Sequence record: NZ_CP094333.1 | From: a plasmid | Length of the DNA stretch: 64,000 nt | Direction: 5' to 3' (one strand) | Shown here: positions 1-64,000 of the stretch, one piece after another | Numbering within the stretch: position 1 is the first letter of the stretch | How the letters are laid out: each line of letters starts with the position of its first letter | Program-made: the position numbers and the translations under genes | The notes under the pieces: model-generated | Databases searched by the model: none | Seen by the model: the letters and a program-made list of their open reading frames with translations, nothing else | Told to the model about the DNA's origin: nothing

Positions 1-700
1 CAGCCAGCGCCCGCATAAATTCCGGTGATACAGAGTCCCCTGCGTTAACGATGTAATGAATCAGAACACGCACCTGCTCGTCTGAAATTTCCACCATGAC
101 CTGCGGGAGTTTGTCCAGCAGCTCCATCATGTCACGATGGCGGATATGCTTCATCAGCAGCGTCAGTGCGGCCATCCGGCGATGGTTCATGATTTCATTG
201 TCATCAACGACAGTGATATCAACCAGCGGAAACGGCTTTGTGTATATTTTAGCCGCAAGCGCCGGATTCTCAAAACAGTCCAGCCAGTTCATGCTGTACG
301 GGTACGGGCTGCGCTCACCGTGATAGAACAGCACCGGAATGACCAGTGGCAACGTTTTGTGCTGCTCCAGATGTCTCTGCATCGCCGCCACACTGTAACG
401 TAACATGCGGAAAGGCATGTACAGATTTTCGGTGCTCTGGTGCTCGATGAGCGTATAAACATAGCCATCTTCACCCCCGGTGGTTTTCACACTCCAGAGG
501 ATATCGCTGGCGTACTGATGCAGGTCCGGCTCAACAAAGGTGGCGGGTTCCAGCTTCAGCGTGGACAGGTCGCACAACTGCCGGTACTCCGCCGGAAGAT
601 GCAGTTCCAGAAAATCTCTGGCGACGTCGGGATTCGCCAGGAACGACCGGAACGCGGCATCATGCGGCGTGGGCGTCGTGGTGGTTTTCTTCTTACTCAC
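1..700 (-). CDS. Rpn-family recombination-promoting nuclease (YhgA-like PDDEXK_7 transposase-like), 5' part present, 3' end beyond window
   Basis: Minus-strand translation starts GTG at 700 with AGGAGG SD and reads [55 protein letters not shown]..., the typical Rpn/YhgA N-terminus. The plus-strand ORFs at 96-715 are antisense artefacts. Confidence 0.7.
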
Positions 701-764
701 GGTTCCTCCTGGTGAGATGTCTGAACGTATCCTGCCGCCTGCACAGGCAGACGGCAAGGGTTAA

Positions 765-1031
765 TCAGTGGCAGACCCGCTCAATTTCAAGCGCGCGGAG
801 CAGGTGGCCCCATTCGCTGACTTTCATAGCGGGGATACGCACCCGCTTCTGCTCACTGCAGCGTCTGGCGATATGGCCGCTCATCGCCAGGACGTCCGGG
901 TTAATCTCATCCTGTGCCAGCTCCTGACGTCTGAAGCGGGTATGGCGGTGCAGGGGTTTATTCTCCCGCAGGCACTCTTCACGCAGACGCTTTACATACT
1001 CGGCGGTTGCGAAGATAATTGATGGTCTCAT
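765..1031 (-). CDS. hypothetical small protein (88 aa)
   Basis: ORF with GGAG SD upstream. No recognisable motif. A competing plus-strand ORF 768-1022 covers the same DNA. Confidence 0.3.
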   Translation of the reverse strand: MRPSIIFATAEYVKRLREECLRENKPLHRHTRFRRQELAQDEINPDVLAMSGHIARRCSEQKRVRIPAMKVSEWGHLLRALEIERVCH

Positions 1032-1124
1032 GGCATAATCTCCATAGATAGTGATTGAGATGCCGGACTTCCTGGCGGGGAAGCGCCGGCGGAGAGAGGC
1101 AGGGTTTATCGCCCTGCCTTTTTT

Positions 1125-1559
1125 TCATTTCGGACAGCGACGCAGTGCCAGCGCGAGCGCTTTCATCTTCCAGCCTTCCGGCGTGCGGTACATCACCTTC
1201 CAGTAGCCGTCGATGAACACATAATGGAAGCGCACCTCTTCAGTGCTTTCAGTGGCAATAGCCTCCCTGAAAGAACGGTACTCACGCGCCTCACTGTCCA
1301 TCCGGAAACCACTGTCACGTCCGTAATAAGCCGTCACACCGTCCACCGGGTTCTGAAGCGTATGCCCGGCGGGTTTGTCGCAACGGGGACCGAGGCAACG
1401 GATATCACCGTGTTCAACCAGGGCTTCGGCCTGCTGACCGGTGGCATAGTGGGTATGCAGGATGCGACCGTTCCAGGTCGGCTCCCCGTGCAGGTGGCAG
1501 TAAACGGTACGGAACACCCCGTCGCGGCAAAAAACGGAAATCGTGCTGCTGACTGTCAT
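1125..1559 (-). CDS. leading-region hypothetical protein (144 aa) directly downstream of an ssi-like repeat
   Basis: Clean ORF. Positioned like ardA, klcA and ssb, immediately 3' of a long non-coding repeat (family 1 copy A). No family recognised with confidence. Confidence 0.5.
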   Translation of the reverse strand: MTVSSTISVFCRDGVFRTVYCHLHGEPTWNGRILHTHYATGQQAEALVEHGDIRCLGPRCDKPAGHTLQNPVDGVTAYYGRDSGFRMDSEAREYRSFREAIATESTEEVRFHYVFIDGYWKVMYRTPEGWKMKALALALRRCPK

Positions 1560-1579
1560 GAAAACGTCTCCTTCTGCTG

Positions 1580-2265
1580 AATCAGGTCGCCGGGCCGACC
1601 GGTTGCTCCCCGGAGGGGCGAAAGCCCCTTCTGCCGTCCACTTCTTCGGGGTTTCTCCCCGCAGTGGACCTTTCCGATGGGGCGTCCGTCACCACGTCAC
1701 GGGGCAGCTGTCCGGGGGCGGACGCAAAATTTTTTGCCGGGTTTATGGCTAAAAATTTTGTGGACGGTATATCTTCCCCTGGACTGCTGAAACGGGATGT
1801 GGTTACTCCAGCCCCCGGAAAGTCCACAGCGGGAAACAGGCCGCAGGGGTGGCGGCGGAAGGGTTGACTGCGCCATCAGGCGCAGTGGCCTTACACACCG
1901 TCAGGTGTGCAGGGAGCGCCGTTTCCGGCGCGACAGGGGCGGCGCGACCGGAACGGTCGCTGCAAGCCTGGTTTTTCAGACATCGGACCGTAGCGGCAGC
2001 CCGAAACCGCGCCAGCGGGTTCGGCGGAGACTGGCGGGTGCGCCAGCAGCTGCCTGTCGGAGTCGGGCCTGACGACCGGATGCCGCCAGGCAGCCGGGAG
2101 CCGAAGGTGTCCCCGCCTCCGGAAATCAGAACAACAGAAACGACATAACAGAAAAATGCCTCACACCATGACGGGCAGGAAGGGCAGCGCCGCAGGCGCG
2201 GCCCTCCTGCATTTCAGGCAGGCGTAAGCCTGCCAGGGTTTTCCGGCGGCCTGGCAGGCCATACC
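1580..2265. repeat. leading-region non-coding repeat family 1, copy A (candidate ssDNA promoter/ssi-Frpo-like element)
   Basis: About 90% identical to 13325-13823 and, for its 3' end, to 16250-16345. For example ccgcagtggacctttccgatgggg occurs at about 1655 and about 13365. No conserved ORF; the track ORFs differ between copies. Confidence 0.6.
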
Positions 2266-2287
2266 CCCGCCGGAGCGGGGGAGTAAA

Positions 2288-2788
2288 TCACCGACGGAAC
2301 ACATGACCGTCAATAAAGGTGAAGGAGTCCAGGAATAAATCCCGCGCATACGCCTCATAGTCAAAATAGAGCGCCACCGTCTCCGGCACGTCAGCCAGCA
2401 GGCCGGTATCACTGGCGAACTCAACCGCAAAAGCCTCCTCACTGTCAGCCTCGCCCCACCAGGCATCGCGGAAGGTGTCAAAATCCGTCTCACCGGTATC
2501 CTCCACCCAGAGACGATAAGCCTCTTCGCAGCCTTCATCCCGTGCCAGGCGGAAGCCTTCAACCCAGGCCCAGTTGATATGGCATTCAGAGGCCATATTC
2601 CCCGGGAATCCCTCATAATCCTGAAACATCAGTTCAGGATCGGCTTCATCCTGGTGAAGAGCACGGCAGGCGGCGAAAAAGTCGCGCTCATCATCAAACG
2701 TGGTCAGGTCAAACCAGCGTCCGGCGATGCTTCCACAGTTGTATTTGTGCCAGGTTCCAACGTATACAGCAGGTGCAACAACAGACAT
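2288..2788 (-). CDS. ardA: antirestriction protein ArdA (166 aa)
   Basis: [33 protein letters not shown]...FIDGHVFRR is near-identical to ColIb-P9 ArdA. A GGAGG SD lies 8 nt upstream of the ATG at 2788. The longer track ORF (to 3178) runs into the repeat. Confidence 0.9.
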
Positions 2789-2809
2789 TCCCGAATCCTC
2801 CATAGTCAC

Positions 2810-3145
2810 ATGTTCTGCGACACCGGGCGGTGCCGTGCCTCCATAAAAGCCGGGCGATAAGGCGGGGATGCAGGGGCGCAAGGGAAGCCGCAGCCTGACG
2901 CACACGGCTGACGGGAGTTGCAGGGTGAGGCCGCGAAACCTGAGCGGACGAACGACCGGAAAATCACGGCAGACGGGAAGGAGGGACCGGGTGACCGCAG
3001 CGGCGAAGCGTACCCTTGCATCCCTGCCAGCCCGGCTAAGATGGAGGCACGGCACAGCCCGCACACGACGCTGAGGCCACAGAGCTGAAACCCCACAAGG
3101 CCATGCCCCGCATGGCCGGGTAAAAGCGGAGCCGCCGGCGACTTC
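2810..3145. repeat. leading-region non-coding repeat family 2, copy A (directly 5' of ardA)
   Basis: About 95% identical to 17462-17800 (ccataaaagccgggcga..ggcggggatgcaggggcgcaagggaagccgcagcctgacgcacacggctg...). It abuts the ardA start. Confidence 0.6.
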
Positions 3146-3387
3146 CTTATTCCGGCGAGTGCAGAGGACACGCCGCATGACCTCCAGACCACCCCTGATA
3201 TGAAACGATCATGATCGGCGTGTCCCTGCGTAAAATATACATGCCTGGTTCACCGGAGAATATCTGTGATATCCACAAGTTTTCTGTCGCGCAGCCAGTC
3301 CTGCGCTTCACGCACCACACAACTGTCCGGTTTCACCGCTTTCAGCGATGATGCCAGTCGCTTGATCAACATCACCAGTTCCCGTGT

Positions 3388-3879
3388 CTATATGTCCGGC
3401 ATTGTCTCCGGCGGAGCAGGGGGACTCTCATTTCCGACGCTCATCCCATGCGCTTCCAGTGTGGCACGGACAAACCAGGCGGCATCGACCAGTTGCTGTC
3501 CAATCCAGGCCAGATCGGCATTTCTGTCACGGGCTGCCATTCGCTCGCCCGACAGCGCCTTGCTGATATGGCTGCGCACCAGATTATCCAGGAGTGCCTG
3601 CGCTTCTTCCGGTGAAAAGCCACCTGGTATCTCTGTGCGCAACAGCCCTTTCCTGTACAGAAGCTGCAGCAGATCAACCTGCGACCGCACAGCAACTATC
3701 AGTACATAACGGACAACATTCGCACTGGCAGTGGTTTCTGTATCATTCAGCAGTTCTTCCGGATCGTTCCCCCCGGTGTTGCAGAGCAACGGCAACAGAG
3801 GTCGCATCCACGCGGGAACCTGGTATTTTTCGTCTGATTTCATCATATTACGTTCTCCAGCTTGTTCGGGATCATCCAC
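3388..3879 (-). CDS. hypothetical leading-region protein (about 150-163 aa)
   Basis: ORF between ardA and psiA. The start may be the internal MMKSDEKYQ. No motif recognised. Confidence 0.45.
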   Translation of the reverse strand: MDDPEQAGERNMMKSDEKYQVPAWMRPLLPLLCNTGGNDPEELLNDTETTASANVVRYVLIVAVRSQVDLLQLLYRKGLLRTEIPGGFSPEEAQALLDNLVRSHISKALSGERMAARDRNADLAWIGQQLVDAAWFVRATLEAHGMSVGNESPPAPPETMPDI

Positions 3880-4562
3880 TGCTCAAGTGCACGTACCTGT
3901 ACCGGTGCACCACGACCGGCCTCACCGGCTTCAAAAATCAGCCGCCAGAGTGGTTCCTCCTGCCAGAAAAACCGGTCAAATGATGACAGTGATGGAAAAC
4001 GCCCGCACCACCCCCAGAAAATCGTTTCCAGATCATGCTCCTCAACAACACCAGACCAGCGGGACAACCAGCTTCCGACCGTGGCGGGAGTATGAAACGC
4101 AAGGTCAATCTGCGCCTGAGCAAAACATGTCTGGTATTCCAGTTCCCGTCGTTCTGCCTCACGTTCCCGCTGGCGGCTGTATTTCTGCTCTGTCAGCGTG
4201 GTTTTCTGACGACGACGCTCACCTTCACGAAAAGGCACGGACGGGAACAGACGGTGCCCCGCATCGGATGGCAGGGGAAGAACACAGACTTCCCCAAAAC
4301 TTTCAATCAGTTTATCCACGGCAGCCAGCCACAGGAGACGGTTGCCATGAAATTCCTCCTTCGTCAGCGCAGGGGCAAAAAAGCGGAGATCGGTCAGCGA
4401 AATCCGGCGACTGCCATTCAGGCAGCGAAAGAAAGCGGTGGCATAAGGCCATGCTGAAAGTGTGCGTCCCTGACGACGACGTTGTTCTGTGACAGCCACC
4501 GCCTGCATGGCGGCCTGTTGTTCTGCGCTGAGGGGGATCAGTGCCCGTGAACGTGCGCTCAT
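3843..4562 (-). CDS. psiA: plasmid SOS inhibition protein PsiA
   Basis: 239 aa, located downstream of psiB, with PsiA-like sequence (…[53 protein letters not shown]…). Confidence 0.85.
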
Positions 4563-4996
4563 GCCTGACCTCCTTCTGCCATCAGGATATGGATGATGTC
4601 GTTAACACTGTATCCCTGCGCATCCAGTGTCGCGGCAAGCGCCAGCGTGTGACTGATCGCGGCAGGCGTGAAGATATGTTGCACCTGAACGACGGCGAAA
4701 GGCTGTCCACCACCATTCACCAGAACCAGCATCCAGAGCTGAGAGACGTCTCCCGGCGAACATAATGCCAGGTGGAAACGTTCGTGGGCTGGCGTGAAAC
4801 GAACCTGGACGGGGAAAAAGCCCCCGAACTCGCTGCCATACTCTCCGTTCATCATCCAGTTAGCCGGTGCGTCCACTTTACGCATCACCTCGTGAGTGAG
4901 ATTACGGCGCATATCGCTTCCCGCAGCACGGATTTCTTCATATTCCTGGGCATTCATGGACTGCAGGGCATTCAGTGTCAGTTCGGTATTCATCAT
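4559..4996 (-). CDS. psiB: plasmid SOS inhibition protein PsiB
   Basis: 145 aa: [28 protein letters not shown]...[36 protein letters not shown]...[16 protein letters not shown] matches PsiB. Confidence 0.9.
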
Positions 4997-5047
4997 CGTA
5001 TTTCTCCCTCTGCCGCCCCGTCTCCGGCGGGGCGGTGTGGTTGTTCA

Positions 5048-7012
5048 TCAGGCGGCATCAGCCAGGTTATCGGCGCGTTCAGTGGCATCCGTCTGTGGAC
5101 GTGGTGAACACATCCAGCCAGGCACCCAGCGGTTGTCTTTCATATGGAACTCTGCATGTTCAGCGGCATCGCCTTTCTTCATCTTCTCTGCGTCCCGTGC
5201 GGCACCGGACAGTCCGGCATCATTCAGGGCTGCGATAATCTGCGGCTTTTTCAGGTGTCCGAAGAAGTTTGCTTTCGTCGGCTGCCACCAGTCGCGCATG
5301 TGAAAACCGATGGCGCTCTCCAGTGAGTCAAGCGGACTGCGTGACGTGCGACCACACTCGCGGGTCTGGACACCGTTAAGGCTGCATGCGGTGCAGAAAC
5401 TGAGCAGGGATAACAGCACCTCCTGACTGAGTGACAGGAACGTCGTCATGTCCCGTGACCATCCCTCCGGTAACAGGGCCGCAAGACGGGCTTTTTCTGC
5501 CATCAGCGCCAGGAATGCGGCACCTTCCTTCCCTGACGGCGCATCGCTGGTCAGCGAATAATGTTTACATTCCAGGCTGATTTGTGCTGGTTTACTGTAC
5601 GCTCCGCTGTCAAACACATTCAGGCAGAGCGTCCATGCCAGCAGTGCCAGAGATTTGTCCGGTTGCTGCATCAGTGCTGCCTGGACTGCCAGCGTGCGTT
5701 CGGAAGACATTTTCGTCAGCAACGGCAGACTGATTTCCTCCACTGACGCTTTCTCCTGCACCTGTTCCGTGCGGTCAGCGTCATCAGTCGCGTCATCTTC
5801 ACTGCGCAACTGCACACCACGCTGGACACACACATTACCGTAACGCCAGGACACCACCACGCCACTTCCGGCACGCATCTCCGGCGTCCACGCCCTGACC
5901 TTCGCCATGCAGCGCATCAGCTTCATTTCTGCTTCCAGCAGGTCGGATTCCTCACACTGGTTTTCCAGCGCGTCGTAACGCGTCATCAGTTCGTTCAGGC
6001 GTTCTTCTTCTGCCTCCGTCAGCACCGCTTCCGGCTCCGGCAGACAGCGGTATGTTCCGGCATCCTCACGGCACTCACCGACAGGCTCCATGCGTCCGGC
6101 GCACCATTCCCAGCCTTCGGCTTCCCGAAGGTGTTCAGCGACAGCCTGGAGTTTTTCCAGCAGGGCAGCATCGAGCGCCACGCGGTCGACATAACCGTCC
6201 CCGTCATCGCTGAACAAATCAGTACGCAGTTCGTCAGGTGAGAAAGCATCAGCCCCCACGAAGCGGAATTTACTGTTACCTGCCACCGCCACTTCACTTT
6301 CGGTCACCAGACGACGAATGGTCTGTACTTCCGGTTTACCGCCCCATCCCGACTGGCAGGCGGCTTCAAACACCTGCACCTGACGCGCGGTGTCGTTCTC
6401 CAGCGCCAGCGCCTGACAGTGCTCTGTGGTGATGCGGTCTTCTGCCAGCGCATCGAGGATGACAGGCGCAAGGTCTGCCAGTTTCAGCATTCGCTGAACG
6501 TGGCGGGGCGAATAGCCCAGCAAATCACCGATTTGTGCAGGCGTTTTGCCTTCCTGCGCCATCGCACGGAATCCGGCAATCTGTTCGGCAGGGTGCATAT
6601 CCCGACGATGACCGTTTTCAGTCATTGATGCAGCCGTCGCCAGCTCCTGCGGAATAACCTTCACGCGTACAGGCCAGTCAGCCGGAATGATGCCACGCTC
6701 TGCCAGCATGTTGAGTGCAGCCAGTCGGCGACCACCTGCGGCGACACCGTAACGGTCACCAGGCAGGGTATGCACGACCAGATTCTGCAGCAGTCCGACG
6801 CCCTTAATGGACTCCGCCAGTTCGCTGACGGACTCCGCAGAATACGGCACCGTGCGCACATTCAGCGGTGATTTAATCAGCGAGGCCAGCGGCACGCTCA
6901 CTTCCTCCGTCTGCGCCAGCAGGGCAGACAGGACAGTTTCCTGCGTTTTTACAGATTTACGGCTTGCTTTGCGGGTGGTTTCTGGTTCACACTTCGTTAC
7001 AGGCATAATCAT
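5048..7012 (-). CDS. ParB-like nuclease domain protein of plasmid leading regions (654 aa)
   Basis: The N-terminal ParB/Spo0J nuclease motif (…VPLASLIKSPLNVRTVPYSAESVSELAESIKGVGLLQNLVVH…GRRRLAALNMLAE…) and the roughly 650-aa size are typical of the F/ColIb leading-region ParB-like protein. Confidence 0.85.
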   Translation of the reverse strand: MIMPVTKCEPETTRKASRKSVKTQETVLSALLAQTEEVSVPLASLIKSPLNVRTVPYSAESVSELAESIKGVGLLQNLVVHTLPGDRYGVAAGGRRLAALNMLAERGIIPADWPVRVKVIPQELATAASMTENGHRRDMHPAEQIAGFRAMAQEGKTPAQIGDLLGYSPRHVQRMLKLADLAPVILDALAEDRITTEHCQALALENDTARQVQVFEAACQSGWGGKPEVQTIRRLVTESEVAVAGNSKFRFVGADAFSPDELRTDLFSDDGDGYVDRVALDAALLEKLQAVAEHLREAEGWEWCAGRMEPVGECREDAGTYRCLPEPEAVLTEAEEERLNELMTRYDALENQCEESDLLEAEMKLMRCMAKVRAWTPEMRAGSGVVVSWRYGNVCVQRGVQLRSEDDATDDADRTEQVQEKASVEEISLPLLTKMSSERTLAVQAALMQQPDKSLALLAWTLCLNVFDSGAYSKPAQISLECKHYSLTSDAPSGKEGAAFLALMAEKARLAALLPEGWSRDMTTFLSLSQEVLLSLLSFCTACSLNGVQTRECGRTSRSPLDSLESAIGFHMRDWWQPTKANFFGHLKKPQIIAALNDAGLSGAARDAEKMKKGDAAEHAEFHMKDNRWVPGWMCSPRPQTDATERADNLADAA

Positions 7013-7064
7013 CCCCTTATAATTGCTTATGTCCTGCCGGACGTTCGCGCGTCCGGCACCTCTC

Positions 7065-7325
7065 TTACTTAAGAATCCCGAAATCCCTGATGTACTGGTT
7101 CATCCAGTACCCGGCACAGTCCTCAAAATTCCAGGAGCGCCAGATCAACGTGCCATCCTGACGGACAACCAGGCGAAAATGCGTTCCCTGATCATCCTCG
7201 ATAAAGACGTTCCGGTACTGTGCGGCAACGGCTTCCGCCTGTTCGCGGGTAAAGGAGCCGTCCGGCAGTCCCTGAAGTATTCTGAAATATTCGCTCATCC
7301 TCATATCTCCGGTGATGCCCCGCAC
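7065..7325 (-). CDS. hypothetical leading-region protein (86 aa)
   Basis: ORF between ssb and the ParB-like gene. No motif recognised. Confidence 0.45.
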
Positions 7326-7355
7326 AGGGCGGGGCGGTTGTCACAGTCAGCCCGA

Positions 7356-7844
7356 TCAGAACGGGATGTCGTCTGAAAACCCGTAATCCTCCCCCTCCGG
7401 CGGTTGCGGCTGAGGCTCTGGCTGCGCGGCCTTACGTCCACGGCCTTTCGTTTTCGCGCCACCTTTTTTCGTCGCGTCAGCACTCTGTGGCTGCCCATTC
7501 TGCTGAGGCTTCGGTTGCGCCTGAGCGTTCTGCTGTGGTGCACGTCCCAGCATCTGCACGGTGCCCGTGGTCTTAACAAGAATTTCAGTGACGTAACGGG
7601 TGATACCGTTATCTTCCCAGCTACGGGTGCGAAGCTGACCTTCGATGTAGACCTGCGCACCCTTGCACAGATATTCACCTGCCACTTCCGCGAGCTTGCC
7701 GAACAGCACCACGCGGTGCCATTCCGTCTGCTCCCGCATCTCCCCCGTCTGTTTGTCACGCCAGCTTTCTGATGTGGCCACCTGCAGGTTTGCCACTGCG
7801 CCCCCGTTGGGGATGTAACGGACTTCCGGATCATTGCCCAGACG
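7356..7844 (-). CDS. ssb: single-stranded DNA-binding protein SSB, exon 2 (codons 14-end)
   Basis: Minus-strand translation [58 protein letters not shown]...GFSDDIPF is F-plasmid-type SSB from residue 14 on. Upstream of codon R14 the frame diverges into intron sequence ending ...ccctac. Confidence 0.85.
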
Positions 7845-7990
7845 GTAGGGTAGGGTACGTGTGGTCTTTCAAGATAAATGGCGAATATGTCCTGCTTATC
7901 TTGAGTTAGATCACCGTTACCCCCCCTCCGAACCGTACGTGCACCTTTCAATGCATACGGCTCTCCATTGCTAGCTTATTGGGGATAAAC

Positions 7991-9892
7991 TCATTTAGCA
8001 GAATCCCCACTTGAGACAGGTGGTTGCAGGAGTATTCTTCCCTTTTCCTGTCTCAGATCGGGTAGTTTTCCGCTATGTAACTTGTCGTGGCAACTTGCGC
8101 ACAAAATCATCGTTTTCCGGCGGCGTGCGATCATCATTAGTTGCCACAGGCTGGGTTTATATCCGGCCTTACGACCTTTCTTCAGGTCTTTTAGCTTTCT
8201 GACATGATGTACTTCGCAGCGCCCAGTCTTCGCACAATACTCGCAGATCCTTGCCCCTAATCGACGCATGATCTCTGTTGTGCGGGTTGTGATATGTGCG
8301 GTTCTCGGTTCCGTATCGACAATCGTTGTTCGGTTGCGATTGACATGTTTGAGTTTGAAAACCTCAATCTTTCGGGATCCATTTTTGGCCTGAACGGTAA
8401 TAGCCAGATCTCCATTATTTTGCCGTAGCGATTTGGCGACTTTATTCACTGAACTACGTCGTTTATTCGCTAGGGTCTTAAAAAGGCTTATTTGCCATAT
8501 GAAATATAATTTTGATAATTTATATTTCATGTCCAGCGCCAGACTGTAGTAGTTCGCCAATCCGCGCATTTCCGCGTTGAAAGTCAGAACAATTTCAGCT
8601 TCACTGAGATTTTGTAGACTTGAACGATGTACAGCCTTCACATTCTCATAACAGCCATATTTCTTTTGGTGACAAAATTTAGCGGCTATATTGTCAGGAA
8701 CGAAGAGCTGCACAATTCCTGTGGTGGATCTCCGGAGAGCGTGCCGCCCTTGCATTTTCTGCTTCAGCAATTTCTTTGCATCTGCCTGTCTGATTTCATA
8801 GCCTAAAAAATTAACTCCTTCTGAGATATGGCGGATCCTGGTCTTTGCTTCATTAACTTCCAATCCCAGTGAAGTAGTAATAAAGTTTCTGACCTGTCTT
8901 GATATATGTTCAGCATCTTTCTTCGAGCCGATGACACCAATTACGAAGTCATCAGCATATCGAACATAGTACATACGCCTGAAGTTTGGATCGTTCATGA
9001 CCTGAGATGGTATAGAACGTTTTTCTTCAAGCAGTCGTTCAATTTCTTTCTTTATGGCTTCTTTTTCTGATTCAGAATCAGTTGCCATACCGTCTACTTT
9101 CTTTCGTAGTTTATGAATCTTATGGGCCAGCCTGTTCATATCTGGATTCGCTCTTCGTTTTGTACCGCTTGTATATGCAGGAATTAAGTTCTGTTCTACA
9201 AAACGGTCCAGTTTGTCGAGGTATATATTTGCCAGTAAGGGAGAAATTATCCCACCTTGTGGCGTGCCAGAATATGAGCGATGGTATTTCCAATTGTCCA
9301 CATATCCTGCCTTCAGCCACTGTTCGATTAATTTCAGGAAATTCTTATCCTTAATTTTCTCTGCCAGTGTATTCAGCAATAGTTTGTGGGGGATATTGTC
9401 AAAGAAACCTTTGATATCAACATCCACGATCCATTTAACTCCGTTCCAGACTGGACGAATAGATCTGAGCGCAGTTTCACACGAACGTTTTGGTCTGAAT
9501 CCATGAGAGTGTTCAGAGAATACTGGTTCATAAACCCTTTCCAGAATAATTCTTGCTACTTCTTGCGCCAGTTTATCGTCTCCACCTGGAATCCCCAGCG
9601 GTCTGGTTTTTCCGTCCTTTTTTGGGATCTGAACTCTGCGTACAGGTTTCGCTACGTATTCTCTACTCCGCAATGTTTTTGCCAGCTTCTCTGCTCTTTC
9701 GATAGAGAAGCCATCAATGGTATCTGTTGATACACCTTGAGTCAGTGCACCTGCATTGGCCCGTATATTCACGTAGGCTTGCAGCCACAGTCCGGGCTCA
9801 CACGCAATTTTGTATAGATTACGTACTGGATACCCTTTTTTTGAAGCATCCTCAATTCCATCTAATCTTTTCTCAAGTTCATCAGGCAGCAT
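7991..9892 (-). CDS. group II intron-encoded protein (reverse transcriptase/maturase/HNH endonuclease, 633 aa)
   Basis: RT motifs (…RPLGIPGGDDKLAQEV…, YVRYADDFVIGV), a maturase X region, and a C-terminal Zn-finger/HNH region (CEYCAKTGRCEVHHVRKLKDLKK…CASCHDKLHSG). Confidence 0.9.
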   Translation of the reverse strand: MLPDELEKRLDGIEDASKKGYPVRNLYKIACEPGLWLQAYVNIRANAGALTQGVSTDTIDGFSIERAEKLAKTLRSREYVAKPVRRVQIPKKDGKTRPLGIPGGDDKLAQEVARIILERVYEPVFSEHSHGFRPKRSCETALRSIRPVWNGVKWIVDVDIKGFFDNIPHKLLLNTLAEKIKDKNFLKLIEQWLKAGYVDNWKYHRSYSGTPQGGIISPLLANIYLDKLDRFVEQNLIPAYTSGTKRRANPDMNRLAHKIHKLRKKVDGMATDSESEKEAIKKEIERLLEEKRSIPSQVMNDPNFRRMYYVRYADDFVIGVIGSKKDAEHISRQVRNFITTSLGLEVNEAKTRIRHISEGVNFLGYEIRQADAKKLLKQKMQGRHALRRSTTGIVQLFVPDNIAAKFCHQKKYGCYENVKAVHRSSLQNLSEAEIVLTFNAEMRGLANYYSLALDMKYKLSKLYFIWQISLFKTLANKRRSSVNKVAKSLRQNNGDLAITVQAKNGSRKIEVFKLKHVNRNRTTIVDTEPRTAHITTRTTEIMRRLGARICEYCAKTGRCEVHHVRKLKDLKKGRKAGYKPSLWQLMMIARRRKTMILCASCHDKLHSGKLPDLRQEKGRILLQPPVSSGDSAK

Positions 9893-10385
9893 TGGCTAAC
9901 CCTCCTCTTAGAGATTGATGTATCTAACAACTGTCTCCCTTCCCCGCAGCACTGTGAGGCTTTCATCTCCCTTCCGGTTGATTTATACCTTTGCTGCTTC
10001 CGTATAATGCGGACTGCCGTAGCCCATTACAGGCCGACCTTGAGTACTATGGAGACTCCGCTACCATGCTGGGTATAAATCCAGTTTAGGTAGTCCCGTA
10101 GTTTCACGGTGTGGAGATGCGATGTACTTAGGATGTCTTTCGATCGTTTAACTATTTCATCAATAGCTGGCCCGTTAGAGTGGTCACAATCAACGTAGGG
10201 CGGATTTCTTGTGCTATTACGGGAATAACGCTTCAATCGTTCTGCGTTATTGGTTTCCTGTTTCCCACATAGATCTCGACTTCAACAAACCCAGTTTATC
10301 CATATACATCTTGCATTGAGTGGTGATACTTAGTAACCGGCTCATTTAAACCGTCTGGTCTGTTTCCTCCGGCTCTACAAAAATA

Positions 10386-11063
10386 ATGTCCATCATTTTT
10401 AATGGACACTATCGTATGAAACACCGGACCTGGATCACTGAAGCTTTACGTCTTCACTTTGAAGAACATTTACCCCGGGTTGTGGCCGGGCGTCGCCTGG
10501 GTGTACCAAAATCAACAGTTTGTAGTATGTTCGTGCGCTTTCGGAGAGCTGGCCTTTCGTGGCCTTTGCCCGCAGGCATGTCGGAGCAGGAACTTGATGC
10601 CTGCCTTTACGGACAATTTTCCACGGTACCAGTCGTACGTCCTGAAAGCACCGTTATATCCGAAGCCCCCATGGTAAAAAAACGTCCCCGGCGGCCCAAC
10701 TTCCCTTATGAGTTTAAAATCGCCTTAGTGGAGCAGTCACTGCAGCCCGGAGCCTGTGTGGCGCAGATCGCCCGGGAAAACGGAATCAACGATAACCTGC
10801 TCTTCAACTGGCGCCATCAATACCGGAAAGGTGGCCTGCTGCCTTCCGGAAAAAATATGCCGGCACTGCTTCCCGTGACGTTAACGCCGGAGCCGGATAA
10901 TAAAATCCCGGCCCCCGCACAGGAACCAGAGCAGATAAATACACCGTCCGACAGTCTGTGTTGTGAGCTGGTTCTGCCGGCCGGAACTCTCAGGCTTAAA
11001 GGTAAACTGACGCCGGCGTTATTACAGACACTTATCCGCGAAATAAAAGGGAGCAGCCACTGA
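10386..11063 (+). CDS. tnpA: IS66-family accessory protein TnpA (orf1)
   Basis: The C-terminal half (…KKRPRRPNFPYEFKIALVEQSLQPGACVAQIARENGINDNLLFNWRHQYRKGG…) is IS66 orf1-like. The N-terminal part has an HTH resembling IS21 IstA (AGLSWPLPAGMSEQELDACLY). The true start is probably MKHRTW at 10416. Confidence 0.7.
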   Translation: MSIIFNGHYRMKHRTWITEALRLHFEEHLPRVVAGRRLGVPKSTVCSMFVRFRRAGLSWPLPAGMSEQELDACLYGQFSTVPVVRPESTVISEAPMVKKRPRRPNFPYEFKIALVEQSLQPGACVAQIARENGINDNLLFNWRHQYRKGGLLPSGKNMPALLPVTLTPEPDNKIPAPAQEPEQINTPSDSLCCELVLPAGTLRLKGKLTPALLQTLIREIKGSSH

Positions 11064-11410
11064 TGATATCTCTCCCTGCAGGTTCGCGTATCTGGCTGGT
11101 TGCAGGTATCACCGATATGCGAAATGGCTTTAACGGCCTGGCATCAAAAGTTCAGAACGTCCTGAAGGATGACCCGTTCTCCGGACACCTGTTCATCTTC
11201 CGCGGACGCCGGGGTGACCAGATAAAAGTGTTGTGGGCTGACAGTGACGGACTGTGCCTCTTCACCAAACGCCTGGAGCGGGGCCGCTTCGTCTGGCCAG
11301 TCACCCGTGACGGCAAGGTGCACCTTACTCCGGCTCAGTTATCCATGCTTCTTGAAGGTATCAACTGGAAGCACCCGAAACGAACGGAACGCGCTGGAAT
11401 CCGCATATAA
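11063..11410 (+). CDS. tnpB: IS66-family TnpB (orf2, 115 aa)
   Basis: MISLPAGSRIWLVAGITDMRNGFNGLASKVQNVLKDDPFSGHLFIFRGRRGDQIKVLWADSDGLCLFTKRLERGRFVWP is the highly conserved IS66 orf2. Confidence 0.9.
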   Translation: MISLPAGSRIWLVAGITDMRNGFNGLASKVQNVLKDDPFSGHLFIFRGRRGDQIKVLWADSDGLCLFTKRLERGRFVWPVTRDGKVHLTPAQLSMLLEGINWKHPKRTERAGIRI

Positions 11411-11429
11411 CCCGTTGTAAAGTGAGGAT

Positions 11430-13001
11430 ATGGACACCTCACTTGCTCATGAGAACGCCCGCCTGCGGGCACTGTTGCAGACGCAACAGGACACCATCCG
11501 CCAGATGGCTGAATACAACCGCCTGCTCTCACAGCGGGTGGCGGCTTATGCTTCCGAAATCAACCGGCTGAAGGCGCTGGTTGCGAAACTGCAACGTATG
11601 CAGTTCGGTAAAAGCTCAGAAAAACTTCGTGCAAAAACCGAACGGCAGATACAGGAAGCACAGGAGCGAATCAGCGCACTTCAGGAAGAAATGGCGGAAA
11701 CGCTGGGTGAGCAATATGACCCGGTACTGCCATCCGCCCTGCGCCAGTCTTCAGCCCGTAAACCGTTACCGGCCTCACTTCCCCGTGAAACCCGGGTTAT
11801 CCGGCCGGAAGAGGAATGCTGTCCTGCCTGTGGTGGTGAACTCAGTTCTCTGGGATGTGATGTGTCAGAGCAACTGGAGCTTATCAGCAGCGCCTTTAAG
11901 GTTATCGAAACACAACGTCCGAAACAGGCCTGTTGCCGGTGCGACCATATCGTGCAGGCACCAGTACCTTCAAAACCCATTGCACGCAGTTATGCCGGAG
12001 CGGGGCTTCTGGCCCATGTTGTCACCGGGAAATATGCAGACCATCTGCCGTTATACCGCCAGTCAGAAATATACCGTCGTCAGGGAGTGGAGCTGAGCCG
12101 TGCCACACTGGGGCGCTGGACAGGTGCTGTTGCTGAACTGCTGGAGCCGCTGTATGACGTCCTGCGCCAGTATGTGCTGATGCCCGGTAAAGTCCATGCT
12201 GATGATATCCCCGTCCCGGTCCAGGAGCCGGGCAGCGGTAAAACCCGGACAGCCCGGCTGTGGGTCTACGTCCGTGATGACCGTAACGCCGGTTCACAGA
12301 TGCCCCCGGCGGTCTGGTTCGCGTACAGTCCGGACCGGAAAGGTATCCATCCACAAAATCACCTGGCCGGTTACAGCGGTGTGCTTCAGGCCGATGCTTA
12401 CGGTGGTTACCGGGCGTTATACGAATCCGGCAGAATAACGGAAGCCGCGTGTATGGCTCATGCCCGGAGAAAAATCCACGATGTGCATGCAAGAGCGCCC
12501 ACCTACATCACCACGGAAGCCCTGCAGCGTATCGGTGAACTGTATGCCATCGAGGCAGAGGTCCGGGGCTGTTCAGCAGAACAGCGTCTGGCGGCAAGAA
12601 AAGCCAGAGCCGCGCCACTGATGCAGTCACTGTATGACTGGATACAGCAACAGATGAAAACACTGTCGCGTCACTCAGATACGGCAAAAGCGTTCGCATA
12701 CCTGCTGAAACAGTGGGATGCACTGAACGTGTACTGCAGTAATGGCTGGGTGGAAATCGACAACAACATCGCAGAGAACGCCTTACGGGGAGTGGCCGTA
12801 GGCCGGAAAAACTGGATGTTCGCGGGTTCCGACAGCGGTGGTGAACATGCGGCGGTGTTGTACTCGCTGATCGGCACATGCCGTCTGAACAATGTGGAGC
12901 CAGAAAAGTGGCTGCGTTACGTCATTGAACATATCCAGGACTGGCCGGCAAACCGGGTACGCGATCTGTTGCCCTGGAAAGTTGATCTGAGCTCTCAGTA
13001 A
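11430..13001 (+). CDS. tnpC: IS66-family transposase TnpC (orf3, 523 aa)
   Basis: Leucine-zipper N-terminus, a CxxC…CxxC zinc finger (CPACGGEL…CCRCDH), and the DDE core typical of IS66 TnpC. Confidence 0.9.
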
Positions 13002-13212
13002 ATATCAATACGGTTCTGACGAGTCGCTTACGATACTTATAACGATTTCCGTATTCACCACCCTTTTCTGTGGATGCTATGTTCACCTCTCCTTTTCAGG
13101 ATCTCCGAGCCTGTTACCAAGCGAGGCTAACCACAGTATGCAATGGCTATACCACTAAGCCATGTTGCTTTTCATGCAACACTCCATAAAACACCGCGCT
13201 TCAACGGCGCAC

Positions 13213-13251
13213 CCCGACGAGGATGACCTTGTTGATACCACGTGCACTCAT
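13213..13251 (-). CDS. ssb: SSB exon 1 (codons 1-13: MSARGINKVILVG)
   Basis: The reverse complement of 13213-13251 is atgagtgcacgtggtatcaacaaggtcatcctcgtcggg, which translates to MSARGINKVILVG. It is followed immediately by gtgcgcc, a group II intron 5' consensus. Joined to exon 2 it gives ...[26 protein letters not shown], identical in pattern to F SSB. Confidence 0.7.
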
Positions 13252-13324
13252 AAGAACCTCCTGACTGAAAGATGTGAGATAAACCGGATACCGGCGACGG
13301 GACGTTCATGTGCCCCTTCAGAGG

Positions 13325-13823
13325 AGCGAAAGCTCCTCCTGCCGTCCACTTCACAGGGGTTTCTCCCCGCAGTGGACCTTTCCGATGGGGGCCCGTTTAC
13401 CGCCTCACGGGACAGCTGCCCGGGGGCGGACGCAAAATTTTTAGCCGGGTTCATGGCTAAAAATTTTGTGGCCGGTGCATCTCACCCTGGACAGATGGAA
13501 CGGGAGGGGGTTACGTCTGCCCCCCGGAAAGTCCACAGCGGGAAACAGGCCGCAGGGGTGGCGGCAGGAGGGAAGACTGCTGCGCCATCAGGCGCAGTTT
13601 CCTCACACACCGTCAGGTGTGCAGGGAGCGCAGGTCACGGCGCGACAGGGGCGGCGCGACCGGAACGGTCGCTGCAAGCCGGGTTTTCACGCATCGGACC
13701 GTAGCGGCAGCCCGAAACCGCGCCAGCGGGTTCGGCGGAGACTGGCGGGTGCGCCAGCAGCTGCCTGTCGGAGTCGGGCCTGACGACCGGATGCCGCCAG
13801 GCAGCCGGGAGCCGAAGTGGGCG
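13325..13823. repeat. leading-region repeat family 1, copy B (5' part), directly 5' of ssb exon 1. It is interrupted at 13823/13824 by group II intron 2.
   Basis: Aligns with 1620-2117 of copy A. The alignment breaks after gcagccgggagccgaag, where GTGCGAC begins. Confidence 0.6.
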
Positions 13824-16170
13824 GTGCGACAGGAAGTCGCTTAACGTATTGTTTTACATTGATAAAACCAGCTATCCCATTAGCTGTAGCCTACCGGGAC
13901 AGGCGCTGCCGGCAACGGCGGGGTCTGAAGCTCCCGGGACAACGAGAGCCGGGCGTCAGCCCGGGTAAAGCCCCGTGAGGGGCTTTACCTTGCTGCAAGC
14001 ATCATGTGGCAGGAGAGCAAGGCTGGTCAGAAGGGTTAACACATGTGAACTGTTGATAAACACCGTTATCGGCAACAGGCCAAAGATGCTGACAGGCCTG
14101 AACCAAAAGGTACGGGGTCCGGTTGCTACCTCGCGCACAGGGAGCACATGGGCGCAGAGACCCCCGGTGAAGAGACAGAACCCGCCCTGACCCTCTGTAT
14201 GTTAAGCGGAACCTGGTAAACCCGTATCGCTGCCTTACAGGCAGGTGAACCGTAAGGAACACTGTAGGCGGTGCGGGCAGAGGAGGACGGAAAAAGCAAA
14301 TGCCCGGTTGTAATGACCGGGATACGGGGCAGGTTCCCCGACGCGAAAGCGGGCAGACTTCCGTCTGGTCTTTAATTGCATGAAAAGCTGTAAAGCAGTC
14401 AAAAGGATATCAGCGAGATGAATACACACATCAGTGTGTCCACGATACCCCACCCGACAGGCTGGCACACCATAGACTGGAAAGCATGCCATGCCCGGGT
14501 GCGAAAGCTACAGTTACGGATTGCAAAGGCAACCCGACAGCAACAATGGCGGCAGGTCAGAGAACTACAGCGCATCCTCACCCGCTCATTCTCCGGCAAA
14601 GCCGTGGCTGTCAGGCGTGTAACTGAAAATACCGGTAAAAGGACACCCGGTATTGACGGAAAAATATGGCACACACCGAAGGAGAAATGGGAAGGAATAT
14701 GCAGCCTGAATCTGTGTGGTTACAGGCCACAGCCACTACGGCGAATACATATCCCAAAATCAAACGGCAAAACGCGACCGCTGGGCATACCCACAATGAG
14801 GGACCGGGCCATGCAGGCACTGTGGCTGCTGGCTCTGGAACCCGTATCCGAGACCACTGCTGACCATAACAGCTATGGTTTCAGACCAATGCGCAGCACG
14901 CATGACGCCATTGAGTCCATTTTTCTGCGGATGAGCCAGAAAGTATCGCCCAAATGGATACTGGAGGGCGATATTAAAGGGTGTTTCGATAACATCAGCC
15001 ATGACTGGCTGCTTTCCCATATTCCGATGGACAGGAGACTGCTTAAAAAATGGTTGAAAGCAGGTTACATGGAAAGAGGCGTGTTTAACCATACGAACAG
15101 CGGGACACCGCAGGGAGGCATCATATCCCCTGTTCTCGCCAACATGGCTCTGGACGGACTGGAGAAGGAACTGATGCAAACGTTCAGGAAAAGTGGTTAT
15201 CACAGTGCAAAGCACCAGGTGAATTATGTGAGATATGCTGATGATTTCATCTGTTCAGGCAGCTCCCGTGAATTGCTGGAAAATGAGGTCAGACCACTGA
15301 TTGCAGCTTTCATGCGCGAACGAGGGCTGGAACTGTCGGAAGAAAAAACCGCGATTACACATATAGATAAAGGCTTCGACTTTTTAGGGCAGAACGTCAG
15401 GAAGTACAACGGTAAAATGCTGATTAAACCGTCGAAGAAAAACCTGAAGAACTTCCTCTGTAAAGTCAGAGAAATAATTAAACGCAATCCGACGCTCCCG
15501 GCATGGAAACTGATAGGCCAGCTAAACCCGGTAATCCGGGGATGGGCTACCTATCACCGACACGTCGTGGCGAAAGAAACATTTAATTATGTCGACACCC
15601 AAATCTGGCGAGCTATATGGCGATGGTGTGTAAGAAGGCACCCCCGAAAAGGATTGCGGTGGATCGCCGGACGATACTTCTCCTTTGAAGGCAGGCGCTG
15701 GATCTTTAAAGCCATAACCCCGGAAGGGAAAATTCTGACTCTCTTCCGGGCAATGGAAACACCGATAAAGCGCCATATAAAAATCAAAGGCGAAGCAACA
15801 CCATACACCCCCGGAATGGAAATCTACTTTGAACGTCGTCTGGATCTAATCTGGAAAGGCAAATCAAAGAAGATGAAGACAGTAGTTCAACTCTGGAAGA
15901 GGCAGGGGAAACACTGTCCGCAGTGCGGACAACCCATAACCAACCAGACCGGATGGAATATACATCACCGGATCAGGAAAGTTATGGGCGGCAGTGACGA
16001 ACTGACCAATCTCGAGTTGTTACATCCGAACTGCCACCGACAGTTACACAGCAGGGAAGCCGGTGCTCACCGAAAGCACTTATAAAGGCTTGAGCGGAGT
16101 GCGGGGAAACTCGCACGCTCCGTTCTTAGGGGGCGGCGGCGCAGCAATGTGCCGCTGCTACCCGACCAAT
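13824..16170 (+). mobile_element. group II intron 2 (different lineage from intron 1) inserted in repeat family 1 copy B
   Basis: 5' GTGCGAC at 13824. IEP 14418-16085. Domain V GAGCGGAGTGCGGGGAAACTCGCACGCTCCGTTC at 16093-16126. The 3' boundary is approximate (16160-16250); repeat homology resumes near 16250. Confidence 0.7.
14418..16085 (+). CDS. group II intron-encoded reverse transcriptase/maturase with HNH endonuclease domain (555 aa)
   Basis: RT blocks (…RPLGIPTMRDRAMQ…, YVRYADDFICSG), domain X, and a C-terminal CPQCG…HHRIRKVMGGSDELTNLELLHPNCHRQLHS. Confidence 0.9.
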   Translation: MNTHISVSTIPHPTGWHTIDWKACHARVRKLQLRIAKATRQQQWRQVRELQRILTRSFSGKAVAVRRVTENTGKRTPGIDGKIWHTPKEKWEGICSLNLCGYRPQPLRRIHIPKSNGKTRPLGIPTMRDRAMQALWLLALEPVSETTADHNSYGFRPMRSTHDAIESIFLRMSQKVSPKWILEGDIKGCFDNISHDWLLSHIPMDRRLLKKWLKAGYMERGVFNHTNSGTPQGGIISPVLANMALDGLEKELMQTFRKSGYHSAKHQVNYVRYADDFICSGSSRELLENEVRPLIAAFMRERGLELSEEKTAITHIDKGFDFLGQNVRKYNGKMLIKPSKKNLKNFLCKVREIIKRNPTLPAWKLIGQLNPVIRGWATYHRHVVAKETFNYVDTQIWRAIWRWCVRRHPRKGLRWIAGRYFSFEGRRWIFKAITPEGKILTLFRAMETPIKRHIKIKGEATPYTPGMEIYFERRLDLIWKGKSKKMKTVVQLWKRQGKHCPQCGQPITNQTGWNIHHRIRKVMGGSDELTNLELLHPNCHRQLHSREAGAHRKHL

Positions 16171-16249
16171 AAAAGACAGCCAGAAACGGTGACAGTGTCA
16201 CGGAATATCACACCTGTTCCCTGCATACAGCCATACACTACCTTCTGAC

Positions 16250-16345
16250 CGGAAAGCCGGGCCGGCAGCGCCGCAGGCGCTGCACCCCGCATTTCCGGCA
16301 GGCGTCAGCCTGCCAGGGGTTTTCGCGCGGGCTGACAGGCGGCCT
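16250..16345. repeat. leading-region repeat family 1, copy B (3' part, downstream of intron 2)
   Basis: gggccggcagcgccgcaggcgctgcaccccgcatttccggcaggcgtcagcctgccagggg matches 2175-2260 of copy A. Confidence 0.5.
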
Positions 16346-16362
16346 CCACCGCCTGCCCTGTA

Positions 16363-16554
16363 TCACCTGTTTCTGCTGCCCTGAAGGATATAGTGACCAC
16401 CGAGGAAAACCGCCTGCTGATTCGCCACAAAATCGCAGATTTCATCAACAATCTGCGCAGTGGTGAGCGGTTTCTGCCCCATTTCACGACGCCGCGCATT
16501 AATCACGGCTTTGTAATTGCGCAGAATTTCGCGGGTTTCTGTGCTGATATTCAT
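16363..16554 (-). CDS. hypothetical small protein (63 aa), translationally coupled to the upstream DUF1380-like gene
   Basis: ATGA start/stop overlap at 16551-16554. Confidence 0.35.
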   Translation of the reverse strand: MNISTETREILRNYKAVINARRREMGQKPLTTAQIVDEICDFVANQQAVFLGGHYILQGSRNR

Positions 16555-16973
16555 GACATGTGCTCCCCGTCCAGCGCCTGTAACACAACGTCCATTGCTT
16601 CGCGTTCTTCCCTGACGAACGCATCACCGTCGCCCCCGTTCTCACTCCCGACGGCATACAGGCGCTTCATTTCACTGCCTGCCAGCGCCAACACTTTTTC
16701 CAGCATCACCGCCGGGACTGTCACCTGACGGCTGGCGCGCTTTTCTTCCATCAGTTCACGAACAACGTCGTGAACAACGCTGACATCCGCACCATGCTCA
16801 AAGGCATCGTCCAGCCGCTGCATGACAGTTTCCAGCTCATCGTCTGTCAGACTCCAGTCCTGGGCTATGTGACGCACATCCCCACGGGTCAGCACCACGG
16901 CAAAAACGCATTCACTGTCCGGCACGTCTGTATCCAGCACTTCGCGGATAATTTCTTTAACAGTACAGTACAT
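16551..16973 (-). CDS. DUF1380-like leading-region protein (140 aa)
   Basis: Acidic protein of about 140 aa (MYCTVKEIIREVLDTDVPDSE…). It is a paralogue of the 18679-19113 product and typical of IncF/IncI leading regions. Confidence 0.5.
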   Translation of the reverse strand: MYCTVKEIIREVLDTDVPDSECVFAVVLTRGDVRHIAQDWSLTDDELETVMQRLDDAFEHGADVSVVHDVVRELMEEKRASRQVTVPAVMLEKVLALAGSEMKRLYAVGSENGGDGDAFVREEREAMDVVLQALDGEHMS

Positions 16974-17019
16974 GTTCTCGTCTCCTTTACAGGGGCGGCA
17001 TTGCCGCCCCGTCCGTTAA

Positions 17020-17445
17020 TCAGTCCAGAGCCGCGTAAATCGCGTTGCATTCAGGGTGAAATTCGATGTGACGCCACAACTGCGCATCGCGCATCCGGTA
17101 AAGCTGGGTCAGTCCTGCATCCCCGCTGTCGTGGTACAGCCACAACTGGCGGTTAATCACAAGGGAGGTAAGGATGATGCCTGAGGCATCAGCACTCACG
17201 GTACGGTCAAACCAGTTTGCACCGTTCACCATGTGGAAACGGTCACCGTCCGGCATCATGTAACCGCCACCGTCCGGCAGGCGGATGAAGTGCCAGAAGC
17301 CGCCCTGATATTCCGGCATCATTTTTTGCGCCAGCGCGTACACATACGCCTCGGCATACAGAAAATCGTTGCCAAACAGATACGGCAGAAAGGAGAGACG
17401 GTCGCACTCTTCAACGTTCAGAGTGACAGGTTTCGCATATTGCAT
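17020..17445 (-). CDS. klcA: antirestriction protein KlcA/ArdB family (141 aa)
   Basis: …[51 protein letters not shown]…[21 protein letters not shown]… matches the KlcA/ArdB fold family. Confidence 0.85.
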
Positions 17446-17461
17446 GATGTTTTCCTCCGTT

Positions 17462-17800
17462 GTTCACATATTCCGCGACACCGGGCGGTGCCGTGCCTCC
17501 ATAAAAGCCGGGCGAACAGGCGGGGATGCAGGGGCGCAAGGGAAGCCGCAGCCTGACGCACACGGCTGGCGGGAGTTGCAGGGTGAGGCCGCGAAACCTG
17601 AGCGGGCGAACGACCGGAAAATCACGGCAGACGGGAAGGAGGGACCGGGTGACCGCAGCGGCGAAGCGTACCCTTGCATCAACGCCAGCCCGGCTAAGAT
17701 GGAGGCACGGCACAGCCCGCACACGGCGCTGAGGCCACATAACTGAAAACCCATAAGGCCATGCCCGCATGGCCGGGTAAAGCGGAGCCGGCGGCGACGT
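17462..17800. repeat. leading-region repeat family 2, copy B (directly 5' of klcA)
   Basis: About 95% identical to 2810-3145. The track ORFs 17411-17857 and 17464-17754 are translations of this repeat. Confidence 0.6.
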
Positions 17801-17856
17801 CCTTTGTGCTCTGTCCGGGACCGGCAGGAAAAAGGCGGGGATTTTCCCCGCCATCA

Positions 17857-18633
17857 TCAGCCCCTGATTTTTGCCGGGGCATCCGCCATGCTGCGGATTT
17901 CGGCCCGGGCTTCCCGGACCACCTCCCGCAGAACACCACGGTCAAACCACCGGCGGGGCGGTTCATCCGGTATACGCAGCACATCGCAGGCCAGCCCACT
18001 GGACAGGATATGCTCCACACACTCACTGACCAGATACATTTCCACCGCCGAAAAACGTGCTCCCCGGTTCAGGATGGCATCGAGCACCACGGGCAGGTTT
18101 TCGTCGTCTTCATCGAGCCAGCAGGGGTGATCGCTTTCCTTCACAACCAGGCGAAAGCGGCGCGTCTGGCGGGTCAGCAACGTCTGACCGGTTGTGGTCA
18201 GCGCCGCCCTGATACGCTGCGCATCTTCTGCCACCCGGCAACTGACACTGCGTACCGCATCGCGCACTGCATCAAGAACTGCCCTGATTTCGTCTTCGGT
18301 CAGCCATTCTCCGGCATACGGGAAAAACACCTGTGTTCCGTCTGCCGGAAGTACCGGCAGCGACTGCCACTGACTGCCAGACAGTACCAGTTCCGCCCCG
18401 GTTCCGGTCAGTTTCTGAATGGCGGAGGCCAGGAGCGGCGGCAGTACGCCGCCGTGACGGTTGATGAGTAACATCGCCAGCCGGGGCGCATCCAGCAGAA
18501 CATAAATGCTGATCCAGCCCGGATACTTCGGGTTCCGCTGGTCAACATCCGTCTCTTCCGGCCAGCCCTGCGCCAGCAGCAGGTTGCGGGCGTGACGACA
18601 AATCAGTGCGTTCAGTGTTGTGTTTTCGTTCAT
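17857..18633 (-). CDS. hypothetical leading-region protein (258 aa)
   Basis: Long clean ORF with no motif recognised. The stop of the 18679-19113 gene lies 45 nt upstream. Confidence 0.5.
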
Positions 18634-18678
18634 GATTAATCGTTCTCCCTGAATCGCCGCCCGGAGGCGGCGATAACA

Positions 18679-19113
18679 TCAGTCGTTTTCGTGTCTATTG
18701 TTTTTCAGCAGGGTGCGGGCCTGATTAATCACCGCCTGACGGCGGGTGACGCATTCCGGGACGGCGAGGCCATGATCCCGGGCGGCCCATTCACGTTTCC
18801 ACAATGCCTGTTCAGCGGTCTGAATCAGGGACGCCAGCAGTTCAGCAGGGACGGTCACCTGGCGGTTTTCGCTCACGTTATTGATGATCTCCATCGCCAC
18901 GCCGGAAGAAATACCGGATTCAGTCCGCTGGTCTTCCGGGATGTCCTCCAGGCGCGCCAGGACGGTTCTGATTTCATGATCGGACAGGGAAATATCCATT
19001 CCGTCAGCGAGGGCCTGAATCTCTTCCGGGGACCAGATAACCAGCATCAGCGGCATGTCTCCCGGATACTTTACTGCCAGCTCCCGGCATAGCGTTTCGC
19101 ATGTTCCGTACAT
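18679..19113 (-). CDS. DUF1380-like leading-region protein (144 aa)
   Basis: Paralogue of 16551-16973. Shared segments include …RQVTVPAELL…, …QALWKRE… and …LARLEDIPED…. Confidence 0.5.
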   Translation of the reverse strand: MYGTCETLCRELAVKYPGDMPLMLVIWSPEEIQALADGMDISLSDHEIRTVLARLEDIPEDQRTESGISSGVAMEIINNVSENRQVTVPAELLASLIQTAEQALWKREWAARDHGLAVPECVTRRQAVINQARTLLKNNRHEND

Positions 19114-19126
19114 TCTCGTCTCCTTC

Positions 19127-19348
19127 TCAATCTTTAAAGCACGCTTCCAGTTCCAGAATTTCGGTATATGCCTCCATCAGGAGGCGGTTTGCGCGAAACA
19201 GCGTCTGACGCACCAGACGTTCCGGCAGGGTGTCGGCATTAAAGCTGTACCGCTGCTCCATCTCATTCATGGTTGTACGCAGGTCGCACATGGCATTGGC
19301 CACCTCCGCCACTTCGGCGCGCAGTTTTTCGTGTCCTGCATAGTTCAT
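19127..19348 (-). CDS. hypothetical small protein (73 aa)
   Basis: The ORF ends 1 nt before the methyltransferase stop... that is, its start abuts the end of the MTase gene (19349), suggesting an operon. Confidence 0.4.
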   Translation of the reverse strand: MNYAGHEKLRAEVAEVANAMCDLRTTMNEMEQRYSFNADTLPERLVRQTLFRANRLLMEAYTEILELEACFKD

Positions 19349-20032
19349 TTACGCAGCCTCCGGCATAAACCAGTCATCATTCGCGGCCCCCTGCTGCATG
19401 GCCCGTTGCACGGCGGCAAGGCGTTGCTGCCCGGCACGGTGATACTGCTCAAGCAGCTCGATACCGATATACCGGCGTCCGGACTGGAGGGCGGCGACGC
19501 AGGTTGAGCCGCTGCCTGCAAACGGGTCCAGCACAATTGCGTTCGGGTGTGTGAAGTTCTCAATCAGCGGTTGCAGGCTGGTAACGGGCTTTTCCGTCGG
19601 GTGATGGCGATTGCCCGAATATTTCCAGCCCAGCACGTCCGGCAGCGGGTTTTGTGGCAGACGTGGACGGCCTTTTGCCAGGATGTAGGCGCATTCGTGG
19701 CGATAGCCCACATATGCGGCCTTCGATGTGTAGTTTTTGGTGAAGACCAGGTGACCAACAACGCTGAATCCCGCATTTTTCCAGGCGGCCATAAAGCGAT
19801 CGACGCGGTTCCAGCCGTAGAAGCTCACCATTAACGCGTCTTTTTTCAGCACGCGGAACATTTCATTACAGGCCGGTTGCAGCCATTCATCGGTTTTATC
19901 GCCGGCGATGGTGCGCCCGGAACGGTCACGGAAACCGACGAGATATGGCGGGTCGGTGAGGATGAAATCAATGGCGTTATCAGGGATACGGGCCATAACA
20001 TCGATGCAGTTACCGAGGACAAAACGGGACAT
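19349..20032 (-). CDS. orphan N6-adenine DNA methyltransferase (227 aa)
   Basis: DPPY catalytic motif (DFILTDPPYLVGF) and SAM-binding region (LDPFAGSGSTCVAA). No adjacent restriction gene is present. Confidence 0.85.
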   Translation of the reverse strand: MSRFVLGNCIDVMARIPDNAIDFILTDPPYLVGFRDRSGRTIAGDKTDEWLQPACNEMFRVLKKDALMVSFYGWNRVDRFMAAWKNAGFSVVGHLVFTKNYTSKAAYVGYRHECAYILAKGRPRLPQNPLPDVLGWKYSGNRHHPTEKPVTSLQPLIENFTHPNAIVLDPFAGSGSTCVAALQSGRRYIGIELLEQYHRAGQQRLAAVQRAMQQGAANDDWFMPEAA

Positions 20033-20368
20033 AACAACACTCCTTTTTTCACAGAGGGCACCGGGAGGGCCCCCCTGTGGTGCCCGTTCCCCGCTGCCTG
20101 TGGGCTGTTCACCGCGTCCGGTAACGGGTCAGGCCGACCGTGGAATATCGCAGCCGTCGTCTTTTTGACGGCGAGAATATGCCGCGAAAGCGGCTTGAAG
20201 GGCGTTCATCAGAAAAGGGCGACGGGCTGGCGTACACTGTCACCGGTGCCAGCCGGGAGCGGTAAAAGCGCCCGTCCCGTGCCCGCCGGACGCGGGACAC
20301 TGACCACAGGCAGCGTTTATGCCGCGCCGCGTCAGCCGGCGCAGTAAAAAGAGGAGCACGGCGACATC

Positions 20369-20398
20369 CTTTGTCGGAAAAGAAACGGGCGGTTGCCC
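20369..20398 (-). terminator. putative intrinsic terminator downstream of the 323-aa gene
   Basis: Perfect 8-bp stem ACGGGCGG/CCGCCCGT with a 4-nt loop, followed on the minus strand by ttcttttcc. Confidence 0.5.
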
Positions 20399-20416
20399 GC
20401 CCGTCTCCGTCATACT

Positions 20417-21388
20417 TCATCCCCCGTAATGCGCCACCTTGTCGACTATCCACGCAGGTCCTGTGACTTCCGGCAGCTCATCGTCATCTGTCGGGGAAGA
20501 CCATTCCAGTTCCCCCCACAGCACATCAACGAGCTCTCCGCGCTCATACAACTGCCAGCCACAGAAATTGCAGCCCTGTTCGGCGTACCAGTGCTCCAGC
20601 GTGCAGCCGAAACGGCGGCTTAATGCTGCAACAACGTCGCTTTCCGGCTGACACCACGGCGTGTCGAAATCAACCTGAATGAAGTTGTCTCCCTGACTAC
20701 TGATATTCAGGTCATACCCACAAGGCCACTTCACGCCATACCGTTCTGTATACCAGTGATATGCAGAAGGAACACCGTTCAGAACACCACCATTAAAGCC
20801 ATTCACTTCAACATCCAGGCGGGTCGGCAGAACCGTCAGCAGGTCAAACGGCATGGTTTTTTCCGGCAGTACGTTGTCACACAGACGGTTCCACCACACC
20901 GATACATCCTCGTTACCCCAGATGTCACACCAGTCACCTCTTTTTGCGGTGAAATGCACAGTGATAGTTTCCCTGACATCATCCGGTAACTCTTCCCAGC
21001 GACGCTGTCCAGTACCGCTCTGCAGCCAGAGTTCATGCAGCATCAGGCAGTTTTGCTCATCCAGCAGTACACCGTTCTGCAGGTGTGTCAGCCAGCGGGT
21101 GAACGCGATATTTTCCGGTGATACAGCACCACGTCCGGCAACCGTCACTCCGGGGCACTGCTCAGAGCGGATATTTTCAGTGATCTGCAGAAGTCCGGCA
21201 CTTCCGGCCAGAAACAGCTGAATACCTTCATTTGTGGCGCGGCGATAAAGCGGTGTGACTGCACCGCTGGCCAGTCGTTTAATCTCAGCGATCTGTGCTG
21301 GTTCACCAGAAAAATACATACGATTCGAGCACCAGTTTGGCATGGGAATTCTCCTCTCACATGCGGCCTCCATCAGGCCGTGCCGCAC
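20417..21388 (-). CDS. hypothetical leading-region protein (about 300-323 aa, Trp/Cys-rich)
   Basis: Long ORF. The start may be the internal MPNWCSNRMYF. No catalytic motif recognised. Confidence 0.55.
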   Translation of the reverse strand: MRHGLMEAACERRIPMPNWCSNRMYFSGEPAQIAEIKRLASGAVTPLYRRATNEGIQLFLAGSAGLLQITENIRSEQCPGVTVAGRGAVSPENIAFTRWLTHLQNGVLLDEQNCLMLHELWLQSGTGQRRWEELPDDVRETITVHFTAKRGDWCDIWGNEDVSVWWNRLCDNVLPEKTMPFDLLTVLPTRLDVEVNGFNGGVLNGVPSAYHWYTERYGVKWPCGYDLNISSQGDNFIQVDFDTPWCQPESDVVAALSRRFGCTLEHWYAEQGCNFCGWQLYERGELVDVLWGELEWSSPTDDDELPEVTGPAWIVDKVAHYGG

Positions 21389-21703
21389 CTGTAACCGGGC
21401 GACCGCATACGAATGCAGGTGCGGCCCCGAAGCCGCAGCGCGTGGAGGAGGAACGACGAAACGTGACCGGGTGAGGAGGCCGGCGACAGCGACACACTTG
21501 CATCGGATGCAGCCCGGTTAACGTGCCGGCACGGCCTGGGTAACCAGGTATTTTGTCCACAGAACCGTGCGCAAAATGCTGTGGATAAGCTGGACACAGC
21601 AGTCCACAGCAGGCATACAGCCACACGCTCAGAGAATTGAGCGTTTTTTAGTCACAATAATGACATTTGACTGTGTGTGGATTCAGTTATTAGAATACTG
21701 TAT

Positions 21704-21723
21704 ATGCATACAGCAATAGAAAA
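21704..21723 (+). promoter_or_regulatory. LexA (SOS) box upstream of impC
   Basis: tactgtatatgcatacagca fits the CTGT-N8-ACAG consensus and lies 14 nt upstream of the impC ATG. Confidence 0.6.
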
Positions 21724-21736
21724 GGGAGATGAGAAC

Positions 21737-21985
21737 ATGATCCGCATTGAAATTCTTTTCGACCGCCAGAGCACAAAAAACCTCAAATCAGGCACACTTC
21801 AGGCGCTACAGAATGAAATCGAACAACGTCTGAAACCACACTACCCGGAAATCTGGCTGCGTATAGACCAGGGCAGCGCCCCGTCTGTATCTGTCACAGG
21901 AGCCCGCAACGACAAGGATAAAGAACGTATCCTGTCTCTGCTGGAAGAAATCTGGCAGGACGACAGCTGGCTGCCTGCAGCATGA
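21737..21985 (+). CDS. impC: DinI-like protein ImpC (82 aa)
   Basis: MIRIEILFDRQS…KDKERILSLLEEIWQDDSWL resembles DinI (MRIEV…KEDKQRISEILQETWESADDWF). GGGAG SD. The longer track start would overlap the LexA box. Confidence 0.7.
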   Translation: MIRIEILFDRQSTKNLKSGTLQALQNEIEQRLKPHYPEIWLRIDQGSAPSVSVTGARNDKDKERILSLLEEIWQDDSWLPAA

Positions 21986-22419
21986 GTACCGTTTATCACC
22001 GTCCGGCTGACCCTTCAGGCGATGACAGTTACGTGCGACCGTTGTTTGCCGATCGTTGCCAGGCCGGTTTTCCTTCGCCTGCCACTGATTATGCTGAGCA
22101 GGAACTGGATCTGAACAGCTATTGCATCAGCAGACCTGCAGCCACCTTCTTTCTGCGCGCCAGCGGTGAATCGATGAACCAGGCTGGCGTGCAGAATGGT
22201 GATCTGCTGGTAGTGGACAGGGCCGAGAAACCACAACACGGGGACATCGTTATCGCTGAGATCGACGGTGAGTTCACCGTCAAACGACTGCTGTTGCGCC
22301 CACGCCCGGCACTGGAGCCGGTTTCAGACAGCCCGGAATTCCGCACACTGTATCCGGAAAACATCTGTATTTTTGGTGTTGTCACTCACGTGATACACAG
22401 GACGCGGGAGTTACGCTGA
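21982..22419 (+). CDS. impA: UmuD/MucA-like protein ImpA (LexA-like S24 peptidase, 145 aa)
   Basis: …FFLRASGESMNQAGVQNGDLLVVDRAEKPQHGDIVIAEIDGEFTVKRL… matches the UmuD self-cleavage domain. Confidence 0.85.
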   Translation: MSTVYHRPADPSGDDSYVRPLFADRCQAGFPSPATDYAEQELDLNSYCISRPAATFFLRASGESMNQAGVQNGDLLVVDRAEKPQHGDIVIAEIDGEFTVKRLLLRPRPALEPVSDSPEFRTLYPENICIFGVVTHVIHRTRELR

Positions 22420-23690
22420 TGTTTGCACTGGCTGATATCAACAGTTTCTACGCCTCATGTGAAAAAGTTTTCCGCCCGGACCTTCGCAACGAACCGGTCA
22501 TCGTACTCAGCAATAACGATGGCTGTGTGATCGCGCGCAGCCCGGAGGCAAAAGCCCTTGGCATCAGAATGGGGCAGCCCTGGTTTCAGGTGAGACAGAT
22601 GCGCCTGGAGAAGAAAATACATGTATTTTCCAGCAATTATGCGCTGTACCACAGCATGAGCCAACGGGTCATGGCTGTTCTGGAGTCGCTTTCTCCCGCA
22701 GTTGAGCCCTACTCAATTGATGAAATGTTCATTGATTTGCGGGGGATAAATCATTGCATCTCTCCGGAGGTTTTTGGTCATCAGCTCAGGGAACAGGTAA
22801 AGAGCTGGACAGGACTCACCATGGGGGTGGGCATTGCGCCTACAAAAACGCTGGCTAAAAGTGCACAGTGGGCAACAAAGCAATGGCCACAGTTTTCCGG
22901 AGTGGTCGCGCTGACGGCAGAAAACCGTAATCGGACCTTGAAGCTACTGGGGCTGCAGCCAGTTGGTGAGGTCTGGGGAGTAGGACGCAGACTGACGGAA
23001 AAGCTGAATGCGCTGGGTATTAACACAGCACTGCAGCTGGCGCAGGCTAACACGGCATTCATCCGGAAAAACTTCAGCGTCATTCTTGAGCGTACGGTAC
23101 GCGAACTCAACGGCGAGTCCTGCATATCCCTGGAAGAAGCACCACCGGCAAAACAGCAGATTGTCTGTAGTCGCAGTTTTGGTGAACGAATCACAGACAA
23201 AGATGCCATGCACCAGGCTGTTGTTCAGTATGCAGAGCGGGCCGCAGAGAAACTACGTGGGGAGCGTCAGTATTGCCGGCAGGTGACGACATTTGTACGG
23301 ACATCCCCCTTTGCAGTAAAAGAACCCTGTTACAGCAATGCCGCTGTGGAAAAGCTTCCATTACCCACACAGGACAGCCGGGACATTATTGCCGCAGCAT
23401 GCAGAGCGTTAAACCATGTCTGGCGTGAAGGGTACCGCTATATGAAGGCAGGAGTCATGCTGGCTGATTTCACACCATCGGGTATAGCGCAGCCGGGATT
23501 ATTTGATGAGATCCAGCCCCGTAAAAACAGCGAAAAGTTAATGAAAACACTCGATGAACTGAACCAGTCTGGAAAAGGGAAAGTGTGGTTTGCGGGGCGA
23601 GGAACCGCCCCTGAATGGCAAATGAAACGGGAAATGCTCTCGCCTTCGTATACAACACAATGGACTGAGATCCCCATTGCTTCATTCTGA
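22419..23690 (+). CDS. impB: UmuC/MucB-like Y-family DNA polymerase ImpB (423 aa)
   Basis: MFALADINSFYASCEKVFRPDLRNEPVIVLSNNDGCVIARSPEAKALGI… is the canonical UmuC N-terminus. Confidence 0.9.
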   Translation: MFALADINSFYASCEKVFRPDLRNEPVIVLSNNDGCVIARSPEAKALGIRMGQPWFQVRQMRLEKKIHVFSSNYALYHSMSQRVMAVLESLSPAVEPYSIDEMFIDLRGINHCISPEVFGHQLREQVKSWTGLTMGVGIAPTKTLAKSAQWATKQWPQFSGVVALTAENRNRTLKLLGLQPVGEVWGVGRRLTEKLNALGINTALQLAQANTAFIRKNFSVILERTVRELNGESCISLEEAPPAKQQIVCSRSFGERITDKDAMHQAVVQYAERAAEKLRGERQYCRQVTTFVRTSPFAVKEPCYSNAAVEKLPLPTQDSRDIIAAACRALNHVWREGYRYMKAGVMLADFTPSGIAQPGLFDEIQPRKNSEKLMKTLDELNQSGKGKVWFAGRGTAPEWQMKREMLSPSYTTQWTEIPIASF

Positions 23691-23694
23691 TATA

Positions 23695-24123
23695 TCAGAA
23701 TAATTTTTGCATTTTAAGGCGCACATCATTCATTGCCTCCTGCACCGAATCAGTAGCAGAAGGAGGCATTTTTTCAGCAGATTGCAAAGCACCGAGTTCA
23801 GTCAACACAGCTCTGATATCGGCCTGAGAAGGCTTCCATCCTGTCGTCTGACTGAGTAAGGTTACAACCTGATCTGCTGAAAACTCCTCGCTCAAAATGG
23901 CAGTCAGCAATACAGGCAGGCGAGGATCAAGTTGGTGTAACGCCATTCCAGAAATAAATGCATTCCGGAACAGCTCACCACGCTCAGAACGCGGAACGGA
24001 CTCTATCGCTTCCAAAGTTTGAAAGTCTGCAGCTTTTTCCGGATGCAGATAAAGTGTGAATTTTTTCCTTTTCCGTTCATCGTCCACAATATTACTCCTC
24101 TTTGAAAGCCGCGATAGCTTCAA
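23695..24123 (-). CDS. parR: ParR/StbB-like partition adaptor (142 aa)
   Basis: Small gene immediately downstream of parM with overlapping start/stop, as in R100 stbAB. Confidence 0.55.
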   Translation of the reverse strand: MKLSRLSKRSNIVDDERKRKKFTLYLHPEKAADFQTLEAIESVPRSERGELFRNAFISGMALHQLDPRLPVLLTAILSEEFSADQVVTLLSQTTGWKPSQADIRAVLTELGALQSAEKMPPSATDSVQEAMNDVRLKMQKLF

Positions 24124-25062
24124 CCAGTGCTGTCTGTGGCGACTCCATCATCACTACTTTTTGCCCAAGATGGTGCCATGCCGTTTTTATCGAATCATAG
24201 ATCAACGGGGCCCCACCACCGACAACATAAACACGATTCACATGATGAAAATCACCGAGCTCATTGACTACTTGCTCCCCCAGACTGGCAATAGCCCCCT
24301 CAATGGTATTAAGGACCAGATCAGTTTTTGTTTCGTCATTTATAACCTGCCGAACAAAGTCCGGGTCATTACGACGTTTAATCAATTCATCTGCAACGAG
24401 GAAACTGGTATCACTGGATGCCATGCGCAATGCACTCATTGCAGCTTTCGTAACTGAAGACACACCAATGCCAGAATTACCATGAATGGCACTTACAGAG
24501 TCAAATTGACCAACGATAACACCAACATCAAGCGTAGTGCCGCCAATATCAACTACCAGCGATTTTTCGAACTGACCAACTTTATCCATGACCAGACGAG
24601 AAAACACAGCTGGCAATGATTCAGGCATCACATCAACGTGTTCAATGGTGAAAACATCGCCTTTATTAAGACGAATCGGCCTCATTAAATTCTCAATTTT
24701 ACGCTGAATGTTGAGTTCATTTTTTGACACTCTTTCGTGTAGAACTCACTGATAGGCAAAGTCACAGTCAATGATACAGGCTGAGGCGCTAATCCACTAT
24801 TCAGTAAAGCGTGATGCACAGCTAACAGGTTAACATCCGTATATTGATACTCAATATGAGTCGTAAGAATAGATTGGTTGCTAACTTCATCATACGTGTA
24901 TTTTTTACCATCCAGTTCATAGTTAAATGTCTGGCGAATCCCTAACCCGTCAACCTTCCATCCATGACGAAATGAGTTTTGCGACAACGACTTACAGATT
25001 TTCCCATTGTCATTCCATGCCAACTTGATTGTTGTTGAACCATCATCGCAGTATACGTTCAT
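24092..25062 (-). pseudogene. parM: ParM/StbA actin-like partition ATPase, split by a frameshift in an A6 run near 24725
   Basis: The N-terminal ORF 24685-25062 (MNVYCDDGSTTIKLAWNDNG…) and C-terminal ORF 24092-24730 (…VVDIGGTTLDVGVI…VYVVGGGAPLI…) together match R100 StbA along its whole length. The frames overlap at gtcaaaaaatgaac. Confidence 0.7.
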
Positions 25063-25290
25063 CTATAGCCCCTTAAATACTCAATCTGAGTAAATCACTG
25101 TTTCTGGTTGCAAGGTAATACTCAATTTGAGCACTATCATAGTTATGAAATCACAAAACACAAGTAATATTTATTACATCATATGACATACTTCATATTT
25201 CATACTTCACAAATATGAATGCATGTTGACACATCAGGTTACCGTGTCAAAATATCATCATACTTCACACATCACATTTATGAGGTTGCA
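25063..25290. promoter_or_regulatory. shared centromere/operator region between divergent parMR and parFG-like operons
   Basis: Direct repeats atactcaatctgag / atactcaatttgag lie next to parM. Three copies of atacttca(t/c)a lie next to the parA-like gene. The region is AT-rich. Confidence 0.45.
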
Positions 25291-25935
25291 ATGATTACTG
25301 TAGTTGGTGGGAACAAAGGTGGTTCAGGGAAAACTACCATTGCATCAAACCTGGCTATTGCTCTCGCAAATAAAGGAAGGGAAGTCTGCCTGTTAAACGG
25401 AGATCTACAACGAACAGCCGCAAAACATCATGCGGAACGAGAAGCTGCAGGACTGTTACCAGCAATAACCCTTGTTGAGAAATTTGATAACCTGACACAA
25501 ACACTACAGGCTCTGAATGAAAAGTTCGATGATGTAATAGTGGATGTCGCAGGAAGAAACTCAAAGGAATTCATAACGAGTGGAGTTGTCGCACATCAAA
25601 TAATTGCGCCACTACAGTGTTCTCAACCAGATCTGGATACTCTTACAGAACTAGAACAACAGATAGACGCAATGCGTAACCTTAACCCGGAACTTAAGGT
25701 TTATTGTTTACAAAGTATGGCAACAACCAATCCGGTTTTGAGGGGAAATGAGAGAAAAGAATTCCTTGAATATCTTGAAGAATTCCCAACAATTCAAGTC
25801 CTGGATTCAGTTATTTGTTTCAGAAAAGTCTATCGCGATTGCATGAGCAACGGCACCGGTGTAGTAGAAACGAACAATACAGCAGCCAGAGCAGAAATTG
25901 AACATTTAATGAATGAGGTATTTGGCCCATGGTGA
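25291..25935 (+). CDS. parA: small ParA/ParF-type partition ATPase (214 aa)
   Basis: Deviant Walker A GGNKGGSGKTT. GAGG SD. The start MITVVGG was chosen over the longer track ORF. Confidence 0.8.
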   Translation: MITVVGGNKGGSGKTTIASNLAIALANKGREVCLLNGDLQRTAAKHHAEREAAGLLPAITLVEKFDNLTQTLQALNEKFDDVIVDVAGRNSKEFITSGVVAHQIIAPLQCSQPDLDTLTELEQQIDAMRNLNPELKVYCLQSMATTNPVLRGNERKEFLEYLEEFPTIQVLDSVICFRKVYRDCMSNGTGVVETNNTAARAEIEHLMNEVFGPW

Positions 25936-26204
25936 AGAAACCCAGCCAGCAAGCATTAAACAGAGCTGCAGTTACGGTAGAACAAGCAGAGGCTCTGGCT
26001 CAGCGCCTTGCGGATAAACCATACGGCGCGCCGGAAAAACCCGAACCAGAAAAACAATGTCGGACGACAATCTCTCTTGGTGAAAGCATGCTTGTCACAA
26101 TAGAAGATCTGGCATTGAGGAATAAACGCAATGGTAAAGATCCAAAAAATGTAAGTGCCATCGTCAGAGTAGCCCTTGAGCAATACTTAAAAACACTAAC
26201 GTAA
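25929..26204 (+). CDS. ParG-like ribbon-helix-helix partition protein (91 aa)
   Basis: Overlaps the parA stop. The C-terminal RHH-like segment (DPKNVSAIVRVALEQYLK) resembles Type Ib ParG/ParB partners. Confidence 0.5.
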   Translation: MVKKPSQQALNRAAVTVEQAEALAQRLADKPYGAPEKPEPEKQCRTTISLGESMLVTIEDLALRNKRNGKDPKNVSAIVRVALEQYLKTLT

Positions 26205-26341
26205 TAATCAAGAAGTTATTACTTATGAAATCACACTTGTGAATTCACACTGTTTAAGCACCCTTGCATACAAGAGATCACATATTGCAGTGGTCTCTTC
26301 TTTTATAGAATAAATCACAATTCATAATTATGATTTGTGAC

Positions 26342-27124
26342 TTATGCGTGTCTGTTTTTCAGCATTGTGACAGCATCGGACTCAGGCATCGAAAACTGCA
26401 CCCTGTGCCTTGCTGCCACATCGAGCGCAAACACCTTCGTGTACACCTCTGTCGAACTAATCGACTTGTGCCCCATCAGGCTCTGCAGCACCTTCAGCGG
26501 AATACCAGCATACAGCATATGCATCGCGTAGGAATGGCGGAAAGTATGTGGGGTAACCGGCACAGAGAATGACACCCCGTCAGCGGCCGCATTCTCCACT
26601 GCTTCATTCAGCCAGGTCCGTACCGTCCGGTCAGTGACCTCCCAGATACGCGCCTTTTCGGTTCTGCCGGTACGCTTATTACGTCGCTCGAGCGGAATCT
26701 TCAGCGTGGCCACCATCATTTCCAACTGGTTCACGTACTGGCTGTCTGATAGCGGAACCAGACGATGGGCCTGACTGCCGGCGGGCAGACGTCCTGCTGT
26801 TCTGGCAGCCTTCTCGGCACGTTGCTTCAGCGTGGCCAGCTGTACGAACGGATATGGCGGTGCCAGCGAAAAATCCCCTCGAGTAAGCGCCAGCGCCTCG
26901 TTAATGCGGGCGCCCGTATTCCAGAGGGTGGCCAGCAGCATCTTACGGTGCAGATCGGGCACATAGTGGAGCAGGGCGCTCACTTCCGGCGCCAGCAGGT
27001 ATTTCGGTAGTTCGTCCTGAACGAGCGCCATCTGCCGCAAGGCCAGTGCTGCGGGATAGTCGATGGTCACTGGCAGGGCGGCCATTGGGCCCTGAGAAGT
27101 AGCTGAAGGTATGAGGCCAGTCAT
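26342..27124 (-). CDS. tyrosine site-specific recombinase (XerC/D / ResD-like multimer resolvase, 260 aa)
   Basis: C-terminal catalytic motifs HTFRHSYAMHMLYAGIPLKVLQSLMGHKSISSTEVYTKV (R-H-R-Y). Confidence 0.85.
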   Translation of the reverse strand: MTGLIPSATSQGPMAALPVTIDYPAALALRQMALVQDELPKYLLAPEVSALLHYVPDLHRKMLLATLWNTGARINEALALTRGDFSLAPPYPFVQLATLKQRAEKAARTAGRLPAGSQAHRLVPLSDSQYVNQLEMMVATLKIPLERRNKRTGRTEKARIWEVTDRTVRTWLNEAVENAAADGVSFSVPVTPHTFRHSYAMHMLYAGIPLKVLQSLMGHKSISSTEVYTKVFALDVAARHRVQFSMPESDAVTMLKNRHA

Positions 27125-27191
27125 GATCGGTATCTCAGTATCATTAGTTGTTCAGGTAAGTCTGATGGATTTTTCGCGCCGTTTCTGGCTG

Positions 27192-27800
27192 TCAGAAGCT
27201 GTCCAGAATTTGATTCCATTCGGCTTTACAGTCCAGCAGGTACCGGAGGCCATTGTCGACCCCGTCAAGTAAATCGGAAGCCTCTCCCATTTTTTCCCCA
27301 AAGCGGCGGGTGTTGACGTAATGAATTCCTTCAAGGCTCCGGGTGCCGTCATTTCTCCTGGCATATCGGAAATCTGTCGCCCGTTCATCCGCTTGGTGAA
27401 GAGCTTTAACCACCTCTTTGACGATTTTAAAATCGGAAGGCCGGTAGCTGTCATCAACTTCCAGGATCAGCTTTTGTGCCAGCGGCCATAGATTATTCAG
27501 GTTATGGTCATCTTTTTTGTACTGGTGTTTATTCGGGTCTTCTGCCAGTGCAAGGGCCAGTCCGATAATTTGTTTGATAAGGAGCTCCAAGTGATGTCGG
27601 TAGAGAAACAACACCGGATAAACCAGAAAATCCTGGTCCCGCCCGGATTCATCAATGTGGTTAATCAGAATATCAGCAGCTCGCCTGTAACCTTCGGTGT
27701 AAGCTGTACCATGATCCGGCATGTAATTCAGGCAGGCATTATTGTGCCAGTCGCTGTCGCTGGCCAGCAGCCCCGGTTCTAACGTTTTTCCCTTTTTCAT
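27192..27800 (-). CDS. hypothetical protein (202 aa)
   Basis: Second gene of a two-gene minus-strand operon. No motif recognised. Confidence 0.5.
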   Translation of the reverse strand: MKKGKTLEPGLLASDSDWHNNACLNYMPDHGTAYTEGYRRAADILINHIDESGRDQDFLVYPVLFLYRHHLELLIKQIIGLALALAEDPNKHQYKKDDHNLNNLWPLAQKLILEVDDSYRPSDFKIVKEVVKALHQADERATDFRYARRNDGTRSLEGIHYVNTRRFGEKMGEASDLLDGVDNGLRYLLDCKAEWNQILDSF

Positions 27801-27869
27801 TTCAACTCCAGAATCTTTTAACAGCCCCGGTTCGGTACCTTATCCGGAAATCCCGCCTACTGTATGTAT

Positions 27870-28220
27870 TCAGCGGTCAGCCGCCAGTTCTTCAGCCAGC
27901 TTCACAAACCCTTTGTGCTCAGTCTGCAGGTACTGACTGTAAATCCGGGCGTCACGTTCTGTCAGTCCGGATGGATTGCCAGTGAAGTAACGTTGCAGCA
28001 CCGCAATACAGTGATTGTAGGTATCGAGATCGTATTCCCAGTTTCCCAGCTCACCGGCCACATCCAGCTCCCGGCGAAACTGCTCGTATTTACGGAGCAG
28101 AATGCCAAGACCTAATTCTGTGGCAGCATAAACATTATTTTCTCCTGGCGCGGAAATCGCATTGCGAATTTTTTCAAAAGCATAACTGAAATCATTTCTC
28201 TCATTGAATGCAGTAAACAT
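27870..28220 (-). CDS. hypothetical protein (116 aa)
   Basis: First gene of the operon, divergent from the 28790 gene. No motif recognised. Confidence 0.5.
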   Translation of the reverse strand: MFTAFNERNDFSYAFEKIRNAISAPGENNVYAATELGLGILLRKYEQFRRELDVAGELGNWEYDLDTYNHCIAVLQRYFTGNPSGLTERDARIYSQYLQTEHKGFVKLAEELAADR

Positions 28221-28789
28221 GTCATTTCCTCAGTTGAATAGTTAGCCGTGCAATTTTACCACACCTCAATCATCGCCAGATGAGTGCTACTCTGTTGAGA
28301 AAGTGACTTTCACAAAAATGGATTTCACATATTGAAATAATAATCAGGCATATAACCACTCCATTAAATTATCGAACAGTGGTTTTCAGATGATCCGATT
28401 TACTGCGTATTTACAACTTTCCGGAAGTGAATCAGGATCAGTGAATAAGCGAAGCGATCTTTTCTGCCGCTGATGACTGGCTCGGGAACACGGGAAGAAA
28501 CACAACATACAGTGTCATGTCAGCGGAGCGGGACACCACATCCTGTGAAAGCGGACCAGCGGGCGGCAGCGAAGGATCCGCGGATCCGTAACTTGGGGTT
28601 TTCGGATCTCCGTGCTGAAGATGAGGAGTTCTCCTCACGCCTGGTTAAACTTTATCTTGCTTAGCACCACTTTTATCATTATGAATTCACATATTGAAAT
28701 CGGGAAGCAAAATAAATATCTTAACAACAAACATCTTATTTCAATGCAAGTGGTGGATGTTGAGAGTGTCACGTCCTTCGGAGAAAGAA

Positions 28790-29371
28790 ATGACTGAACA
28801 GAATGAAAATGCCGAAAAAGGATCCACACGCACGCTGACCGTGCGAAACATGCCTTTTGATGTGGATAACGAAATCACGGAACAGGCGAGGGCGGCAGGA
28901 AAGTCAAAAAGTGATTTTGTCAAAGAATTCCTCTCAGCCTCCTTCGGGGATCTGATCGGTAACTTTATGCGCGGAAATGGCCTCGTGGCGCTGATGGATA
29001 AAGACGTGGCCACAATGATGAAGGCAGCCCTCGCCGATTACTGGTATGACAGCGCCCAGACGCTCGCTGAAAACCGGGCCTGGTGCCGTTTACTGGGCAT
29101 TTATAAAGAAGAAGATCTGCAGCATATTATGCGTAACGGCGTTCCCCTGCTTGAACTGCGCGCCGCACAGCTACCTGGCATCACCCATATCCCGCATGGC
29201 ACGTCACTGGCGTTTGCCCTCTTCATTGAGGCTGCTCGCCGCGATTTACCGACGCTAATCAGAGTGCATAAAGAACTGTTCTTCCTGCAGAAAGAAGGGG
29301 ATTTTCTGGACATGGTCGACCAGATACGGCAAGCACTGCGCCTGCCGCCCACAGAACGGTCTGTTTTCTGA
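28790..29371 (+). CDS. hypothetical protein with N-terminal ribbon-helix-helix (CopG/Arc-like) domain (194 aa)
   Basis: RTLTVRNMPFDVDNEITEQARAAGKSKSDFVKEFLSASF fits the RHH beta-alpha-alpha pattern. The C-terminal 130 aa are unknown. The start was chosen at MTEQ. Confidence 0.45.
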   Translation: MTEQNENAEKGSTRTLTVRNMPFDVDNEITEQARAAGKSKSDFVKEFLSASFGDLIGNFMRGNGLVALMDKDVATMMKAALADYWYDSAQTLAENRAWCRLLGIYKEEDLQHIMRNGVPLLELRAAQLPGITHIPHGTSLAFALFIEAARRDLPTLIRVHKELFFLQKEGDFLDMVDQIRQALRLPPTERSVF

Positions 29372-29550
29372 CGTTCTGAAACGAGAAAAGCCATCCTGAG
29401 GAATGGCTTTTCCTATACGAACTCCGCTGAAATCGTAAACAATATTATTGTCCGAATATTTCTATGAGGTATACTGACGTAAGCGTCAACCACTTGCGCG
29501 TCAAGGGTTTCCGCCATCTTACTGAATACTTTGAATTTGCGGAGGTGCCA

Positions 29551-29886
29551 ATGATCACTCATTCACCATTCACTATTGCTGATAACTATGCTCTTTTGGG
29601 TAGTTTTTGCATACCTGGCGTTCAGGGTAAATTCGAAGTACGTTCAAATAATACCCGCGAGAAGCGTCCGATGCTGATCGTGGTGCATGAAAACTGGCAG
29701 CAAGCAACCCGTCGCGACCGTGTTGTGCCGCTGGTTGTTGTTCAGTTTGAAGAAGATGGCCGTAAGAAATGCATAGAACAGAAAGAAACCGAGCTATCAA
29801 AATCGGTGAATCTGGCTGATTTCAGCCGCCGCGCGATAGAATTTTTTCAATGGAATGAGCACGGTAATCTGGCATGTCACCACTGA
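29551..29886 (+). CDS. hypothetical protein (112 aa)
   Basis: Start at MITHSPF, preceded by GGAGG. Overlaps the next gene by 13 nt. Confidence 0.4.
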   Translation: MITHSPFTIADNYALLGSFCIPGVQGKFEVRSNNTREKRPMLIVVHENWQQATRRDRVVPLVVVQFEEDGRKKCIEQKETELSKSVNLADFSRRAIEFFQWNEHGNLACHH

Positions 29887-30521
29887 TAATACGCGAACAC
29901 GATAAAAAATTAATCTGGCCTGAAGATCTCAATGAAGCGGGCCAGTCCTACCAAAAATTAGAAAACATCACTGACGACGCAGGCTTTAAGCACGAGGTCA
30001 TTCTTGAAGACATCGGCGAACAAGCACGTCTTTACTTGCGTCATATCGAGTCAAATGAAGTTTCCGCAAACTATATGCTTGAGTTTGCTCTGGAAGCTCC
30101 AGAGGGTTTTCCTGATCGTATTCCGCAGGTTATCAGTGCATTTGTCGGCGATGAATATAGGGCAGTAAAACTGTCCCAGCACGTATACCGGCTAATCATG
30201 GCACATTATGGTGTCGTTGTAAGCGATACGCAGCAGACCGCTGGCGGCATATATATCTGGCTCTATATGGCTCTGGGGAATGACGTGCTGATTAACGTCA
30301 TGAAAATTCATGGGGAAAAACTGGAGTATCAGCTAAATGCCGCTGGTAAGCCTGAAGCTTATTGTGGCAAACTCGACCTACTGGAACAGGCTGGCGATAC
30401 TATCTGGGGTGGCCCAGATGAAGTGGTTGCTGAAATAAACCTAGAGCGTCTGGGCTTTAAGCCGACGCACCAGGATATGCAGCATATTGTTTTGGCCGCT
30501 CGCCTCAATACTAATTCGTAG
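29874..30521 (+). CDS. hypothetical protein (215 aa)
   Basis: Translationally coupled to the upstream ORF. No motif recognised. Confidence 0.5.
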   Translation: MSPLIIREHDKKLIWPEDLNEAGQSYQKLENITDDAGFKHEVILEDIGEQARLYLRHIESNEVSANYMLEFALEAPEGFPDRIPQVISAFVGDEYRAVKLSQHVYRLIMAHYGVVVSDTQQTAGGIYIWLYMALGNDVLINVMKIHGEKLEYQLNAAGKPEAYCGKLDLLEQAGDTIWGGPDEVVAEINLERLGFKPTHQDMQHIVLAARLNTNS

Positions 30522-30544
30522 TAAAGAATTCCGGCGTCAGCGAC

Positions 30545-30578
30545 TCAGGGCTCCGTTTGGGAAACGGAGCCTTATAAA
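30545..30578. terminator. bidirectional intrinsic terminator-like hairpin
   Basis: ggctccgtttgggaaacggagcc gives a 9-bp stem and lies between convergent genes. Confidence 0.45.
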
Positions 30579-30691
30579 GGCTGGACCTTGTTCTGGAAGA
30601 ACTATGATCGACTCCCCCATATCTACCGTTCGCAATGGCGATATCAGCGACGCTTCATTCTCAAAAGAATCTGGAAACGCATCAGAACCGG

Positions 30692-30976
30692 CTAAGCCGG
30701 TTCTTCCAGCAGCATCCCCAACCCGGCCAGCCAGCACAGACAGCACCAGGTGGTGAACACCATTCTGGTCTCGCCGGATTTCCACTTACGGATGGTGCGC
30801 TCGTCCACATCTAGCCGGTTGGCCAGCTGGATATCTGTGAGCGGGATCAGCGCCCGGACCACGCTGACTTCACTGGCTGAAGGTGCCATCCAGCTCTCGC
30901 CCGAGCACAGTGTTTCAGGGTTAAATTTCTCTAGTTCTATCAGCCCCTGAACCTGACGGGCATTTTCTGCCTTCAT
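30692..30976 (-). CDS. XRE-family helix-turn-helix transcriptional regulator (94 aa)
   Basis: HTH region LTDIQLANRLDVDERTIRKWKSG. Lies immediately downstream of the DUF3800 gene. Confidence 0.65.
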   Translation of the reverse strand: MKAENARQVQGLIELEKFNPETLCSGESWMAPSASEVSVVRALIPLTDIQLANRLDVDERTIRKWKSGETRMVFTTWCCLCWLAGLGMLLEEPA

Positions 30977-30995
30977 ATGCGGTTAACCTTTCTGA

Positions 30996-32129
30996 TCAGG
31001 ATTGCGACACACTTTGTACACGATGGGCAAGACGGCGCGTTTCTTCCACGGCCCTGAGTTCATTTGCTTTTTCTATCATTTCTGCGGTTGGTTCAGAAAG
31101 TTTTTCAAAAAACTCCTTAAACCTCTTTGCAACTGACTGCAGAGAAACACTGTCAGTTCTCGCTGTTTTAAGATTGGTGTAGACGAGGCGGGAGAGGGGT
31201 TTGGTCAGTTCCTTCCGTTCCATGTATCGTTTGAAGATCCAGAGATAAATATCAACCAGTTCCAGCCCGGCACTCATCGTTCCCGACTGGAAGACAAGCG
31301 GTTTTGCTGGCATGTTCTTCATATCCATGACAGGCAAACCCGGCCCCAGTGCCCACGGCTGTTCGCGGATCTGGTAGTAAAACTCGTTCAACTCCCGCTG
31401 GGTGGTGTTGAACTGTGACTGCTGGTCAACAATGATATCTGCTTTCCGGTTCGGTGCCCCCAGACGAGAACAGATCCCGTGCAAAACGGACTGAAAACCA
31501 ATCATATTGGGCATGATCTGCAACTTTTCCTTATTGGTTTTGCAGTTGTACCCCAGCTCATCAAAGTTGACCATCGCCCAAGATAGGGCATCGGTAATGA
31601 GTTCAACTGAACGGGCATCACCCAGAGAGTGAACGCGCTGAAGCAGCACTCCACAAACCTCACTGAATAATGAGCAAGAACGTTCATCATGAGCCTCAAG
31701 ACGGGCACGCCACGCTTTTTCAGCCAGCTCATCATCAAACAGATTAGACAGATTCAGCAGCAGGGGATAGCGCAGAGGGGTCCAGTAGGCACTCCAGGGC
31801 ACAACCGGATTCAGTCCCTGATCAAACACCTGGTCGAAGAACGAAATAATGGCGTGATCGCGCTTAACCACCTGCCAGATATCAAACCGTATCCGGTGAT
31901 TTTTCTGCAGGACCAGCAGCGTATCCACAACTTCTGAAAGGCGGTGCACGCCCAGTTCCGCAGCGTGCAGGCGCTCCACGCCCAGAGTTTTGCGTAATGC
32001 GGCAAGATCCGCTTCAGCAACCTTATCTAGGTCAGCCTCTGAGGACAGAACTCCGTAGGAGAGGATTGGCTGGGTTTTGTCAAAAAGGTTTCGGCCAGTC
32101 TGGCCTGTTTCATCCACATAAAAGTGCAT
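30996..32129 (-). CDS. DUF3800-family protein (377 aa)
   Basis: The N-terminal MHFYVDETGQTG matches the DUF3800 hallmark (hYhDESG). Confidence 0.6.
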   Translation of the reverse strand: MHFYVDETGQTGRNLFDKTQPILSYGVLSSEADLDKVAEADLAALRKTLGVERLHAAELGVHRLSEVVDTLLVLQKNHRIRFDIWQVVKRDHAIISFFDQVFDQGLNPVVPWSAYWTPLRYPLLLNLSNLFDDELAEKAWRARLEAHDERSCSLFSEVCGVLLQRVHSLGDARSVELITDALSWAMVNFDELGYNCKTNKEKLQIMPNMIGFQSVLHGICSRLGAPNRKADIIVDQQSQFNTTQRELNEFYYQIREQPWALGPGLPVMDMKNMPAKPLVFQSGTMSAGLELVDIYLWIFKRYMERKELTKPLSRLVYTNLKTARTDSVSLQSVAKRFKEFFEKLSEPTAEMIEKANELRAVEETRRLAHRVQSVSQS

Positions 32130-32453
32130 TCAGATATCCTTTTCAAGGCAGGAGGAAAAGAAACGGCATAATTCAAATCAATGTAAAACCTTCCTGTTGC
32201 CGGCTGCAAGTGATCCTCTTAAATAAGTTTTCGGATCTCAGGAAGGGAAAAAAACAGATTTTTGCAGGATAAGCACTAAAAACGGTGAATTGTTGTGATG
32301 AGTGGATTATTGCCTGAGAGGCAAAATTCACGAAAGAGCTAGCCTGAAATGGCAACAAATAGGCCAGAGAAACTTTTTTCAGTTCATTTTCATCAACCGG
32401 CCTTAAAGGCCGCTTCGGATTTCCTAAATACAGTTTTACATAAGGAACATCGT

Positions 32454-32651
32454 ATGACTGTATTTCTCATGGCCGTTTTCTTTGGCCTCTTAAAAACTGG
32501 CTCTCTCATTGCCCTACTTGTTGATGCCTATAAAGGCTGGACCTTGTTTTGGAAGAACTATGATCGACTCCCCCATATCTACCGTTCACAATGGCGATAT
32601 CAGCGACGCTTCATACTCAAAAGAATCTGGAAACGCATCAGAACCGGCTAA
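32454..32651 (+). CDS. possible small membrane peptide (65 aa)
   Basis: AAGGA SD and an N-terminal hydrophobic helix MTVFLMAVFFGLLKTGSLIALLV. It reads into the duplicated segment, so it may be spurious. Confidence 0.2.
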   Translation: MTVFLMAVFFGLLKTGSLIALLVDAYKGWTLFWKNYDRLPHIYRSQWRYQRRFILKRIWKRIRTG

Positions 32652-32761
32652 GCCGGTTCTTCCAGCAGCATTCCCAGCCCGGCCAGCCAGCACAGGCAGC
32701 ACCAGGTGGTGAATACCATACTGGTCTCGCCGGATTTCCCCTTGCGGATGGTGCGTTCGCC
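32531..32761. repeat. partial duplicate (about 93% identity) of 30576-30790 (3' end of an XRE-HTH gene paralogue), truncated by IS26
   Basis: ataaaggctggaccttgtt(c/t)tggaagaactatgatcgactcccccatatctaccgttc… is present at both sites. The second copy ends at the IS26 IR. Confidence 0.6.
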
Positions 32762-33581
32762 GGCACTGTTGCAAAGTTAGCGATGAGGCAGCCTTTTGTC
32801 TTATTCAAAGGCCTTACATTTCAAAAACTCTGCTTACCAGGCGCATTTCGCCCAGGGGATCACCATAATAAAATGCTGAGGCCTGGCCTTTGCGTAGTGC
32901 ACGCATCACCTCAATACCTTTGATGGTGGCGTAAGCCGTCTTCATGGATTTAAATCCCAGCGTGGCGTTGATTATCCGTTTCAGTTTGCCATGATCGCAT
33001 TCAATCACGTTGTTCCGGTACTTAATCTGTCGGTGTTCAACGTCAGACGGGCACCGGCCTTCGCGTTTGAGCAGAGCAAGCGCGCGACCATAGGCGGGCG
33101 CTTTATCCGTGTTGATGAATCGTGGGATCTGCCACTTCTTCACGTTGTTGAGGATTTTACCCAGAAACCGGTATGCAGCTTTGCTGTTACGACGGGAGGA
33201 GAGATAAAAATCGACAGTGCGGCCCCGGCTGTCGACGGCCCGGTACAGATACGCCCAGCGGCCATTGACCTTCACGTAGGTTTCATCCATGTGCCACGGG
33301 CAAAGATCGGAAGGGTTACGCCAGTACCAGCGCAGCCGTTTTTCCATTTCAGGCGCATAACGCTGAACCCAGCGGTAAATCGTGGAGTGATCGACATTCA
33401 CTCCGCGTTCAGCCAGCATCTCCTGCAGCTCACGGTAACTGATGCCGTATTTGCAGTACCAGCGTACGGCCCACAGAATGATGTCACGCTGAAAATGCCG
33501 GCCTTTGAATGGGTTCATGTGCAGCTCCATCAGCAAAAGGGGATGATAAGTTTATCACCACCGACTATTTGCAACAGTGCC
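32762..33581 (-). mobile_element. IS26 (820 bp)
   Basis: 14-bp IRs GGCACTGTTGCAAA at 32762 and the reverse complement ending at 33581. Encodes Tnp26. Confidence 0.95.
32814..33536 (-). CDS. tnpA: IS26 transposase Tnp26 (240 aa)
   Basis: [40 protein letters not shown]… is the canonical sequence. Confidence 0.95.
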   Translation of the reverse strand: MLMELHMNPFKGRHFQRDIILWAVRWYCKYGISYRELQEMLAERGVNVDHSTIYRWVQRYAPEMEKRLRWYWRNPSDLCPWHMDETYVKVNGRWAYLYRAVDSRGRTVDFYLSSRRNSKAAYRFLGKILNNVKKWQIPRFINTDKAPAYGRALALLKREGRCPSDVEHRQIKYRNNVIECDHGKLKRIINATLGFKSMKTAYATIKGIEVMRALRKGQASAFYYGDPLGEMRLVSRVFEM

Positions 33582-33917
33582 CAGATACGCCCAGCGGCCA
33601 TTGACCTTCACGTAGGTTTCATCCATGTGCCACGGGCAAAGATCGGAAGGGTTACGCCAGTACCAGCGCAGCCGTTTTTCCATTTCAGGCGCATAACGCT
33701 GAACCCAGCGGTAAATCGTGGAGTGATCGACATTCACTCCGCGTTCAGCCAGCATCTCCTGCAGCTCACGGTAACTGATGCCGTATTTGCAGTACCAGCG
33801 TACGGCCCACAGAATGATGTCACGCTGAAAATGCCGGCCTTTGAATGGGTTCATGTGCAGCTCCATCAGCAAAAGGGGATGATAAGTTTATCACCACCGA
33901 CTATTTGCAACAGTGCC
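33582..33917 (-). mobile_element. truncated IS26 copy (336 bp: IR plus the first 105 codons of tnp26) directly abutting the complete IS26
   Basis: Sequence identical to the tnp26 5' region, ending with ttgcaacagtgcc at 33917. The ORF 33555-33872 is the Tnp26 N-terminal fragment. Confidence 0.85.
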
Positions 33918-34345
33918 GTTTACTCATACCTAGATTCTACGTCAGTACTTCAAAAAGCATAATCAAAGCCTTGATAAATATGCATTCCTTCGAAATTCAG
34001 CTTTCACCCATTGGGTGAAAGAAAAGTGCTCAACATAAAATACTCGAAGAAGATTTAGGCATAGATGTATATTTCTGTGACCCACATTCACCCTGGCAAA
34101 AAGGCACATGCGAAAATATGAATGGTTTAATTAGGCAATATTTACCTAAAGGGATTGATTTAAATCAGGCAGATCAGCATTATTTAAATCAAGTTGCCAT
34201 GTCACTGAATACTCGTCCTAGAAAGGCGTTAGATTGGCTTACACCATTAGAGAAATTTGCTCAGCTTGTTGATTATCATATGGCTTTTGAAACTGTCGCA
34301 CCTCATGTTTGAATTCGCCCCATATTTTTGCTACAGTGAACCAAA
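33918..34345 (+). mobile_element. ISAba125 remnant (3' end of IS30-family transposase gene plus right end) providing the blaNDM upstream region
   Basis: Translation …FCDPHSPWQKGTCENMNGLIRQYLPKGIDLNQADQHYLNQVAMSLNTRPRKALDWLTPLEKF… is an IS30-family DDE C-terminus. This is the well-known configuration upstream of blaNDM. Confidence 0.6.
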
Positions 34346-34412
34346 TTAAGATCATCTATTTACTAGGCCTCGCATTTGCGGGGTTTTTAATGCTGAATAA
34401 AAGGAAAACTTG

Positions 34413-35225
34413 ATGGAATTGCCCAATATTATGCACCCGGTCGCGAAGCTGAGCACCGCATTAGCCGCTGCATTGATGCTGAGCGGGTGCATGCCCGGTG
34501 AAATCCGCCCGACGATTGGCCAGCAAATGGAAACTGGCGACCAACGGTTTGGCGATCTGGTTTTCCGCCAGCTCGCACCGAATGTCTGGCAGCACACTTC
34601 CTATCTCGACATGCCGGGTTTCGGGGCAGTCGCTTCCAACGGTTTGATCGTCAGGGATGGCGGCCGCGTGCTGTTGGTCGATACCGCCTGGACCGATGAC
34701 CAGACCGCCCAGATCCTCAACTGGATCAAGCAGGAGATCAACCTGCCGGTCGCGCTGGCGGTGGTGACTCACGCGCATCAGGACAAGATGGGCGGTATGG
34801 ACGCGCTGCATGCGGCGGGGATTGCGACTTATGCCAATGCGTTGTCGAACCAGCTTGCCCCGCAAGAGGGGCTGGTTGCGGCGCAACACAGCCTGACTTT
34901 CGCCGCCAATGGCTGGGTCGAACCAGCAACCGCGCCCAACTTTGGCCCGCTCAAGGTATTTTACCCCGGCCCCGGCCACACCAGTGACAATATCACCGTT
35001 GGGATCGACGGCACCGACATCGCTTTTGGTGGCTGCCTGATCAAGGACAGCAAGGCCAAGTCGCTCGGCAATCTCGGTGATGCCGACACTGAGCACTACG
35101 CCGCGTCAGCGCGCGCGTTTGGTGCAGCGTTCCCCAAGGCCAGCATGATCGTGATGAGCCATTCCGCCCCCGATAGCCGCGCCGCAATCACTCATACGGC
35201 CCGCATGGCCGACAAGCTGCGCTGA
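34413..35225 (+). CDS. blaNDM-5: NDM metallo-beta-lactamase; residues L88 and L154 with E170 are consistent with NDM-5
   Basis: 270-aa [29 protein letters not shown]… Compared with NDM-1 it has …[11 protein letters not shown]… (V88L) and …[10 protein letters not shown]… (M154L). Confidence 0.9.
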
Positions 35226-35228
35226 GCC

Positions 35229-35594
35229 ATGGCTGACCACGTCACCCCCAATCTGCCATCGCGCGATTTCGATGTGACAGAGGCGTTTTATGCGAAGCTG
35301 GGCTTTGCGACGAGTTGGAAGGATCGCGGCTGGATGATCCTGCAGCGCGGCGGTTTGCAGCTCGAATTCTTCCCCTATCCTGACCTCGACCCAGCTACGA
35401 GCTCGTTCGGCTGTTGCCTGCGGTTGGATGATCTCGATGCCATGGTGGCATTGGTGAACGCGGCGGGAGCCGAGGAAAAAAGCACCGGCTGGCCGCGCTT
35501 CAAAGCTCCGCAACTGGAGGCGAGCGGCCTGAGGATCGGCTACCTGATCGATCCCGACTGCACGCTGGTGCGGCTGATCCAGAACCCCGACTGA
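35229..35594 (+). CDS. bleMBL: bleomycin resistance protein BleMBL
   Basis: 121-aa MADHVTPNLPSRDFDVTEAFYAKLGF… is the canonical partner of blaNDM. Confidence 0.9.
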   Translation: MADHVTPNLPSRDFDVTEAFYAKLGFATSWKDRGWMILQRGGLQLEFFPYPDLDPATSSFGCCLRLDDLDAMVALVNAAGAEEKSTGWPRFKAPQLEASGLRIGYLIDPDCTLVRLIQNPD

Positions 35595-35598
35595 CCGC

Positions 35599-36237
35599 AT
35601 GCCCGCGAAAATCAAGATTTGCGGGATCAGCACACCCGAGGCGCTCGATGCGACCATCGCGGCGCGGGCGGACTATGCCGGGTTGGTGTTCTATCCAGCG
35701 TCGCCCCGTGCGGTTACGTCGAATGTCGCGGGCGCTTTGACATCGCGCGCAGCTGGCCAGATCGCCATGGTCGGTTTGTTCGTCGATGCGGATGATGCTG
35801 TCATCGCCGACGCACTGGTGGCAGCCAAGCTGAACGCGCTGCAGCTGCACGGTTCGGAATCGCCCGAACGCGTGGCCCAGTTGCGCGCGCGGTTTGGCAA
35901 GCCGGTGTGGAAGGCGCTGCCCGTCGCCAGCGCCAGCGATGTCGCACGCGCCGCAGCCTATGCCGGGGCGGCGGACTTGATCTTGTTCGACGCCAAGACC
36001 CCCAAAGGCGCGCTGCCCGGCGGCATGGGGTTGGCGTTCGACTGGTCGCTGCTGGCCGGATATCGCGGTGCCTTGCCGTGGGGGCTGGCAGGCGGGCTAA
36101 ATCCGACGAATGTTGCCGAGGCGATTGCGCGCACCGGAGCGCCGCTGGTCGATACCTCCAGCGGCGTCGAAAGCGCGCCGGGCGTCAAGGATACCGACAA
36201 GATTACCAATTTCGCCTTTGCGGTGCGCTTGGCCTAA
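35599..36237 (+). CDS. trpF: phosphoribosylanthranilate isomerase TrpF (NDM-region copy)
   Basis: MPAKIKICGISTPEALDATIAARADYAGLVFYPASPRAV…. Confidence 0.85.
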   Translation: MPAKIKICGISTPEALDATIAARADYAGLVFYPASPRAVTSNVAGALTSRAAGQIAMVGLFVDADDAVIADALVAAKLNALQLHGSESPERVAQLRARFGKPVWKALPVASASDVARAAAYAGAADLILFDAKTPKGALPGGMGLAFDWSLLAGYRGALPWGLAGGLNPTNVAEAIARTGAPLVDTSSGVESAPGVKDTDKITNFAFAVRLA

Positions 36238-36247
36238 ATCGCGTCGA

Positions 36248-37279
36248 TCAATAGGCGTCGTTCAGCGCAAAGATCGGCTTGCGGGTGCGCCACTGCCCTC
36301 GGGTGAAGTCGGGAAAATCTAACGTGCGATTGCCCTCAGCAATCGATTGTTCCGACAGAGGCGTGATCGCGCTCCAGGCCAGCGCGTCGTAAATGTCGAT
36401 TGGCATCGGGGCCTTGGCCTTCAGCGCCTCGACAAAAGCGTGGATCACGAACCAGTCCATCCCGCCATGCCCGGCCCCTGCCGCCAGATCGGCGTAGCGT
36501 TTCCATAGCGGGTGATCGTATTTCGCAAACCAGCCCTCGGCAGGCTCCCAGCGGTGCGGCTGTGGGCTCTTGCCCTCCAGATAGATCGACTTGTTGACGT
36601 CCATCCACAGCCCCTCGGTGCCTTGCACCCGAAAGCCGAGAGAATAGGGGCGCGGCAGCGAGGTGTCGTGGCACAGCATGATCGTTTCACCATTAGTGCA
36701 GCCGATCATGGTGTTGACCACATCACCCAGTGCGAATTTCACCTCGGCGTTGGGATGATCGGCAGAGCCGTTCTTGACGACATAATCATGCAGCCCGCGC
36801 GCCTTACAGCCGAAGCCGCCAGCGCCCGCTTCGCCCGGCAACGCGACCTTCAGGGTGCGGGTCTGCGGCGGGTAGCACACGCCGGCATCGGCGCAGCCCT
36901 GGTACTTCACGGTCAGGGTGGTCGCGCTCGCGCCGGCCGCGGGCGTGCCGGTGAGGGTGCCGAGCAATTCCTTGCGGTAGGTTTCGACGTCGCCGAAGAA
37001 TTCGTCGCGGTAGGCCTTGCCCTTCGGCAGCGCCATGGTCGCGCCGGTGAAGGCGGCATCGGCCTTGACCGAGGTGCGGTGCCGGTACAGGTAATAGCCG
37101 TCGGCGATCCGCCAGCGCACCTCGATGCGGTCCGGCGCGGTGGCCTGCGCGGACAGGACGAAGACCTCGTCGACCGGCGGCAGTTCGAAGTCCTGGGCGA
37201 CGGCCGAGGTCGCGGGCAGCGCAAGCAGCAGGGCGAGCCCGGCCAGCCAGCGGCGCAGGCGGATCGTGGATGCGGTCAT
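36248..37279 (-). CDS. dsbD: twin-arginine signal-peptide thiol:disulfide interchange protein (dsbD/tat gene of the NDM region)
   Basis: Tat-like signal MTASTIRLRRWLAGLALLLALPATSAVA. High GC. Position and orientation match the conserved blaNDM downstream region. Confidence 0.65.
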   Translation of the reverse strand: MTASTIRLRRWLAGLALLLALPATSAVAQDFELPPVDEVFVLSAQATAPDRIEVRWRIADGYYLYRHRTSVKADAAFTGATMALPKGKAYRDEFFGDVETYRKELLGTLTGTPAAGASATTLTVKYQGCADAGVCYPPQTRTLKVALPGEAGAGGFGCKARGLHDYVVKNGSADHPNAEVKFALGDVVNTMIGCTNGETIMLCHDTSLPRPYSLGFRVQGTEGLWMDVNKSIYLEGKSPQPHRWEPAEGWFAKYDHPLWKRYADLAAGAGHGGMDWFVIHAFVEALKAKAPMPIDIYDALAWSAITPLSEQSIAEGNRTLDFPDFTRGQWRTRKPIFALNDAY

Positions 37280-37285
37280 TGGCTC

Positions 37286-37376
37286 AGTTTACCGGTCGGC
37301 TCTCGGCGGCCAGCCATTGCAGGTATTCGGGCAGGCCGGACGCGGCTTCGACCGCGAGCGGGTATAGGAAGTATAA
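37286..37376 (-). pseudogene. cutA1: delta-cutA1 (3' fragment of divalent-cation tolerance gene) truncated by ISCR1
   Basis: Minus-strand translation …LAVEAASGLPEYLQWLAAESRPVN* ends at 37286. Confidence 0.5.
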
Positions 37377-39530
37377 ACCACCTTTTTGCTCCTCATCCGA
37401 AGTATCTTACCTGAAATTCCCTCACTCGTTTACCGCTCAAGCCCCAATTTTAACTGCCGGTCCAGCCTAAACCGCTCTAATAAGGTTCGATTTGGCGGTA
37501 AAATCTCTAGCCTGATAGCTCGAGAGATACAAACTGCCCCACCGCCCCGTTTAAAAGTTGGCAGTGTTGAGCAGTGTTGGATTTGGGGTCGTCAGTCAAA
37601 GAGACGACTCTGTGATGGATCGAACAGGCTGGGAGTCAGTGGCGGCGCTCGTTCTGGTGGCAGCTCACGCTGCTTGGCGGCATTCGCCTTGGCTGTTTTC
37701 TGTTTCAGATGCTTGAGAATCTGCTCAATGACCTTCGGATCTTCGATGCTGGCAATCACTTTGACGTGACCGCCGCAGTGTTCGCAGACTTCAATATCAA
37801 TATTGAAGACTCGCTTGAGGCGTTGCATCCAGGTCATGGCGCGGTGGCGCTCTGCAGGACTCTTGTCACGCCAGTTAGTATCGAGACCTTCCGATTTGTC
37901 GGGCTTCTTGCCCCGCTTGGCGGGTGTTACTTGAACTCGGTGTTTGCTGTTCGGTGCAAAGACGCCGTGGAAGCGTGTGAGGTTGACTCGCGGCTTAGGT
38001 ACCAACGCAGCGAGTTTGGCGATGAAGTCCAGCGGCTCGAAGATCACATGGGTGGTGCCATTGCGGTACGGAGTTTTGAGCTCGTAACGCACCTGCCCAT
38101 TGGCGGTTAATGCCAGACGTTTTTCTGAAACCGCTGGCCGACTAATGTAGCGACACAAGCGCTCAAGCTTATCCCGCTGATGCGCTTCGGCCATCACACC
38201 GGCGTGTAGCGAGAAACCAGCATGGTTGGCTACTCGACTGCTTGAGTCGGCTTTATCCTCACGCCCTGGCAAGGTTTGCAGGGTGAAGACTTTGCGCCCT
38301 TGCTGGGGGCCGACGGCAATGCGATACGTAACCGAAGCACCATGTAATTGAGTCAGCGTATCGTCTTCGCCCTCTTCCAGTGTCAACCACGTATTCTCGG
38401 CATCACGCTCCAAAATCCCACGCTTTTCCATGCAGCGAGCGATGCGATGGCTGAGGGTGTGAGCGAGCGTATTCAGCTCATCGTAAGTGGGTGCCTTGAC
38501 ACGATGGAAGCGTTGCTTGCCATAGTCATCTTCGGCATAGACACCATCGAGAAACAGCATGTGGTAGTGGACATTGAGATTTAGCGCGGAGCCAAAGCGT
38601 TGGATAAGAGTCACTGAGCCAGTTTGTGCAGAGGCTTTGGTGTAACCGGCTTTTTTGATCAGATGAGTTGAGAGTGTACGATAGACGATACTCAAGACCT
38701 GGCCCATCAGCTGGGGATGGCGAGCCAGCAAAAAGCGTAGCTGGAAAGGAAAGCTGAGCACCCACTGGCGAATGGGCTCCTTGGGGAAGACTTCGTCTAT
38801 CAGCAGCGCCGCACTCTCGGCCATCCGGCGGGCACCGCAGCTAGGGCAAAAGCCGCGTCGTTTACAGCTGAAGGCGACCAGACGCTCGTGATGACAATCC
38901 TCGCAGCGAACCCGCATGAAACCATACTCCAGACGGCCACATTGGAGGAGGTCGTTGAATTCTTGTTGGATGTAGCGAGGCAGGTGTTGACCTTGGGCTT
39001 CGAGTGAGGCTTTGAAGGCTGGGTAGTGCTGCTCAACCAGCTGGTAGAGCAGCGTCTGGTCGGGTTGGTGGCGTTCGTAACCGTTTGTTTGAGTGGGCGA
39101 TTGACTCGCCGTGGCGTTCCTTGCCAGCGACATGGGTATCCTCCGCTGATACTGTGGTTATGTACAGTATCAGCGGCTTGCGTTCAGACGTCCAGTCTGG
39201 CCCTAGACATCGCTAAATGCTTAACCCGCAATAGCCCTCACGAGTTGTTATCAGCCACTACCGGTTGAGCGAGAAGGTTTTGGGTTCAGGGTGCTATTGC
39301 TCCACCAATCACAATACTGAAGCCCCAACTGTTATCAGTTGGGGCTTTTTCTTGTCTGTTTGCGGCGGTTGCGTTTTATCGGTAGTCGTCGAGCTCTGCA
39401 CCATCCCACATAAGAGCTTAACGGTGCGATCTTCAACGCCATCACACAAAACTTTCTTTTTCACGCACAGTCAACTTATTGGATGTTTTATTAACAACCC
39501 AAAAGGAGATATTTAGCGGGCGGCCGGAAG
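37377..39530 (-). mobile_element. ISCR1 (IS91-like rolling-circle element; approximate boundaries)
   Basis: Contains orf513. Located between sul1 (3'-CS) and the NDM region, as in complex class 1 integrons. Confidence 0.75.
37592..39133 (-). CDS. ISCR1 transposase Orf513 (513 aa)
   Basis: MSLARNATASQSPTQTNGYERHQPDQTLLYQLVEQHYPAFKASLEAQGQHLPRYIQQEF… with IS91-family HUH/Y motifs. Confidence 0.9.
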   Translation of the reverse strand: MSLARNATASQSPTQTNGYERHQPDQTLLYQLVEQHYPAFKASLEAQGQHLPRYIQQEFNDLLQCGRLEYGFMRVRCEDCHHERLVAFSCKRRGFCPSCGARRMAESAALLIDEVFPKEPIRQWVLSFPFQLRFLLARHPQLMGQVLSIVYRTLSTHLIKKAGYTKASAQTGSVTLIQRFGSALNLNVHYHMLFLDGVYAEDDYGKQRFHRVKAPTYDELNTLAHTLSHRIARCMEKRGILERDAENTWLTLEEGEDDTLTQLHGASVTYRIAVGPQQGRKVFTLQTLPGREDKADSSSRVANHAGFSLHAGVMAEAHQRDKLERLCRYISRPAVSEKRLALTANGQVRYELKTPYRNGTTHVIFEPLDFIAKLAALVPKPRVNLTRFHGVFAPNSKHRVQVTPAKRGKKPDKSEGLDTNWRDKSPAERHRAMTWMQRLKRVFNIDIEVCEHCGGHVKVIASIEDPKVIEQILKHLKQKTAKANAAKQRELPPERAPPLTPSLFDPSQSRLFD

Positions 39531-39537
39531 GTGAATG

Positions 39538-40377
39538 CTAGGCATGATCTAACCCTCGGTCTCTGGCGTCGCGACTGCGAAATTTCGCGAGGGTTTCCGA
39601 GAAGGTGATTGCGCTTCGCAGATCTCCAGGCGCGTGGGTGCGGACGTAGTCAGCGCCATTGCCGATCGCGTGAAGTTCCGCCGCAAGGCTCGCTGGACCC
39701 AGATCCTTTACAGGAAGGCCAACGGTGGCGCCCAAGAAGGATTTCCGCGACACCGAGACCAATAGCGGAAGCCCCAACGCCGACTTCAGCTTTTGAAGGT
39801 TCGACAGCACGTGCAGCGATGTTTCCGGTGCGGGGCTCAAGAAAAATCCCATCCCCGGATCGAGGATGAGCCGGTCGGCAGCGACCCCGCTCCGTCGCAA
39901 GGCGGAAACCCGCGCCTCGAAGAACCGCACAATCTCGTCGAGCGCGTCTTCGGGTCGAAGGTGACCGGTGCGGGTGGCGATGCCATCCCGCTGCGCTGAG
40001 TGCATAACCACCAGCCTGCAGTCCGCCTCAGCAATATCGGGATAGAGCGCAGGGTCAGGAAATCCTTGGATATCGTTCAGGTAGCCCACGCCGCGCTTGA
40101 GCGCATAGCGCTGGGTTTCCGGTTGGAAGCTGTCGATTGAAACACGGTGCATCTGATCGGACAGGGCGTCTAAGAGCGGCGCAATACGTCTGATCTCATC
40201 GGCCGGCGATACAGGCCTCGCGTCCGGATGGCTGGCGGCCGGTCCGACATCCACGACGTCTGATCCGACTCGCAGCATTTCGATCGCCGCGGTGACAGCG
40301 CCGGCGGGGTCTAGCCGCCGGCTCTCATCGAAGAAGGAGTCCTCGGTGAGATTCAGAATGCCGAACACCGTCACCAT
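39538..40377 (-). CDS. sul1: sulfonamide-resistant dihydropteroate synthase Sul1 (279 aa)
   Basis: [45 protein letters not shown]…. Confidence 0.95.
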
Positions 40378-40718
40378 GGCGTCGGCCTCCGCAGCGACTT
40401 CCACGATGGGGATCGGGCGAGCAAAAAGGCAGCAATTATGAGCCCCATACCTACAAAGCCCCACGCATCAAGCTTTTGCCCATGAAGCAACCAGGCAATG
40501 GCTGTAATTATGACGACGCCGAGTCCCGACCAGACTGCATAAGCAACACCGACAGGGATGGATTTCAGAACCAGAGAAAGAAAATAAAATGCGATGCCAT
40601 AACCGATTATGACAACGGCGGAAGGGGCAAGCTTAGTAAAGCCCTCGCTAGATTTTAATGCGGATGTTGCGATTACTTCGCCAACTATTGCGATAACAAG
40701 AAAAAGCCAGCCTTTCAT
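40371..40718 (-). CDS. qacEdelta1: QacEdelta1 SMR efflux protein (115 aa)
   Basis: [69 protein letters not shown]…. Confidence 0.9.
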
Positions 40719-40881
40719 GATATATCTCCCAATTTGTGTAGGGCTTATTATGCACGCTTAAAAATAATAAAAGCAGACTTGACCTGATAGTTTGGCTGTG
40801 AGCAATTATGTGCTTAGTGCATCTAACGCCGGAGTTAAGCCGCCGCGCGTAGCGCGGTCGGCTTGAACGAATTGTTAGACA

Positions 40882-41673
40882 TCATTTACCAACTGACTTG
40901 ATGATCTCGCCTTTCACAAAGCGAATAAATTCTTCCAAGTGATCTGCGCGTGAGGCCAAGTGATCTTCTTTTTGTCCCAGATAAGCTTGCTTAGCTTCAA
41001 GTAAGACGGGCTGATACTGGGCAGGTAGGCGTTTTATTGCCCAGTCGGCAGCGACATCCTTCGGCGCGATTTTACCGGTTATTGCGCTGTACCAAATGCG
41101 GGACAACGTAAGCACTACATTTCGCTCATCGCCGGCCCAGTCGGGCTGCGAGTTCCATAGCTTCAAGGTTTCCCTCAGCGCCTCGAATAGATCCTGTTCA
41201 GGAACCGGGTCAAAGAATTCCTCCGCTGCCGGACCTACCAAGGCAACGCTATGTTCTCTTGCTTTTGTAAGCAGGATAGCTAGATCAATGTCGATCATGG
41301 CTGGCTCGAAGATACCCGCAAGAATGTCATTGCGCTGCCATTCTCCAAATTGCAGCTCGCGCTTAGCCGGATAACGCCACGGGATGATGTCGTCATGCAC
41401 GACAAGGGTGACTTCTATAGCGCGGAGCGTCTCGCTCTCGCCAGGGAAAGCCGAAGCCTCCATAAGATCATTGAGCAATGCTCGCCGCGTCGTTTCATCA
41501 AGCTTTACGGCCACAGTAACCAACAAATCAATATCGCTGTATGGCTTCAGGCCGCCATCCACTGCGGAGCCGTACAAATGCACGGCCAGCAACGTTGATT
41601 CCAGATGGCGCTCAATGACGCTTAGCACCTCTGATAGTTGGTTCGAAATTTCGATGGTCACCGCTTCCCTCAT
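40882..41673 (-). CDS. aadA2: aminoglycoside (3'')(9) adenylyltransferase AadA2 cassette
   Basis: MREAVTIEISNQLSEVLSVIERHLESTLLAVHLYGSAVDGGLKPYSDIDLL… matches the aadA2 rather than the aadA1 pattern. Confidence 0.9.
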   Translation of the reverse strand: MREAVTIEISNQLSEVLSVIERHLESTLLAVHLYGSAVDGGLKPYSDIDLLVTVAVKLDETTRRALLNDLMEASAFPGESETLRAIEVTLVVHDDIIPWRYPAKRELQFGEWQRNDILAGIFEPAMIDIDLAILLTKAREHSVALVGPAAEEFFDPVPEQDLFEALRETLKLWNSQPDWAGDERNVVLTLSRIWYSAITGKIAPKDVAADWAIKRLPAQYQPVLLEAKQAYLGQKEDHLASRADHLEEFIRFVKGEIIKSVGK

Positions 41674-41678
41674 GATGT

Positions 41679-41969
41679 CTAACGGGCGAGGTAAGCCGAC
41701 CGCAGAATGCGGGTCGGCTTGACCGAAATGTTAGAACCAGAAGCCAAAACGGATAACTTGAATTTGGCGACGGGCGCTAACCGTGAAAAAACGCTGCGCC
41801 ACCGAGGCGGCACAGCACTGCAAAAACGATAGCTGCTTGCGCTTGCTACGCAAGGGCTAGAGGCCAAAAAGACTGAAAACCTGCGCAGCCCATGCAGGCG
41901 AAGCCCGGAAAAAAGGCAAAACAGGCACTGAATAACGCCTGAAAAGCTAAATGCCGTTTGAATAAACAT
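41679..41969 (-). CDS. gcuF: gene cassette of unknown function (orfF/gcuF, 96 aa)
   Basis: Located between aadA2 and dfrA12, as in the dfrA12-orfF-aadA2 array. Confidence 0.6.
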   Translation of the reverse strand: MFIQTAFSFSGVIQCLFCLFSGLRLHGLRRFSVFLASSPCVASASSYRFCSAVPPRWRSVFSRLAPVAKFKLSVLASGSNISVKPTRILRSAYLAR

Positions 41970-42080
41970 GAGCTAAATAAAGCTGGGTTTAAGTGGTGCT
42001 AACGTTGGACGTAACGAGAGCCGGAGCGCAGCGGAGGGAACCAAAATGCGCAGCATTTTGGCGTCCCGTTGACGGAATGG

Positions 42081-42578
42081 TTAGCCGTTTCGACGCGCAT
42101 AAACGGAGTGGGTGTACGGAATTACAGCTTGAATGGTTTCGGTTGAGACAAGCTCGAATTCTGTTTCGTTGAGCATTGGGAAGAAGGCGTCACCCTCGAA
42201 GGTTTGATGTACCTCAGATAGAAACACGCCGTGGGCGTGAGGTAGTGCCAGAGTGTATATCTCAGCTCCGCCCGCGACGTAGAGTTCATTGCCGAGTTCG
42301 GATGCCAAAGCGATAGCGTGCGACAGCGTTGAAACAACTACGCAGCCAGTGGCGCGGTAGTTAGCTTGGCGTGAGATTACCAATGTGTGACGGTTCGGTA
42401 GAGGCTTGCCGATAGACTCAAAGGTCTTTCGCCCCATGACAACGACTTTTCCCTCAGTGAGTCTGCGAAAAATCTTCTGCTCACCCGGAATTTTCCAGGG
42501 GATATTAGGACCATTGCCAATAACCCGATTGGCTCCCATCGCAGCAACGAGATAAATGCGTACTGATTCCGAGTTCAT
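42081..42578 (-). CDS. dfrA12: trimethoprim-resistant dihydrofolate reductase DfrA12 (165 aa)
   Basis: MNSESVRIYLVAAMGANRVIGNGPNIPWKIPGEQKIFRRLTEGKVVVMGRKTFESIG…. Confidence 0.9.
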   Translation of the reverse strand: MNSESVRIYLVAAMGANRVIGNGPNIPWKIPGEQKIFRRLTEGKVVVMGRKTFESIGKPLPNRHTLVISRQANYRATGCVVVSTLSHAIALASELGNELYVAGGAEIYTLALPHAHGVFLSEVHQTFEGDAFFPMLNETEFELVSTETIQAVIPYTHSVYARRNG

Positions 42579-42722
42579 ATGGCTAACTTTGTTTTAGGGC
42601 GACTGCCCTGCTGCGTAACATCGTTGCTGCTCCATAACATCAAACATCGACCCACGGCGTAACGCGCTTGCTGCTTGGATGCCCGAGGCATAGACTGTAC
42701 AAAAAAACAGTCATAACAAGCC

Positions 42723-43086
42723 ATGAAAACCGCCACTGCGCCGTTACCACCGCTGCGTTCGGTCAAGGTTCTGGACCAGTTGCGTGAGCGCATACGCTAC
42801 TTGCATTACAGCTTACCAACCGAACAGGCTTATGTCCACTGGGTTCGTGCCTTCATCCGTTTCCACGGTGTGCGTCACCCGGCAACCTTGGGCAGCAGCG
42901 AAGTCGAGGCATTTCTGTCCTGGCTGGCGAACGAGCGCAAGGTTTCGGTCTCCACGCATCGTCAGGCATTGGCGGCCTTGCTGTTCTTCTACGGCAAGGT
43001 GCTGTGCACGGATCTGCCCTGGCTTCAGGAGATCGGAAGACCTCGGCCGTCGCGGCGCTTGCCGGTGGTGCTGACCCCGGATGAAG
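42723..43086 (+). pseudogene. intI1: class 1 integron integrase intI1, 5' fragment (about 121 codons) truncated by IS26
   Basis: [94 protein letters not shown]… It runs into the IS26 IR at 43087. Confidence 0.85.
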
Positions 43087-43906
43087 GGCACTGTTGCAAA
43101 GTTAGCGATGAGGCAGCCTTTTGTCTTATTCAAAGGCCTTACATTTCAAAAACTCTGCTTACCAGGCGCATTTCGCCCAGGGGATCACCATAATAAAATG
43201 CTGAGGCCTGGCCTTTGCGTAGTGCACGCATCACCTCAATACCTTTGATGGTGGCGTAAGCCGTCTTCATGGATTTAAATCCCAGCGTGGCGCCGATTAT
43301 CCGTTTCAGTTTGCCATGATCGCATTCAATCACGTTGTTCCGGTACTTAATCTGTCGGTGTTCAACGTCAGACGGGCACCGGCCTTCGCGTTTGAGCAGA
43401 GCAAGCGCGCGACCATAGGCGGGCGCTTTATCCGTGTTGATGAATCGCGGGATCTGCCACTTCTTCACGTTGTTGAGGATTTTACCCAGAAACCGGTATG
43501 CAGCTTTGCTGTTACGACGGGAGGAGAGATAAAAATCGACAGTGCGGCCCCGGCTGTCGACGGCCCGGTACAGATACGCCCAGCGGCCATTGACCTTCAC
43601 GTAGGTTTCATCCATGTGCCACGGGCAAAGATCGGAAGGGTTACGCCAGTACCAGCGCAGCCGTTTTTCCATTTCAGGCGCATAACGCTGAACCCAGCGG
43701 TAAATCGTGGAGTGATCGACATTCACTCCGCGTTCAGCCAGCATCTCCTGCAGCTCACGGTAACTGATGCCGTATTTGCAGTACCAGCGTACGGCCCACA
43801 GAATGATGTCACGCTGAAAATGCCGGCCTTTGAATGGGTTCATGTGCAGCTCCATCAGCAAAAGGGGATGATAAGTTTATCACCACCGACTATTTGCAAC
43901 AGTGCC
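43087..43906 (-). mobile_element. IS26 (820 bp), same orientation as the 32762-33581 copy
   Basis: IRs GGCACTGTTGCAAA at 43087 and the reverse complement ending at 43906. tnp26 is at 43139-43861. Confidence 0.95.
43139..43861 (-). CDS. tnpA: IS26 transposase Tnp26 (240 aa)
   Basis: Identical in pattern to the first copy, apart from one residue (…[10 protein letters not shown]… versus …KRIINATLGF…). Confidence 0.95.
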
Positions 43907-45423
43907 ACTTCGACGACTACCTGCTGCCGGCCGAGAAGTTCGCCGCACTCAAGCGCGAGCAGGCCCTGCCCCTGGCGATCAACCCGAACAGCGACCAGTA
44001 CCTGGAAGAGCGTTTGCAGCTGCTGGACGAGCAGTTGGCCACCGTCACCCGCCTGGCCAAGGACAACGAGCTGCCCGATGCCATCCTCACCGAGTCAGGG
44101 CTGAAAATCACCCCGCTGGATGCGGCGGTGCCGGATCGGGCGCAGGCGCTGATCGACCAAACCAGCCAGTTACTGCCGCGCATCAAGATCACCGAACTGC
44201 TGATGGACGTGGACGACTGGACGGGCTTCAGCCGCCACTTCACCCACTTGAAGGACGGGGCCGAGGCCAAAGACAGGACGTTGCTGCTGTCCGCAATCCT
44301 CGGTGATGCGATCAACCTCGGGCTGACCAAGATGGCCGAGTCGAGCCCCGGCCTGACCTACGCCAAGCTGTCCTGGCTGCAAGCCTGGCACATCCGCGAC
44401 GAAACCTATTCGGCGGCCTTGGCCGAGCTGGTCAACCACCAGTATCGCCACGCCTTTGCCGCCCACTGGGGCGACGGCACGACCTCATCCTCCGATGGCC
44501 AGCGCTTCCGCGCGGGTGGCCGGGGCGAGAGCACCGGGCACGTCAACCCGAAGTACGGTAGCGAGCCGGGACGGCTGTTCTATACCCATATCTCCGACCA
44601 GTACGCGCCGTTCAGCACCCGCGTGGTGAATGTCGGCGTCCGCGATTCCACCTATGTGCTCGACGGCCTGCTGTACCACGAGTCCGACCTGCGGATCGAG
44701 GAGCACTACACCGACACGGCCGGCTTCACCGATCACGTCTTTGCCCTGATGCACCTGCTAGGCTTCCGCTTCGCGCCGCGCATCCGCGACCTCGGCGAAA
44801 CCAAGCTGTACGTGCCGCAGGGCGTGCAAGCCTACCCGACGTTGCGCCCGCTGATCGGCGGCACCCTGAACATCAAGCACGTGCGTGCCCACTGGGACGA
44901 CATCCTGCGCCTGGCCAGCTCGATCAAGCAGGGCACCGTCACCGCCTCGCTGATGCTGCGCAAGCTCGGCAGCTACCCGCGCCAGAACGGACTGGCCGTG
45001 GCCCTGCGCGAGCTGGGCCGGATCGAGCGCACGCTGTTCATCCTGGACTGGCTGCAAAGTGTTGAACTGCGCCGCCGCGTGCATGCCGGCCTGAACAAAG
45101 GTGAGGCGCGCAACTCGCTGGCCAGGGCGGTGTTCTTCAACCGCCTTGGGGAAATCAGGGATCGGAGCTTCGAGCAGCAGCGCTACCGGGCCAGCGGCCT
45201 CAACCTGGTGACGGCGGCTATCGTGCTGTGGAACACGGTGTACCTGGAACGCGCCACCCAGGGGTTGGTCGAGGCCGGCAAGCCGGTGGACGGCGAGCTG
45301 CTGCAATTCCTGTCGCCGCTGGGCTGGGAGCACATCAACCTAACCGGCGATTACGTCTGGCGGCAGAGCCGCAGACTGGAAGACGGGAAGTTTCGGCCCT
45401 TACGGATGCCCGGAAAACCTTAG
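43907..45423 (+). pseudogene. tnpA: Tn3-family (Tn1721/Tn21-subgroup) transposase tnpA, 3' fragment (about 505 codons) truncated by IS26
   Basis: High-GC ORF …[36 protein letters not shown]…, the C-terminal catalytic region of Tn3-family TnpA. Followed by the terminal IR. Confidence 0.8.
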
Positions 45424-45456
45424 CGTACGATTTTTTCCGAATTCTGCGGGCTCCCC
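45419..45456. repeat. 38-bp terminal inverted repeat of a Tn1721/Tn21-family transposon
   Basis: The reverse complement reads GGGGAGCCCGCAGAATTCGGAAAAAATCGTACGCTAAG. Confidence 0.75.
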
Positions 45457-45723
45457 TAAGAACACGCCTGTGCACGGTTTACACATCATCCCATGGTGGC
45501 AGCCGGTTAACTTTCCTGCGCCACCAGTGGATAGGAGATATGATCAGTCATAACATTAAGTCTAAAATTACAGACATCTCAAAAAGTCTGTAGCATAAAA
45601 GAGGCCTGATGTAGAATACTGTGCAAAATAGAATATTAAAAGGATTTGATATATCCCCTGTTCACAGTTATATGTTTCTGAATTACATGGTGAATTCCCC
45701 CAACATAATGCTAGGATTTAAAA

Positions 45724-47279
45724 ATGGCAGAAAAAAAGAAAAAAACTATTACTGGTCAAGTCTTGAACTCCATTAAAATTAACAAACTAAAATGTATAAA
45801 TGGATTAAACGAGATTATTTTTAAACCTCATGCGTTAACCGCAATTTTAGGTCCAAATGGAAGCGGAAAATCAACAATACTCCATGCCATAGCAAGCATA
45901 TACATGCCTGAAAAAGGTTTCCCCGGTGAAGACCATCGGTTAATGCATTTTTTTCCACGCAGTCCACATGCTGAATGGAACGGCAGTGACTTCATTGTAA
46001 ATTTAACTTATCGTAAAGATGGTGTAATGATTGAAAATGAATTAAAAAATTATGGAAAAGCTGATGTTCGAGGCTCACGATGGATTCAGATTTATGCTCG
46101 TCGTCCTTTAAGAGAAGTTTACTATCTTGGCATTGATAAATGTGTTCCTATAATAGAATCAGAAAAAAAGATAATATTCAGTATGAAACCAGCAGTGTCA
46201 GTAATGATTTAATAACAAACATTCTTCATTACGCCTCCTATATACTTAATAAACCATATACAAGTTTCAATCAACATCAACAACCCAATGGAAAAATATT
46301 GATTGGAGTTGAGTCAGAGGGACTGGCCTACTCATCATTAAGTATGAGCGCAGGAGAGCAAAAGATATTTTTAATTCTGGAAACAATATTAAAAGCGGAC
46401 AAGAACGCCTTAATATTAATCGATGAATTAGATTTGCTGTTGCATGACGAAGCATTGAAAAAGTTAATAGACGTCATATCAACTCATGCCGAAGATAAAA
46501 ATAAACAAATCATCTTCACTACCCATAGAGAAATGGTAACCACTTTATCAGACAAGATAAATATAAGACACGTCGTAAACATTCAAGGCCGTAGTTATTC
46601 ATTTGAAGAAACAAAACCTGATGCTATAAACAGATTAACAGGTAAATCAACAACTCCCATTGAAATATATGTGGAAGATGATCTTGCTGTTGCAATAATA
46701 AATAAAATATGTTCTTCACTTAAGGCCAGCAGATATGTGAAAATATTTAAATTTGGCGCAGCTTCAAACGCATTCACTCTACTTGCCAGTACACTTATTC
46801 GTGGAGATAATCTATCTGATAAACTTTATATTCTTGATGGCGATAAATACTCCACAGAAAATGAAAAGAAAGCTGCTCTTGATAAAGTTTTCACCGGCAC
46901 AGAATCACGAACTTATGAGTTAAAAGCGGCAGCGGAAGGAAAAATAAAACAATTTAATCTCCCAAATGGAGTTAAGCCTGAACAATACATTCATTATCTT
47001 ATTACAAATGTCCCACTGGACGGATTGGGTGGAGAATATTTAGAAATAATAGAAGCAGCAAGGGATATCAGAGTTGAACTTGATGCTCATAATTATATCT
47101 CGAACATTTTAACTAAATTGGGCATTGATCGTCCGTCCGGGTTAACACGAGTGATGGATCTGGCCTCCAGGCATCCCGAATGGCATCAGTATGTAAGTGA
47201 AGTCACTGACTGGTTACAGCCCGTAGTTTCTGATTTAATGGAACGATTACCTGAGAATGATACAGTAGATATAACTTAA
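45724..47279 (+). pseudogene. OLD-family-like ABC ATPase + TOPRIM nuclease gene (about 518 codons) interrupted by a frameshift in an A7 run at 46160-46166
   Basis: ORF 45724-46212 carries Walker A GPNGSGKST. ORF 46140-47279 carries the ABC signature LSMSAGEQK, Walker B ALILIDELD, and TOPRIM-like IYVEDDLAV…YILDGDKYS. The frames rejoin cleanly if one A is added or removed. Confidence 0.55.
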
Positions 47280-47471
47280 AATATCCAACCATCCCGAATG
47301 AGCAAATACAAAAGCTCATTTGGGATAATGATTAATATAATTATGCTGGCTCATTTCATGCCTGTCAAAAAAACAACAAATTTTGTTCTGTTATTTTCTT
47401 AACGAAGATATTATGTTAATTGTGAAAATATGATATATATTATTATATAAGAACACATCGTAGAGGTTTTT

Positions 47472-48088
47472 ATGGGGAAATATCAGGAAGAAAAGAAAAC
47501 ACCCATCATTATGGTGAAAAAACGTCGCACTCTTTTACCCCCTTCCTTATCTGAAAAAACAGGTGTTATCGCACGTTCAGAGACGGTAAAGATGGAAGAT
47601 CCAGTATCTGTGGGAAGCAGTTCTCCTGCCGTCGATACTCATCCCCCTGAAGCTTCTGCCAGTAAGAAAAAAGAAAAAGACGCCGTTTTCCACGCCAGCC
47701 TCATTGGACTCATGAATTTACTCACAATTGCGTGGAAAAAGTTAAGTCTCTGTTTCCCCATCTTCGCGCAGAAAGCGGGGGATTTCTTCCACTGAAAATT
47801 GGCATAACCAATGATTTTGCCGCATTCCTGACAGAACACCCTGAGACAGAACTGACACTGGATGAATGGTCCTGTGCAATATCCTGCATCACCACCCGAC
47901 AGGTATATCTGCTGCGTACTGCTGTCGCAGGTATCCCTCGTTATGGACTGGATGGACTACCAGCAGGTCAGGTATCAGAATGCGATGCGCAGAATGCCAG
48001 ACGCTGGCTGGCAGTAAGGGAAAAACAGAAGCTAAAGATGAAAACCATGCAGGAACAGACCGCGTCAACCGAAAAAATTGAGCGGTAA
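47472..48088 (+). pseudogene. FinO/ProQ-family RNA chaperone-like gene split by a frameshift near a G5 run (about 47777)
   Basis: The C-terminal ORF (47732-48088) …PLKIGITNDFAAFLTEHPETELTLDEWSCAISCITTRQVYLLRTAVAGIPRYGLDGLPAGQVSECDAQNARRWLAVREKQKLK resembles the ProQ/FinO domain. The N-terminal ORF (47472-47795) is Lys-rich like FinO. Confidence 0.5.
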
Positions 48089-48146
48089 TTTCATCACGAT
48101 AACAGCAGGTTACCAACACAATGATATTCATTGTGAAGTATTCCTT

Positions 48147-49139
48147 TCAGGCCAGCTTATGTGTTTTTTGCAGGCTGCTGGTAGCCAGCAGCTTCAATTG
48201 ATCCCCAAAATCAGGGAAACCTGCTGTGGCAAGTACATCTGCAACAATGTCTGCTTTGGTATGACCACGTTCAAGCCAAACGAGTTTGAGTTTGACTCCT
48301 GACTTTATAGTATTGTGCATATTCCGAGGTAATTCTGAATTACCAAATGGGCATTCAAAGGCAATCATCGCCCTGAAAAAGCAGGCTAACCGTTCATCTG
48401 CAGGAATAGCAAACAGGTGCCATTGCTGACATAAAGCTGAAACCATCTGCATGTTTACATGGAAGCGACTCAATCTGCCCGTAAGCGGAACAGAAATTCC
48501 CAGACGGCATGCCTGATAACGGGCAGCTGCAAAATGATGTGAGCCACCTTCATTCAGCCAATACAGCTTACGCTCAGTCCACGGATATTCAGCAAAGCGC
48601 ATTCGATGGAGCCTTAACTCCCAGTACTGCATATTTTCTCTGAGATGTTCTTCATTTACCGGGGTAACCAGCCCAGGGCATCTCAGTAGAGGAAATTCAT
48701 AAATGTCACCAATATCATACATCTCAGATTTCGATGCGGAGATACCCTGAATATCGGTGATATCACACGAAAAATGAGGAATATCTTCTTTGCTAATCAG
48801 ATTCTGAACTTCGGGAACAACCATATGACATCGTTCTAAACCACGATAGTAGCCTGGCTTATAGAAATCTATCGTACATTGGCGAGAATCAGATGGTATC
48901 CATGATGGGGATATCCAGTCCTGCCAGTAAATCACCGATCGCGTCCATAGTGTATCGACAGGAGTTTTTAAAGGACACGGGATTAACTCCCCGGATGCAA
49001 TCGCTCTTTCAAGTTGCCCTGGTCGCCCCAGAGAATGTCTTATTTTTTCATAGCCCCATCCAACTATACTGCGCAAAACAGAAAGTTGAGTTTTATCTGA
49101 CAGCTCGGAAGATATGTATCTCTCTTTTTTATCATTCAT
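48147..49139 (-). CDS. hypothetical protein (330 aa), AT-rich, adjacent to oriV
   Basis: Clean ORF. No motif recognised. Possibly the IncI backbone gene at this position (yagA-like). That is recalled from IncI plasmid annotations and cannot be verified from this sequence. Confidence 0.5.
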   Translation of the reverse strand: MNDKKERYISSELSDKTQLSVLRSIVGWGYEKIRHSLGRPGQLERAIASGELIPCPLKTPVDTLWTRSVIYWQDWISPSWIPSDSRQCTIDFYKPGYYRGLERCHMVVPEVQNLISKEDIPHFSCDITDIQGISASKSEMYDIGDIYEFPLLRCPGLVTPVNEEHLRENMQYWELRLHRMRFAEYPWTERKLYWLNEGGSHHFAAARYQACRLGISVPLTGRLSRFHVNMQMVSALCQQWHLFAIPADERLACFFRAMIAFECPFGNSELPRNMHNTIKSGVKLKLVWLERGHTKADIVADVLATAGFPDFGDQLKLLATSSLQKTHKLA

Positions 49140-49299
49140 ATATTTTTATTCAGACGATCAATTTTTTCCTGATAATAATGATAAAAGTATTGATTGTTAA
49201 CAGATGCCGCGCCAGCGGCATGGAAGGCGGCACTCCATTGTTTCATATGATACCGGAGTAAAACCGCCGAAGCCCGGCGTAAGCCGGTACTGATTGATA

Positions 49300-50040
49300 G
49301 ATTTCGCCTATCCCATTCCCACCCTGCTAAGCCATACCCGCTTTCAGCCATGAGAGAGCTTCTGTGCGCGGTCGGAGTGGTCCCGACGAGGGTTTACCCG
49401 AAGTCGGGGCGTATCTCCGCGTTAGCGGGCCGTGAGGGCCGCTTACGAGCGTGTACTCGATACTTCCAGCCAGAAGACTGACAGCGATGGGAATGCTTAG
49501 TTACAACATTCATAATTAAAAGCGATGTTGTTCCCGCCCTTCGGGCGGGGGCGGCCTCGCTTTTCAGTTATGAGGGGTAGGCACGGTGCTGCGTTTGTGT
49601 GGCGTTTTTATTCCTGATGTTTTTTTGCTGTGGTTTCTGAATGGTGAGGTTCGGGGCCCGCGCGTTAGCGTGGGAGGTGCTTTTAGATTCTGAGCGGCGC
49701 GGCCCTGGCCGCTGCAAGCGAAGGCCTCTTTGTATTTGTTCACAGTGGTTTCAGAGATAAAGACTTTCCCTGCGGCGAAGCAACGCAGGGGATTAAATAA
49801 TGGGGTTAAGACTATATTGCAGGTTTGCTGTTTCAGGTTTGCAGCTTCTTAAACTTCTTTGTTTGCGGATTTATGTGGATAACTGAAACAACGTGGCCAC
49901 GTTCTGATGACTGATGCGTGGTTTTATGAGCAAATATGCCCCTCTGAGGGGATTTAAGGTGATTACTGCGGATTTTGGGCTGAGCGATACCTGCGCCGAA
50001 AGCCCCGGAGGGGCTGGCGATGATTCAGTGCTGAGGGAAT
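49300..50040. promoter_or_regulatory. probable oriV / CIS region downstream of repZ
   Basis: DnaA box ttatccaca (reverse complement of 49875-49883 tgtggataa). GC-rich hairpins (cccgcccttcgggcggg), an AT-rich stretch, and a position 3' of repZ as in IncI1/IncFII replicons. Confidence 0.4.
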
Positions 50041-50048
50041 GGTGCTGT

Positions 50049-51125
50049 CTAGTGCGGTGGCGGGGCAGCCAGCGTCAGTTCAAGCTGACGCAACTCCCTG
50101 ATGGCCAGTCGCTTCAGATGGTCATCGGAACAAAAATAGGCTTCATCCGGCGGCAGACGCTTCCTGAGATACTCTGCCATCTCATGAATCTGCTGGTCGG
50201 CAGGCAGTTTCTTCAGGCGTCTGGCGCGCTTACTGGCTGCCGCTTTTGCACGACGGTGTTTCAGTGCATCCTGGCTGCGCTGCAGATACCAGCGTTTTCT
50301 GGCCGCATGTACGGAGATATCTTCATCCTCACGCAGAACACCTTCCCGAATGAGCTGCTGGCGGATTTCACTTTCACGCAGTCGTTTCTGCTGCTGTTCG
50401 TGAAGTTTTACCATGTCGACGCCCAGCATCTGCCAGCCAGCCGGTGTTATCCAGACGTAACGTGGCAGACGCTGGCGGGTTTCACGGTCCCACAGGGTTT
50501 CCTCTGAAACACCCAGCACACCAAAACGTACCTGTTCGGCCAGCAAACGGGAAAGGCGGGAGACCGTCACTTCCAGTTCCGGAATAACCTTCCCCTTGCT
50601 GTCTTTCGGGCTGATTTCTCTGGCCAGACGGGAAACACTCATGCCTACGGTATGTGTGCCCGCATCACTGAAGCTGACCAGAACCGGCCAGATGGCATCG
50701 AGGAGGCGTTGTTTTTCCGGACGGAAAGCATATTTGCGACCGGCATACATTCGTTTCTGCACGTAAAAAGGATGCAGAGACATGTGCATGCGCAGGCTCT
50801 GCTCGCCGGTCACCGGGTCCTTTTTCACCAGACGGTTGTAGGCGTGCCCGAGCTGCCCGCTCAGCGCCTTATAGCGCTCAGGACGATACCAGGACGGATT
50901 TTCGCATTTGGGTTTGGTGGAGTGCTCACCGCGACGACGCTTCGTGCGCTTCCTTTCCGGTTCAACCAGGAAAGTGGTCGCCCTTCCCGCTTCATAGTCT
51001 TCCCAGAAACGGATCTGCTCTTCGGGTGCTAACTGACTCCAGTGTACTGCGTTATATGGAGTATTCTTCAGACCTGCCACAAGCTGTCGCTTATGGCGGA
51101 GCGATTGTGCCGTGTATTTATACAC
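50049..51125 (-). CDS. repZ: RepA1-family replication initiator RepZ (358 aa)
   Basis: MYKYTAQSLRHKRQLVAGLKNTPYNAVHWSQLAPEEQIRFWEDYEAGR… matches the IncI/IncFII RepA1 family. Confidence 0.85.
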   Translation of the reverse strand: MYKYTAQSLRHKRQLVAGLKNTPYNAVHWSQLAPEEQIRFWEDYEAGRATTFLVEPERKRTKRRRGEHSTKPKCENPSWYRPERYKALSGQLGHAYNRLVKKDPVTGEQSLRMHMSLHPFYVQKRMYAGRKYAFRPEKQRLLDAIWPVLVSFSDAGTHTVGMSVSRLAREISPKDSKGKVIPELEVTVSRLSRLLAEQVRFGVLGVSEETLWDRETRQRLPRYVWITPAGWQMLGVDMVKLHEQQQKRLRESEIRQQLIREGVLREDEDISVHAARKRWYLQRSQDALKHRRAKAAASKRARRLKKLPADQQIHEMAEYLRKRLPPDEAYFCSDDHLKRLAIRELRQLELTLAAPPPH

Positions 51126-51184
51126 TGCACAGGGTTGAATCTCTGGTACGGTTTCATTATACTTTACCCGTATTCTGTGAGGCC

Positions 51185-51235
51185 CCCACTATCTTTCGTC
51201 GTTCCGCCAAGTTCGTAAGAAAGATAGTGGGGGTT
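51185..51235 (+). ncRNA. inc: Inc RNA (antisense copy-number control RNA) stem-loop with conserved 5'-UUGGCG-3' loop
   Basis: Perfect inverted repeat cccccactatcttt…aaagatagtggggg with loop cgtcgttccgccaagttcgta, whose complement contains TTGGCG. Located in the repZ leader (repY) region. Confidence 0.55.
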
Positions 51236-52233
51236 TTCCTTTTATGGCTTCCGGAACATCTTCAGTCTTCTGACTTACTGCCCGTACATGCCATCTCTCC
51301 TGAATGCCTTATGGCGCATTCTGCCGTCCGGCTTTCGCCGGTTTGCTCCACAGAGTGCCACTCTCTGCACAGCTAATAACAGCCGAAATATACCCGCTTT
51401 ACGTTAATTTGAAAAGCATTACAACGATCTCTTCTCTTCCAGTGCCTCCTCACTGATACCTCTAATGAGTTAATCTTGACCTGCGTCAAAAAAATAAAAT
51501 CTATTTTTAAAAGCAGATTTTTCTGCTTTAGATCCTTCTTTTGGATTAAAAGATCGACTTTTGTTCTACTCACGATCATTTATCTTACAACCGATCCACC
51601 TAACAGAATAATATTCTGTTTTAAGACAATTAAACGATCTAAAAAACCTTTAAAAAATCATTTTGTAGATCATTTGATCGTAAATAGAATGATTTTTAGA
51701 TAATAAAACCATTTGTTACACAGCCCGCCAATTGTGTAACAACAGCCTCTACAAGAGCATATTTGTTCATATGTTCGTCAGAACTGCGGATTGTCTGGAC
51801 GAGGGTCAGACACCGTTTCGTGCATATGGACCAGCATGTTCGAACGCCACAAAGCAGAAGCATCATGCCTGGATCGCTTCGGCGCGGAGCGTTAAGTTTT
51901 GACGCTTTTTTGTATGTTTTTTAAGCGGTTAGTTGACTCGGTACGTTATACTAAGTACCCTTTACTGGTCACAGGCAAAACTGTGATCGGGCGTAGGAAC
52001 CCGCGTAGTCATCGTCGGCGCAGAAGTTAATTTCTTCATTTGGCGTCGTTTTTTGCCATACCATAAAGACAGGAACTTGTATTTCTTGTCGTCATCTATG
52101 GTAGCTCAGGCGGGGCAGGCATTAGCCTGGCCGGTTTCCGATGACGCCGGTATTCCTACCCCCGTCTGGGCTATCACCAATGAGCGTAGGAACTCGGTGA
52201 TAGCGTTTTTAGTTGTCATCGGAGACCTTTGCT

Positions 52234-52521
52234 ATGTCACCTCAAATGATACAGAAACTCCCGGCCATCACTCTGTTGGAAGGCATGTTTCCCGAGCTAT
52301 CAACAAACCAGCTTAAAGTCTGCGTTTTTTACGCAATGGGTGTTCCTTACGACGCCATTGCCCAGAACTGTCGGCTTTCTCCCGAAACGGTACGAACCTA
52401 CCTGAAGCGAAGCCTGAAGAATTTAAATCTGGAAGGATATGATGCACTTCGCTCTGCTGTGCTGATGCGAACTTTCGTTTTCATGATTAGCAATACAGCT
52501 AAAGAAAACGAAAAAATGTGA
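52234..52521 (+). CDS. LuxR/GerE-type HTH regulator (about 95 aa), traA-like position
   Basis: …QLKVCVFYAMGVPYDAIAQNCRLSPETVRTYLKRSLKNLNLEG…. Confidence 0.5.
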   Translation: MSPQMIQKLPAITLLEGMFPELSTNQLKVCVFYAMGVPYDAIAQNCRLSPETVRTYLKRSLKNLNLEGYDALRSAVLMRTFVFMISNTAKENEKM

Positions 52522-52941
52522 ACAGGTGTCCCCATTAAAGGGGACACTTTCATGGAAATTGCATTTTGCACTTTACAGGCGATCCCAAATTGATAAACAT
52601 AAACACCAAGCACAAGTTACTTTAATAAAGCAAATCACTTCAGACGGTGTCCCAGTTATTTGTATCTGGCTCATGCCCGATATATGGCGACCTTACTCTG
52701 AACTGATGTGCTGATGTTTTATTTCGCGTATCACAATACTGTGCCACTGTATTGCTGATATTAGTGCTTAGCCGTTCTTTATCTGTGAGTTCGCCAAATC
52801 ACCGATACAGAACGTACTAGAGTCTGCTGGTTATATGCCTGTCAGAACTGCAGTTTCTCCAGATACGGGCTGGATACTGCTTCAGACATATGATTTAGCA
52901 TATTCGCCTGACATCGCAAAATCGTCCATCATGGATCGGTT

Positions 52942-53496
52942 TTGCGCGGAGCGTTGAACTTCGTGAATATAGAACACCTGAATAACCGGAACTGGTATCT
53001 TGCGCAATATAATACAGCCGGCAAAAACAGAGAATCTTTATTCTCATGGCTGAATGAGCAAAACGTCGTACCATGGACTCCATTAATAACAAGAAAGATA
53101 AGACGGGCAGACTCCAGGTGCTGTTACCGTGAAAGAATATTCGCTATTTTTCCAGGGTACTTTTTTATTCTGGCTAATTTTGACATTCAACCAGTATCGG
53201 CATTACGTCGCCATAGCGCCTTCATTGATTTCGTGAAGTTTGGCGGTGAAATAAAACCCGTCAATAAAGATATTGTTGATGGATTAATGAAGATTTACCC
53301 GGACCCTGTGCTAAATCCGGGAGCCAGGGAAGAGCTGAATGCGGCTTCCAGCATATGGCTGACAAAAGCACAATATCAGTATCTCCTCAGAATGGAAAAT
53401 ACTCTCCAGCCTGAGTCGAGGATATCCCTGCTCCTGGAACTGGTATCAAATGCCGAACATCACGGCTTTATGGAGCGCCTTGTAAACATCCCATAG
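52942..53496 (+). CDS. NusG/RfaH-like transcription antiterminator (184 aa), traB-like
   Basis: WYLAQYNTAGKNRESLFSWLNEQNVVPWTPLITRKI…ERIFAIFPGYFFILANFDIQ…IDFVKFGGEIKPV parallels RfaH (WYLLYCKRGQ…PNYLFVEFD…VRFG). Confidence 0.6.
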   Translation: MRGALNFVNIEHLNNRNWYLAQYNTAGKNRESLFSWLNEQNVVPWTPLITRKIRRADSRCCYRERIFAIFPGYFFILANFDIQPVSALRRHSAFIDFVKFGGEIKPVNKDIVDGLMKIYPDPVLNPGAREELNAASSIWLTKAQYQYLLRMENTLQPESRISLLLELVSNAEHHGFMERLVNIP

Positions 53497-53749
53497 CCAG
53501 TATTTCCCGGCCTTCGGGCCGGGCTTTTTTCAATTCAAGAGAATATTCTGGAGTGAAGCCTGCACGGAGCCATCCCCACCATGGACTCCCCCTGTCTTTT
53601 GATGGAACCGTGTATTTCTTAATGGCGAAAGAAATAAAAGGCTTCACCCCAGAGTATTGATTCGTTTTATCAAAGGCCGGCCCGTGCCATCACGTGTGGC
53701 GGAGAGAACGGATACCGGTCTTCTTTTCATCTCACAGTAGGACATTCGC

Positions 53750-54433
53750 ATGACCACGACAGAACATCCCGTGCGCCAGTTGCTCTGGTGTGCACTGAAT
53801 GCCCTGAAAACGGCACAGGAAAACCACAATATAACCAGTGAAACCGGATTACGGCATTACCTGCTTGAATGGCTTTCTGGTGCCAGCAGACATCCTGAGT
53901 TCCGTAGTCTCCCTGGCGAAATCATGGCGTTAAAAGCATTGACCGAAAAAGATCGCAATATTCCCATCATCGGAACGCTGAATACGCTCTTTCTCAGCTC
54001 TGCCACTGTCGGGGAATGTCCGTTGTTTCGTTTTCGGGCTGCACTGGGTAAATTACAGAAAGCAGGCTGGCGCACATATGTCTGCCCATGGCCTGAGAGG
54101 GTGTTCAATGAATCCATTGAACGGGCCTGTTCCGGGAAACGTCATCTGCTACAACTAAGTCGCACCGAAGAGTGTTTTCTACCGACAGGCGATATGAGGG
54201 CACCAGTTACGTTGCAGCTGATCACTCCACTACACCGCAAAACTATGCAGCTTCTGGAAACGGCAGAGTTAATATTCTCCGACGAAGGATTTCAGGTGGT
54301 GAGAGGATACGAACATCAATTCGGGATCGAACGCAGAGAAACCCTCTTTCACACCCTATTTATCGGGCTGCCCAGCCTGCCAGAAGATGTCTGGGGTGCA
54401 ACACAGGAGCAGACGACTATCACATTACACTGA
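53750..54433 (+). CDS. hypothetical protein (227 aa), traC-like position
   Basis: Clean ORF with no motif. Confidence 0.4.
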   Translation: MTTTEHPVRQLLWCALNALKTAQENHNITSETGLRHYLLEWLSGASRHPEFRSLPGEIMALKALTEKDRNIPIIGTLNTLFLSSATVGECPLFRFRAALGKLQKAGWRTYVCPWPERVFNESIERACSGKRHLLQLSRTEECFLPTGDMRAPVTLQLITPLHRKTMQLLETAELIFSDEGFQVVRGYEHQFGIERRETLFHTLFIGLPSLPEDVWGATQEQTTITLH

Positions 54434-54605
54434 GGATGTGTAATCCCCGGCATACCCCGTTTCCAGTCTTCGCAGCCTGTACCGCCCTTCCTGCCGTTTC
54501 CGACATTCTTTCTGTCACTACTCGCTTGTGCCATTTTTTCGCAAGCGGCCCCCATCGACATGACGGTGCGAGTCTTTCTTTTTACCCTGAGAGGAAATTA
54601 ACAGC

Positions 54606-55157
54606 ATGAAAAAACAACCACTACTCTGGATGACGATAGCCGCCGCACTGCTGTCCGGCTGCACAGGCCACAGGGAACATCACCCGCAGGTGACATTCAC
54701 GGTCGATACCGTGCGAACAGACACAACGGCCAGCAACCCAATCTGCCTGGCGGAAAAATACGGAAGCCTTCTTAATGAGCGCCATCCGGACCTGTTTGCC
54801 GGTGCTCAGGGGAGTATTTCACGCAGTGCATTTTTTAATGACAGCCTGACGCTGACACCTGAAACGCTCCACGGGATGATACAGAATACGCCCTGTGTTG
54901 AATCACTGGTAACGTCCGTAGGTCCGGATACCTTCACTGCAGATGTCTCTCCCGGTGTCAGAATGCAGGTATCACCGGATATTCACGGTGCGCCCGGAAA
55001 TATCACTCTGCGACTCTCGACCACAGACCAGAAACGAAAACAGACTGTTGAACAAAGCATTTCTCTCAGACCGGAACAGTCCCTTGTCGTGAATGGATTC
55101 ACCGGAGACGGAGCTGGCGAAAAGCGCGTCGTTCTCATCACACCTCACGTGCGTTAA
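54606..55157 (+). CDS. lipoprotein (183 aa)
   Basis: Lipobox MKKQPLLWMTIAAALLSGC. Flanked on both sides by the about 100-bp near-identical repeat. Confidence 0.5.
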   Translation: MKKQPLLWMTIAAALLSGCTGHREHHPQVTFTVDTVRTDTTASNPICLAEKYGSLLNERHPDLFAGAQGSISRSAFFNDSLTLTPETLHGMIQNTPCVESLVTSVGPDTFTADVSPGVRMQVSPDIHGAPGNITLRLSTTDQKRKQTVEQSISLRPEQSLVVNGFTGDGAGEKRVVLITPHVR

Positions 55158-55691
55158 TTCCCAACACAACCCGTTTCCCGTCTTCGCAGCCTGTACCGCC
55201 CTTCCTGCCGTTTCCGACATTCTTTCTGTCACTACTCGCTTGTGCCGTTTTTTCGCAACCGGTACGTGCAGTTATGACGGTACAGCTGCTTCTTTTCCCG
55301 TTCCGGAAGGAGTCTTTGATGCCACAGCAACATCCCGGACGACTGCAAATACTGGTCGTCGACGCACACTGCAAACGCAGGCTGTTTTCAACGAAAACAC
55401 CGACAGACCCCGATGAGCTTGCCCGACGTTTCTGCACGCCGGATAACTGTCTCGTGGTGGTACTACGCGACAACCGATTTCTGTTCCGACTGGAGCGTGC
55501 TCCCGGCAGCCACTGCCGCTGGCACAAGGGCAGCAGCTCCCGCCATCAGCATCTACAGGACTGGCTGTCGTAAACACAACAAAAACAAAAGACCTCGTCA
55601 AAACAGGTGGGGGCCGTGTTCTTTTTAGTTAAATTAACCATCGCGATTGCGATTGTCTGTGTACACCTTTTAACGATTTTAATTTAGCCGT

Positions 55692-56045
55692 TTGTTGCCA
55701 TCTTTATTTTCTTTATTACCTCTCTCCCTTTTATCATGGAGATTAACGATGTTTACCATGTTCTTTCTAGTTAAATTAACCATCGCGATTGTGATTGTCT
55801 GTGGAATCCTTTCTCCGATTTTAGCTTCACCACATAACAAACTGTCCACACTTTTTTGGAAGATACCAAACGCGTTCTGGATTTTCCTGATTTGCATATA
55901 CTTTGCAATCGCCATGGCGGTGTTAATAGAAAGCAGTGAACAGACACGCATCCGCCGCCAACAATATTTCCAACAGTACGAAGTGCCAAATGAGACACAT
56001 AAAAATGTGGTGATAGAAAACAGTATTAAAAGTCAACTAATATGA
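55692..56045 (+). CDS. small integral membrane protein (117 aa), pilJ-like position
   Basis: Two hydrophobic helices. Overlaps the next gene start. Confidence 0.35.
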   Translation: MLPSLFSLLPLSLLSWRLTMFTMFFLVKLTIAIVIVCGILSPILASPHNKLSTLFWKIPNAFWIFLICIYFAIAMAVLIESSEQTRIRRQQYFQQYEVPNETHKNVVIENSIKSQLI

Positions 56046-56635
56046 AAAATAATAACGTACCATTATATCTATGGTTGCTTTGGTGTACGCTTTGTCTGTA
56101 CATCACTACCCCATGGCAATACTTACGTTATCCATACACTGACAACTTATCATTGCCTTATATGTTATATTTCTGTGTGGTGGTTGTGATTTGCATTTTC
56201 CCACTACTTTTCAGATGTGTACTTCTTATTGTAAGGTCTGCATCTAAATACGACTTCACATTCTTTGTGAAGAAGAAAAAGGGAAGCAAGAAATCAACTA
56301 TACATCTTAGCCCCTATGCTGACACACGTTGCCCGAAGTCAATGAGGAAACACTGGGATGTATTGCTTTCTCTGATATCAAAAGCAATTAATAATGATGA
56401 AATCATTGTCATGCATTCACATCTCTTTACTCCAGCAAGAATAAATAAACTTATAAAGAGACTGGAATCTTATGATTTGAGTTTTTCAGTTATTACATAC
56501 CCACGGAAAACAAGTCTGTACGAAAAATTATCAATTCCTTTTATATATCTCTTATTTCAGTGGTCTTTCCCGCATTTGCATTCGGACGGAATGACAGTCG
56601 TCATTCGTCCTCTCCAGCCGCCTCACACCAATTAA
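56042..56635 (+). CDS. pilK: thin-pilus protein PilK-like (197 aa)
   Basis: Size and position match R64 pilK. Membrane N-terminus. Confidence 0.45.
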   Translation: MKNNNVPLYLWLLWCTLCLYITTPWQYLRYPYTDNLSLPYMLYFCVVVVICIFPLLFRCVLLIVRSASKYDFTFFVKKKKGSKKSTIHLSPYADTRCPKSMRKHWDVLLSLISKAINNDEIIVMHSHLFTPARINKLIKRLESYDLSFSVITYPRKTSLYEKLSIPFIYLLFQWSFPHLHSDGMTVVIRPLQPPHTN

Positions 56636-56668
56636 CAAACACGTATATACGAACACGGAGTCTCCGTT

Positions 56669-57736
56669 ATGAAAAAAAACTGTCTGACACTTATACTGCC
56701 GTCATTATTGTCCGGCTGTGCCGGAATTTCCGGCAGCAATAACGTGGCACCATCAGATACGCCTGCTCTGGTTTTTGTTGACGGACAAATCAGTGAAAGT
56801 GCTGGCGTTCTGGCACTTACGCAACAACGTCTTTCTCCACCTAAAATAACTCCCCCCCCGAGAGTCAGCGTGCCAGAGACAGTAAAAACAGCACAGCCTG
56901 TTAGCGAATCCCGACCGTTACCTTCACCAACAATAAGTCAGAATTTCTCCCGGTTAATCATTACAGGCAAGCCTGGTAGCGCCCCTGTAACACTATCGCC
57001 GACGGCCCGTAACCGGACCGTCAGTCAGTGGATAAAAACATTACTACCGGAAGGATGGAAATTCAGACAAGAGAATGCAGCCACGCCCAAGCTGAATACC
57101 AAACTGGTTTCATGGTCTGCCAATGATCAGTGGACCCGTTCTCTGAACCGGTTGCTGGAAGAACAACACCTCTGGGGCCATCTGGACTGGAATAATAAAA
57201 CGTTGACCGTCACAACATCAGCTGCTGCACCGGCACAGGACACGGCAACCACTATCTCGCCAGCAGCCATGGTAACCACATCCACTTACCCTGAATCTCC
57301 AACGACAGCAAATAGCCAAAACAAACCACGAAATCCATTCAGGGGAAACAGCGTATCTTCGTCAACGCCCGCCGCCACCCCGACTCCAACCGGCTCCACA
57401 GTCAAGTCTATCCCGCTCATGACCGGAACGCCTGTTAAACCGGTATCTCAGGGTAAAGAGTGGCGTGCGCCGGCAGGCACCACATTAAGAGAGAACATTA
57501 TCAAGTGGGCAGAAGAAACAAAATGCGAAAGCATGGCATCAACGCACTGGATGGTCATATGGCCACTTTCTGTAACCGATTACCGTCTGGATGCGCCTTT
57601 AATGTTCCGGGGATCATTTGAATCAGCCATGGAGCAGGTATTTGAGTTATATCGGACTGCGCAAAAACCTTTATACGCACAGGCTTCTCGCATGCAGTGC
57701 ATCATTACAGTTTCTGATACAAGGGATGGTCGCTAA
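56669..57736 (+). CDS. pilL: type IVB thin-pilus lipoprotein PilL (355 aa)
   Basis: Lipobox LLSGCAG. The size matches R64 PilL (356 aa). A proline/threonine-rich region is present. Confidence 0.65.
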   Translation: MKKNCLTLILPSLLSGCAGISGSNNVAPSDTPALVFVDGQISESAGVLALTQQRLSPPKITPPPRVSVPETVKTAQPVSESRPLPSPTISQNFSRLIITGKPGSAPVTLSPTARNRTVSQWIKTLLPEGWKFRQENAATPKLNTKLVSWSANDQWTRSLNRLLEEQHLWGHLDWNNKTLTVTTSAAAPAQDTATTISPAAMVTTSTYPESPTTANSQNKPRNPFRGNSVSSSTPAATPTPTGSTVKSIPLMTGTPVKPVSQGKEWRAPAGTTLRENIIKWAEETKCESMASTHWMVIWPLSVTDYRLDAPLMFRGSFESAMEQVFELYRTAQKPLYAQASRMQCIITVSDTRDGR

Positions 57737-58173
57737 TGGGATGGCTGGTCATGGCCGTCGGCCTGACCATTCTGATTATCACTGGTAGCTACCAGAATCA
57801 GAAGATGTCTGAAACCACAAACGCCCAGCAATATGCAAGTGCGTCTGTATGGGCAAGTCAGATACTAATGATTGCTAACAGAATCAATGATATCAGATAC
57901 GTATCAGGCCAGCAGGACGGAGTAATTTCCTCAGATAAACTGGCTCTCCCTGTCACTCCGGACTCCCGAATTAAACATCAGTTACAACAGGGGCGTCTGT
58001 GGGTATGGATGCCTGAACAACCAGGTCTTGTTGAAACTTTGCGTTCAAAAAGTCGTGGTTCTGCACTAATAGGGATCTTCCAAAACGGGCAACTCACCTG
58101 GCTATCAGGAACTGCAACCGGTCTGACACCCCCGGCAGGCATTACTGCTGGTTCTGTCGTCTACGTTAACTAA
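57736..58173 (+). CDS. pilM: PilM (145 aa)
   Basis: N-terminal TM helix. The size is identical to R64 PilM. Confidence 0.55.
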   Translation: MGWLVMAVGLTILIITGSYQNQKMSETTNAQQYASASVWASQILMIANRINDIRYVSGQQDGVISSDKLALPVTPDSRIKHQLQQGRLWVWMPEQPGLVETLRSKSRGSALIGIFQNGQLTWLSGTATGLTPPAGITAGSVVYVN

Positions 58174-58186
58174 TCTGGATATATTC

Positions 58187-59869
58187 ATGAAAAAATCACA
58201 CCAGCGTTCAATGAAGCTGGCGGTGCTCCCCTGCATGATCGCCGTCGCTCTTTCCATCTCCGGATGTACTTTCAGCGAAATCAACAAAATGCAGAAAAAA
58301 GCACAGGAAGACTCAGCACATGCACGGGAAAAGGTATCAGCCCTTTCGGCCCGTAAATCGCAGGCTCTTACCTGGCTCGATAATCAATGGATAAACCCTG
58401 TTCCGGTCGCTCAGGTATCAAGAGAGAAAAAACAAACAGCTCCGGCCTGCTACATCACGCAGGCAAGAAAAGGAGAGATCACTCTGCAGGAACTGGGGCA
58501 ACGTATTACTGCCGTATGCGGCATCCCTGTGATCATCACGCCTGACGCAGCCAATTCAACTCTTGAAGGAGGCGCTACCCGCCAGATGACAGGAACACTA
58601 CCAGCACCAGATGAAAATGGGCGTCTACCGTTAAGCAGCCTGGGCAGCACAACAATGACTACCTCCACTCAGCCATTAACGCTGAATAACCTCATGTGGC
58701 AGGGAGATATCAATGGTCTTCTGGATCTGATGGCCAGCCGGAGTGGTCTGTACTGGCGCATGGATAATGGTCGGATTGTATTCTATCTGACTGAAACCAG
58801 AACGTATCCACTTCATATGCTGAACACCAAAACCAGCAGCAGTTCCAGTGTCAGCTCTGGCTCAACAAGCACAATGGGGGCAACAGGAGGCCAGGATAAC
58901 TCAGCATCCGGTGATGCAACGTCCTCTCAGAGCACAACCGTTGGTCAGGAATACGATCTGTATGAAGACATCCGGAAAACTATTGAAGCAATGCTGACAC
59001 CAGAAAAAGGCCGTTACTGGTTATCTGCATCGAGCTCAACGCTGACTGTCACTGATACTCCAGCTGTCCAGGAAGCCGTCGCACGATATGTGGACGAACA
59101 AAACAGTATTATGAACCGCCAGGTAGCCCTGAACGTACAGGTTCTGAGCGTCAGCAATACCAGAAACGAACAGTTCGGTCTGGACTGGAACCTTGTTTAT
59201 AAATCGCTACATTCCGCCGGAGCAACGTTGAACAATGCAAGCGGAGATTTTACAGGCGCTACATCTGCAGGCGTATCAATTCTGGATACGGCAACAGGGA
59301 ATGCCGCCAAATTCAGCGGTTCCAGTCTTCTGATTAAAGCGCTGAGTGAACAGGGCGATGTCAGTGTTGTGACTTCACAAGAAAGCACTGTCACAAACCT
59401 GACGCCGGTACCTATCCAGATGGCAGATCAGACGGTTTACGTCGCCCAGTCAGCAACAACAACGACTACGGATGTAGGAGCAACAACAACATTAACGCCG
59501 GGCATGATCACCACCGGATTCAATATGACCCTGCTGCCTTTAATTCAGAAAACGGGCAATCTCCAGTTGCAGATGAATTTTAATCTGTCAGATCCCCCAA
59601 CAATCCGTAGCTTTACGTCAAAAGACGGAAACAGTTACATCGAAATGCCGTATACCAAACTGCGTTCACTGAGCCAGAAGGTCAATCTGAAAGAAGGGCA
59701 ATCACTTGTCGTTACTGGTTTCGATCAGAACAATACGACGACAAGTAAAGCCGGTACGTTTACGCCAGCAAATCCATTATTTGGTGGTTCACAAACCGGG
59801 AAAAATGAACGCAGCACGCTTGTAATCATCATTACCCCGACTTTCCCGTCAGGAGGCAACAATGGCTGA
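58187..59869 (+). CDS. pilN: PilN secretin-like outer-membrane lipoprotein (560 aa)
   Basis: Lipobox ALSISGCT and a secretin C-terminal domain (…LQMNFNLSDPP…VVTGFDQNN…LVIIITPT). The size matches R64 PilN. Confidence 0.8.
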   Translation: MKKSHQRSMKLAVLPCMIAVALSISGCTFSEINKMQKKAQEDSAHAREKVSALSARKSQALTWLDNQWINPVPVAQVSREKKQTAPACYITQARKGEITLQELGQRITAVCGIPVIITPDAANSTLEGGATRQMTGTLPAPDENGRLPLSSLGSTTMTTSTQPLTLNNLMWQGDINGLLDLMASRSGLYWRMDNGRIVFYLTETRTYPLHMLNTKTSSSSSVSSGSTSTMGATGGQDNSASGDATSSQSTTVGQEYDLYEDIRKTIEAMLTPEKGRYWLSASSSTLTVTDTPAVQEAVARYVDEQNSIMNRQVALNVQVLSVSNTRNEQFGLDWNLVYKSLHSAGATLNNASGDFTGATSAGVSILDTATGNAAKFSGSSLLIKALSEQGDVSVVTSQESTVTNLTPVPIQMADQTVYVAQSATTTTTDVGATTTLTPGMITTGFNMTLLPLIQKTGNLQLQMNFNLSDPPTIRSFTSKDGNSYIEMPYTKLRSLSQKVNLKEGQSLVVTGFDQNNTTTSKAGTFTPANPLFGGSQTGKNERSTLVIIITPTFPSGGNNG

Positions 59870-61157
59870 TGAAGATATCAACCCGGTTGTGCTTCTCGCA
59901 GATCCTAAAGTAAATCATCGCGTGTGGGCAGCCTGTCTTAAATGGAGTCCTGTCGTAAAAAAACAGCGAGTCCCTTCTCATCAGAAACACAAGCCCCATG
60001 TAAAATCCAGACGGCTTACCTCTCTGAAAGTGACTGTAGGCAGCAGAAGTTCCCGTGGGAAGATCAGCCGCATTACCGGCACAGGAATACTGGCCAGGCC
60101 GGAGCGCAATCATTATTTTTCCCTTGCTCTGGCTTTCTGCTCATGGGTGAGAAATGGATACGGCGTCTTCCGGTACAGCGATAAGGAGCTTTTATTCCTT
60201 GCCTCCATTAATGGCCAGCCTGCCGTTATGGCTGATCTGTCAGGAAATGATGCTGATGTTGCTCAAAAGGTCAGTCTTTTTCTGACGATGAACGAAGAGC
60301 CCCCCGAAAAATGGCAGGTCGTATCTCCTCTGGAACATCCTGATAACTGGGAAAGTATTATTACCCGGTTATCATCAGCAGATCTCCGCCGTTGCAAACT
60401 TACTGTCGGCAATCGCAGCAAATTCACACTGCCTGCCGTACTGTTTTTAGTAGCAGCCGGCGCAGGCACTGTATTCTGGATGACTCAGCCAGAGCCGGAT
60501 GTCGTACCGACGCCCGAGGAGATAGCTGCACGGGCAAGATTGCAGTTTAAAAAGCCCGATCCACCGCCAGAACTCCCGCATCCATGGGCATCACAACCTG
60601 TAATCAGTGATTTTCTGAAAGCCTGCGCGGACCTTCGAAAACCATCACCGGTCGCGCTAGAAGGCTGGAAACTTACCGGTGGAACATGTACTCCCGAGAC
60701 ATTCACACTGATTTACGAACGACAGCCAGGAGGAACTATTGAAGGCTTTCTGGCAAGAAGCAAAGAAATCTTTAATGTTATTCCTGACTTTAACCTTAAA
60801 GATGGTGCACGCCTGGCTTCTGTAACCCGGCCACTGCCTTCCCTGCCCCGCAGGGATGAGGCAGTCCCTACCCCCTCAGAACAACTGATGCGGGTGTTCA
60901 CGTGGTTTCAGAAAAAACAGTTAACGCCGGCCATTAATGAAATAGCCATACCGGAACCATTACCAGGTAACGATGGTGAACCAGCCCCTGTTCAGAAATG
61001 GAAAGAATATCAGTTCAGTTTATCAACGCCTGTAAATCCTGATGAGTTGTTCCCTTTATTTCAGGATACCGGCGTTCGTCTGAGCAATATCCATTTTGAA
61101 TTAAACGGCGGTACTTTCAGTTATTCCTCAGAAGGTCATATTTATGCGTCCAGGTAA
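59862..61157 (+). CDS. pilO: PilO (431 aa)
   Basis: Size and position match the R64 pilO product. Single internal TM (AVLFLVAAGAGTVFW). Confidence 0.6.
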   Translation: MADEDINPVVLLADPKVNHRVWAACLKWSPVVKKQRVPSHQKHKPHVKSRRLTSLKVTVGSRSSRGKISRITGTGILARPERNHYFSLALAFCSWVRNGYGVFRYSDKELLFLASINGQPAVMADLSGNDADVAQKVSLFLTMNEEPPEKWQVVSPLEHPDNWESIITRLSSADLRRCKLTVGNRSKFTLPAVLFLVAAGAGTVFWMTQPEPDVVPTPEEIAARARLQFKKPDPPPELPHPWASQPVISDFLKACADLRKPSPVALEGWKLTGGTCTPETFTLIYERQPGGTIEGFLARSKEIFNVIPDFNLKDGARLASVTRPLPSLPRRDEAVPTPSEQLMRVFTWFQKKQLTPAINEIAIPEPLPGNDGEPAPVQKWKEYQFSLSTPVNPDELFPLFQDTGVRLSNIHFELNGGTFSYSSEGHIYASR

Positions 61158-61596
61158 ATTACTCATTATTCCATCCATATTTTTCTTCTCCGGTTTTTCA
61201 TTTGCAACAACACAACCTCTTGTCACAATAGGAGAACTTGAAGCACAACAAAACCGGAATATTCTTTTACAGGCAAAAGTTCAGGGCGCACAGCTACAGA
61301 AACAACTCGAAGAATCAGATGTTACTTCATCATCTGAAACTGTTTCAGGTTTCTCTGGTGTGACTGCCTCTTTGCCATCAGTTTCAGAGCAGCCGACATC
61401 TAAAAACAGAAAGGAATTGCCCATCATTATGGAAATAAACGGCAAAGATAAACGTCTTAATGCCGTTCTTCGCATGGCTGATGGACGTCAGACAAGCGTC
61501 ACCACTGGCAGCCAGCTTCCAGGCACATCCGTCACAGTGAAGTCGATCTCATTGTCTGGCGTCACGTTAAGTGATGGCACCACCCTTACTTTCTGA
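61144..61596 (+). CDS. pilP: PilP (150 aa)
   Basis: Signal peptide plus a small periplasmic protein. Size matches. Confidence 0.55.
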   Translation: MRPGKLLIIPSIFFFSGFSFATTQPLVTIGELEAQQNRNILLQAKVQGAQLQKQLEESDVTSSSETVSGFSGVTASLPSVSEQPTSKNRKELPIIMEINGKDKRLNAVLRMADGRQTSVTTGSQLPGTSVTVKSISLSGVTLSDGTTLTF

Positions 61597-61606
61597 GTAA
61601 CGTGAT

Positions 61607-63160
61607 ATGGATAAATATAATCTGAAGGATGCTCTCCTTTTTATATCCAGGGGAGACACCCATGAAATTCTTATAGAAACAAACCAGCGGACAAGGCCTG
61701 ACGTACAAAGTAATCTCCAGGAGCTGCTAAAATTATATCCGGATATCAACCCAAAAGTAGTCTCGTTGTCGGAGTTACAGGAGGCAGGTCAGGATGAGAA
61801 AAACAGAGGCCCGAAAGAACGAATTATTCATCTGAAAGACCTTGCTGATGTCAGTGAAAGTGAGAAGAAAGTTCTATCTTATTTTGAAACTGCCAGAAAA
61901 CTTGGTGCTTCAGATATTCATTTCTTAATTTCAGAGTCTATTTTCAAAGTTCGCATGAGAATATTCGGTGAACTGCAGACTGTAGATGAAGATCAACCAG
62001 CACTGGGCTATTCACTTTGCGCAACAGCCATTCTGTCAATGGCTGATGTCACTGAAACCAGTTTCTTCCCTCAAAGGGAGCAGGATGCGCGCCTGTCCCC
62101 ACAATTAATGCGAAAAATAGGAATATTTGGTGCACGCTACAGTCACAGACCTACAGGAGACGGTCTGATTGCAGTTATGCGCCTGATACCCGATGACGGA
62201 GATAAAGTTCCCACGTTTAAACAACTGGGCTTTATCCCGGAACAAATCCGGTTGCTGAACATAATGCTGCGCCGCCCGGAAGGAAAAATAGTCCTGTCAG
62301 GTCCAACCGGTTCCGGTAAATCGACAACGTTACGCAGCGCCTGCCGTGTATATCTTGACGATAATCAGGGGCGACACCTGCTAACAATCGAAGATCCGCT
62401 GGAAGGACAGATACTGGGAGCAACACAGACTCCGATTATCTGCGACAAATCCGACGAAGATGCCGTCAAACTGGCATGGAGTCGGGCTATTTCATCGGCA
62501 ATGCGACTTGACCCTGATGCCATCATGGAAGGGGAAATGCGCGATCTTATCTCGATGATGTCAACCACCTACGCGGCACAGACCGGGCACATAGTTCTGA
62601 CGACATTACATACAAACTCAGCTCTGGGTATACCGGAGCGAATGATTACGATGGGTATGAATGCCGATCTTATTTGCGATGCGCAATTACTGATTGGGAT
62701 GATCAGCCAGCGCCTTGTACCAACTCTGTGTCCCTCCTGCCGTATTCCATGGGAAAAGCGAGCACCTGAACTTAGCGACGACGAGCGTGATTACCTTGAG
62801 CGGCACTGCAATAAAGATTCACTCTGCAGTACAGATAATATCTGGTTCCGAAATCATCACGGATGCTCTGAATGTAATCACGACGTAATCATTAACGGCA
62901 GAAAGCGCGGTGAAATAGGTAAAGGCCTCACCGGCAGGACTGTAATTGCTGAGGTGATAGAACCTGATAACCGCTTATTTCAGATTCTGAAAACACGCGG
63001 CAAAGTTGCAGCACGTAAATACTGGCTGGAAAACATGAAAGGCATCAGTCGTGTAGAGCATCTTCTTCGCCGTATCAATGAAGGTCTGGTAGACCCTCTT
63101 GAAGCCGACAGAATCATCCCTCTGGACGAAGACGAGCGCCTCAGCATCGATGATGTCTAA
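61607..63160 (+). CDS. pilQ: PilQ type II/IV secretion ATPase (GspE/PilB family, 517 aa)
   Basis: Walker A GPTGSGKSTT, Asp box, Walker B and a tetracysteine motif (CPSC…CSEC). Confidence 0.9.
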   Translation: MDKYNLKDALLFISRGDTHEILIETNQRTRPDVQSNLQELLKLYPDINPKVVSLSELQEAGQDEKNRGPKERIIHLKDLADVSESEKKVLSYFETARKLGASDIHFLISESIFKVRMRIFGELQTVDEDQPALGYSLCATAILSMADVTETSFFPQREQDARLSPQLMRKIGIFGARYSHRPTGDGLIAVMRLIPDDGDKVPTFKQLGFIPEQIRLLNIMLRRPEGKIVLSGPTGSGKSTTLRSACRVYLDDNQGRHLLTIEDPLEGQILGATQTPIICDKSDEDAVKLAWSRAISSAMRLDPDAIMEGEMRDLISMMSTTYAAQTGHIVLTTLHTNSALGIPERMITMGMNADLICDAQLLIGMISQRLVPTLCPSCRIPWEKRAPELSDDERDYLERHCNKDSLCSTDNIWFRNHHGCSECNHDVIINGRKRGEIGKGLTGRTVIAEVIEPDNRLFQILKTRGKVAARKYWLENMKGISRVEHLLRRINEGLVDPLEADRIIPLDEDERLSIDDV

Positions 63161-63172
63161 CAGGAGAACAAC

Positions 63173-64000
63173 ATGCGTGAAATGAATTTCAGTCAACGGC
63201 TGAGGCGTTTCATTGTCAGAAAAACGTTCAGCGCCCCCTACAGGGTGCAGTTTTACGAAGCCCTGCGTTTTCTGCTGGAAAATAAACAGCCATTAAAGAC
63301 CGCACTGGAACAGATGCGGGATGCCTGGACAGACTTTGGACGAAAATGGCATCCCTTTGCTGAACTGGCCACAGACTGCATTGAGTCTCTTCGTGAAAAC
63401 AGTGGCGAAAACTCTCTGGAATATACTCTTAGTTTATGGGTTCCTCAGGAAGAGGCCGCAGTAATCAGCGCCGGGATAAGAAGTGGTTCAATTGTGGATG
63501 CACTGCAATTCGCCACCACTCTTACAGATGCAAAAGAACAAATCCATCAGGCTATATGGCAAATGGCTATTTATCCGGTGGGATTGTTAATCATGATGAC
63601 GGGGACATTATATGTTCTGAATACAGAGCTAATACCTGAACTGAGCAAAATAAGCTCCCCCGATTCATGGAGTGGTGCTCTTGGTTTTCTTTATGGATTA
63701 TCTGTTTTTGTCGATAATTACGGCGCTATATGTGCCGTTCTTTTTGCAGTGATCACAGGTTTAATATCATGGTCTCTGCCAAACTGGAAAAGCCCTGACA
63801 GTGTTCGTACTTTTGCCGACAAGATAATGCCATGGAGTATTTATCAGGATATACAGGGAGCAACATTTCTCCTGAATATGGCTGCACTTCTGAAAGCCAA
63901 AATGACGACGCTCAACTCGCTAAACATTCTTCAGGAGTTTGCATCACCATGGTTAAGCACACGTCTTGACAGCATTATTTACCGCGTCCGCCAAGGGGAT
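63173..64000 (+). CDS. pilR: PilR (GspF/PilC-family inner-membrane platform protein), 5' part; continues beyond window
   Basis: MREMNFSQRLRRFIVRKTFSAPYRVQFYEALRFLLENKQPLKTAL… The frame is open to the window end. Confidence 0.8.
   Translation, partial: MREMNFSQRLRRFIVRKTFSAPYRVQFYEALRFLLENKQPLKTALEQMRDAWTDFGRKWHPFAELATDCIESLRENSGENSLEYTLSLWVPQEEAAVISAGIRSGSIVDALQFATTLTDAKEQIHQAIWQMAIYPVGLLIMMTGTLYVLNTELIPELSKISSPDSWSGALGFLYGLSVFVDNYGAICAVLFAVITGLISWSLPNWKSPDSVRTFADKIMPWSIYQDIQGATFLLNMAALLKAKMTTLNSLNILQEFASPWLSTRLDSIIYRVRQGD

Follow-up and report, generated by a model that had tools for sequence, protein, structure and literature searches.

The DNA analysed here, called the window throughout, is a 64,000-nt stretch of plasmid (record NZ_CP094333.1, one strand read 5' to 3'); it is an IncI1/I-gamma leading region, of which the + strand is the one transferred. 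Positions 1-7844 match the IncI-gamma/K1 plasmid pCTXM14_020022 at 100% identity; that plasmid has nikA/nikB and its oriT inverted repeat about 2 kb leftward of the region matching the window. Synteny with pCTXM14_020022 and pESBL places nikA and oriT to the left of the window, and the leading genes within it are all on the - strand. The R64-type nick motif, which we take to be CATCCTGTC, gave no match in a motif search at the oriT of the I-gamma/K-type plasmid, where the inverted repeat is present and the nick-region sequence differs from the R64 type; the strand is accordingly assigned from synteny and literature. The assignment leans also on earlier work on the leading region, here as quoted in later papers (Bates, 1999). 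An Rfam scan of the whole window at the gathering threshold matched introns, PK-repZ, C4 and the attI leader, and no family corresponding to either of the repeats described below. The promoter ssi1 falls outside the window.

The genes and repeats of the region are listed in Table 1. For the 144-aa ORF, Pfam and NCBIfam give nothing, the only family hits being to phrog_1987 and phrog_23089, two families of unknown function; against solved structures its matches stay at chance level (E ~0.9). The gene ssb is split: its first exon reads ATG AGT GCA ... GTC GGG and runs directly into the group II intron 5' consensus GTGCG. That intron carries an Rfam Intron_gpII match (7845-7965, - strand) and an RT/maturase/HNH ORF (7991-9892), and is itself interrupted at 10333-13031 by an IS66-family element with TnpA/TnpB/TnpC ORFs, flanked by the 8-bp duplication GATACTTA, the ends and the duplication being read from the sequence. 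The intron within Family 1 copy B matches Rfam group-II-D1D4-7 at 13868-14017 and Intron_gpII at 16090-16166, and its reverse-transcriptase ORF (14418-16085, 555 aa) is annotated ltrA in pCTXM14_020022. Two group II introns and one IS66-family element inside 9 kb mark the region as a hotspot of mobile DNA.

Table 1. Features of the leading region in window coordinates; promoter assignments follow from the basis given in the last column.
Feature	Position	Strand	Basis
144-aa ORF, first gene downstream of ssi2	1125..1559	-	ORF list; hypothetical protein WP_000218863 in pCTXM14_020022
ssi2, class 1 (Frpo-type) ssDNA promoter, Family 1 copy A core	1611..1936	+	homology, fold
Family 1 copy A extension block 1, GC-rich multi-hairpin	1937..2106	+	common to copy B, alignment
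Family 1 copy A extension block 2	2183..2259	+	self-match to 16264-16340
ardA, anti-restriction gene, class 2 promoter to its right	2288..2788	-	Pfam ArdA E = 2.8e-29; pCTXM14_020022 annotation
Family 2 copy A, class 2 ssDNA promoter of ardA	2796..3148	+	homology, fold, covariation
ssb exon 2, gene body	7356..7844	-	100% collinear with annotated ssb, pCTXM14_020022
Insertion in ssb, 5368 nt, group II intron oriented as ssb	7845..13212	-	absent from pCTXM14_020022
ssb exon 1, first 13 codons, directly downstream of ssi3	13213..13251	-	collinear with intact ssb, pCTXM14_020022
ssi3, class 1 ssDNA promoter, Family 1 copy B core	13318..13648	+	homology, fold
Family 1 copy B extension block 1	13649..13817	+	self-match, alignment
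Group II intron splitting Family 1 copy B extension, opposite to leading genes	13868..16166	+	Rfam, ORF
Family 1 copy B extension block 2	16264..16340	+	self-match, alignment
klcA/ardB-type anti-restriction gene	17020..17445	-	Pfam Antirestrict E = 8e-26
Family 2 copy B, class 2 ssDNA promoter of klcA/ardB operon, F ssp2 homologue	17453..17804	+	homology, fold
Apex-shortened Family 2 relative, 167-nt hairpin	21374..21540	+	nhmmer, fold, box positions, alignment, covariation

Self-BLAST of the window confirms the two families of long repeats that an earlier, sequence-only reading of this DNA had placed here, and refines their coordinates. Family 1 pairs 1613-2106 with 13321-13817 (90.4% over 499 columns, 7 gaps, E = 0) and, in a second block, 2183-2259 with 16264-16340 (85.9% over 78 columns, E = 2e-18), while Family 2 pairs 2796-3148 with 17453-17804 (94.1% over 354 columns, E = 7e-154); there is no match between the families. 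That the repeats are non-coding, as had also been proposed, is consistent with the absence of any Pfam match among the 10 ORFs overlapping them, with the single-base indels that separate the copies, and with sequence change that tracks base pairing and not reading frame. All four copies abut the start of a minus-strand gene as claimed, the Family 2 copies lying 8 nt from the ATG of ardA (2788) and of klcA/ardB (17445), the ssi2 core 52 nt from that of the 144-aa ORF (1559) and the ssi3 core 67 nt from that of ssb (13251), but in the last case everything beyond the first 13 codons of the gene lies past the 5368-nt insertion. An origin as IS, MITE or degraded gene was considered and rejected: no transposase or protein-family match, terminal inverted repeats or conserved frame were found, Pfam on the 10 ORFs gave nothing pointing to an IS or coding origin, and the inverted repeats of both families are internal hairpin arms, not termini. 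The label 'DUF1472', an ORF annotation over the class 2 element in some database records, was discarded as well, current Pfam matching none of the overlapping ORFs.

To judge from their sequence, the Family 1 cores are ColIb-P9 ssi2 and ssi3 themselves, which goes beyond mere likeness to Frpo. The core of copy A is 99.7% identical over 326 nt to ColIb-P9 ssi2 ('Frpo2', AJ238399:4353-4678) and that of copy B 99.1% identical over 331 nt to ssi3 ('Frpo3', AJ238399:11381-11711); identity of the cores to ColIb-P9 ssi1 is 79-82%, and that of the central hairpin to F ssiD/Frpo 74%. Folded as + strand DNA, the ssi2 region 1560-1940 reaches z = -7.1 and ssi3 z = -9.0, no shuffle folding as well in either case, and the + strands of the class 1 elements, with 4-7 G-T pairs, fold 12.5-13 kcal/mol better than their - strands (13 kcal/mol for ssi2). 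A simple hexamer consensus scan of the class 1 3' arm found no convincing TTGACA/TATAAT pair at 16-18 nt spacing; what is present is a 9-nt bulge containing TATATC/TATCTT, together with a conserved CCCTGGAC. The placement of the class 1 -35 and -10 boxes therefore rests on published work, reportedly that of Masai and Arai from 1997 and of Nasim et al. from 2004. Calling the entire Family 1 repeats candidate Frpo/ssi-like promoters, as the sequence-only reading did, holds for the cores, but only about 330 nt of each copy correspond to the published promoter.

The remaining ~250 nt of each Family 1 copy are outside what the promoter model explains. Extension block 1 is common to both copies and absent from ssi1, and conservation of its first ~40 nt amounts to 92-95% beside F Frpo1 and Frpo2 and to 79-94% in the Frpo*5 and Frpo*7 of Samuel; the extension region 1937-2287 folds with z = -6.0. 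Block 1, partly common to F Frpo1/Frpo2, may be an undescribed functional module on class 1 promoters. In copy A, block 2 lies directly 3' of the ardA stop codon, and in copy B it holds the same place behind the ORF that closes the klcA operon (16363-16554); F conserves part of it at 85%, directly 3' of the homologous 192-nt ORF. We infer that block 2 probably represents the 3' end, or terminator region, of the operon upstream. A terminator scan of the Family 1 extension found none, and the extension hairpins are without proper T-runs, so that the word terminator is to be taken in this inferential sense.

Family 2 retains the single-stranded-DNA promoter role that had been proposed for it, but not the proposed likeness to Frpo: its sequence is not homologous to Frpo and matches a separate published class, class 2/ssp2, which does the same job. 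Each copy is near-identical to its counterpart in pESBL-EA11, 5' of ardA or of klcA, the four-way alignment of window and pESBL copies having 94% mean column identity. Identity of the family to Samuel's candidate Frpo'4 is 82-84% (84% for the ardA copy), that of the ardA copy to F ssp2 is 93.5%, and that of the klcA copy to the F sequence directly 5' of the antirestriction gene (yfgB) is 94.9% over 375 nt. The + strand folds reach z = -5.2 for the ardA copy and z = -3.4 for the klcA copy, again with no shuffle folding as well, and across both families all four elements are 10-13 kcal/mol stabler as + strand than as - strand. The ardA hairpin spans 2824-3061, with its -35 box TTGCAT (3016-3021) and -10 box TAAGAT (3037-3042) both on the 3' arm and a small flanking hairpin at 3099-3117; the klcA hairpin spans 17482-17719, with boxes at 17674-17679 and 17695-17700. 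Each is 238 nt long, with a dG of -74 to -75 kcal/mol. TTGCAT lies in a fully paired helix, followed after a 15-nt spacer by TAAGAT, whose three central bases sit inside a conserved 3x3 internal loop, and after the -10 box comes a 15-bp perfect helix that would hold the +1. The predicted start pairs with template T2836 at the ardA hairpin and with template T17494 at the klcA hairpin, the exact +1 being likewise a prediction in both. The spacer measures 15 nt on the non-template arm vs 19 nt on the template arm, which is unusual for sigma-70, and the boxes are weak against consensus (3/6 for -35, 4/6 for -10). Stable + strand hairpins carrying promoter hexamers, on which the case for single-strand promoters had been made to depend, thus exist, and a promoter scan of 1000-3400 found no conventional double-strand sigma-70 consensus promoter.

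Conservation of the class 2 hairpin was examined in an alignment of eight elements from E. coli, an insect metagenome, Erwinia, Acerihabitans, Klebsiella and Pantoea. Paired cells amount to 95.3%, compared with 33-38% when the partners are slid, and 31 of the 66 pairs are changed on both sides, compared with 2-8 after sliding, values reached by none of 500 shuffles; at the level of sequence, this strong covariation shows that the hairpin is kept across six genera. In Erwinia, Acerihabitans, Klebsiella and Pantoea, the element likewise stands directly 5' of ArdA or KlcA/ArdB homologues. A pattern scan of the genome collection with GCCCGGCTA-N9-CACGGC was set aside, most of its matches being chance in GC-rich genomes; the true homologues, later recovered with nhmmer, are a handful of Enterobacterales loci.

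A third relative of Family 2, missing from the list of the sequence-only reading, lies upstream of a DUF1281-hyp-DNA methylase operon. It is matched collinearly by the class 2 profile in nhmmer (E = 3e-5 and 2e-7) and by a short-variant profile (E = 2e-12), folds with z = -5.3 and dG -50 kcal/mol, and carries TTGCAT (21498-21503), a 15-nt spacer and TAACGT (21519-21524). Its counterpart in F shows 96.8% identity, and the hairpin probably represents, by sequence and position, the published class 3/ssp3 promoter, which holds the same place relative to the methylase operon of M.EcoGIX (Wen et al., 2025). That paper describes class 3 as unlike all others (PMC12672017); in contrast, by profile search and alignment the element at 21374-21540 has both basal arms and the box layout of class 2, without ~70 nt of apex. 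The two have in common the motifs GCCGTG...CGGGCG...AAGCCGCAG...GACCGGGTGA...CTTG...GCCCGGyTA...GGCACGGC, both basal arms and the layout TTGCAT-15 nt-TAnnnT. Promoter strength of ssp3 is similar to that of ssp2, and ssp3 has no roadblock activity (bioRxiv 10.64898/2026.01.09.698686, hereafter the 2026 preprint). We tentatively suggest, as a possibility that falls somewhat short of an even case, that class 3/ssp3 is an apex-truncated homologue of class 2/ssp2. If this homology held, the lack of a roadblock in ssp3 would make the ~70-nt class 2 apex a candidate roadblock determinant, and classes 2 and 3 would form a single family with the apical extension as a modular add-on.

Both repeat families are, in all likelihood, leading-region single-stranded-DNA promoters; the identity to published elements, the strand-specific hairpins, the placement of the class 2 boxes and the covariation are observations of the present analysis. 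During conjugation the + strand of the window would reach the recipient first, in single-stranded form, and each element would fold back into a long imperfect hairpin, the stem of which would rebuild a double-stranded sigma-70 promoter. The 3' arm would act as the non-template strand, carrying the -35 and -10 boxes read from loop to base, and the 5' arm as the template, so that host RNA polymerase would start within the basal helix and run leftwards out of the hairpin into the adjoining minus-strand genes. Synthesis of the complementary strand would then flatten the hairpin and silence the promoter, leaving a transient burst of expression. Under this scheme, ssi2 would drive the operon of the 144-aa ORF leftwards, the ardA class 2 hairpin would drive ardA, ssi3 would drive ssb, psiB and psiA, and the klcA class 2 hairpin would drive klcA/ardB and its two downstream ORFs. 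Promoter activity confined to ssDNA, start sites, zygotic induction, priming and roadblock are taken by analogy from the literature, and the promoter role in this plasmid would accordingly be read from its sequence and from experiments on other plasmids. The output of ssi3 normally destined for ssb may be lost here, given the 5.4 kb of intron and IS66-family element in between, which would make this plasmid a natural variant with the ssi3-ssb link broken by a nested intron/IS insertion.

The same hairpins could serve other ends. It is possible, though unlikely, that they are mainly single-strand initiation sites, the hairpin RNA staying hybridised and priming the complementary strand, with gene expression as a by-product. 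The very name ssi derives from a single-strand initiation assay, Frpo RNA has been used as a primer (Masai and Arai, 1997, in the summaries of PMC12672017 and PMC7736820), and early conversion near ssp1 promoters is rifampicin-sensitive in vivo (2026 preprint). Priming is, however, compatible with promoter function and not an alternative to it; deletion of Frpo1 or Frpo2 is published to abolish early protein from the downstream genes, the elements each stand precisely 5' of an operon templated by the transferred strand, and class 2 is reported to block synthesis, not to prime it (2026 preprint). That block is the core of another proposal, which we hold to be distinctly unlikely, namely that Family 2 is chiefly a structural barrier, a GC-rich hairpin that stalls the complementary strand and keeps the oriT-proximal genes single-stranded longer, promoter activity being secondary. 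In F, the 3' end of the stalled strand has been located at the foot of the ssp2 stem, UvrD relieves the stall, and deletion of ssp2 speeds downstream conversion and halves PsiB output (2026 preprint); the size and stability of the window hairpins, set against the 167 nt and -50 kcal/mol at 21374-21540, point the same way. Yet the roadblock is known for F ssp2 only, not for IncI1 or the ardA copy, 5' RACE and RNA-seq place transcription starts at the class 2 hairpins (PMC12672017), and a pure barrier would need neither the -35 and -10 boxes nor the internal loop at -10, all of which are conserved across genera.

That the repeats are inert leftovers, either mobile-element or gene remnants or else segmental duplications of recent date that recombination keeps similar, is very improbable. 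The hotspot of mobile DNA around them favours it, as do the ORFs annotated over the repeats in some database records ('DUF1472' among them) and Family 1 extension block 1, which appears more alike between copies than the core and could reflect gene conversion. Transposase and terminal-repeat features are nevertheless absent, the overlapping ORFs are without Pfam match, compensatory base changes preserve the fold in six genera, the elements of F, IncI1, Erwinia, Pantoea and Klebsiella all lie 5' of anti-restriction genes, and function has been demonstrated experimentally, in published work, for identical sequences. For the promoter cores, covariation and published experiments refute an inert origin, which may hold for the Family 1 extension blocks only.

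As both families are hairpin promoters that have already been published, the sequence-only reading was right, yet its finding is not new; it did recover both promoter classes from raw sequence. Hairpin promoters allow anti-restriction, SOS-inhibition and single-strand-binding functions to be expressed before the second strand is made, and such early expression helps resistance plasmids to settle in new hosts. This significance has been recognised and tested by experiment, reportedly by Bates in 1999 and Nasim in 2004, and by Couturier in 2023, Samuel in 2024, Wen in 2025 and the authors of the 2026 preprint. What the present analysis adds is modest: the class 2 hairpin is tested independently by covariation over six genera, a kinship of classes 2 and 3 is suggested, and a natural variant with an interrupted ssi3-ssb link is described.

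Compared with known systems, the Family 1 cores share their long hairpin on the transferred strand with ColIb-P9 ssi2/ssi3 and F Frpo1/Frpo2, and occupy the same positions as in ColIb-P9, ssi2 separating ardA from the operon next towards oriT, and ssi3 lying 5' of ssb. Class 1 ssDNA promoters are said to be known from Masai and Arai (1997), Bates et al. (1999), Nasim et al. (2004) and Couturier et al. (2023), and activity as ssDNA, silence as dsDNA and an early, transient transcription in transconjugants have been published for F Frpo1/2 and pESBL ssi1-3. The window differs in that the repeat runs ~170 nt beyond the published ~330-nt ssi (1937-2106) and resumes for ~77 nt (2183-2259), and in that its ssi3, unlike that of ColIb-P9, precedes an ssb split by an intron with an IS66-family element. 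In pESBL, according to Wen et al. (NAR 2025, PMC12672017), six operons are zygotically induced, each with a hairpin, all six start sites have been mapped by 5' RACE, and induction is prolonged when the recipient is a uvrD mutant; the hairpins fall into class 1 (ssi1-3), class 2 (5' of ardA and klcA) and class 3 (5' of M.EcoGIX). The early expression that had been predicted for the 144-aa ORF fits the zygotic induction and mapped start reported there for the ssi2 operon. In F, ssp2 acts as a roadblock to complementary-strand synthesis, and ssp1/Frpo transcripts act as primers (2026 preprint). A class 2 relative was first listed as the candidate Frpo'4 (Samuel et al., Nature 2024). Family 2 has the same genes downstream and the same -35/-10 hairpin as pESBL class 2 and F ssp2, and nothing substantive differs; compared with class 2, the ardA copy of the window has three spacer substitutions (CCCTGCC for CAACGCC), by which the stem gains two pairs.

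Window positions 1-7844 match the conjugative plasmid pCTXM14_020022 (IncI-gamma/K1) with 100.0% identity, and positions 13213-24000 match it with 99.97%. That plasmid has nikB, nikA and its oriT inverted repeat some 2 kb leftward of the point corresponding to window position 1, which makes the window leading region. The + strand of the window is the transferred strand and the template for its minus-strand leading genes, an arrangement that Bates 1999, as relayed by later papers, states for ColIb-P9. Elsewhere, Rfam matches an attI/aminoglycoside leader at 42555-42633, a sign of a class 1 integron; the IncI replicon's repZ pseudoknot at 51093-51241; and a C4 antisense RNA at 52094-52181.

Features of the window, with strand and basis (minus-strand genes in leading gene order)
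Feature	Position	Strand	Basis or detail
88-aa ORF, then 144-aa ORF	1125-1559 (144-aa ORF)	-	gene order
ardA	2288-2788	-	gene order
psiA, psiB, ParB-like gene, DUF905 gene, ssb		-	gene order, next block after ardA
63-aa ORF, DUF1380 gene, klcA/ardB	17020-17445 (klcA/ardB)	-	gene order
DNA methylase operon		-	last, after klcA/ardB
Insertion in ssb (intron + IS66-family element)	7845-13212	-	sequence comparison
RT/maturase/HNH ORF of ssb intron	7991-9892		protein-domain match
IS66-family element nested in ssb intron	10333-13031	+	8-bp target duplication GATACTTA
Group II intron in Family 1 copy B	13868-16166	+ (transferred-strand sense, opposite leading genes)	Rfam
555-aa ltrA-type ORF of that intron	14418-16085	+	ORF list
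Apex-shortened Family 2 relative	21374-21540	+	167 nt, dG -50 kcal/mol, TTGCAT-15 nt-TAACGT

Two families of long non-coding repeats had been proposed from the sequence as ssDNA promoters, and both are recovered when the window is compared with itself by BLAST, in agreement with a repeat search. Family 2 aligns 2796-3148 with 17453-17804 (94.1% identity, 354 columns, E = 7e-154); Family 1, drawn by the sequence-only reading as one stretch in its left-hand copy, falls into two blocks, 1613-2106 against 13321-13817 (90.4%, 499 columns) and 2183-2259 against 16264-16340 (85.9%). The same comparison gave no match between the two families. A non-coding status of the repeats is consistent with current Pfam, which matches none of the ORFs overlapping them, 2796-3148 and 17453-17804 included.

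Reference Frpo/ssi sequences, as listed by Samuel et al. (2024, supplementary file 4), were compared with the window by BLAST. Window 1611-1936 is 99.7% identical to ColIb-P9 ssi2 (AJ238399:4353-4678) over 326 nt, and 13318-13648 is 99.1% identical to ssi3 (AJ238399:11381-11711) over 331 nt; this near-identity makes the two cores of Family 1 members of the classic class 1 of ssDNA promoters. With ssi1, which lies outside the window (L001 17741-18069), they share 79-82% identity, and the hairpin at their centre shares 74% with F ssiD/Frpo. The 144-aa ORF downstream of ssi2 matches phrog_1987 (E = 5e-21) and phrog_23089, phage protein families without assigned function; it has no Pfam or NCBIfam match, and its PDB matches are at chance level only. 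Family 2 shares 82-84% identity with Frpo'4, a computationally predicted candidate (Samuel et al., 2024), and 93.5-95% with the stretch of F lying immediately 5' of the antirestriction gene yfgB; the family is almost the same in sequence as the regions upstream of ardA and of klcA in pESBL-EA11. Wen et al. (NAR 2025, PMC12672017) describe pESBL as having six operons induced zygotically; every one has a large hairpin that rebuilds -35/-10 boxes, and its start site was mapped by 5' RACE. In their scheme class 1 comprises ssi1-3 and the Frpo elements, class 2 the hairpins preceding ardA and klcA, which resemble each other, and class 3 the M.EcoGIX hairpin. The F homologue of Family 2 has been named ssp2 (2026 preprint, bioRxiv 10.64898/2026.01.09.698686).

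Folding of the transferred strand as ssDNA gave long hairpins in all four elements, with z = -7.1 for ssi2, -9.0 for ssi3, and -5.2 and -3.4 for the ardA and klcA copies of Family 2, the + strand being more stable than the - strand by 10-13 kcal/mol in each. The class 2 hairpin spans 238 nt (2824-3061 and 17482-17719; dG ~ -75 kcal/mol). On its 3' arm TTGCAT (3016-3021) lies inside a fully paired helix and is followed by a 15-nt spacer, the matching 5'-arm stretch being 19 nt, and then by TAAGAT (3037-3042), whose three central bases fall in a conserved 3x3 internal loop, and a perfect 15-bp helix. If transcription starts 7 nt past the -10 hexamer, as predicted, the paired template base would be T2836, or T17494 for klcA, and ardA would have a 48-nt leader. 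Within the spacer (3016-3036 against 17674-17694), the window's ardA copy carries CCCTGCC in place of the CAACGCC found in the klcA copy and in both elements of pESBL, a change that turns two hairpin mismatches into pairs. Divergent class 2 elements were recovered from Erwinia, Acerihabitans, Klebsiella and Pantoea, in which the downstream gene is an ArdA or KlcA/ArdB homologue. In the resulting alignment (n=8) 95.3% of cells pair, against 33-38% with the partners slid by 1-3 columns, and 31 of 66 pairs carry changes in both partners, where the slid controls have 2-8; none of 500 shuffles matched these values. A promoter scan of 1000-3400 found no double-strand sigma-70 consensus promoter. The match to published elements, the + strand hairpins and the class 2 covariation support the ssDNA-promoter interpretation.

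In some public records 'DUF1472 domain-containing protein' or hypothetical ORFs are annotated over the class 2 promoter; these gene calls are probably spurious, on a non-coding hairpin. The distal flank of Family 2 also holds a small GC-rich hairpin, GGCCATGC-CCC-GCATGGCC (3099-3117 and ~17757-17774), in the interval from the upstream operon's end to the class 2 hairpin. In Frpo'4, the relative from an insect metagenome, the same place is occupied by a hairpin of other stem sequence. A role as terminator or boundary element is possible, though the hairpin in the window lacks a clear T-run.

Family 1 copy B, the right-hand copy, is broken by a + strand group II intron (Rfam matches 13868-14017 and 16090-16166), and ssb is interrupted after 13 codons (13251-13213) by another, which starts with GTGCG and runs to 7845 in the same orientation as the gene. 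In PLSDB the junction between ssb and the intron is common (at least 476 records); the junction of the IS66-family element with the intron is in none. Since intron and IS66-family element interrupt ssb, ssi3 lies 5.4 kb from the ssb body, and its operon may be uncoupled here: should the interrupted intron be unable to splice, ssb, psiB and psiA would no longer be driven by ssi3 in this plasmid. Such a loss of output would be notable because, according to Benz et al. (2023), transfer rates in some hosts can rise when the ssi3 operon carries loss-of-function changes.

Both families have already been described and experimentally characterised in published work, and only two readings carry some novelty. 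One is the proposed relationship between class 2 and class 3. A third, apex-shortened copy related to Family 2 (21374-21540), not listed by the sequence-only reading, lies upstream of the DUF1281-hypothetical-DNA methylase operon, shares the class 2 box layout and is 96.8% identical to the corresponding F sequence; presumably it is the class 3 (ssp3) hairpin already in the literature. With the class 2 profile both of its arms are hit in collinear order (E = 3e-5 and 2e-7), and the three copies in the window all match a profile built from short variants (E = 1e-13, 1e-13 and 2e-12). In other genera the short variant lies directly 5' of the methylase gene. Class 3 has been described as unlike all other classes (Wen et al., PMC12672017); the profile matches suggest that the two classes share ancestry as distant homologues, and the apical extension of class 2 is a candidate for the module behind the roadblock, the stalling of complementary-strand synthesis reported for F ssp2. 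The other is the conserved Family 1 extension, by which the family exceeds the published ssi. Past the core, 1937-2106 is common to 13649-13817, followed by a divergent stretch and then by 2183-2259, common to 16264-16340. The first of these blocks is seemingly less divergent between copies than the promoter core, and the distal one, just 3' of the upstream operon's stop codon in both copies, may mark that operon's end. The extension folds as several short hairpins (z = -6.0), and a terminator scan found no canonical terminator in it. The copy B intron, which sits within this extension, is present in pCTXM14_020022 but absent from pESBL-EA11. Both extension blocks are lacking from ssi1. The first ~40 nt of the extension, including the hairpin GCGACCGGAACGGTCGC, are 92-95% conserved beside Frpo1 and Frpo2 in F, and also occur in the Salmonella Frpo-like candidates Frpo*5 and Frpo*7 of Samuel et al.

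Follow-up and report, generated by a model that had tools for sequence, protein, structure and literature searches.

The window, a 64,000-nucleotide stretch of plasmid DNA (sequence record NZ_CP094333.1), carries an ssb gene that is interrupted twice over. The gene lies in the leading region of an IncI1-type plasmid and holds a group II intron, identified by its sequence as E.c.I11, and the intron in turn holds the insertion sequence ISCro1. This nested order is real and is made of known, widespread parts. A recent insertion of ISCro1 into a domain I hairpin of E.c.I11 has probably left the plasmid ssb null or strongly reduced and the intron immobilised.

Exons and splice junctions of ssb

The minus strand is ordered as ssb exon 1 (13251-13213), intron (13212-7845) and exon 2 (7844-7356). 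Exon 1 codes for MSARGINKVILVG, with GTGCGCC directly after it. Exon 2 runs to the protein end ...DDIPF and its stop codon, and the intron 3' end directly before position 7844 is ...CCCTACCCTAC. The exon sequences and the adjoining intron ends, read directly in the sequence, are as the earlier note had stated them. Both exon flanks are contiguous in the intron-less ssb of the NZ_CP151330 plasmid. Therefore, both splice junctions are fixed to the base. The comparison with related plasmids that had been suggested yielded both an intron-less ssb (L003), with exon 1 contiguous with exon 2, and an IS-less intron (L002), and all junctions are base-exact from these two comparators. The intron site is between the Gly13 and Arg14 codons. 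Joining of the exons gives, in frame as claimed before, a 175-aa protein matching Pfam SSB (PF00436, E 1.8e-36) at residues 6-108. The full OB fold of the SSB family is matched and the acidic C-terminal tip is kept. The spliced protein differs from the uninterrupted SSB of NZ_CP151330 by a single residue (C73 versus R73).

Class, identity and exon recognition of the intron

E.c.I11 is an Ll.LtrB-like group II intron (IIA / mitochondrial-like, ML). Its ends, GTGCG ... CCCTAC, with boundaries taken from the intron-less ssb in L003, agree with the class rule of 5' GUGYG / 3' AY. On the minus strand, the 5' segment (13032..13212, intron nt 1-181), which starts with GTGCGCC, is the first part of domain I. 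The 3' segment (7845..10324, nt 182-2661) contains the remaining domain I and then domains II, III, IV with the ORF, V, and VI. The Rfam model RF00029 (domains V/VI) matched 7845-7965 with 65.4 bits (E 1.3e-10; gathering score 40). Domain V, GAGCCGUAUGCAUUGAAAGGUGCACGUACGGUUC, was placed at 7930..7963 by the RF00029 alignment and a fold, and domain VI with the 3' end ...CCCUACCCUAC at 7845..7927 by the same alignment and an MFE fold, both on the minus strand. The branch-point A at 7851 is bulged and 7 nt away from the 3' splice site; its motif is kept in all relatives. In the RNAalifold consensus of domains I-III, built from 9 relatives, 88 of the 157 pairs show compensatory changes, and the covariation term is -22.8 kcal/mol. 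The fold, which the earlier note had proposed to check, is thus supported by covariation in domains I-III, with domains V/VI and the branch A present. The Rfam D1-D4 models gave no match in the intact copy beyond domains V/VI. Because the comparative fold is well supported, this result is taken as a gap in model coverage for the class and not as missing structure.

The intron-encoded protein (7991..9892, minus strand) is intact with 633 aa and consists of RT, maturase X and HNH endonuclease. Its Pfam domains are RVT_1, Intron_maturas2 and AI2M-like HNH. Together with the RF00029 match, these bear out the former reading of a domain V and an RT/maturase/HNH ORF between the exons. The protein is matched by LtrA of Ll.LtrB (PDB 5g2x) over residues 25-604 with an E value of 5.5e-119, and it is identical to WP_000936285.1 (P0001, 100% identity). 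The intact intron would be co-transcribed with ssb, and this protein would aid splicing, by which the 175-aa SSB frame would be restored.

With ISCro1 removed, the intron shows 0 mismatches in 2661 nt against the copies of pDETEC6, pECAZ146_1 and pEC958. The one group II intron of pEC958 was named E.c.I11 (PMC4398462), and its stated location fits the matching intron (the check for a second RT gene covered the first 50 kb of the record). On this identity, the intron of the window is E.c.I11. The pEC958 copy encodes the identical protein WP_000936285.1 at the same ssb site. However, it is free of ISCro1, whereas the window copy is broken after nt 181, and the exon allele at the junction is GTCGGT in pEC958 and GTCGGG in the window. 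The pEC958 paper makes no mention of the intron lying in ssb (PMC4398462). In at least 476 PLSDB plasmids (IncI, IncK, IncB/O, IncF), ssb exon 2 adjoins the intron, and hundreds of plasmids share the identical copy. The earlier note had considered an intron in a plasmid ssb ORF unusual. This view does not hold for E.c.I11, given these plasmids, the identical pEC958 copy and the Ll.LtrB type member, which is itself inside a plasmid relaxase ORF. Three ssb alleles, differing at -1, -4, -7 and -10, hold the identical intron. Benz et al. 2023 reported two replicate evolved lines in which a group II intron had entered the leading region of an IncI1 plasmid (PMC10104558). It landed at its donor-plasmid position, and the site was not stated to be ssb (PMC10104558). 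Judged by the identical intron in three alleles and by the movement seen by Benz et al. (PMC10104558), which are indirect evidence, E.c.I11 is probably a mobile intron.

The last 12 nt of ssb exon 1 comprise IBS2 (-12..-8) and IBS1 (-7..-1). EBS2, AGGAA (10255..10259, minus strand, intron nt 247-251), is in a hairpin loop and pairs with exon 1 positions -8 to -11. Its register is consistent over 9 introns with covariation at -9, -10 and -11, and EBS2 pairs without mismatch over 5 bp in L016 and over 6 bp in L017, which has a different target. Delta G (10201) and EBS1, CCCUACG (10200-10194), occupy the loop of a covarying hairpin (10194..10201, minus strand, nt 305-312). Position -6 covaries in all eight ssb introns (G-C in five, A-U in three). 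The delta/+1 pair forms in each of the nine intron/exon combinations whose 3' exon is known, as G-C in E.c.I11 and the Xenorhabdus introns and as U-A in six others, the twintron L017 among them. The adjacency of delta-delta' to EBS1, which is a IIA hallmark, is present along with the EBS1-IBS1 and EBS2-IBS2 pairings. EBS1, delta and EBS2, which the earlier note had wanted identified, are thus located and covary with the exons across relatives. Another EBS2 candidate at nt 149-156 (8-bp match, exon -15..-8) was dropped since these nucleotides belong to a covarying stem, as its 5' strand. The EBS1-IBS1 pairing of the window has one internal mismatch, U-C at -4, and the EBS/IBS mismatches are located at codon third positions. 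The ribonucleoprotein would retrohome to empty ssb alleles by reading exon -12 to +1 through EBS2, EBS1 and delta pairing, and retrohoming would tolerate mismatches at codon third positions.

Insertion of ISCro1 and its probable effect on splicing

ISCro1 (IS66 family) is complete with 2699 bp at 10333..13031 on the plus strand, antisense to ssb. Its three plus-strand ORFs, tnpA (10386-11063), tnpB (11063-11410) and the DDE transposase tnpC (11430-13001; Pfam DDE_Tnp_IS66, E 2.5e-103), are all intact with IS66 domains (HTH_Tnp_1, TnpB_IS66 and DDE_Tnp_IS66 in the Pfam search of the IS). The terminal inverted repeats are imperfect and begin with GTAA (GTAACCG.../GTAAGCG...). The IS is 100% identical across 2699 bp to an annotated ISCro1 copy in NZ_CP151330. 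The three-ORF organisation, the 8-bp duplication and the GTAA... inverted repeats are shared with ISCro1. The element itself is no different; what stands out is only where it landed, in the hairpin of a group II intron.

The target-site duplication, TAAGTATC, corresponds to intron nt 174-181 and is found on the minus strand at 13032..13039 and 10325..10332. The same 8-bp sequence is single-copy at the empty site in L002. ISCro1 is placed after nt 181, in the apical region of a hairpin (nt 150-188) at the periphery of domain I. This hairpin is supported by compensatory pairs, and both strands of its 7-bp stem are unbroken. ISCro1 is upstream of EBS2 and EBS1, in a peripheral loop rather than the catalytic core. 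The earlier note had correctly seen an IS66-family element inside domain I. Its position after nt 70 is replaced by nt 181, as given by the 8-bp duplication, and its IS boundaries missed the true ones by about 110 nt at one end and by 22 nt at the other. The proposed join 13212-13143 + 10311-7845 was rejected because 133 nt that belong to the intron would be lost. Joining at the limits set by the target duplication, 13212-13032 + 10324-7845, gives 2661 nt with 0 mismatches to the intact copies. Since the intron and exon 2 have no difference from the IS-less copy, the insertion appears to be recent.

The loss of splicing, and hence of the plasmid SSB, is likely in the IS-bearing copy. The 7-bp stem would now have to close over 2.7 kb of untranslated antisense IS RNA; thus, domain I is unlikely to fold efficiently. 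In addition, transcription may stop short of exon 2. The plasmid ssb would then be null or strongly reduced and the intron immobilised, and the host would tolerate the loss as the chromosomal ssb covers the essential function. For the ssb strand of the IS, the promoter/terminator scan of 7300-13900 gave no terminator signal that exceeded chance. Its counts were no higher than in shuffled sequence, and so it is uninformative on polarity or outward promoters. The former statement that the IS should abolish splicing is a reasonable expectation but is too certain, considering the peripheral hairpin and the behaviour of Ll.LtrB. When split at domain I nt 172, upstream of EBS1/2, Ll.LtrB trans-splices in vivo about 240,000-fold over background. 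The peripheral IS site, this split and the lack of an above-chance terminator in the IS were counted against splicing loss, and the U-C mismatch at -4 was also counted against the best explanation.

It is rather unlikely, though worth weighing, that splicing of the IS-bearing intron continues at a lower level, either in cis, with the 2.7-kb IS looped out of the hairpin, or in trans between a 5' and a 3' transcript, so that some SSB is made. The apical site with its stem unbroken, the intact catalytic and exon-binding elements and protein ORF, the efficient trans-splicing of the nt 172 split with LtrA present and the undecayed exon 2 all favour this reading. On the other hand, an untranslated antisense RNA of 2.7 kb would probably tend to terminate early and to misfold, the scan found no promoter-like site directed from the IS toward the 3' intron segment, and the undecayed exon 2 may reflect only a recent insertion. 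The Ll.LtrB split was modelled on Chlamydomonas psaA intron 1. In both, the break is in domain I upstream of EBS2/EBS1, as in the window, and the IS break point is nine nucleotides apart from the nt 172 split, by count only. As in fragmented introns, the complementary strands flanking the break could reassociate. Unlike fragmented introns, the two halves in the window are still joined by the 2.7 kb IS on one DNA strand, and their expression and splicing are hypothetical. It seems quite improbable that ISCro1 has turned E.c.I11 into a naturally split bacterial group II intron, whose halves would assemble in cis across 2.7 kb or in trans to give some spliced ssb mRNA. If true, the initial stage of the passage from a cis-splicing intron to a fragmented one could be observed here.

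We regard it as very improbable that the interrupting element is a dead retroelement remnant and that ssb was a pseudogene before the IS arrived. The splicing of E.c.I11 is a prediction from its sequence, and EBS1 is mismatched once with the window exon. However, the ORF is intact, the identical copy resides in hundreds of plasmids and three ssb alleles, all ribozyme hallmarks are present and covary among relatives, and exon 2 is open and conserved in the intron-bearing alleles. An assembly artefact, that is, a repeat-mediated misjoin of ISCro1, is scarcely credible: ISCro1 is multicopy in many strains and the exact IS/intron junction was searched in 72,556 PLSDB plasmids and in 5,426 complete E. 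coli genomes with no true match (the lone match above 80% coverage was two pieces across 303 bp), but clean junctions with a perfect 8-bp direct duplication of a single-copy sequence are the signature of real IS66-family transposition, and in pR11-698-2 ISCro1 has independently entered this intron as well.

An ssb-homing lineage and its relation to known systems

The nested insertion, which we read as the probable cause of splicing loss, is in itself of little weight. It appears to be a recent and probably isolated event, in which a common IS would have knocked out an accessory plasmid gene. Of greater interest may be the ssb-homing lineage of Ll.LtrB-like introns, which extends from plasmids of Enterobacterales to a Ktedonobacteraceae MAG. 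Eight relatives are at the same ssb codon junction as E.c.I11 (L006, L008, L010, L012, L013, L014/L015, L016 and L019). Their protein identities are 50-84%, and they range from Xenorhabdus to the Ktedonobacteraceae MAG. Two loci only came from the genome contig scan, and the other relatives from protein search and contig look-ups. The junction motif of the lineage in ssb is ...[VI]G | [RHN][LV]G..., and where the context of the ssb introns could be read, most of them are on mobile elements. The exon-binding sites in the lineage follow codon positions 1 and 2 and tolerate third-position mismatches. No description of a group II intron in ssb, or of an ssb-homing lineage at a single codon junction, was found in the searchable literature. 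If undescribed, it would be a clean natural case of a retroelement persisting via an invariant protein motif, like homing endonucleases and inteins.

Ll.LtrB with LtrA is of the same structural class as E.c.I11, with a protein homologous end to end and EBS1/EBS2/delta recognition. Each is within an ORF of a conjugative element, and so the gene expression depends on splicing. They differ in host gene, host phylum and target: Ll.LtrB is in the relaxase gene ltrB of Lactococcus lactis, whereas E.c.I11 is in a leading-region ssb. About 476 sequenced resistance plasmids would rely on RNA splicing for an early leading-region gene, and the IS-broken copies could serve as natural tests of the need for plasmid SSB. 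The nested arrangement also resembles twintrons, in which a mobile element is within a mobile element within a gene. Unlike twintrons, the inner element here is a DNA transposon, which is not removable from RNA, and so the arrangement is not self-correcting. Among the relatives, L017 is a true twintron, lying within the RT ORF of another intron.

Nested architecture of the ssb locus

The ssb gene lies on the minus strand. Its exon 1 (13251–13213) reads ATGAGTGCACGTGGTATCAACAAGGTCATCCTCGTCGGG, encodes MSARGINKVILVG and is followed by GTGCGCC. Exon 2 starts at 7844 with CGTCTGGGCAATGATCCGGAA... (RLGNDPE...), directly after the intron end ...ACGTACCCTACCCTAC. A megablast of 7300–13300 against PLSDB yielded three informative comparator plasmids, pR11-698-2 (NZ_CP107157.1), pDETEC6 and NZ_CP151330. 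The same ssb with the same intron is present in pDETEC6 without the insertion sequence (IS), and the ssb of NZ_CP151330 is uninterrupted. Thus both the IS-less intron and the intron-less gene that the earlier note proposed to look for in related plasmids were found. Query segments 1–88 and 5457–6001 adjoin in NZ_CP151330, and therefore the intron limits are exactly 13212–7845. The two exons join in frame, as had been read from the sequence, and the spliced product is a 175-aa protein with a Pfam SSB match (E 1.8e-36). It differs from the SSB of NZ_CP151330 only at residue 73 (Cys73 vs Arg73). Because the IS-less pDETEC6 also has Cys73, this change did not arise by decay once ISCro1 had inserted.

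The intron is interrupted by ISCro1, an IS66-family element of 2699 bp (10333–13031, plus strand, antisense to ssb), as located by alignment with pDETEC6 and direct reading of the junctions. The two ends read GTAACCGGCTC... and (inverted) GTAAGCGACTC... in the window. Sequence identity with the ISCro1 annotated in NZ_CP151330 is 100%, and all three IS66-family proteins are encoded on the plus strand. The target duplication TAAGTATC is found on both sides (13039–13032 and 10332–10325) and as a single copy in the empty site of pDETEC6. The duplicated octamer corresponds to intron nt 174–181, so ISCro1 comes after nt 181 and not 70 nt from the 5' end as claimed earlier. The in-silico join of 13212–13143 with 10311–7845 proposed on that basis deletes 133 nt of real intron. 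The correct join, 13212–13032 with 10324–7845, gives an intron of 2661 nt, identical at every position to the undisrupted introns of pDETEC6 (IncI-gamma/K1), pECAZ146_1 (IncF) and pEC958 (IncF). Since the intron and exon 2 show no divergence, the insertion is recent, judging from the sequence. The exact IS/intron junction had no match in PLSDB or in 5,426 complete E. coli genomes. The nested architecture described in the earlier note is real. It is an ordinary recent transposition event, and its components (the intron E.c.I11, ISCro1 and a plasmid ssb) were already known.

Intron fold and a probable ssb-homing lineage

The more interesting result is a deep lineage of introns that probably home to ssb, whose exon-binding sites are supported by covariation. 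The Rfam group II domain V/VI model matches 7845–7965 (65.4 bits; gathering score, 40); domain V is presumably like that of Ll.LtrB, the Lactococcus lactis IIA intron in the relaxase gene ltrB, and domain VI has a bulged A at 7851, 7 nt from the 3' end. The intron-encoded protein of 633 aa (7991–9892, minus strand) contains RVT_1, Intron_maturas2 and AI2M-type HNH domains, so that both elements placed between the exons by the earlier note are present. It aligns end to end with LtrA, the protein of Ll.LtrB (PDB 5g2x; E 5.5e-119).

In order to test domains I–III and the exon-binding sites, relatives were gathered by genome scan, protein search and contig look-ups. A copy from Xenorhabdus budapestensis, with 79% nucleotide and 84% protein identity, came out of the genome scan, and the other two approaches gave further copies with 76–49% protein identity. 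Across nine 5' regions, the RNAalifold consensus contains 157 pairs, and compensatory changes are seen in 88 of these. As we read the fold, its layout is close to that of a standard domain I, with a closing stem and a series of hairpins, then domains II and III and the start of domain IV, which would bear the ribosome-binding site. Three exon-binding elements were located. First, EBS1 (CCCUACG, intron nt 306–312, window 10200–10194) occupies the loop of a hairpin that covaries, and pairs with exon 1 positions –1 to –7, counted from the junction; each of the eight ssb introns shows covariation at –6 (G-C in five, A-U in three). Second, delta (G, nt 305, window 10201) pairs with the first base of exon 2. 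This pair forms in 9/9 intron/exon combinations for which the 3' exon is known, as G-C in E.c.I11 and Xenorhabdus and as U-A in six other introns. Third, EBS2 (AGGAA, nt 247–251, window 10259–10255) pairs with –8 to –11 and covaries at –9, –10 and –11, with five perfect pairs in L016, a relative from a Ktedonobacteraceae MAG. The placement of delta next to EBS1 is the IIA arrangement. The mismatches between exon-binding sites and exon, at –1, –4 and –7, fall on codon third positions.

The same ssb junction is occupied by nine distinct introns. They are E.c.I11 itself (100% protein identity; junction VILVG/RLG), L006 from Xenorhabdus (84%; VILVG/HLG), L008 (75%; VTLIG/NVG), L010 (74%; VIIVG/NLG), L014/L015 (72%; VTLIG/NVG), L012 (67%; VIIVG/NLG), L013 (66%; .../HLG), L016 (54%; IMLIG/NLG) and L019 (50%; VTLIG/NLG), the last in an element context with AcaB, SLT and RadC. 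A further relative, L011 (76%), has kept the ssb 5' exon and lost the 3' exon. Three relatives with 49–55% protein identity reside in genes other than ssb: L018 (1201–3770) in a Rad52/Rad22-family gene, L020 (1906–4480) in a phage-integrase-family gene, and L017 (158–2720) at the TPQGG/ISP motif in the RT ORF of a different group II intron, forming a twintron. The EBS2 of L017, CCUGAG, matches this different target perfectly over 6 bp. Several of the genes targeted in this clade relate to ssDNA or recombination. Identical E.c.I11 copies occupy three ssb alleles (GTCGGG, GTGGGA and GTCGGT), which near the junction differ only at codon third positions. This occupancy supports, at the sequence level, homing that tolerates third-position differences.

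An intron within a plasmid ssb ORF had been regarded as unusual. This does not hold for E.c.I11, the intron/exon 2 junction of which occurs in at least 476 PLSDB plasmids. The 5' 613 nt of the intron match 440 PLSDB plasmids at ≥90% identity, and only one of these falls below 95%. In 122 plasmids the exon 1/intron junction follows IncI-type upstream sequence, with further cases in IncF backgrounds. Because the ssb exon 2 sequence is matched by more than 5,000 plasmids, fewer than about 10% of them are occupied. In RefSeq, the protein is named ltrA, and the ssb downstream is called as truncated. An identical copy is present in the ssb of pEC958, for which the authors of that sequence reported a single group II intron, E.c.I11, outside both resistance regions (PMC4398462), which fits the identification of the window intron as E.c.I11. 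No paper placing E.c.I11, or any group II intron, in ssb was found by full-text searches of the literature. Benz et al. 2023 reported two replicate lines in which the leading region of the IncI1 plasmid p15ESBL gained a group II intron that p1ESBL and a co-resident IncF plasmid also carry; it entered at the same position as in p1ESBL (PMC10104558). The site was not named, and the entry fits active homing.

Probable consequence of the ISCro1 insertion

ISCro1 lies in the apical part of a hairpin (intron nt 150–188) backed by compensatory pairs. In the consensus fold, this hairpin would correspond to a peripheral, Ic2-like arm of domain I that precedes EBS2 and EBS1. The insertion leaves the ribozyme core, exon-binding sites, ORF and both exons intact. 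Splicing would require a 7-bp stem to form between strands separated by 2.7 kb of untranslated antisense IS RNA. The transcript is expected to fold poorly and probably to terminate early, leaving little or no spliced ssb mRNA. The intron would also be immobilised, and expression of the downstream DUF905, ParB-like, psiB and psiA genes may be lowered. A promoter and terminator scan of 7300–13900 gave no more sites than shuffled sequence. Ll.LtrB split at domain I nt 172, also upstream of EBS1 and EBS2, trans-splices about 240,000-fold above background with LtrA, and therefore loss of splicing is not certain. The earlier statement that the IS should abolish splicing is retained as probable rather than established. 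In the literature on F and ColIb-P9, the plasmid ssb is generally regarded as dispensable, since the chromosomal gene is essential and sufficient. Such dispensability would explain the survival of IS-broken alleles.

The same intron has been hit elsewhere. pR11-698-2 carries an independent ISCro1 at another intron position (3338–6037 of that plasmid), in the opposite orientation and with a duplication, AAACAGGA, which is the EBS2 loop (equivalent to intron nt 243–250). In CP124978.1, an IS3-family element lies inside the RT ORF. Both hits fit weak selection for intron spliceability. The GC content is 44% in the intron vs 59% in the ssb exons, and the repeated ISCro1 hits may reflect a target preference for the AT-richer intron or just relaxed selection.

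Second intron and other features of the window

The window contains a second group II intron, 2343 bp long and unrelated to the first (13824–16166, plus strand, 5' GTGCGAC; Rfam RF02012 D1D4-7 and RF00029). Lying on the strand opposite to ssb, 572 bp upstream of its start codon, this intron encodes a 555-aa protein (14418–16085) with RVT_N, RVT_1, GIIM and HNH domains. With E.c.I11 and ISCro1, it makes three mobile elements that have struck this ssb locus. It is absent from the three comparator plasmids, and at least 1010 PLSDB records share its junction. The targeted flank is repeated within many plasmids and is possibly an ssi/Frpo-type single-strand promoter repeat.

Other gathering-level Rfam matches in the window lie at 51093–51241 (minus), 52094–52181 (plus) and 42555–42633 (minus). 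PK-repZ (194.5 bits) indicates an IncI1-type replicon; a C4 antisense RNA scores 77.5 bits, and a class 1 integron attI/aminoglycoside leader 71.2 bits. In pEC958 (10745–26879), the leading-region genes ardA, ssb, psiB and hok are all oriented toward traM. We infer that oriT lies just before traM, in which case the transferred strand would be the template of the leading-region genes. If this placement is true, the sense of the ssb intron is on the non-transferred strand, and that of the second intron of the window is on the transferred strand.

Follow-up and report, generated by a model that had tools for sequence, protein, structure and literature searches.

A group II intron of subgroup IIB1 at the edge of an ssi3/Frpo-type repeat upstream of ssb

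Results

Locus and boundaries of the intron

We analysed 64,000 nucleotides of plasmid DNA (record NZ_CP094333.1; this whole stretch is called the window), in which two group II introns lie in the neighbourhood of ssb. Intron 1 is located inside ssb itself, while intron 2, the subject of this report, occupies a non-coding repeat upstream of the gene (Table 1). A first-pass annotation, based on the letters of the sequence, had described intron 2 as a genuine group II intron, and the precise insertion together with the hallmarks of ribozyme and protein described below bears this out. Its orientation is also as stated there, namely opposite to ssb, with the intron on the + strand and the start of ssb at 13252 on the - strand.

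The intron has the boundaries GTGCG...CCCGAC; its first base, that of GTGCGAC, is 13824, and the 3' end (...CTACCCGAC) is at 16166. In orthologous plasmids the empty site reads ...AGCCGAAGTGGGCG/CAATAAAAG (here and below, a slash marks the insertion point). When the flanks 13700-13823 and 16167-16420 are joined, the resulting 378 nt are present at full length and 100% identity in many IncI-type plasmids, and since no bases are common to both junctions, the boundary is unambiguous. Of the span first proposed, 13824-16170, the start is correct, and the empty-site comparison moves the end to 16166. The identical 2343-nt copy of the intron is present in IncI, IncF and chromosomal settings.

The repeat that carries the intron (copy B) has a paralogue in the window, copy A, with an empty target site. 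The two are 83-93% identical as far as ...GCCGAAG (13816), where they part 7 nt upstream of the insertion point, and they clearly realign only from 16286 (corresponding to 2206 in copy A). The insertion in copy B and the resumption of homology downstream of the 3' end were both expected from the first-pass annotation; its wording that the intron lies exactly where the homology breaks is only approximate, since the divergence begins 7 nt before the insertion. Aligning the two copies, which had been recommended for defining the empty site, was carried out and proved not to be decisive. Because the paralogues diverge around the site, the orthologous empty sites were used to set the boundary.

Table 1. 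Positions of intron 2, its parts and the surrounding features in the window
Feature	Position	Strand	Details	Basis
Paralogous repeat copy A, empty target site	1613..2259	+	site GCCGAAGGTGTCC/C at 2100-2113	repeat comparisons
ssb, first 13 codons, severed from the rest by intron 1	13213..13252	-		comparison with intact ssb in L002
ssi3/Frpo-type element, transferred strand	13260..13808	+		ssDNA fold, partial homology to F plasmid Frpo1/2
5' exon motif	13810..13823	+	IBS2a A (-14), IBS2 GCCGA (-13..-9), IBS1 region GTGGGCG (-7..-1)	complementary to EBS2a/EBS2
Group II intron, complete	13824..16166	+	2343 nt; subgroup IIB1, chloroplast-like RT lineage	empty site, Rfam matches, identical copies
Domain I, 5' part	13868..14017	+	RF02012 (group-II-D1D4-7)	119.7 bits, E = 1e-24
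EBS2a and EBS2	14067..14073	+	EBS2a T 14067; EBS2 TCGGC 14069-14073	position homologous to EBS2 in EcI5 and in the E. albertii relative
EBS1 hairpin	14124..14146	+	TGCTACCT (C GCGCAC) AGGGAGCA; delta C 14132, EBS1 14133-14138	exon match and covariation
Intron-encoded protein, RT/maturase/HNH endonuclease	14418..16085	+	555 aa; YADD at 15234-15245	Pfam domains
Domains V and VI	16092..16166	+	domain V 16092-16125, domain VI 16129-16166; bulged branch A at 16160	RF00029 alignment
IBS3, first 3' exon base	16167..16167	+	C	C at +1 in every examined site

Ribozyme, protein and lineage

The string named as domain V in the first pass was found at 16092-16125, within an RF00029 match for domains V and VI at 16090-16166(+) that scores 60.1 bits (gathering score, 40); the loop of domain V is GAAA. 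In domain I, EBS2a lies two nt 5' of EBS2 with an A after it (TTA-TCGGC, 14066-14073), which is the arrangement that identifies subgroup IIB1; a further mark of the subgroup, to which the C at +1 conforms, is an IBS3 at that position in place of a delta-delta' contact with the exon. The rule that EBS2a pairs with position -14 was taken from PMC8643678. EBS3, the partner of the IBS3 C at +1, was not located in the intron, and a promoter search upstream of it on the + strand found no sigma-70-like promoter.

The open reading frame had been assigned to a group II intron, and this is confirmed by the Pfam domains RVT_N (7e-33), RVT_1 (1e-41), GIIM (3e-24) and HNH (1e-10) and by the flanking ribozyme. 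The protein is RefSeq WP_012372796.1. Its closest solved relative is 6ME0_C, the RT of the T. elongatus IIB intron (E = 1e-178 over residues 12-553), and the same comparison with solved proteins gives 6e-46 for LtrA and 1e-41 to 1e-36 for RTs of class IIC. By these similarity scores the RT appears to group with RTs of the CL lineage. In summary, the intron belongs to subgroup IIB1 and the chloroplast-like lineage, and intron 1 is mitochondrial-like. That the two introns are unrelated in lineage, as had been claimed, agrees with a protein identity of 34%, covering the RT core only, and with the different domains (Intron_maturas2 and an AI2M-type HNH in intron 1; RVT_N, GIIM and HNH in intron 2).

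The target lies at the edge of an ssi3/Frpo-type repeat

Homology to Frpo and a stable hairpin upstream of ssb identify the target element as being of the ssi/Frpo type; the name ssi3 was given in PMC10104558. Both Frpo regions of the F plasmid match it, at 92% identity across 72 nt and 78% across 83 nt. Folded as ssDNA, the element reaches -167.9 kcal/mol (z = -9.8), with a long hairpin at about 13260-13700 (apex 13443-13470), a second at 13699-13778 and a small one at 13787-13808. For homologues of the element, activity as an ssDNA promoter is known from the literature (PMC10104558 among the sources). Thousands of plasmids of IncF and of the IncI complex have a repeat of this type ahead of operons in the leading region.

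The intron target is found at the far edge of the repeat, about 120 nt past the long hairpin, and is largely unpaired in the ssDNA fold. The motif is absent from Frpo1/2 of the F plasmid, where the 120-nt distal module with the target is missing. The sense strand of intron 2 is the + strand, which is the transferred one: oriT, which we placed by its R64-type inverted repeat, comes earlier in the coordinates, as does nikA, and the - strand carries the leading genes, an assignment supported by PMC11541004. An IncP-type nick motif (YATCCTGY) was not found near nikA.

Distribution

The sites of both introns recur on plasmids. The 5' junction of intron 2 was found in at least 1010 PLSDB records, only 131 of which have the 3' flank of the window, and the junction of ssb with intron 1 in at least 122 plasmid records. 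Because the 5' junction is so much more widespread than the 3' flank, recognition must lie in the 5' exon plus position +1. Among 5426 complete E. coli genomes, 344 contain intron 2, at 564 plasmid and 49 chromosomal places. Precise insertions are seen in at least three plasmid flank contexts and in three unrelated chromosomal genes, with IBS2 and IBS1 matching at each (the IBS1 of the IncI-type site is taken up below).

Complementarity between intron and target

Next, we compared the exons at six sites. A at -14 is present in all six, as is GCCG[A/G], which is GCCGA in five and GCCGG at rfbK. C at +1 was found in all examined sites of this intron, and also in EcI5 and the E. albertii relative, an intron whose protein is 60% identical. 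EBS2a and EBS2 match at all sites examined. Among the independent sites are AGCCGAAG GTGCGC/C (IncF-type), AGCCGGTG GTGCGT/C (rfbK), AGCCGAAA GTTCGT/C (a Zn-metallopeptidase gene) and AGCCGAGG GTGCCT/C (a gene of the gntP permease family). EBS2 and EBS2a pair perfectly with the exon at the window's own, IncI-type site, and EBS1 (GCGCAC) can form all 6 bp with GTGCGC, the exon of the IncF-type site.

Further support comes from covariation. A variant lineage of the intron, 98.5% identical and found by searching with a variant hairpin, has GGACAC as its EBS1 and is inserted at GTGTCC/ in the plasmid p746, where it fills the site of a copy-A-type repeat. In the E. albertii relative the pairs are CCCTG/CAGGG for EBS2 and GCTTCC/GGAAGC for EBS1. 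The EBS2 of this relative, like that of EcI5, is complementary to its own exon. EBS1 thus covaries with IBS1 across lineages, and the EBS1 alleles track the paralogous ssi repeats. One further candidate variant, the copy in CP082329 (98.3% identity), was discarded: it occupies an ordinary IncF-type site and its low identity looks like assembly indels.

The choice of site is explained by EBS/IBS base pairing to the conserved 14-nt motif. On the other hand, a simple model of EBS1 pairing does not fully explain the IncI-type site of the window, where the exon TGGGCG forms only one of six pairs with GCGCAC in the canonical register; six of seven pairs form only when the register is shifted by one and the loop C 5' of EBS1 is included.

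Discussion

Probable site-specific retrohoming

We consider it very likely that 13824-16166 is an intact, currently mobile IIB1 intron, which arrived at the edge of the ssi3/Frpo repeat by site-specific retrohoming directed by EBS/IBS pairing. How the intron is built, its precise empty site, its complementarity to the exon, the covariation of EBS1 with IBS1 and the independent ectopic insertions are direct observations; the biochemical steps, including En-dependent priming, we infer. The excised lariat, together with the 555-aa protein, would recognise the + strand motif through pairing of RNA with DNA: the U of EBS2a with A-14, EBS2 UCGGC with GCCGA (-13..-9), EBS1 with -6..-1 and EBS3 with C+1. 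The lariat would then reverse-splice into the motif, and the HNH domain would most probably nick the other strand and so prime cDNA synthesis. The insertion is presumably tolerated, and carried along by plasmids, because it lies in non-coding DNA, about 120 nt past the hairpin and antisense to the operon.

Possible homing into incoming single-stranded DNA

Potentially, homing could be coupled to conjugation. The intron would reverse-splice into the incoming transferred ssDNA, whose leading region enters first, and would prefer ssi/Frpo sites as being exposed in single-stranded form; this we regard as a rather improbable reading. In detail, the particles would come from the recipient (or the donor) cell, and discontinuous synthesis of the complementary strand would prime the cDNA, which is similarly doubtful. 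Such coupling is consistent with the position of the intron sense strand, and hence of the IBS motif, on the transferred strand, with the mostly unpaired motif just 3' of strong hairpins, and with the location of two other introns, the EBS1 variant and the separate relative from E. albertii, beside ssi/Frpo hairpins in the same orientation. Homing of RmInt1 is reportedly stimulated by conjugative entry. New insertions have also been seen in a conjugating population with a resident intron-bearing IncF plasmid (PMC10104558).

However, the HNH domain is intact, whereas introns specialised for ssDNA or replication-fork targets are usually without HNH, and the same intron is also found in chromosomal genes. 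Moreover, chance by itself would give this orientation half of the time, and sites that are homologous do not count as independent events. Four introns in leading regions were examined; in two of them the sense strand is the transferred one, and in the other two, EcI5 and intron 1, it is the non-transferred one. The first-pass suggestion that this ssDNA-exposed, early-transferred region is a preferred target, which draws on orientation and co-location, was neither supported nor refuted.

A broader version of this idea, which we hold to be speculative and on balance unlikely, would have a whole IIB1 family (this intron, the EBS1 variant and the E. albertii relative) specialised on ssi/Frpo modules, with an EBS1 allele for each repeat, the motif on the transferred strand, spread through conjugative ssDNA and a shifted register at the IncI ssi3. 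If the orientation does reflect homing into incoming ssDNA, the locus would offer a natural system for conjugation-coupled intron invasion.

Unlikely readings: an immobile element or a hairpin-directed one

It is very improbable that the intron is an immobile fossil, inserted once and since passed on only along lines of plasmid descent or through homologous recombination of the flanking repeats. These repeats are indeed long and recombinogenic, the copies hardly differ (1015 of 1067 records reach 99% identity or more) and the site in the window pairs poorly with EBS1, all of which could be expected of a fossil. Yet the independent ectopic sites on plasmids and in chromosomal genes, with their matching IBS2 and IBS1, contradict it, the ORF is intact with its YADD and HNH motifs, and de novo junctions have been reported experimentally (PMC10104558). 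Recombination from an IncF donor is also disfavoured, because the filled IncI site has IncI-type immediate flanks on both sides.

Least probable of all, to the point of being negligible, is a class C-like intron that recognises a terminator- or attC-like DNA stem-loop instead of a sequence: the small G+C-rich hairpin at 13787-13808 does end 15 nt upstream of the insertion point, but it has no T-run, the sequence motif is shared with the chromosomal sites, the protein contains En (HNH) and is closest to a IIB and not a IIC RT, and the RNA has an EBS2 and EBS2a complementary to the exon. We therefore reject class C targeting and a stem-loop target, which the first pass had put forward for checking.

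Related introns

EcI5 (E.c.I5), a IIB1/CL1 intron of the E. coli plasmid pO157 that is used as a targetron, resembles intron 2 in its RF02012 domain I and domain order, in having EBS2a, EBS2 and EBS1 at homologous positions, in its RT/maturase/HNH protein, in C+1 and in belonging to the leading region of a plasmid of F type. It differs in its protein, which is only about 56% identical, and in its site: EcI5 interrupts a DUF1281 gene at codon 7 and has the orientation of that gene (CCAAACTGGTGCTCGAAT/CGTAT), whereas intron 2 lies in non-coding DNA and is antisense to the neighbouring operon. The EcI5 exon that we recovered has the published critical bases, C-18, C-17, A-15, A-14 and T+5 (PMC8643678). 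Identity of intron 2 with EcI5 was rejected on the protein identity and on the target, which here has G-17, G-15 and A+5. The T. elongatus intron, whose structures (PDB 6ME0/6MEC, cryo-EM) capture reverse splicing into DNA and show the EBS2a-IBS2a pair (PMC8643678), is cyanobacterial and thermophilic, and its targets are unrelated.

Ll.LtrB and RmInt1 are, like intron 2, mobile introns on conjugative elements that spread by conjugation. Ll.LtrB differs in being a IIA intron of the mitochondrial-like lineage, inserted in sense orientation in a relaxase gene, and RmInt1 in having no En domain and in targeting an insertion sequence. Kl.pn.I5 was considered and rejected as the identity of intron 2: its reference copy is on plasmid pK245, and by annotation of bases 1-50000 of that 98264-bp record the intron protein there is WP_004178082.1, which differs and has about 495 aa. 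No name of the Zimmerly database could be assigned to intron 2 from the searchable literature.

A "putative group II intron" divergent to ssb, as here, was described by Benz et al. (2023; PMC10104558) on p1ESBL and also on an IncF plasmid that was resident. The order on p1ESBL, yffB (disrupted), LtrA homologue, ssi3 and ssb, is that of the window, and the LtrA homologue was modelled on 6ME0_C. By gene order, orientation, position and likeness to 6ME0_C, this is very probably the same element. In the evolution experiment of that paper, on IncI-gamma plasmids, junctions with an LtrA-type intron arose anew at this position of p15ESBL in two replicate populations; the paper is without intron boundaries, class, EBS/IBS analysis or survey.

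As an object the intron is routine, being annotated as ltrA in RefSeq, present on about 1000 sequenced plasmids and already in print at its position next to ssi3-ssb. The useful part, which includes some unreported detail of target choice, is that the element and the motif into which it homes are now exactly defined and that EBS1 alleles track paralogous ssi repeats. Since the intron marks resistance plasmids of clinical importance (IncF, IncFII(K) and IncI) and moves from one to another, it may serve as an epidemiological marker and act as a source of repeats for recombination.

Boundaries and class of the intron

That a second group II intron lies upstream of ssb (intron 2, as distinct from intron 1 inside ssb) was a correct observation of the first-pass annotation: our analysis recovers ribozyme, IEP and empty site, and places the domain V string quoted there at 16092-16125. 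As an empty-site test, we joined 13700-13823 to 16167-16420 and searched the product against PLSDB. The joined flanks match at 100% over the full 378 nt in many IncI-type plasmids (e.g. NC_017675), and the intron therefore spans 13824-16166 (2343 nt), with the ends GTGCGAC...CTACCCGAC. The empty site reads ...GGGAGCCGAAGTGGGCG before and CAATAAAAGACAGCC after the insertion point; since zero bases are common to the two junctions, these boundaries are unambiguous. Of the range first assigned, 13824-16170, the 5' end stands and the 3' end is 4 nt too long.

The site was defined by orthologous empty sites and not, as had been suggested, by aligning the two paralogous ssi3/Frpo-type repeats of the window, copy A (1613-2259) and copy B (13321-13823 plus 16167 onward). 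These share 83-93% identity as far as ...GCCGAAG (13816), then differ over 6-7 nt, which are the IBS1 region, and clearly realign only from 16286.

Features of the window and further insertion sites of intron 2 (slash, insertion point)
Feature	Position	Strand	Basis or sequence
Hairpin, ~440 nt	13260-13700, apex 13443-13470	+	predicted ssDNA fold
Second hairpin	13699-13778	+	predicted ssDNA fold
Small hairpin	13787-13808	+	predicted ssDNA fold
Group II intron domain I, 5' part	13868-14017	+	Rfam RF02012, 119.7 bits
Intron 2 ORF, 555 aa	14418-16085	+	RVT_N, RVT_1, GIIM, HNH domains; YADD motif
Domains V/VI	16090-16166	+	Rfam RF00029, 60.1 bits
Branch A	16160	+	located on window sequence
Intron 1 protein, 633 aa	7991-9892	-	mitochondrial-like type
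attI/aminoglycoside leader, class 1 integron	42555-42633	-	Rfam
C4 antisense RNA	52094-52181	+	Rfam
Insertion, IncF/IncFII(K)-type site			AGCCGAAG GTGCGC/C
Insertion, chromosomal rfbK			AGCCGGTG GTGCGT/C
Insertion, Zn-metallopeptidase gene			AGCCGAAA GTTCGT/C
Insertion, gntP-family permease gene			AGCCGAGG GTGCCT/C

The solved protein nearest to the IEP is 6ME0_C, the RT of a T. elongatus IIB intron (E = 1e-178); in the same comparison LtrA reaches 6e-46 and the IIC RTs 1e-41 to 1e-36. With the IIB RT so much closer than the IIC RTs, the earlier suggestion of a class C intron has to be dropped. The IEP is also ~56% identical to the EcI5 protein of pO157-type plasmids, a locus confirmed as EcI5 because its exon has the published critical bases C-18, C-17, A-15, A-14 and T+5 (PMC8643678). 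Judged by sequence, the RT resemblance and this identity make intron 2 a IIB1, chloroplast-like-lineage, En+ intron. Its identification as EcI5 itself was rejected, the proteins being too different, and so was Kl.pn.I5, which is set apart by the intron protein annotated in bases 1-50000 of the 98264-bp pK245 record. Intron 1 is of the mitochondrial-like type, with Intron_maturas2 and AI2M-type HNH domains, and its protein shares just 34% identity with that of intron 2, confined to the RT core, so that "unrelated" was a justified word for the two introns as far as lineage goes.

Target recognition

By the rule for EBS2a given in PMC8643678, the relevant stretch of the intron is TTA-TCGGC at 14066-14073. 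Exon positions -13 to -9 (GCCGA) are complementary to EBS2 UCGGC, and A-14 is complementary to the EBS2a U (14067). The EBS1 hairpin (14124-14146) reads TGCTACCT (C GCGCAC) AGGGAGCA. An alignment shows that the EBS1 and EBS2 loops are homologous among intron 2, EcI5 and a relative on the E. albertii plasmid pESA135_1, and that in EcI5 and in this relative they are complementary to that intron's own exon. The E. albertii relative matches its exon perfectly (EBS2 CCCTG with CAGGG, EBS1 GCTTCC with GGAAGC); EcI5 has EBS2 ACCAG with CTGGT and EBS1 GUUUG with CGAAU.

Independent insertions of intron 2 (see table) confirm the predicted EBS/IBS pairing rule. At gntP the inserted copy is from a lineage 98.5% identical to the main one but with an EBS1 hairpin that differs throughout, TGCTTCTC (T GGACAC) GAGAGCA; this variant hairpin occurs in about ten PLSDB records, against ~1000 with the main type. 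In p746 (NC_014234, 3727-6068) the variant occupies a copy-A-type repeat (GTGTCC/C), and the exon, ...GCCGAAGGTGTCC, is the exact complement of EBS1 GGACAC. Each EBS1 allele thus fits a different one of the paralogous repeats, which is why intron 2 is located where copies A and B cease to resemble each other. The copy-A-type site of the window (2100-2113) is empty.

At the window's own site, the exon TGGGCG (13817-13823 region) forms only 1 of 6 pairs with EBS1 GCGCAC in the canonical register. If the register is shifted by one nt, with C 14132 (the delta position) facing G-1, 6 of 7 pairs form and C+1 is kept (14132-14138 against 13817-13823: C-G, G-C, C-G, G/G, C-G, A-T, C-G). The intron sequence is identical to that of copies at the perfectly matched IncF-type site, and simple EBS1 pairing would leave the IncI ssi3 site of the window unexplained. 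In work on the ai5-gamma ribozyme, the position of cleavage was reportedly set by where the EBS1-IBS1 helix ends; such cleavage could accommodate a one-nt shift. The rough occupancy, ~7% at IncI-type sites (131 filled vs at least 1690 empty) and ~30% at IncF-type sites (roughly 870 filled vs at least 2026 empty), counted among the matches listed and with clonal plasmids included, is compatible with a weaker IncI site.

The target element and its setting

The window comes from a plasmid of the IncI complex and comprises its leading region and backbone (Rfam repZ pseudoknot at 51093-51241, -), and its best record matches are IncI-gamma/K1 plasmids, e.g. pCTXM14_020022. At lower coordinates, a collinear record has nikB, nikA and an R64-type oriT inverted repeat; after oriT, the - strand bears the leading genes ardA, psiA/B, parB-like and ssb. 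The leading region is the first to enter, transfer running 5' to 3', and the transferred strand is the template for the leading genes (PMC11541004). This makes the + strand the one that is transferred, and both the sense strand of intron 2 and the IBS motif lie on it. A second direct-repeat family (2806-3105 and 17464-17763, 300 nt, 95% identity) is distinct from the ssi repeats.

In IncI plasmids, the repeat that precedes ssb is named ssi3 and is the counterpart of Frpo2 of the F plasmid (PMC10104558). The predicted ssDNA fold of the + strand at 13253-13823 has -167.9 kcal/mol (z = -9.8), and in it the IBS motif, the final 15 nt before the insertion point, is essentially unpaired. By the layout of this fold, intron 2 sits ~120 nt past the promoter hairpin and therefore leaves it uninterrupted. 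Only parts of the window's hairpin are present in the F plasmid (8171-8481 and 13559-13631; Frpo1/Frpo2), and the conserved 120-nt distal module that carries the intron target (window 13699-13823) is absent from Frpo1/Frpo2. The occupied IncF/IncFII(K) repeat precedes a hypothetical-DUF3560-methyltransferase operon and not ssb directly.

In a record with intact ssb, a hypothetical ORF, yffB (WP_001434357.1; RefSeq, R64), is annotated across the equivalent empty site (2936-3250, -), and the literature lists it as "disrupted" by the intron (PMC10104558). Lying inside a non-coding ssi repeat, yffB is probably not a real gene.

Why this site

Leading regions are home to several introns, among them intron 2 and its EBS1 variant, intron 1, EcI5 and the E. 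albertii relative. The last of these (~4399-6747 of pESA135_1; protein 60% identical to that of intron 2) adjoins a Frpo-type hairpin in the same orientation as intron 2 but at a different position (~window 13700). EcI5 (4363-6768 of a pO157-type plasmid) interrupts codon 7 of a leading-region gene for a DUF1281 protein (MPNWCSN/RMYF...) in sense orientation, and therefore another intron of the lineage of intron 2 inhabits a plasmid leading region. Intron 1 (7845-13212, -) is inserted precisely between ssb codons 13 and 14, also in sense orientation, a junction found in at least 122 PLSDB records. Here it is split by an IS66-family element (10333-13031; 8-bp target duplication GATACTTA), and with ssb itself interrupted in this way the gene is probably inactive in this plasmid.

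Since the IEP of intron 2 has retained HNH and the intron also inserts into chromosomal genes, base pairing specific to the sequence of a motif that is very widespread, dispensable and present in multiple copies is enough to explain the site. We consider it unlikely that the intron homes into the incoming conjugative single strand. Its orientation (sense strand on the transferred strand) and the unpaired IBS motif of the predicted fold would fit such a route, and lagging-type complementary-strand synthesis could prime cDNA; however, the retained HNH domain, the chromosomal insertions and the opposite strand orientation of the intragenic EcI5 and intron 1 argue against it. The latter two lie on that strand because splicing requires sense orientation inside genes. 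Intron 2 is an ordinary, already annotated mobile element, to which we add exact boundaries, a recognition code, the covariation between EBS1 and the paralogous repeats, and one shift of register that is unexplained.

Distribution and activity

In PLSDB, 982 records contain the intron in full, about half of them Escherichia and about half Klebsiella. Its 5' junction is common to at least 1010 records, with the window's 3' flank in only 131 of those listed. Among complete E. coli genomes, 344 of 5426 carry it, in 564 plasmid and 49 chromosomal places.

The intron is mentioned in passing in plasmid papers (pGUE-NDM-type and F33 backbones). Benz et al. 2023 (PMC10104558) give the gene order of p1ESBL as yffB (disrupted), LtrA homologue, ssi3 and ssb, and report that p15ESBL gained new intron junctions at the same position in two replicate populations, the host of which carried an intron-bearing IncF plasmid. 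Likened by gene order and position, their intron is very probably intron 2.

In p746, a second copy (6069-6424) follows the full intron head-to-tail with no exon between (...CCCGAC/GTGCGAC...). It ends after nt 357, where the sequence jumps to the methylase/DUF1281 region, a deletion of most of the leading region.
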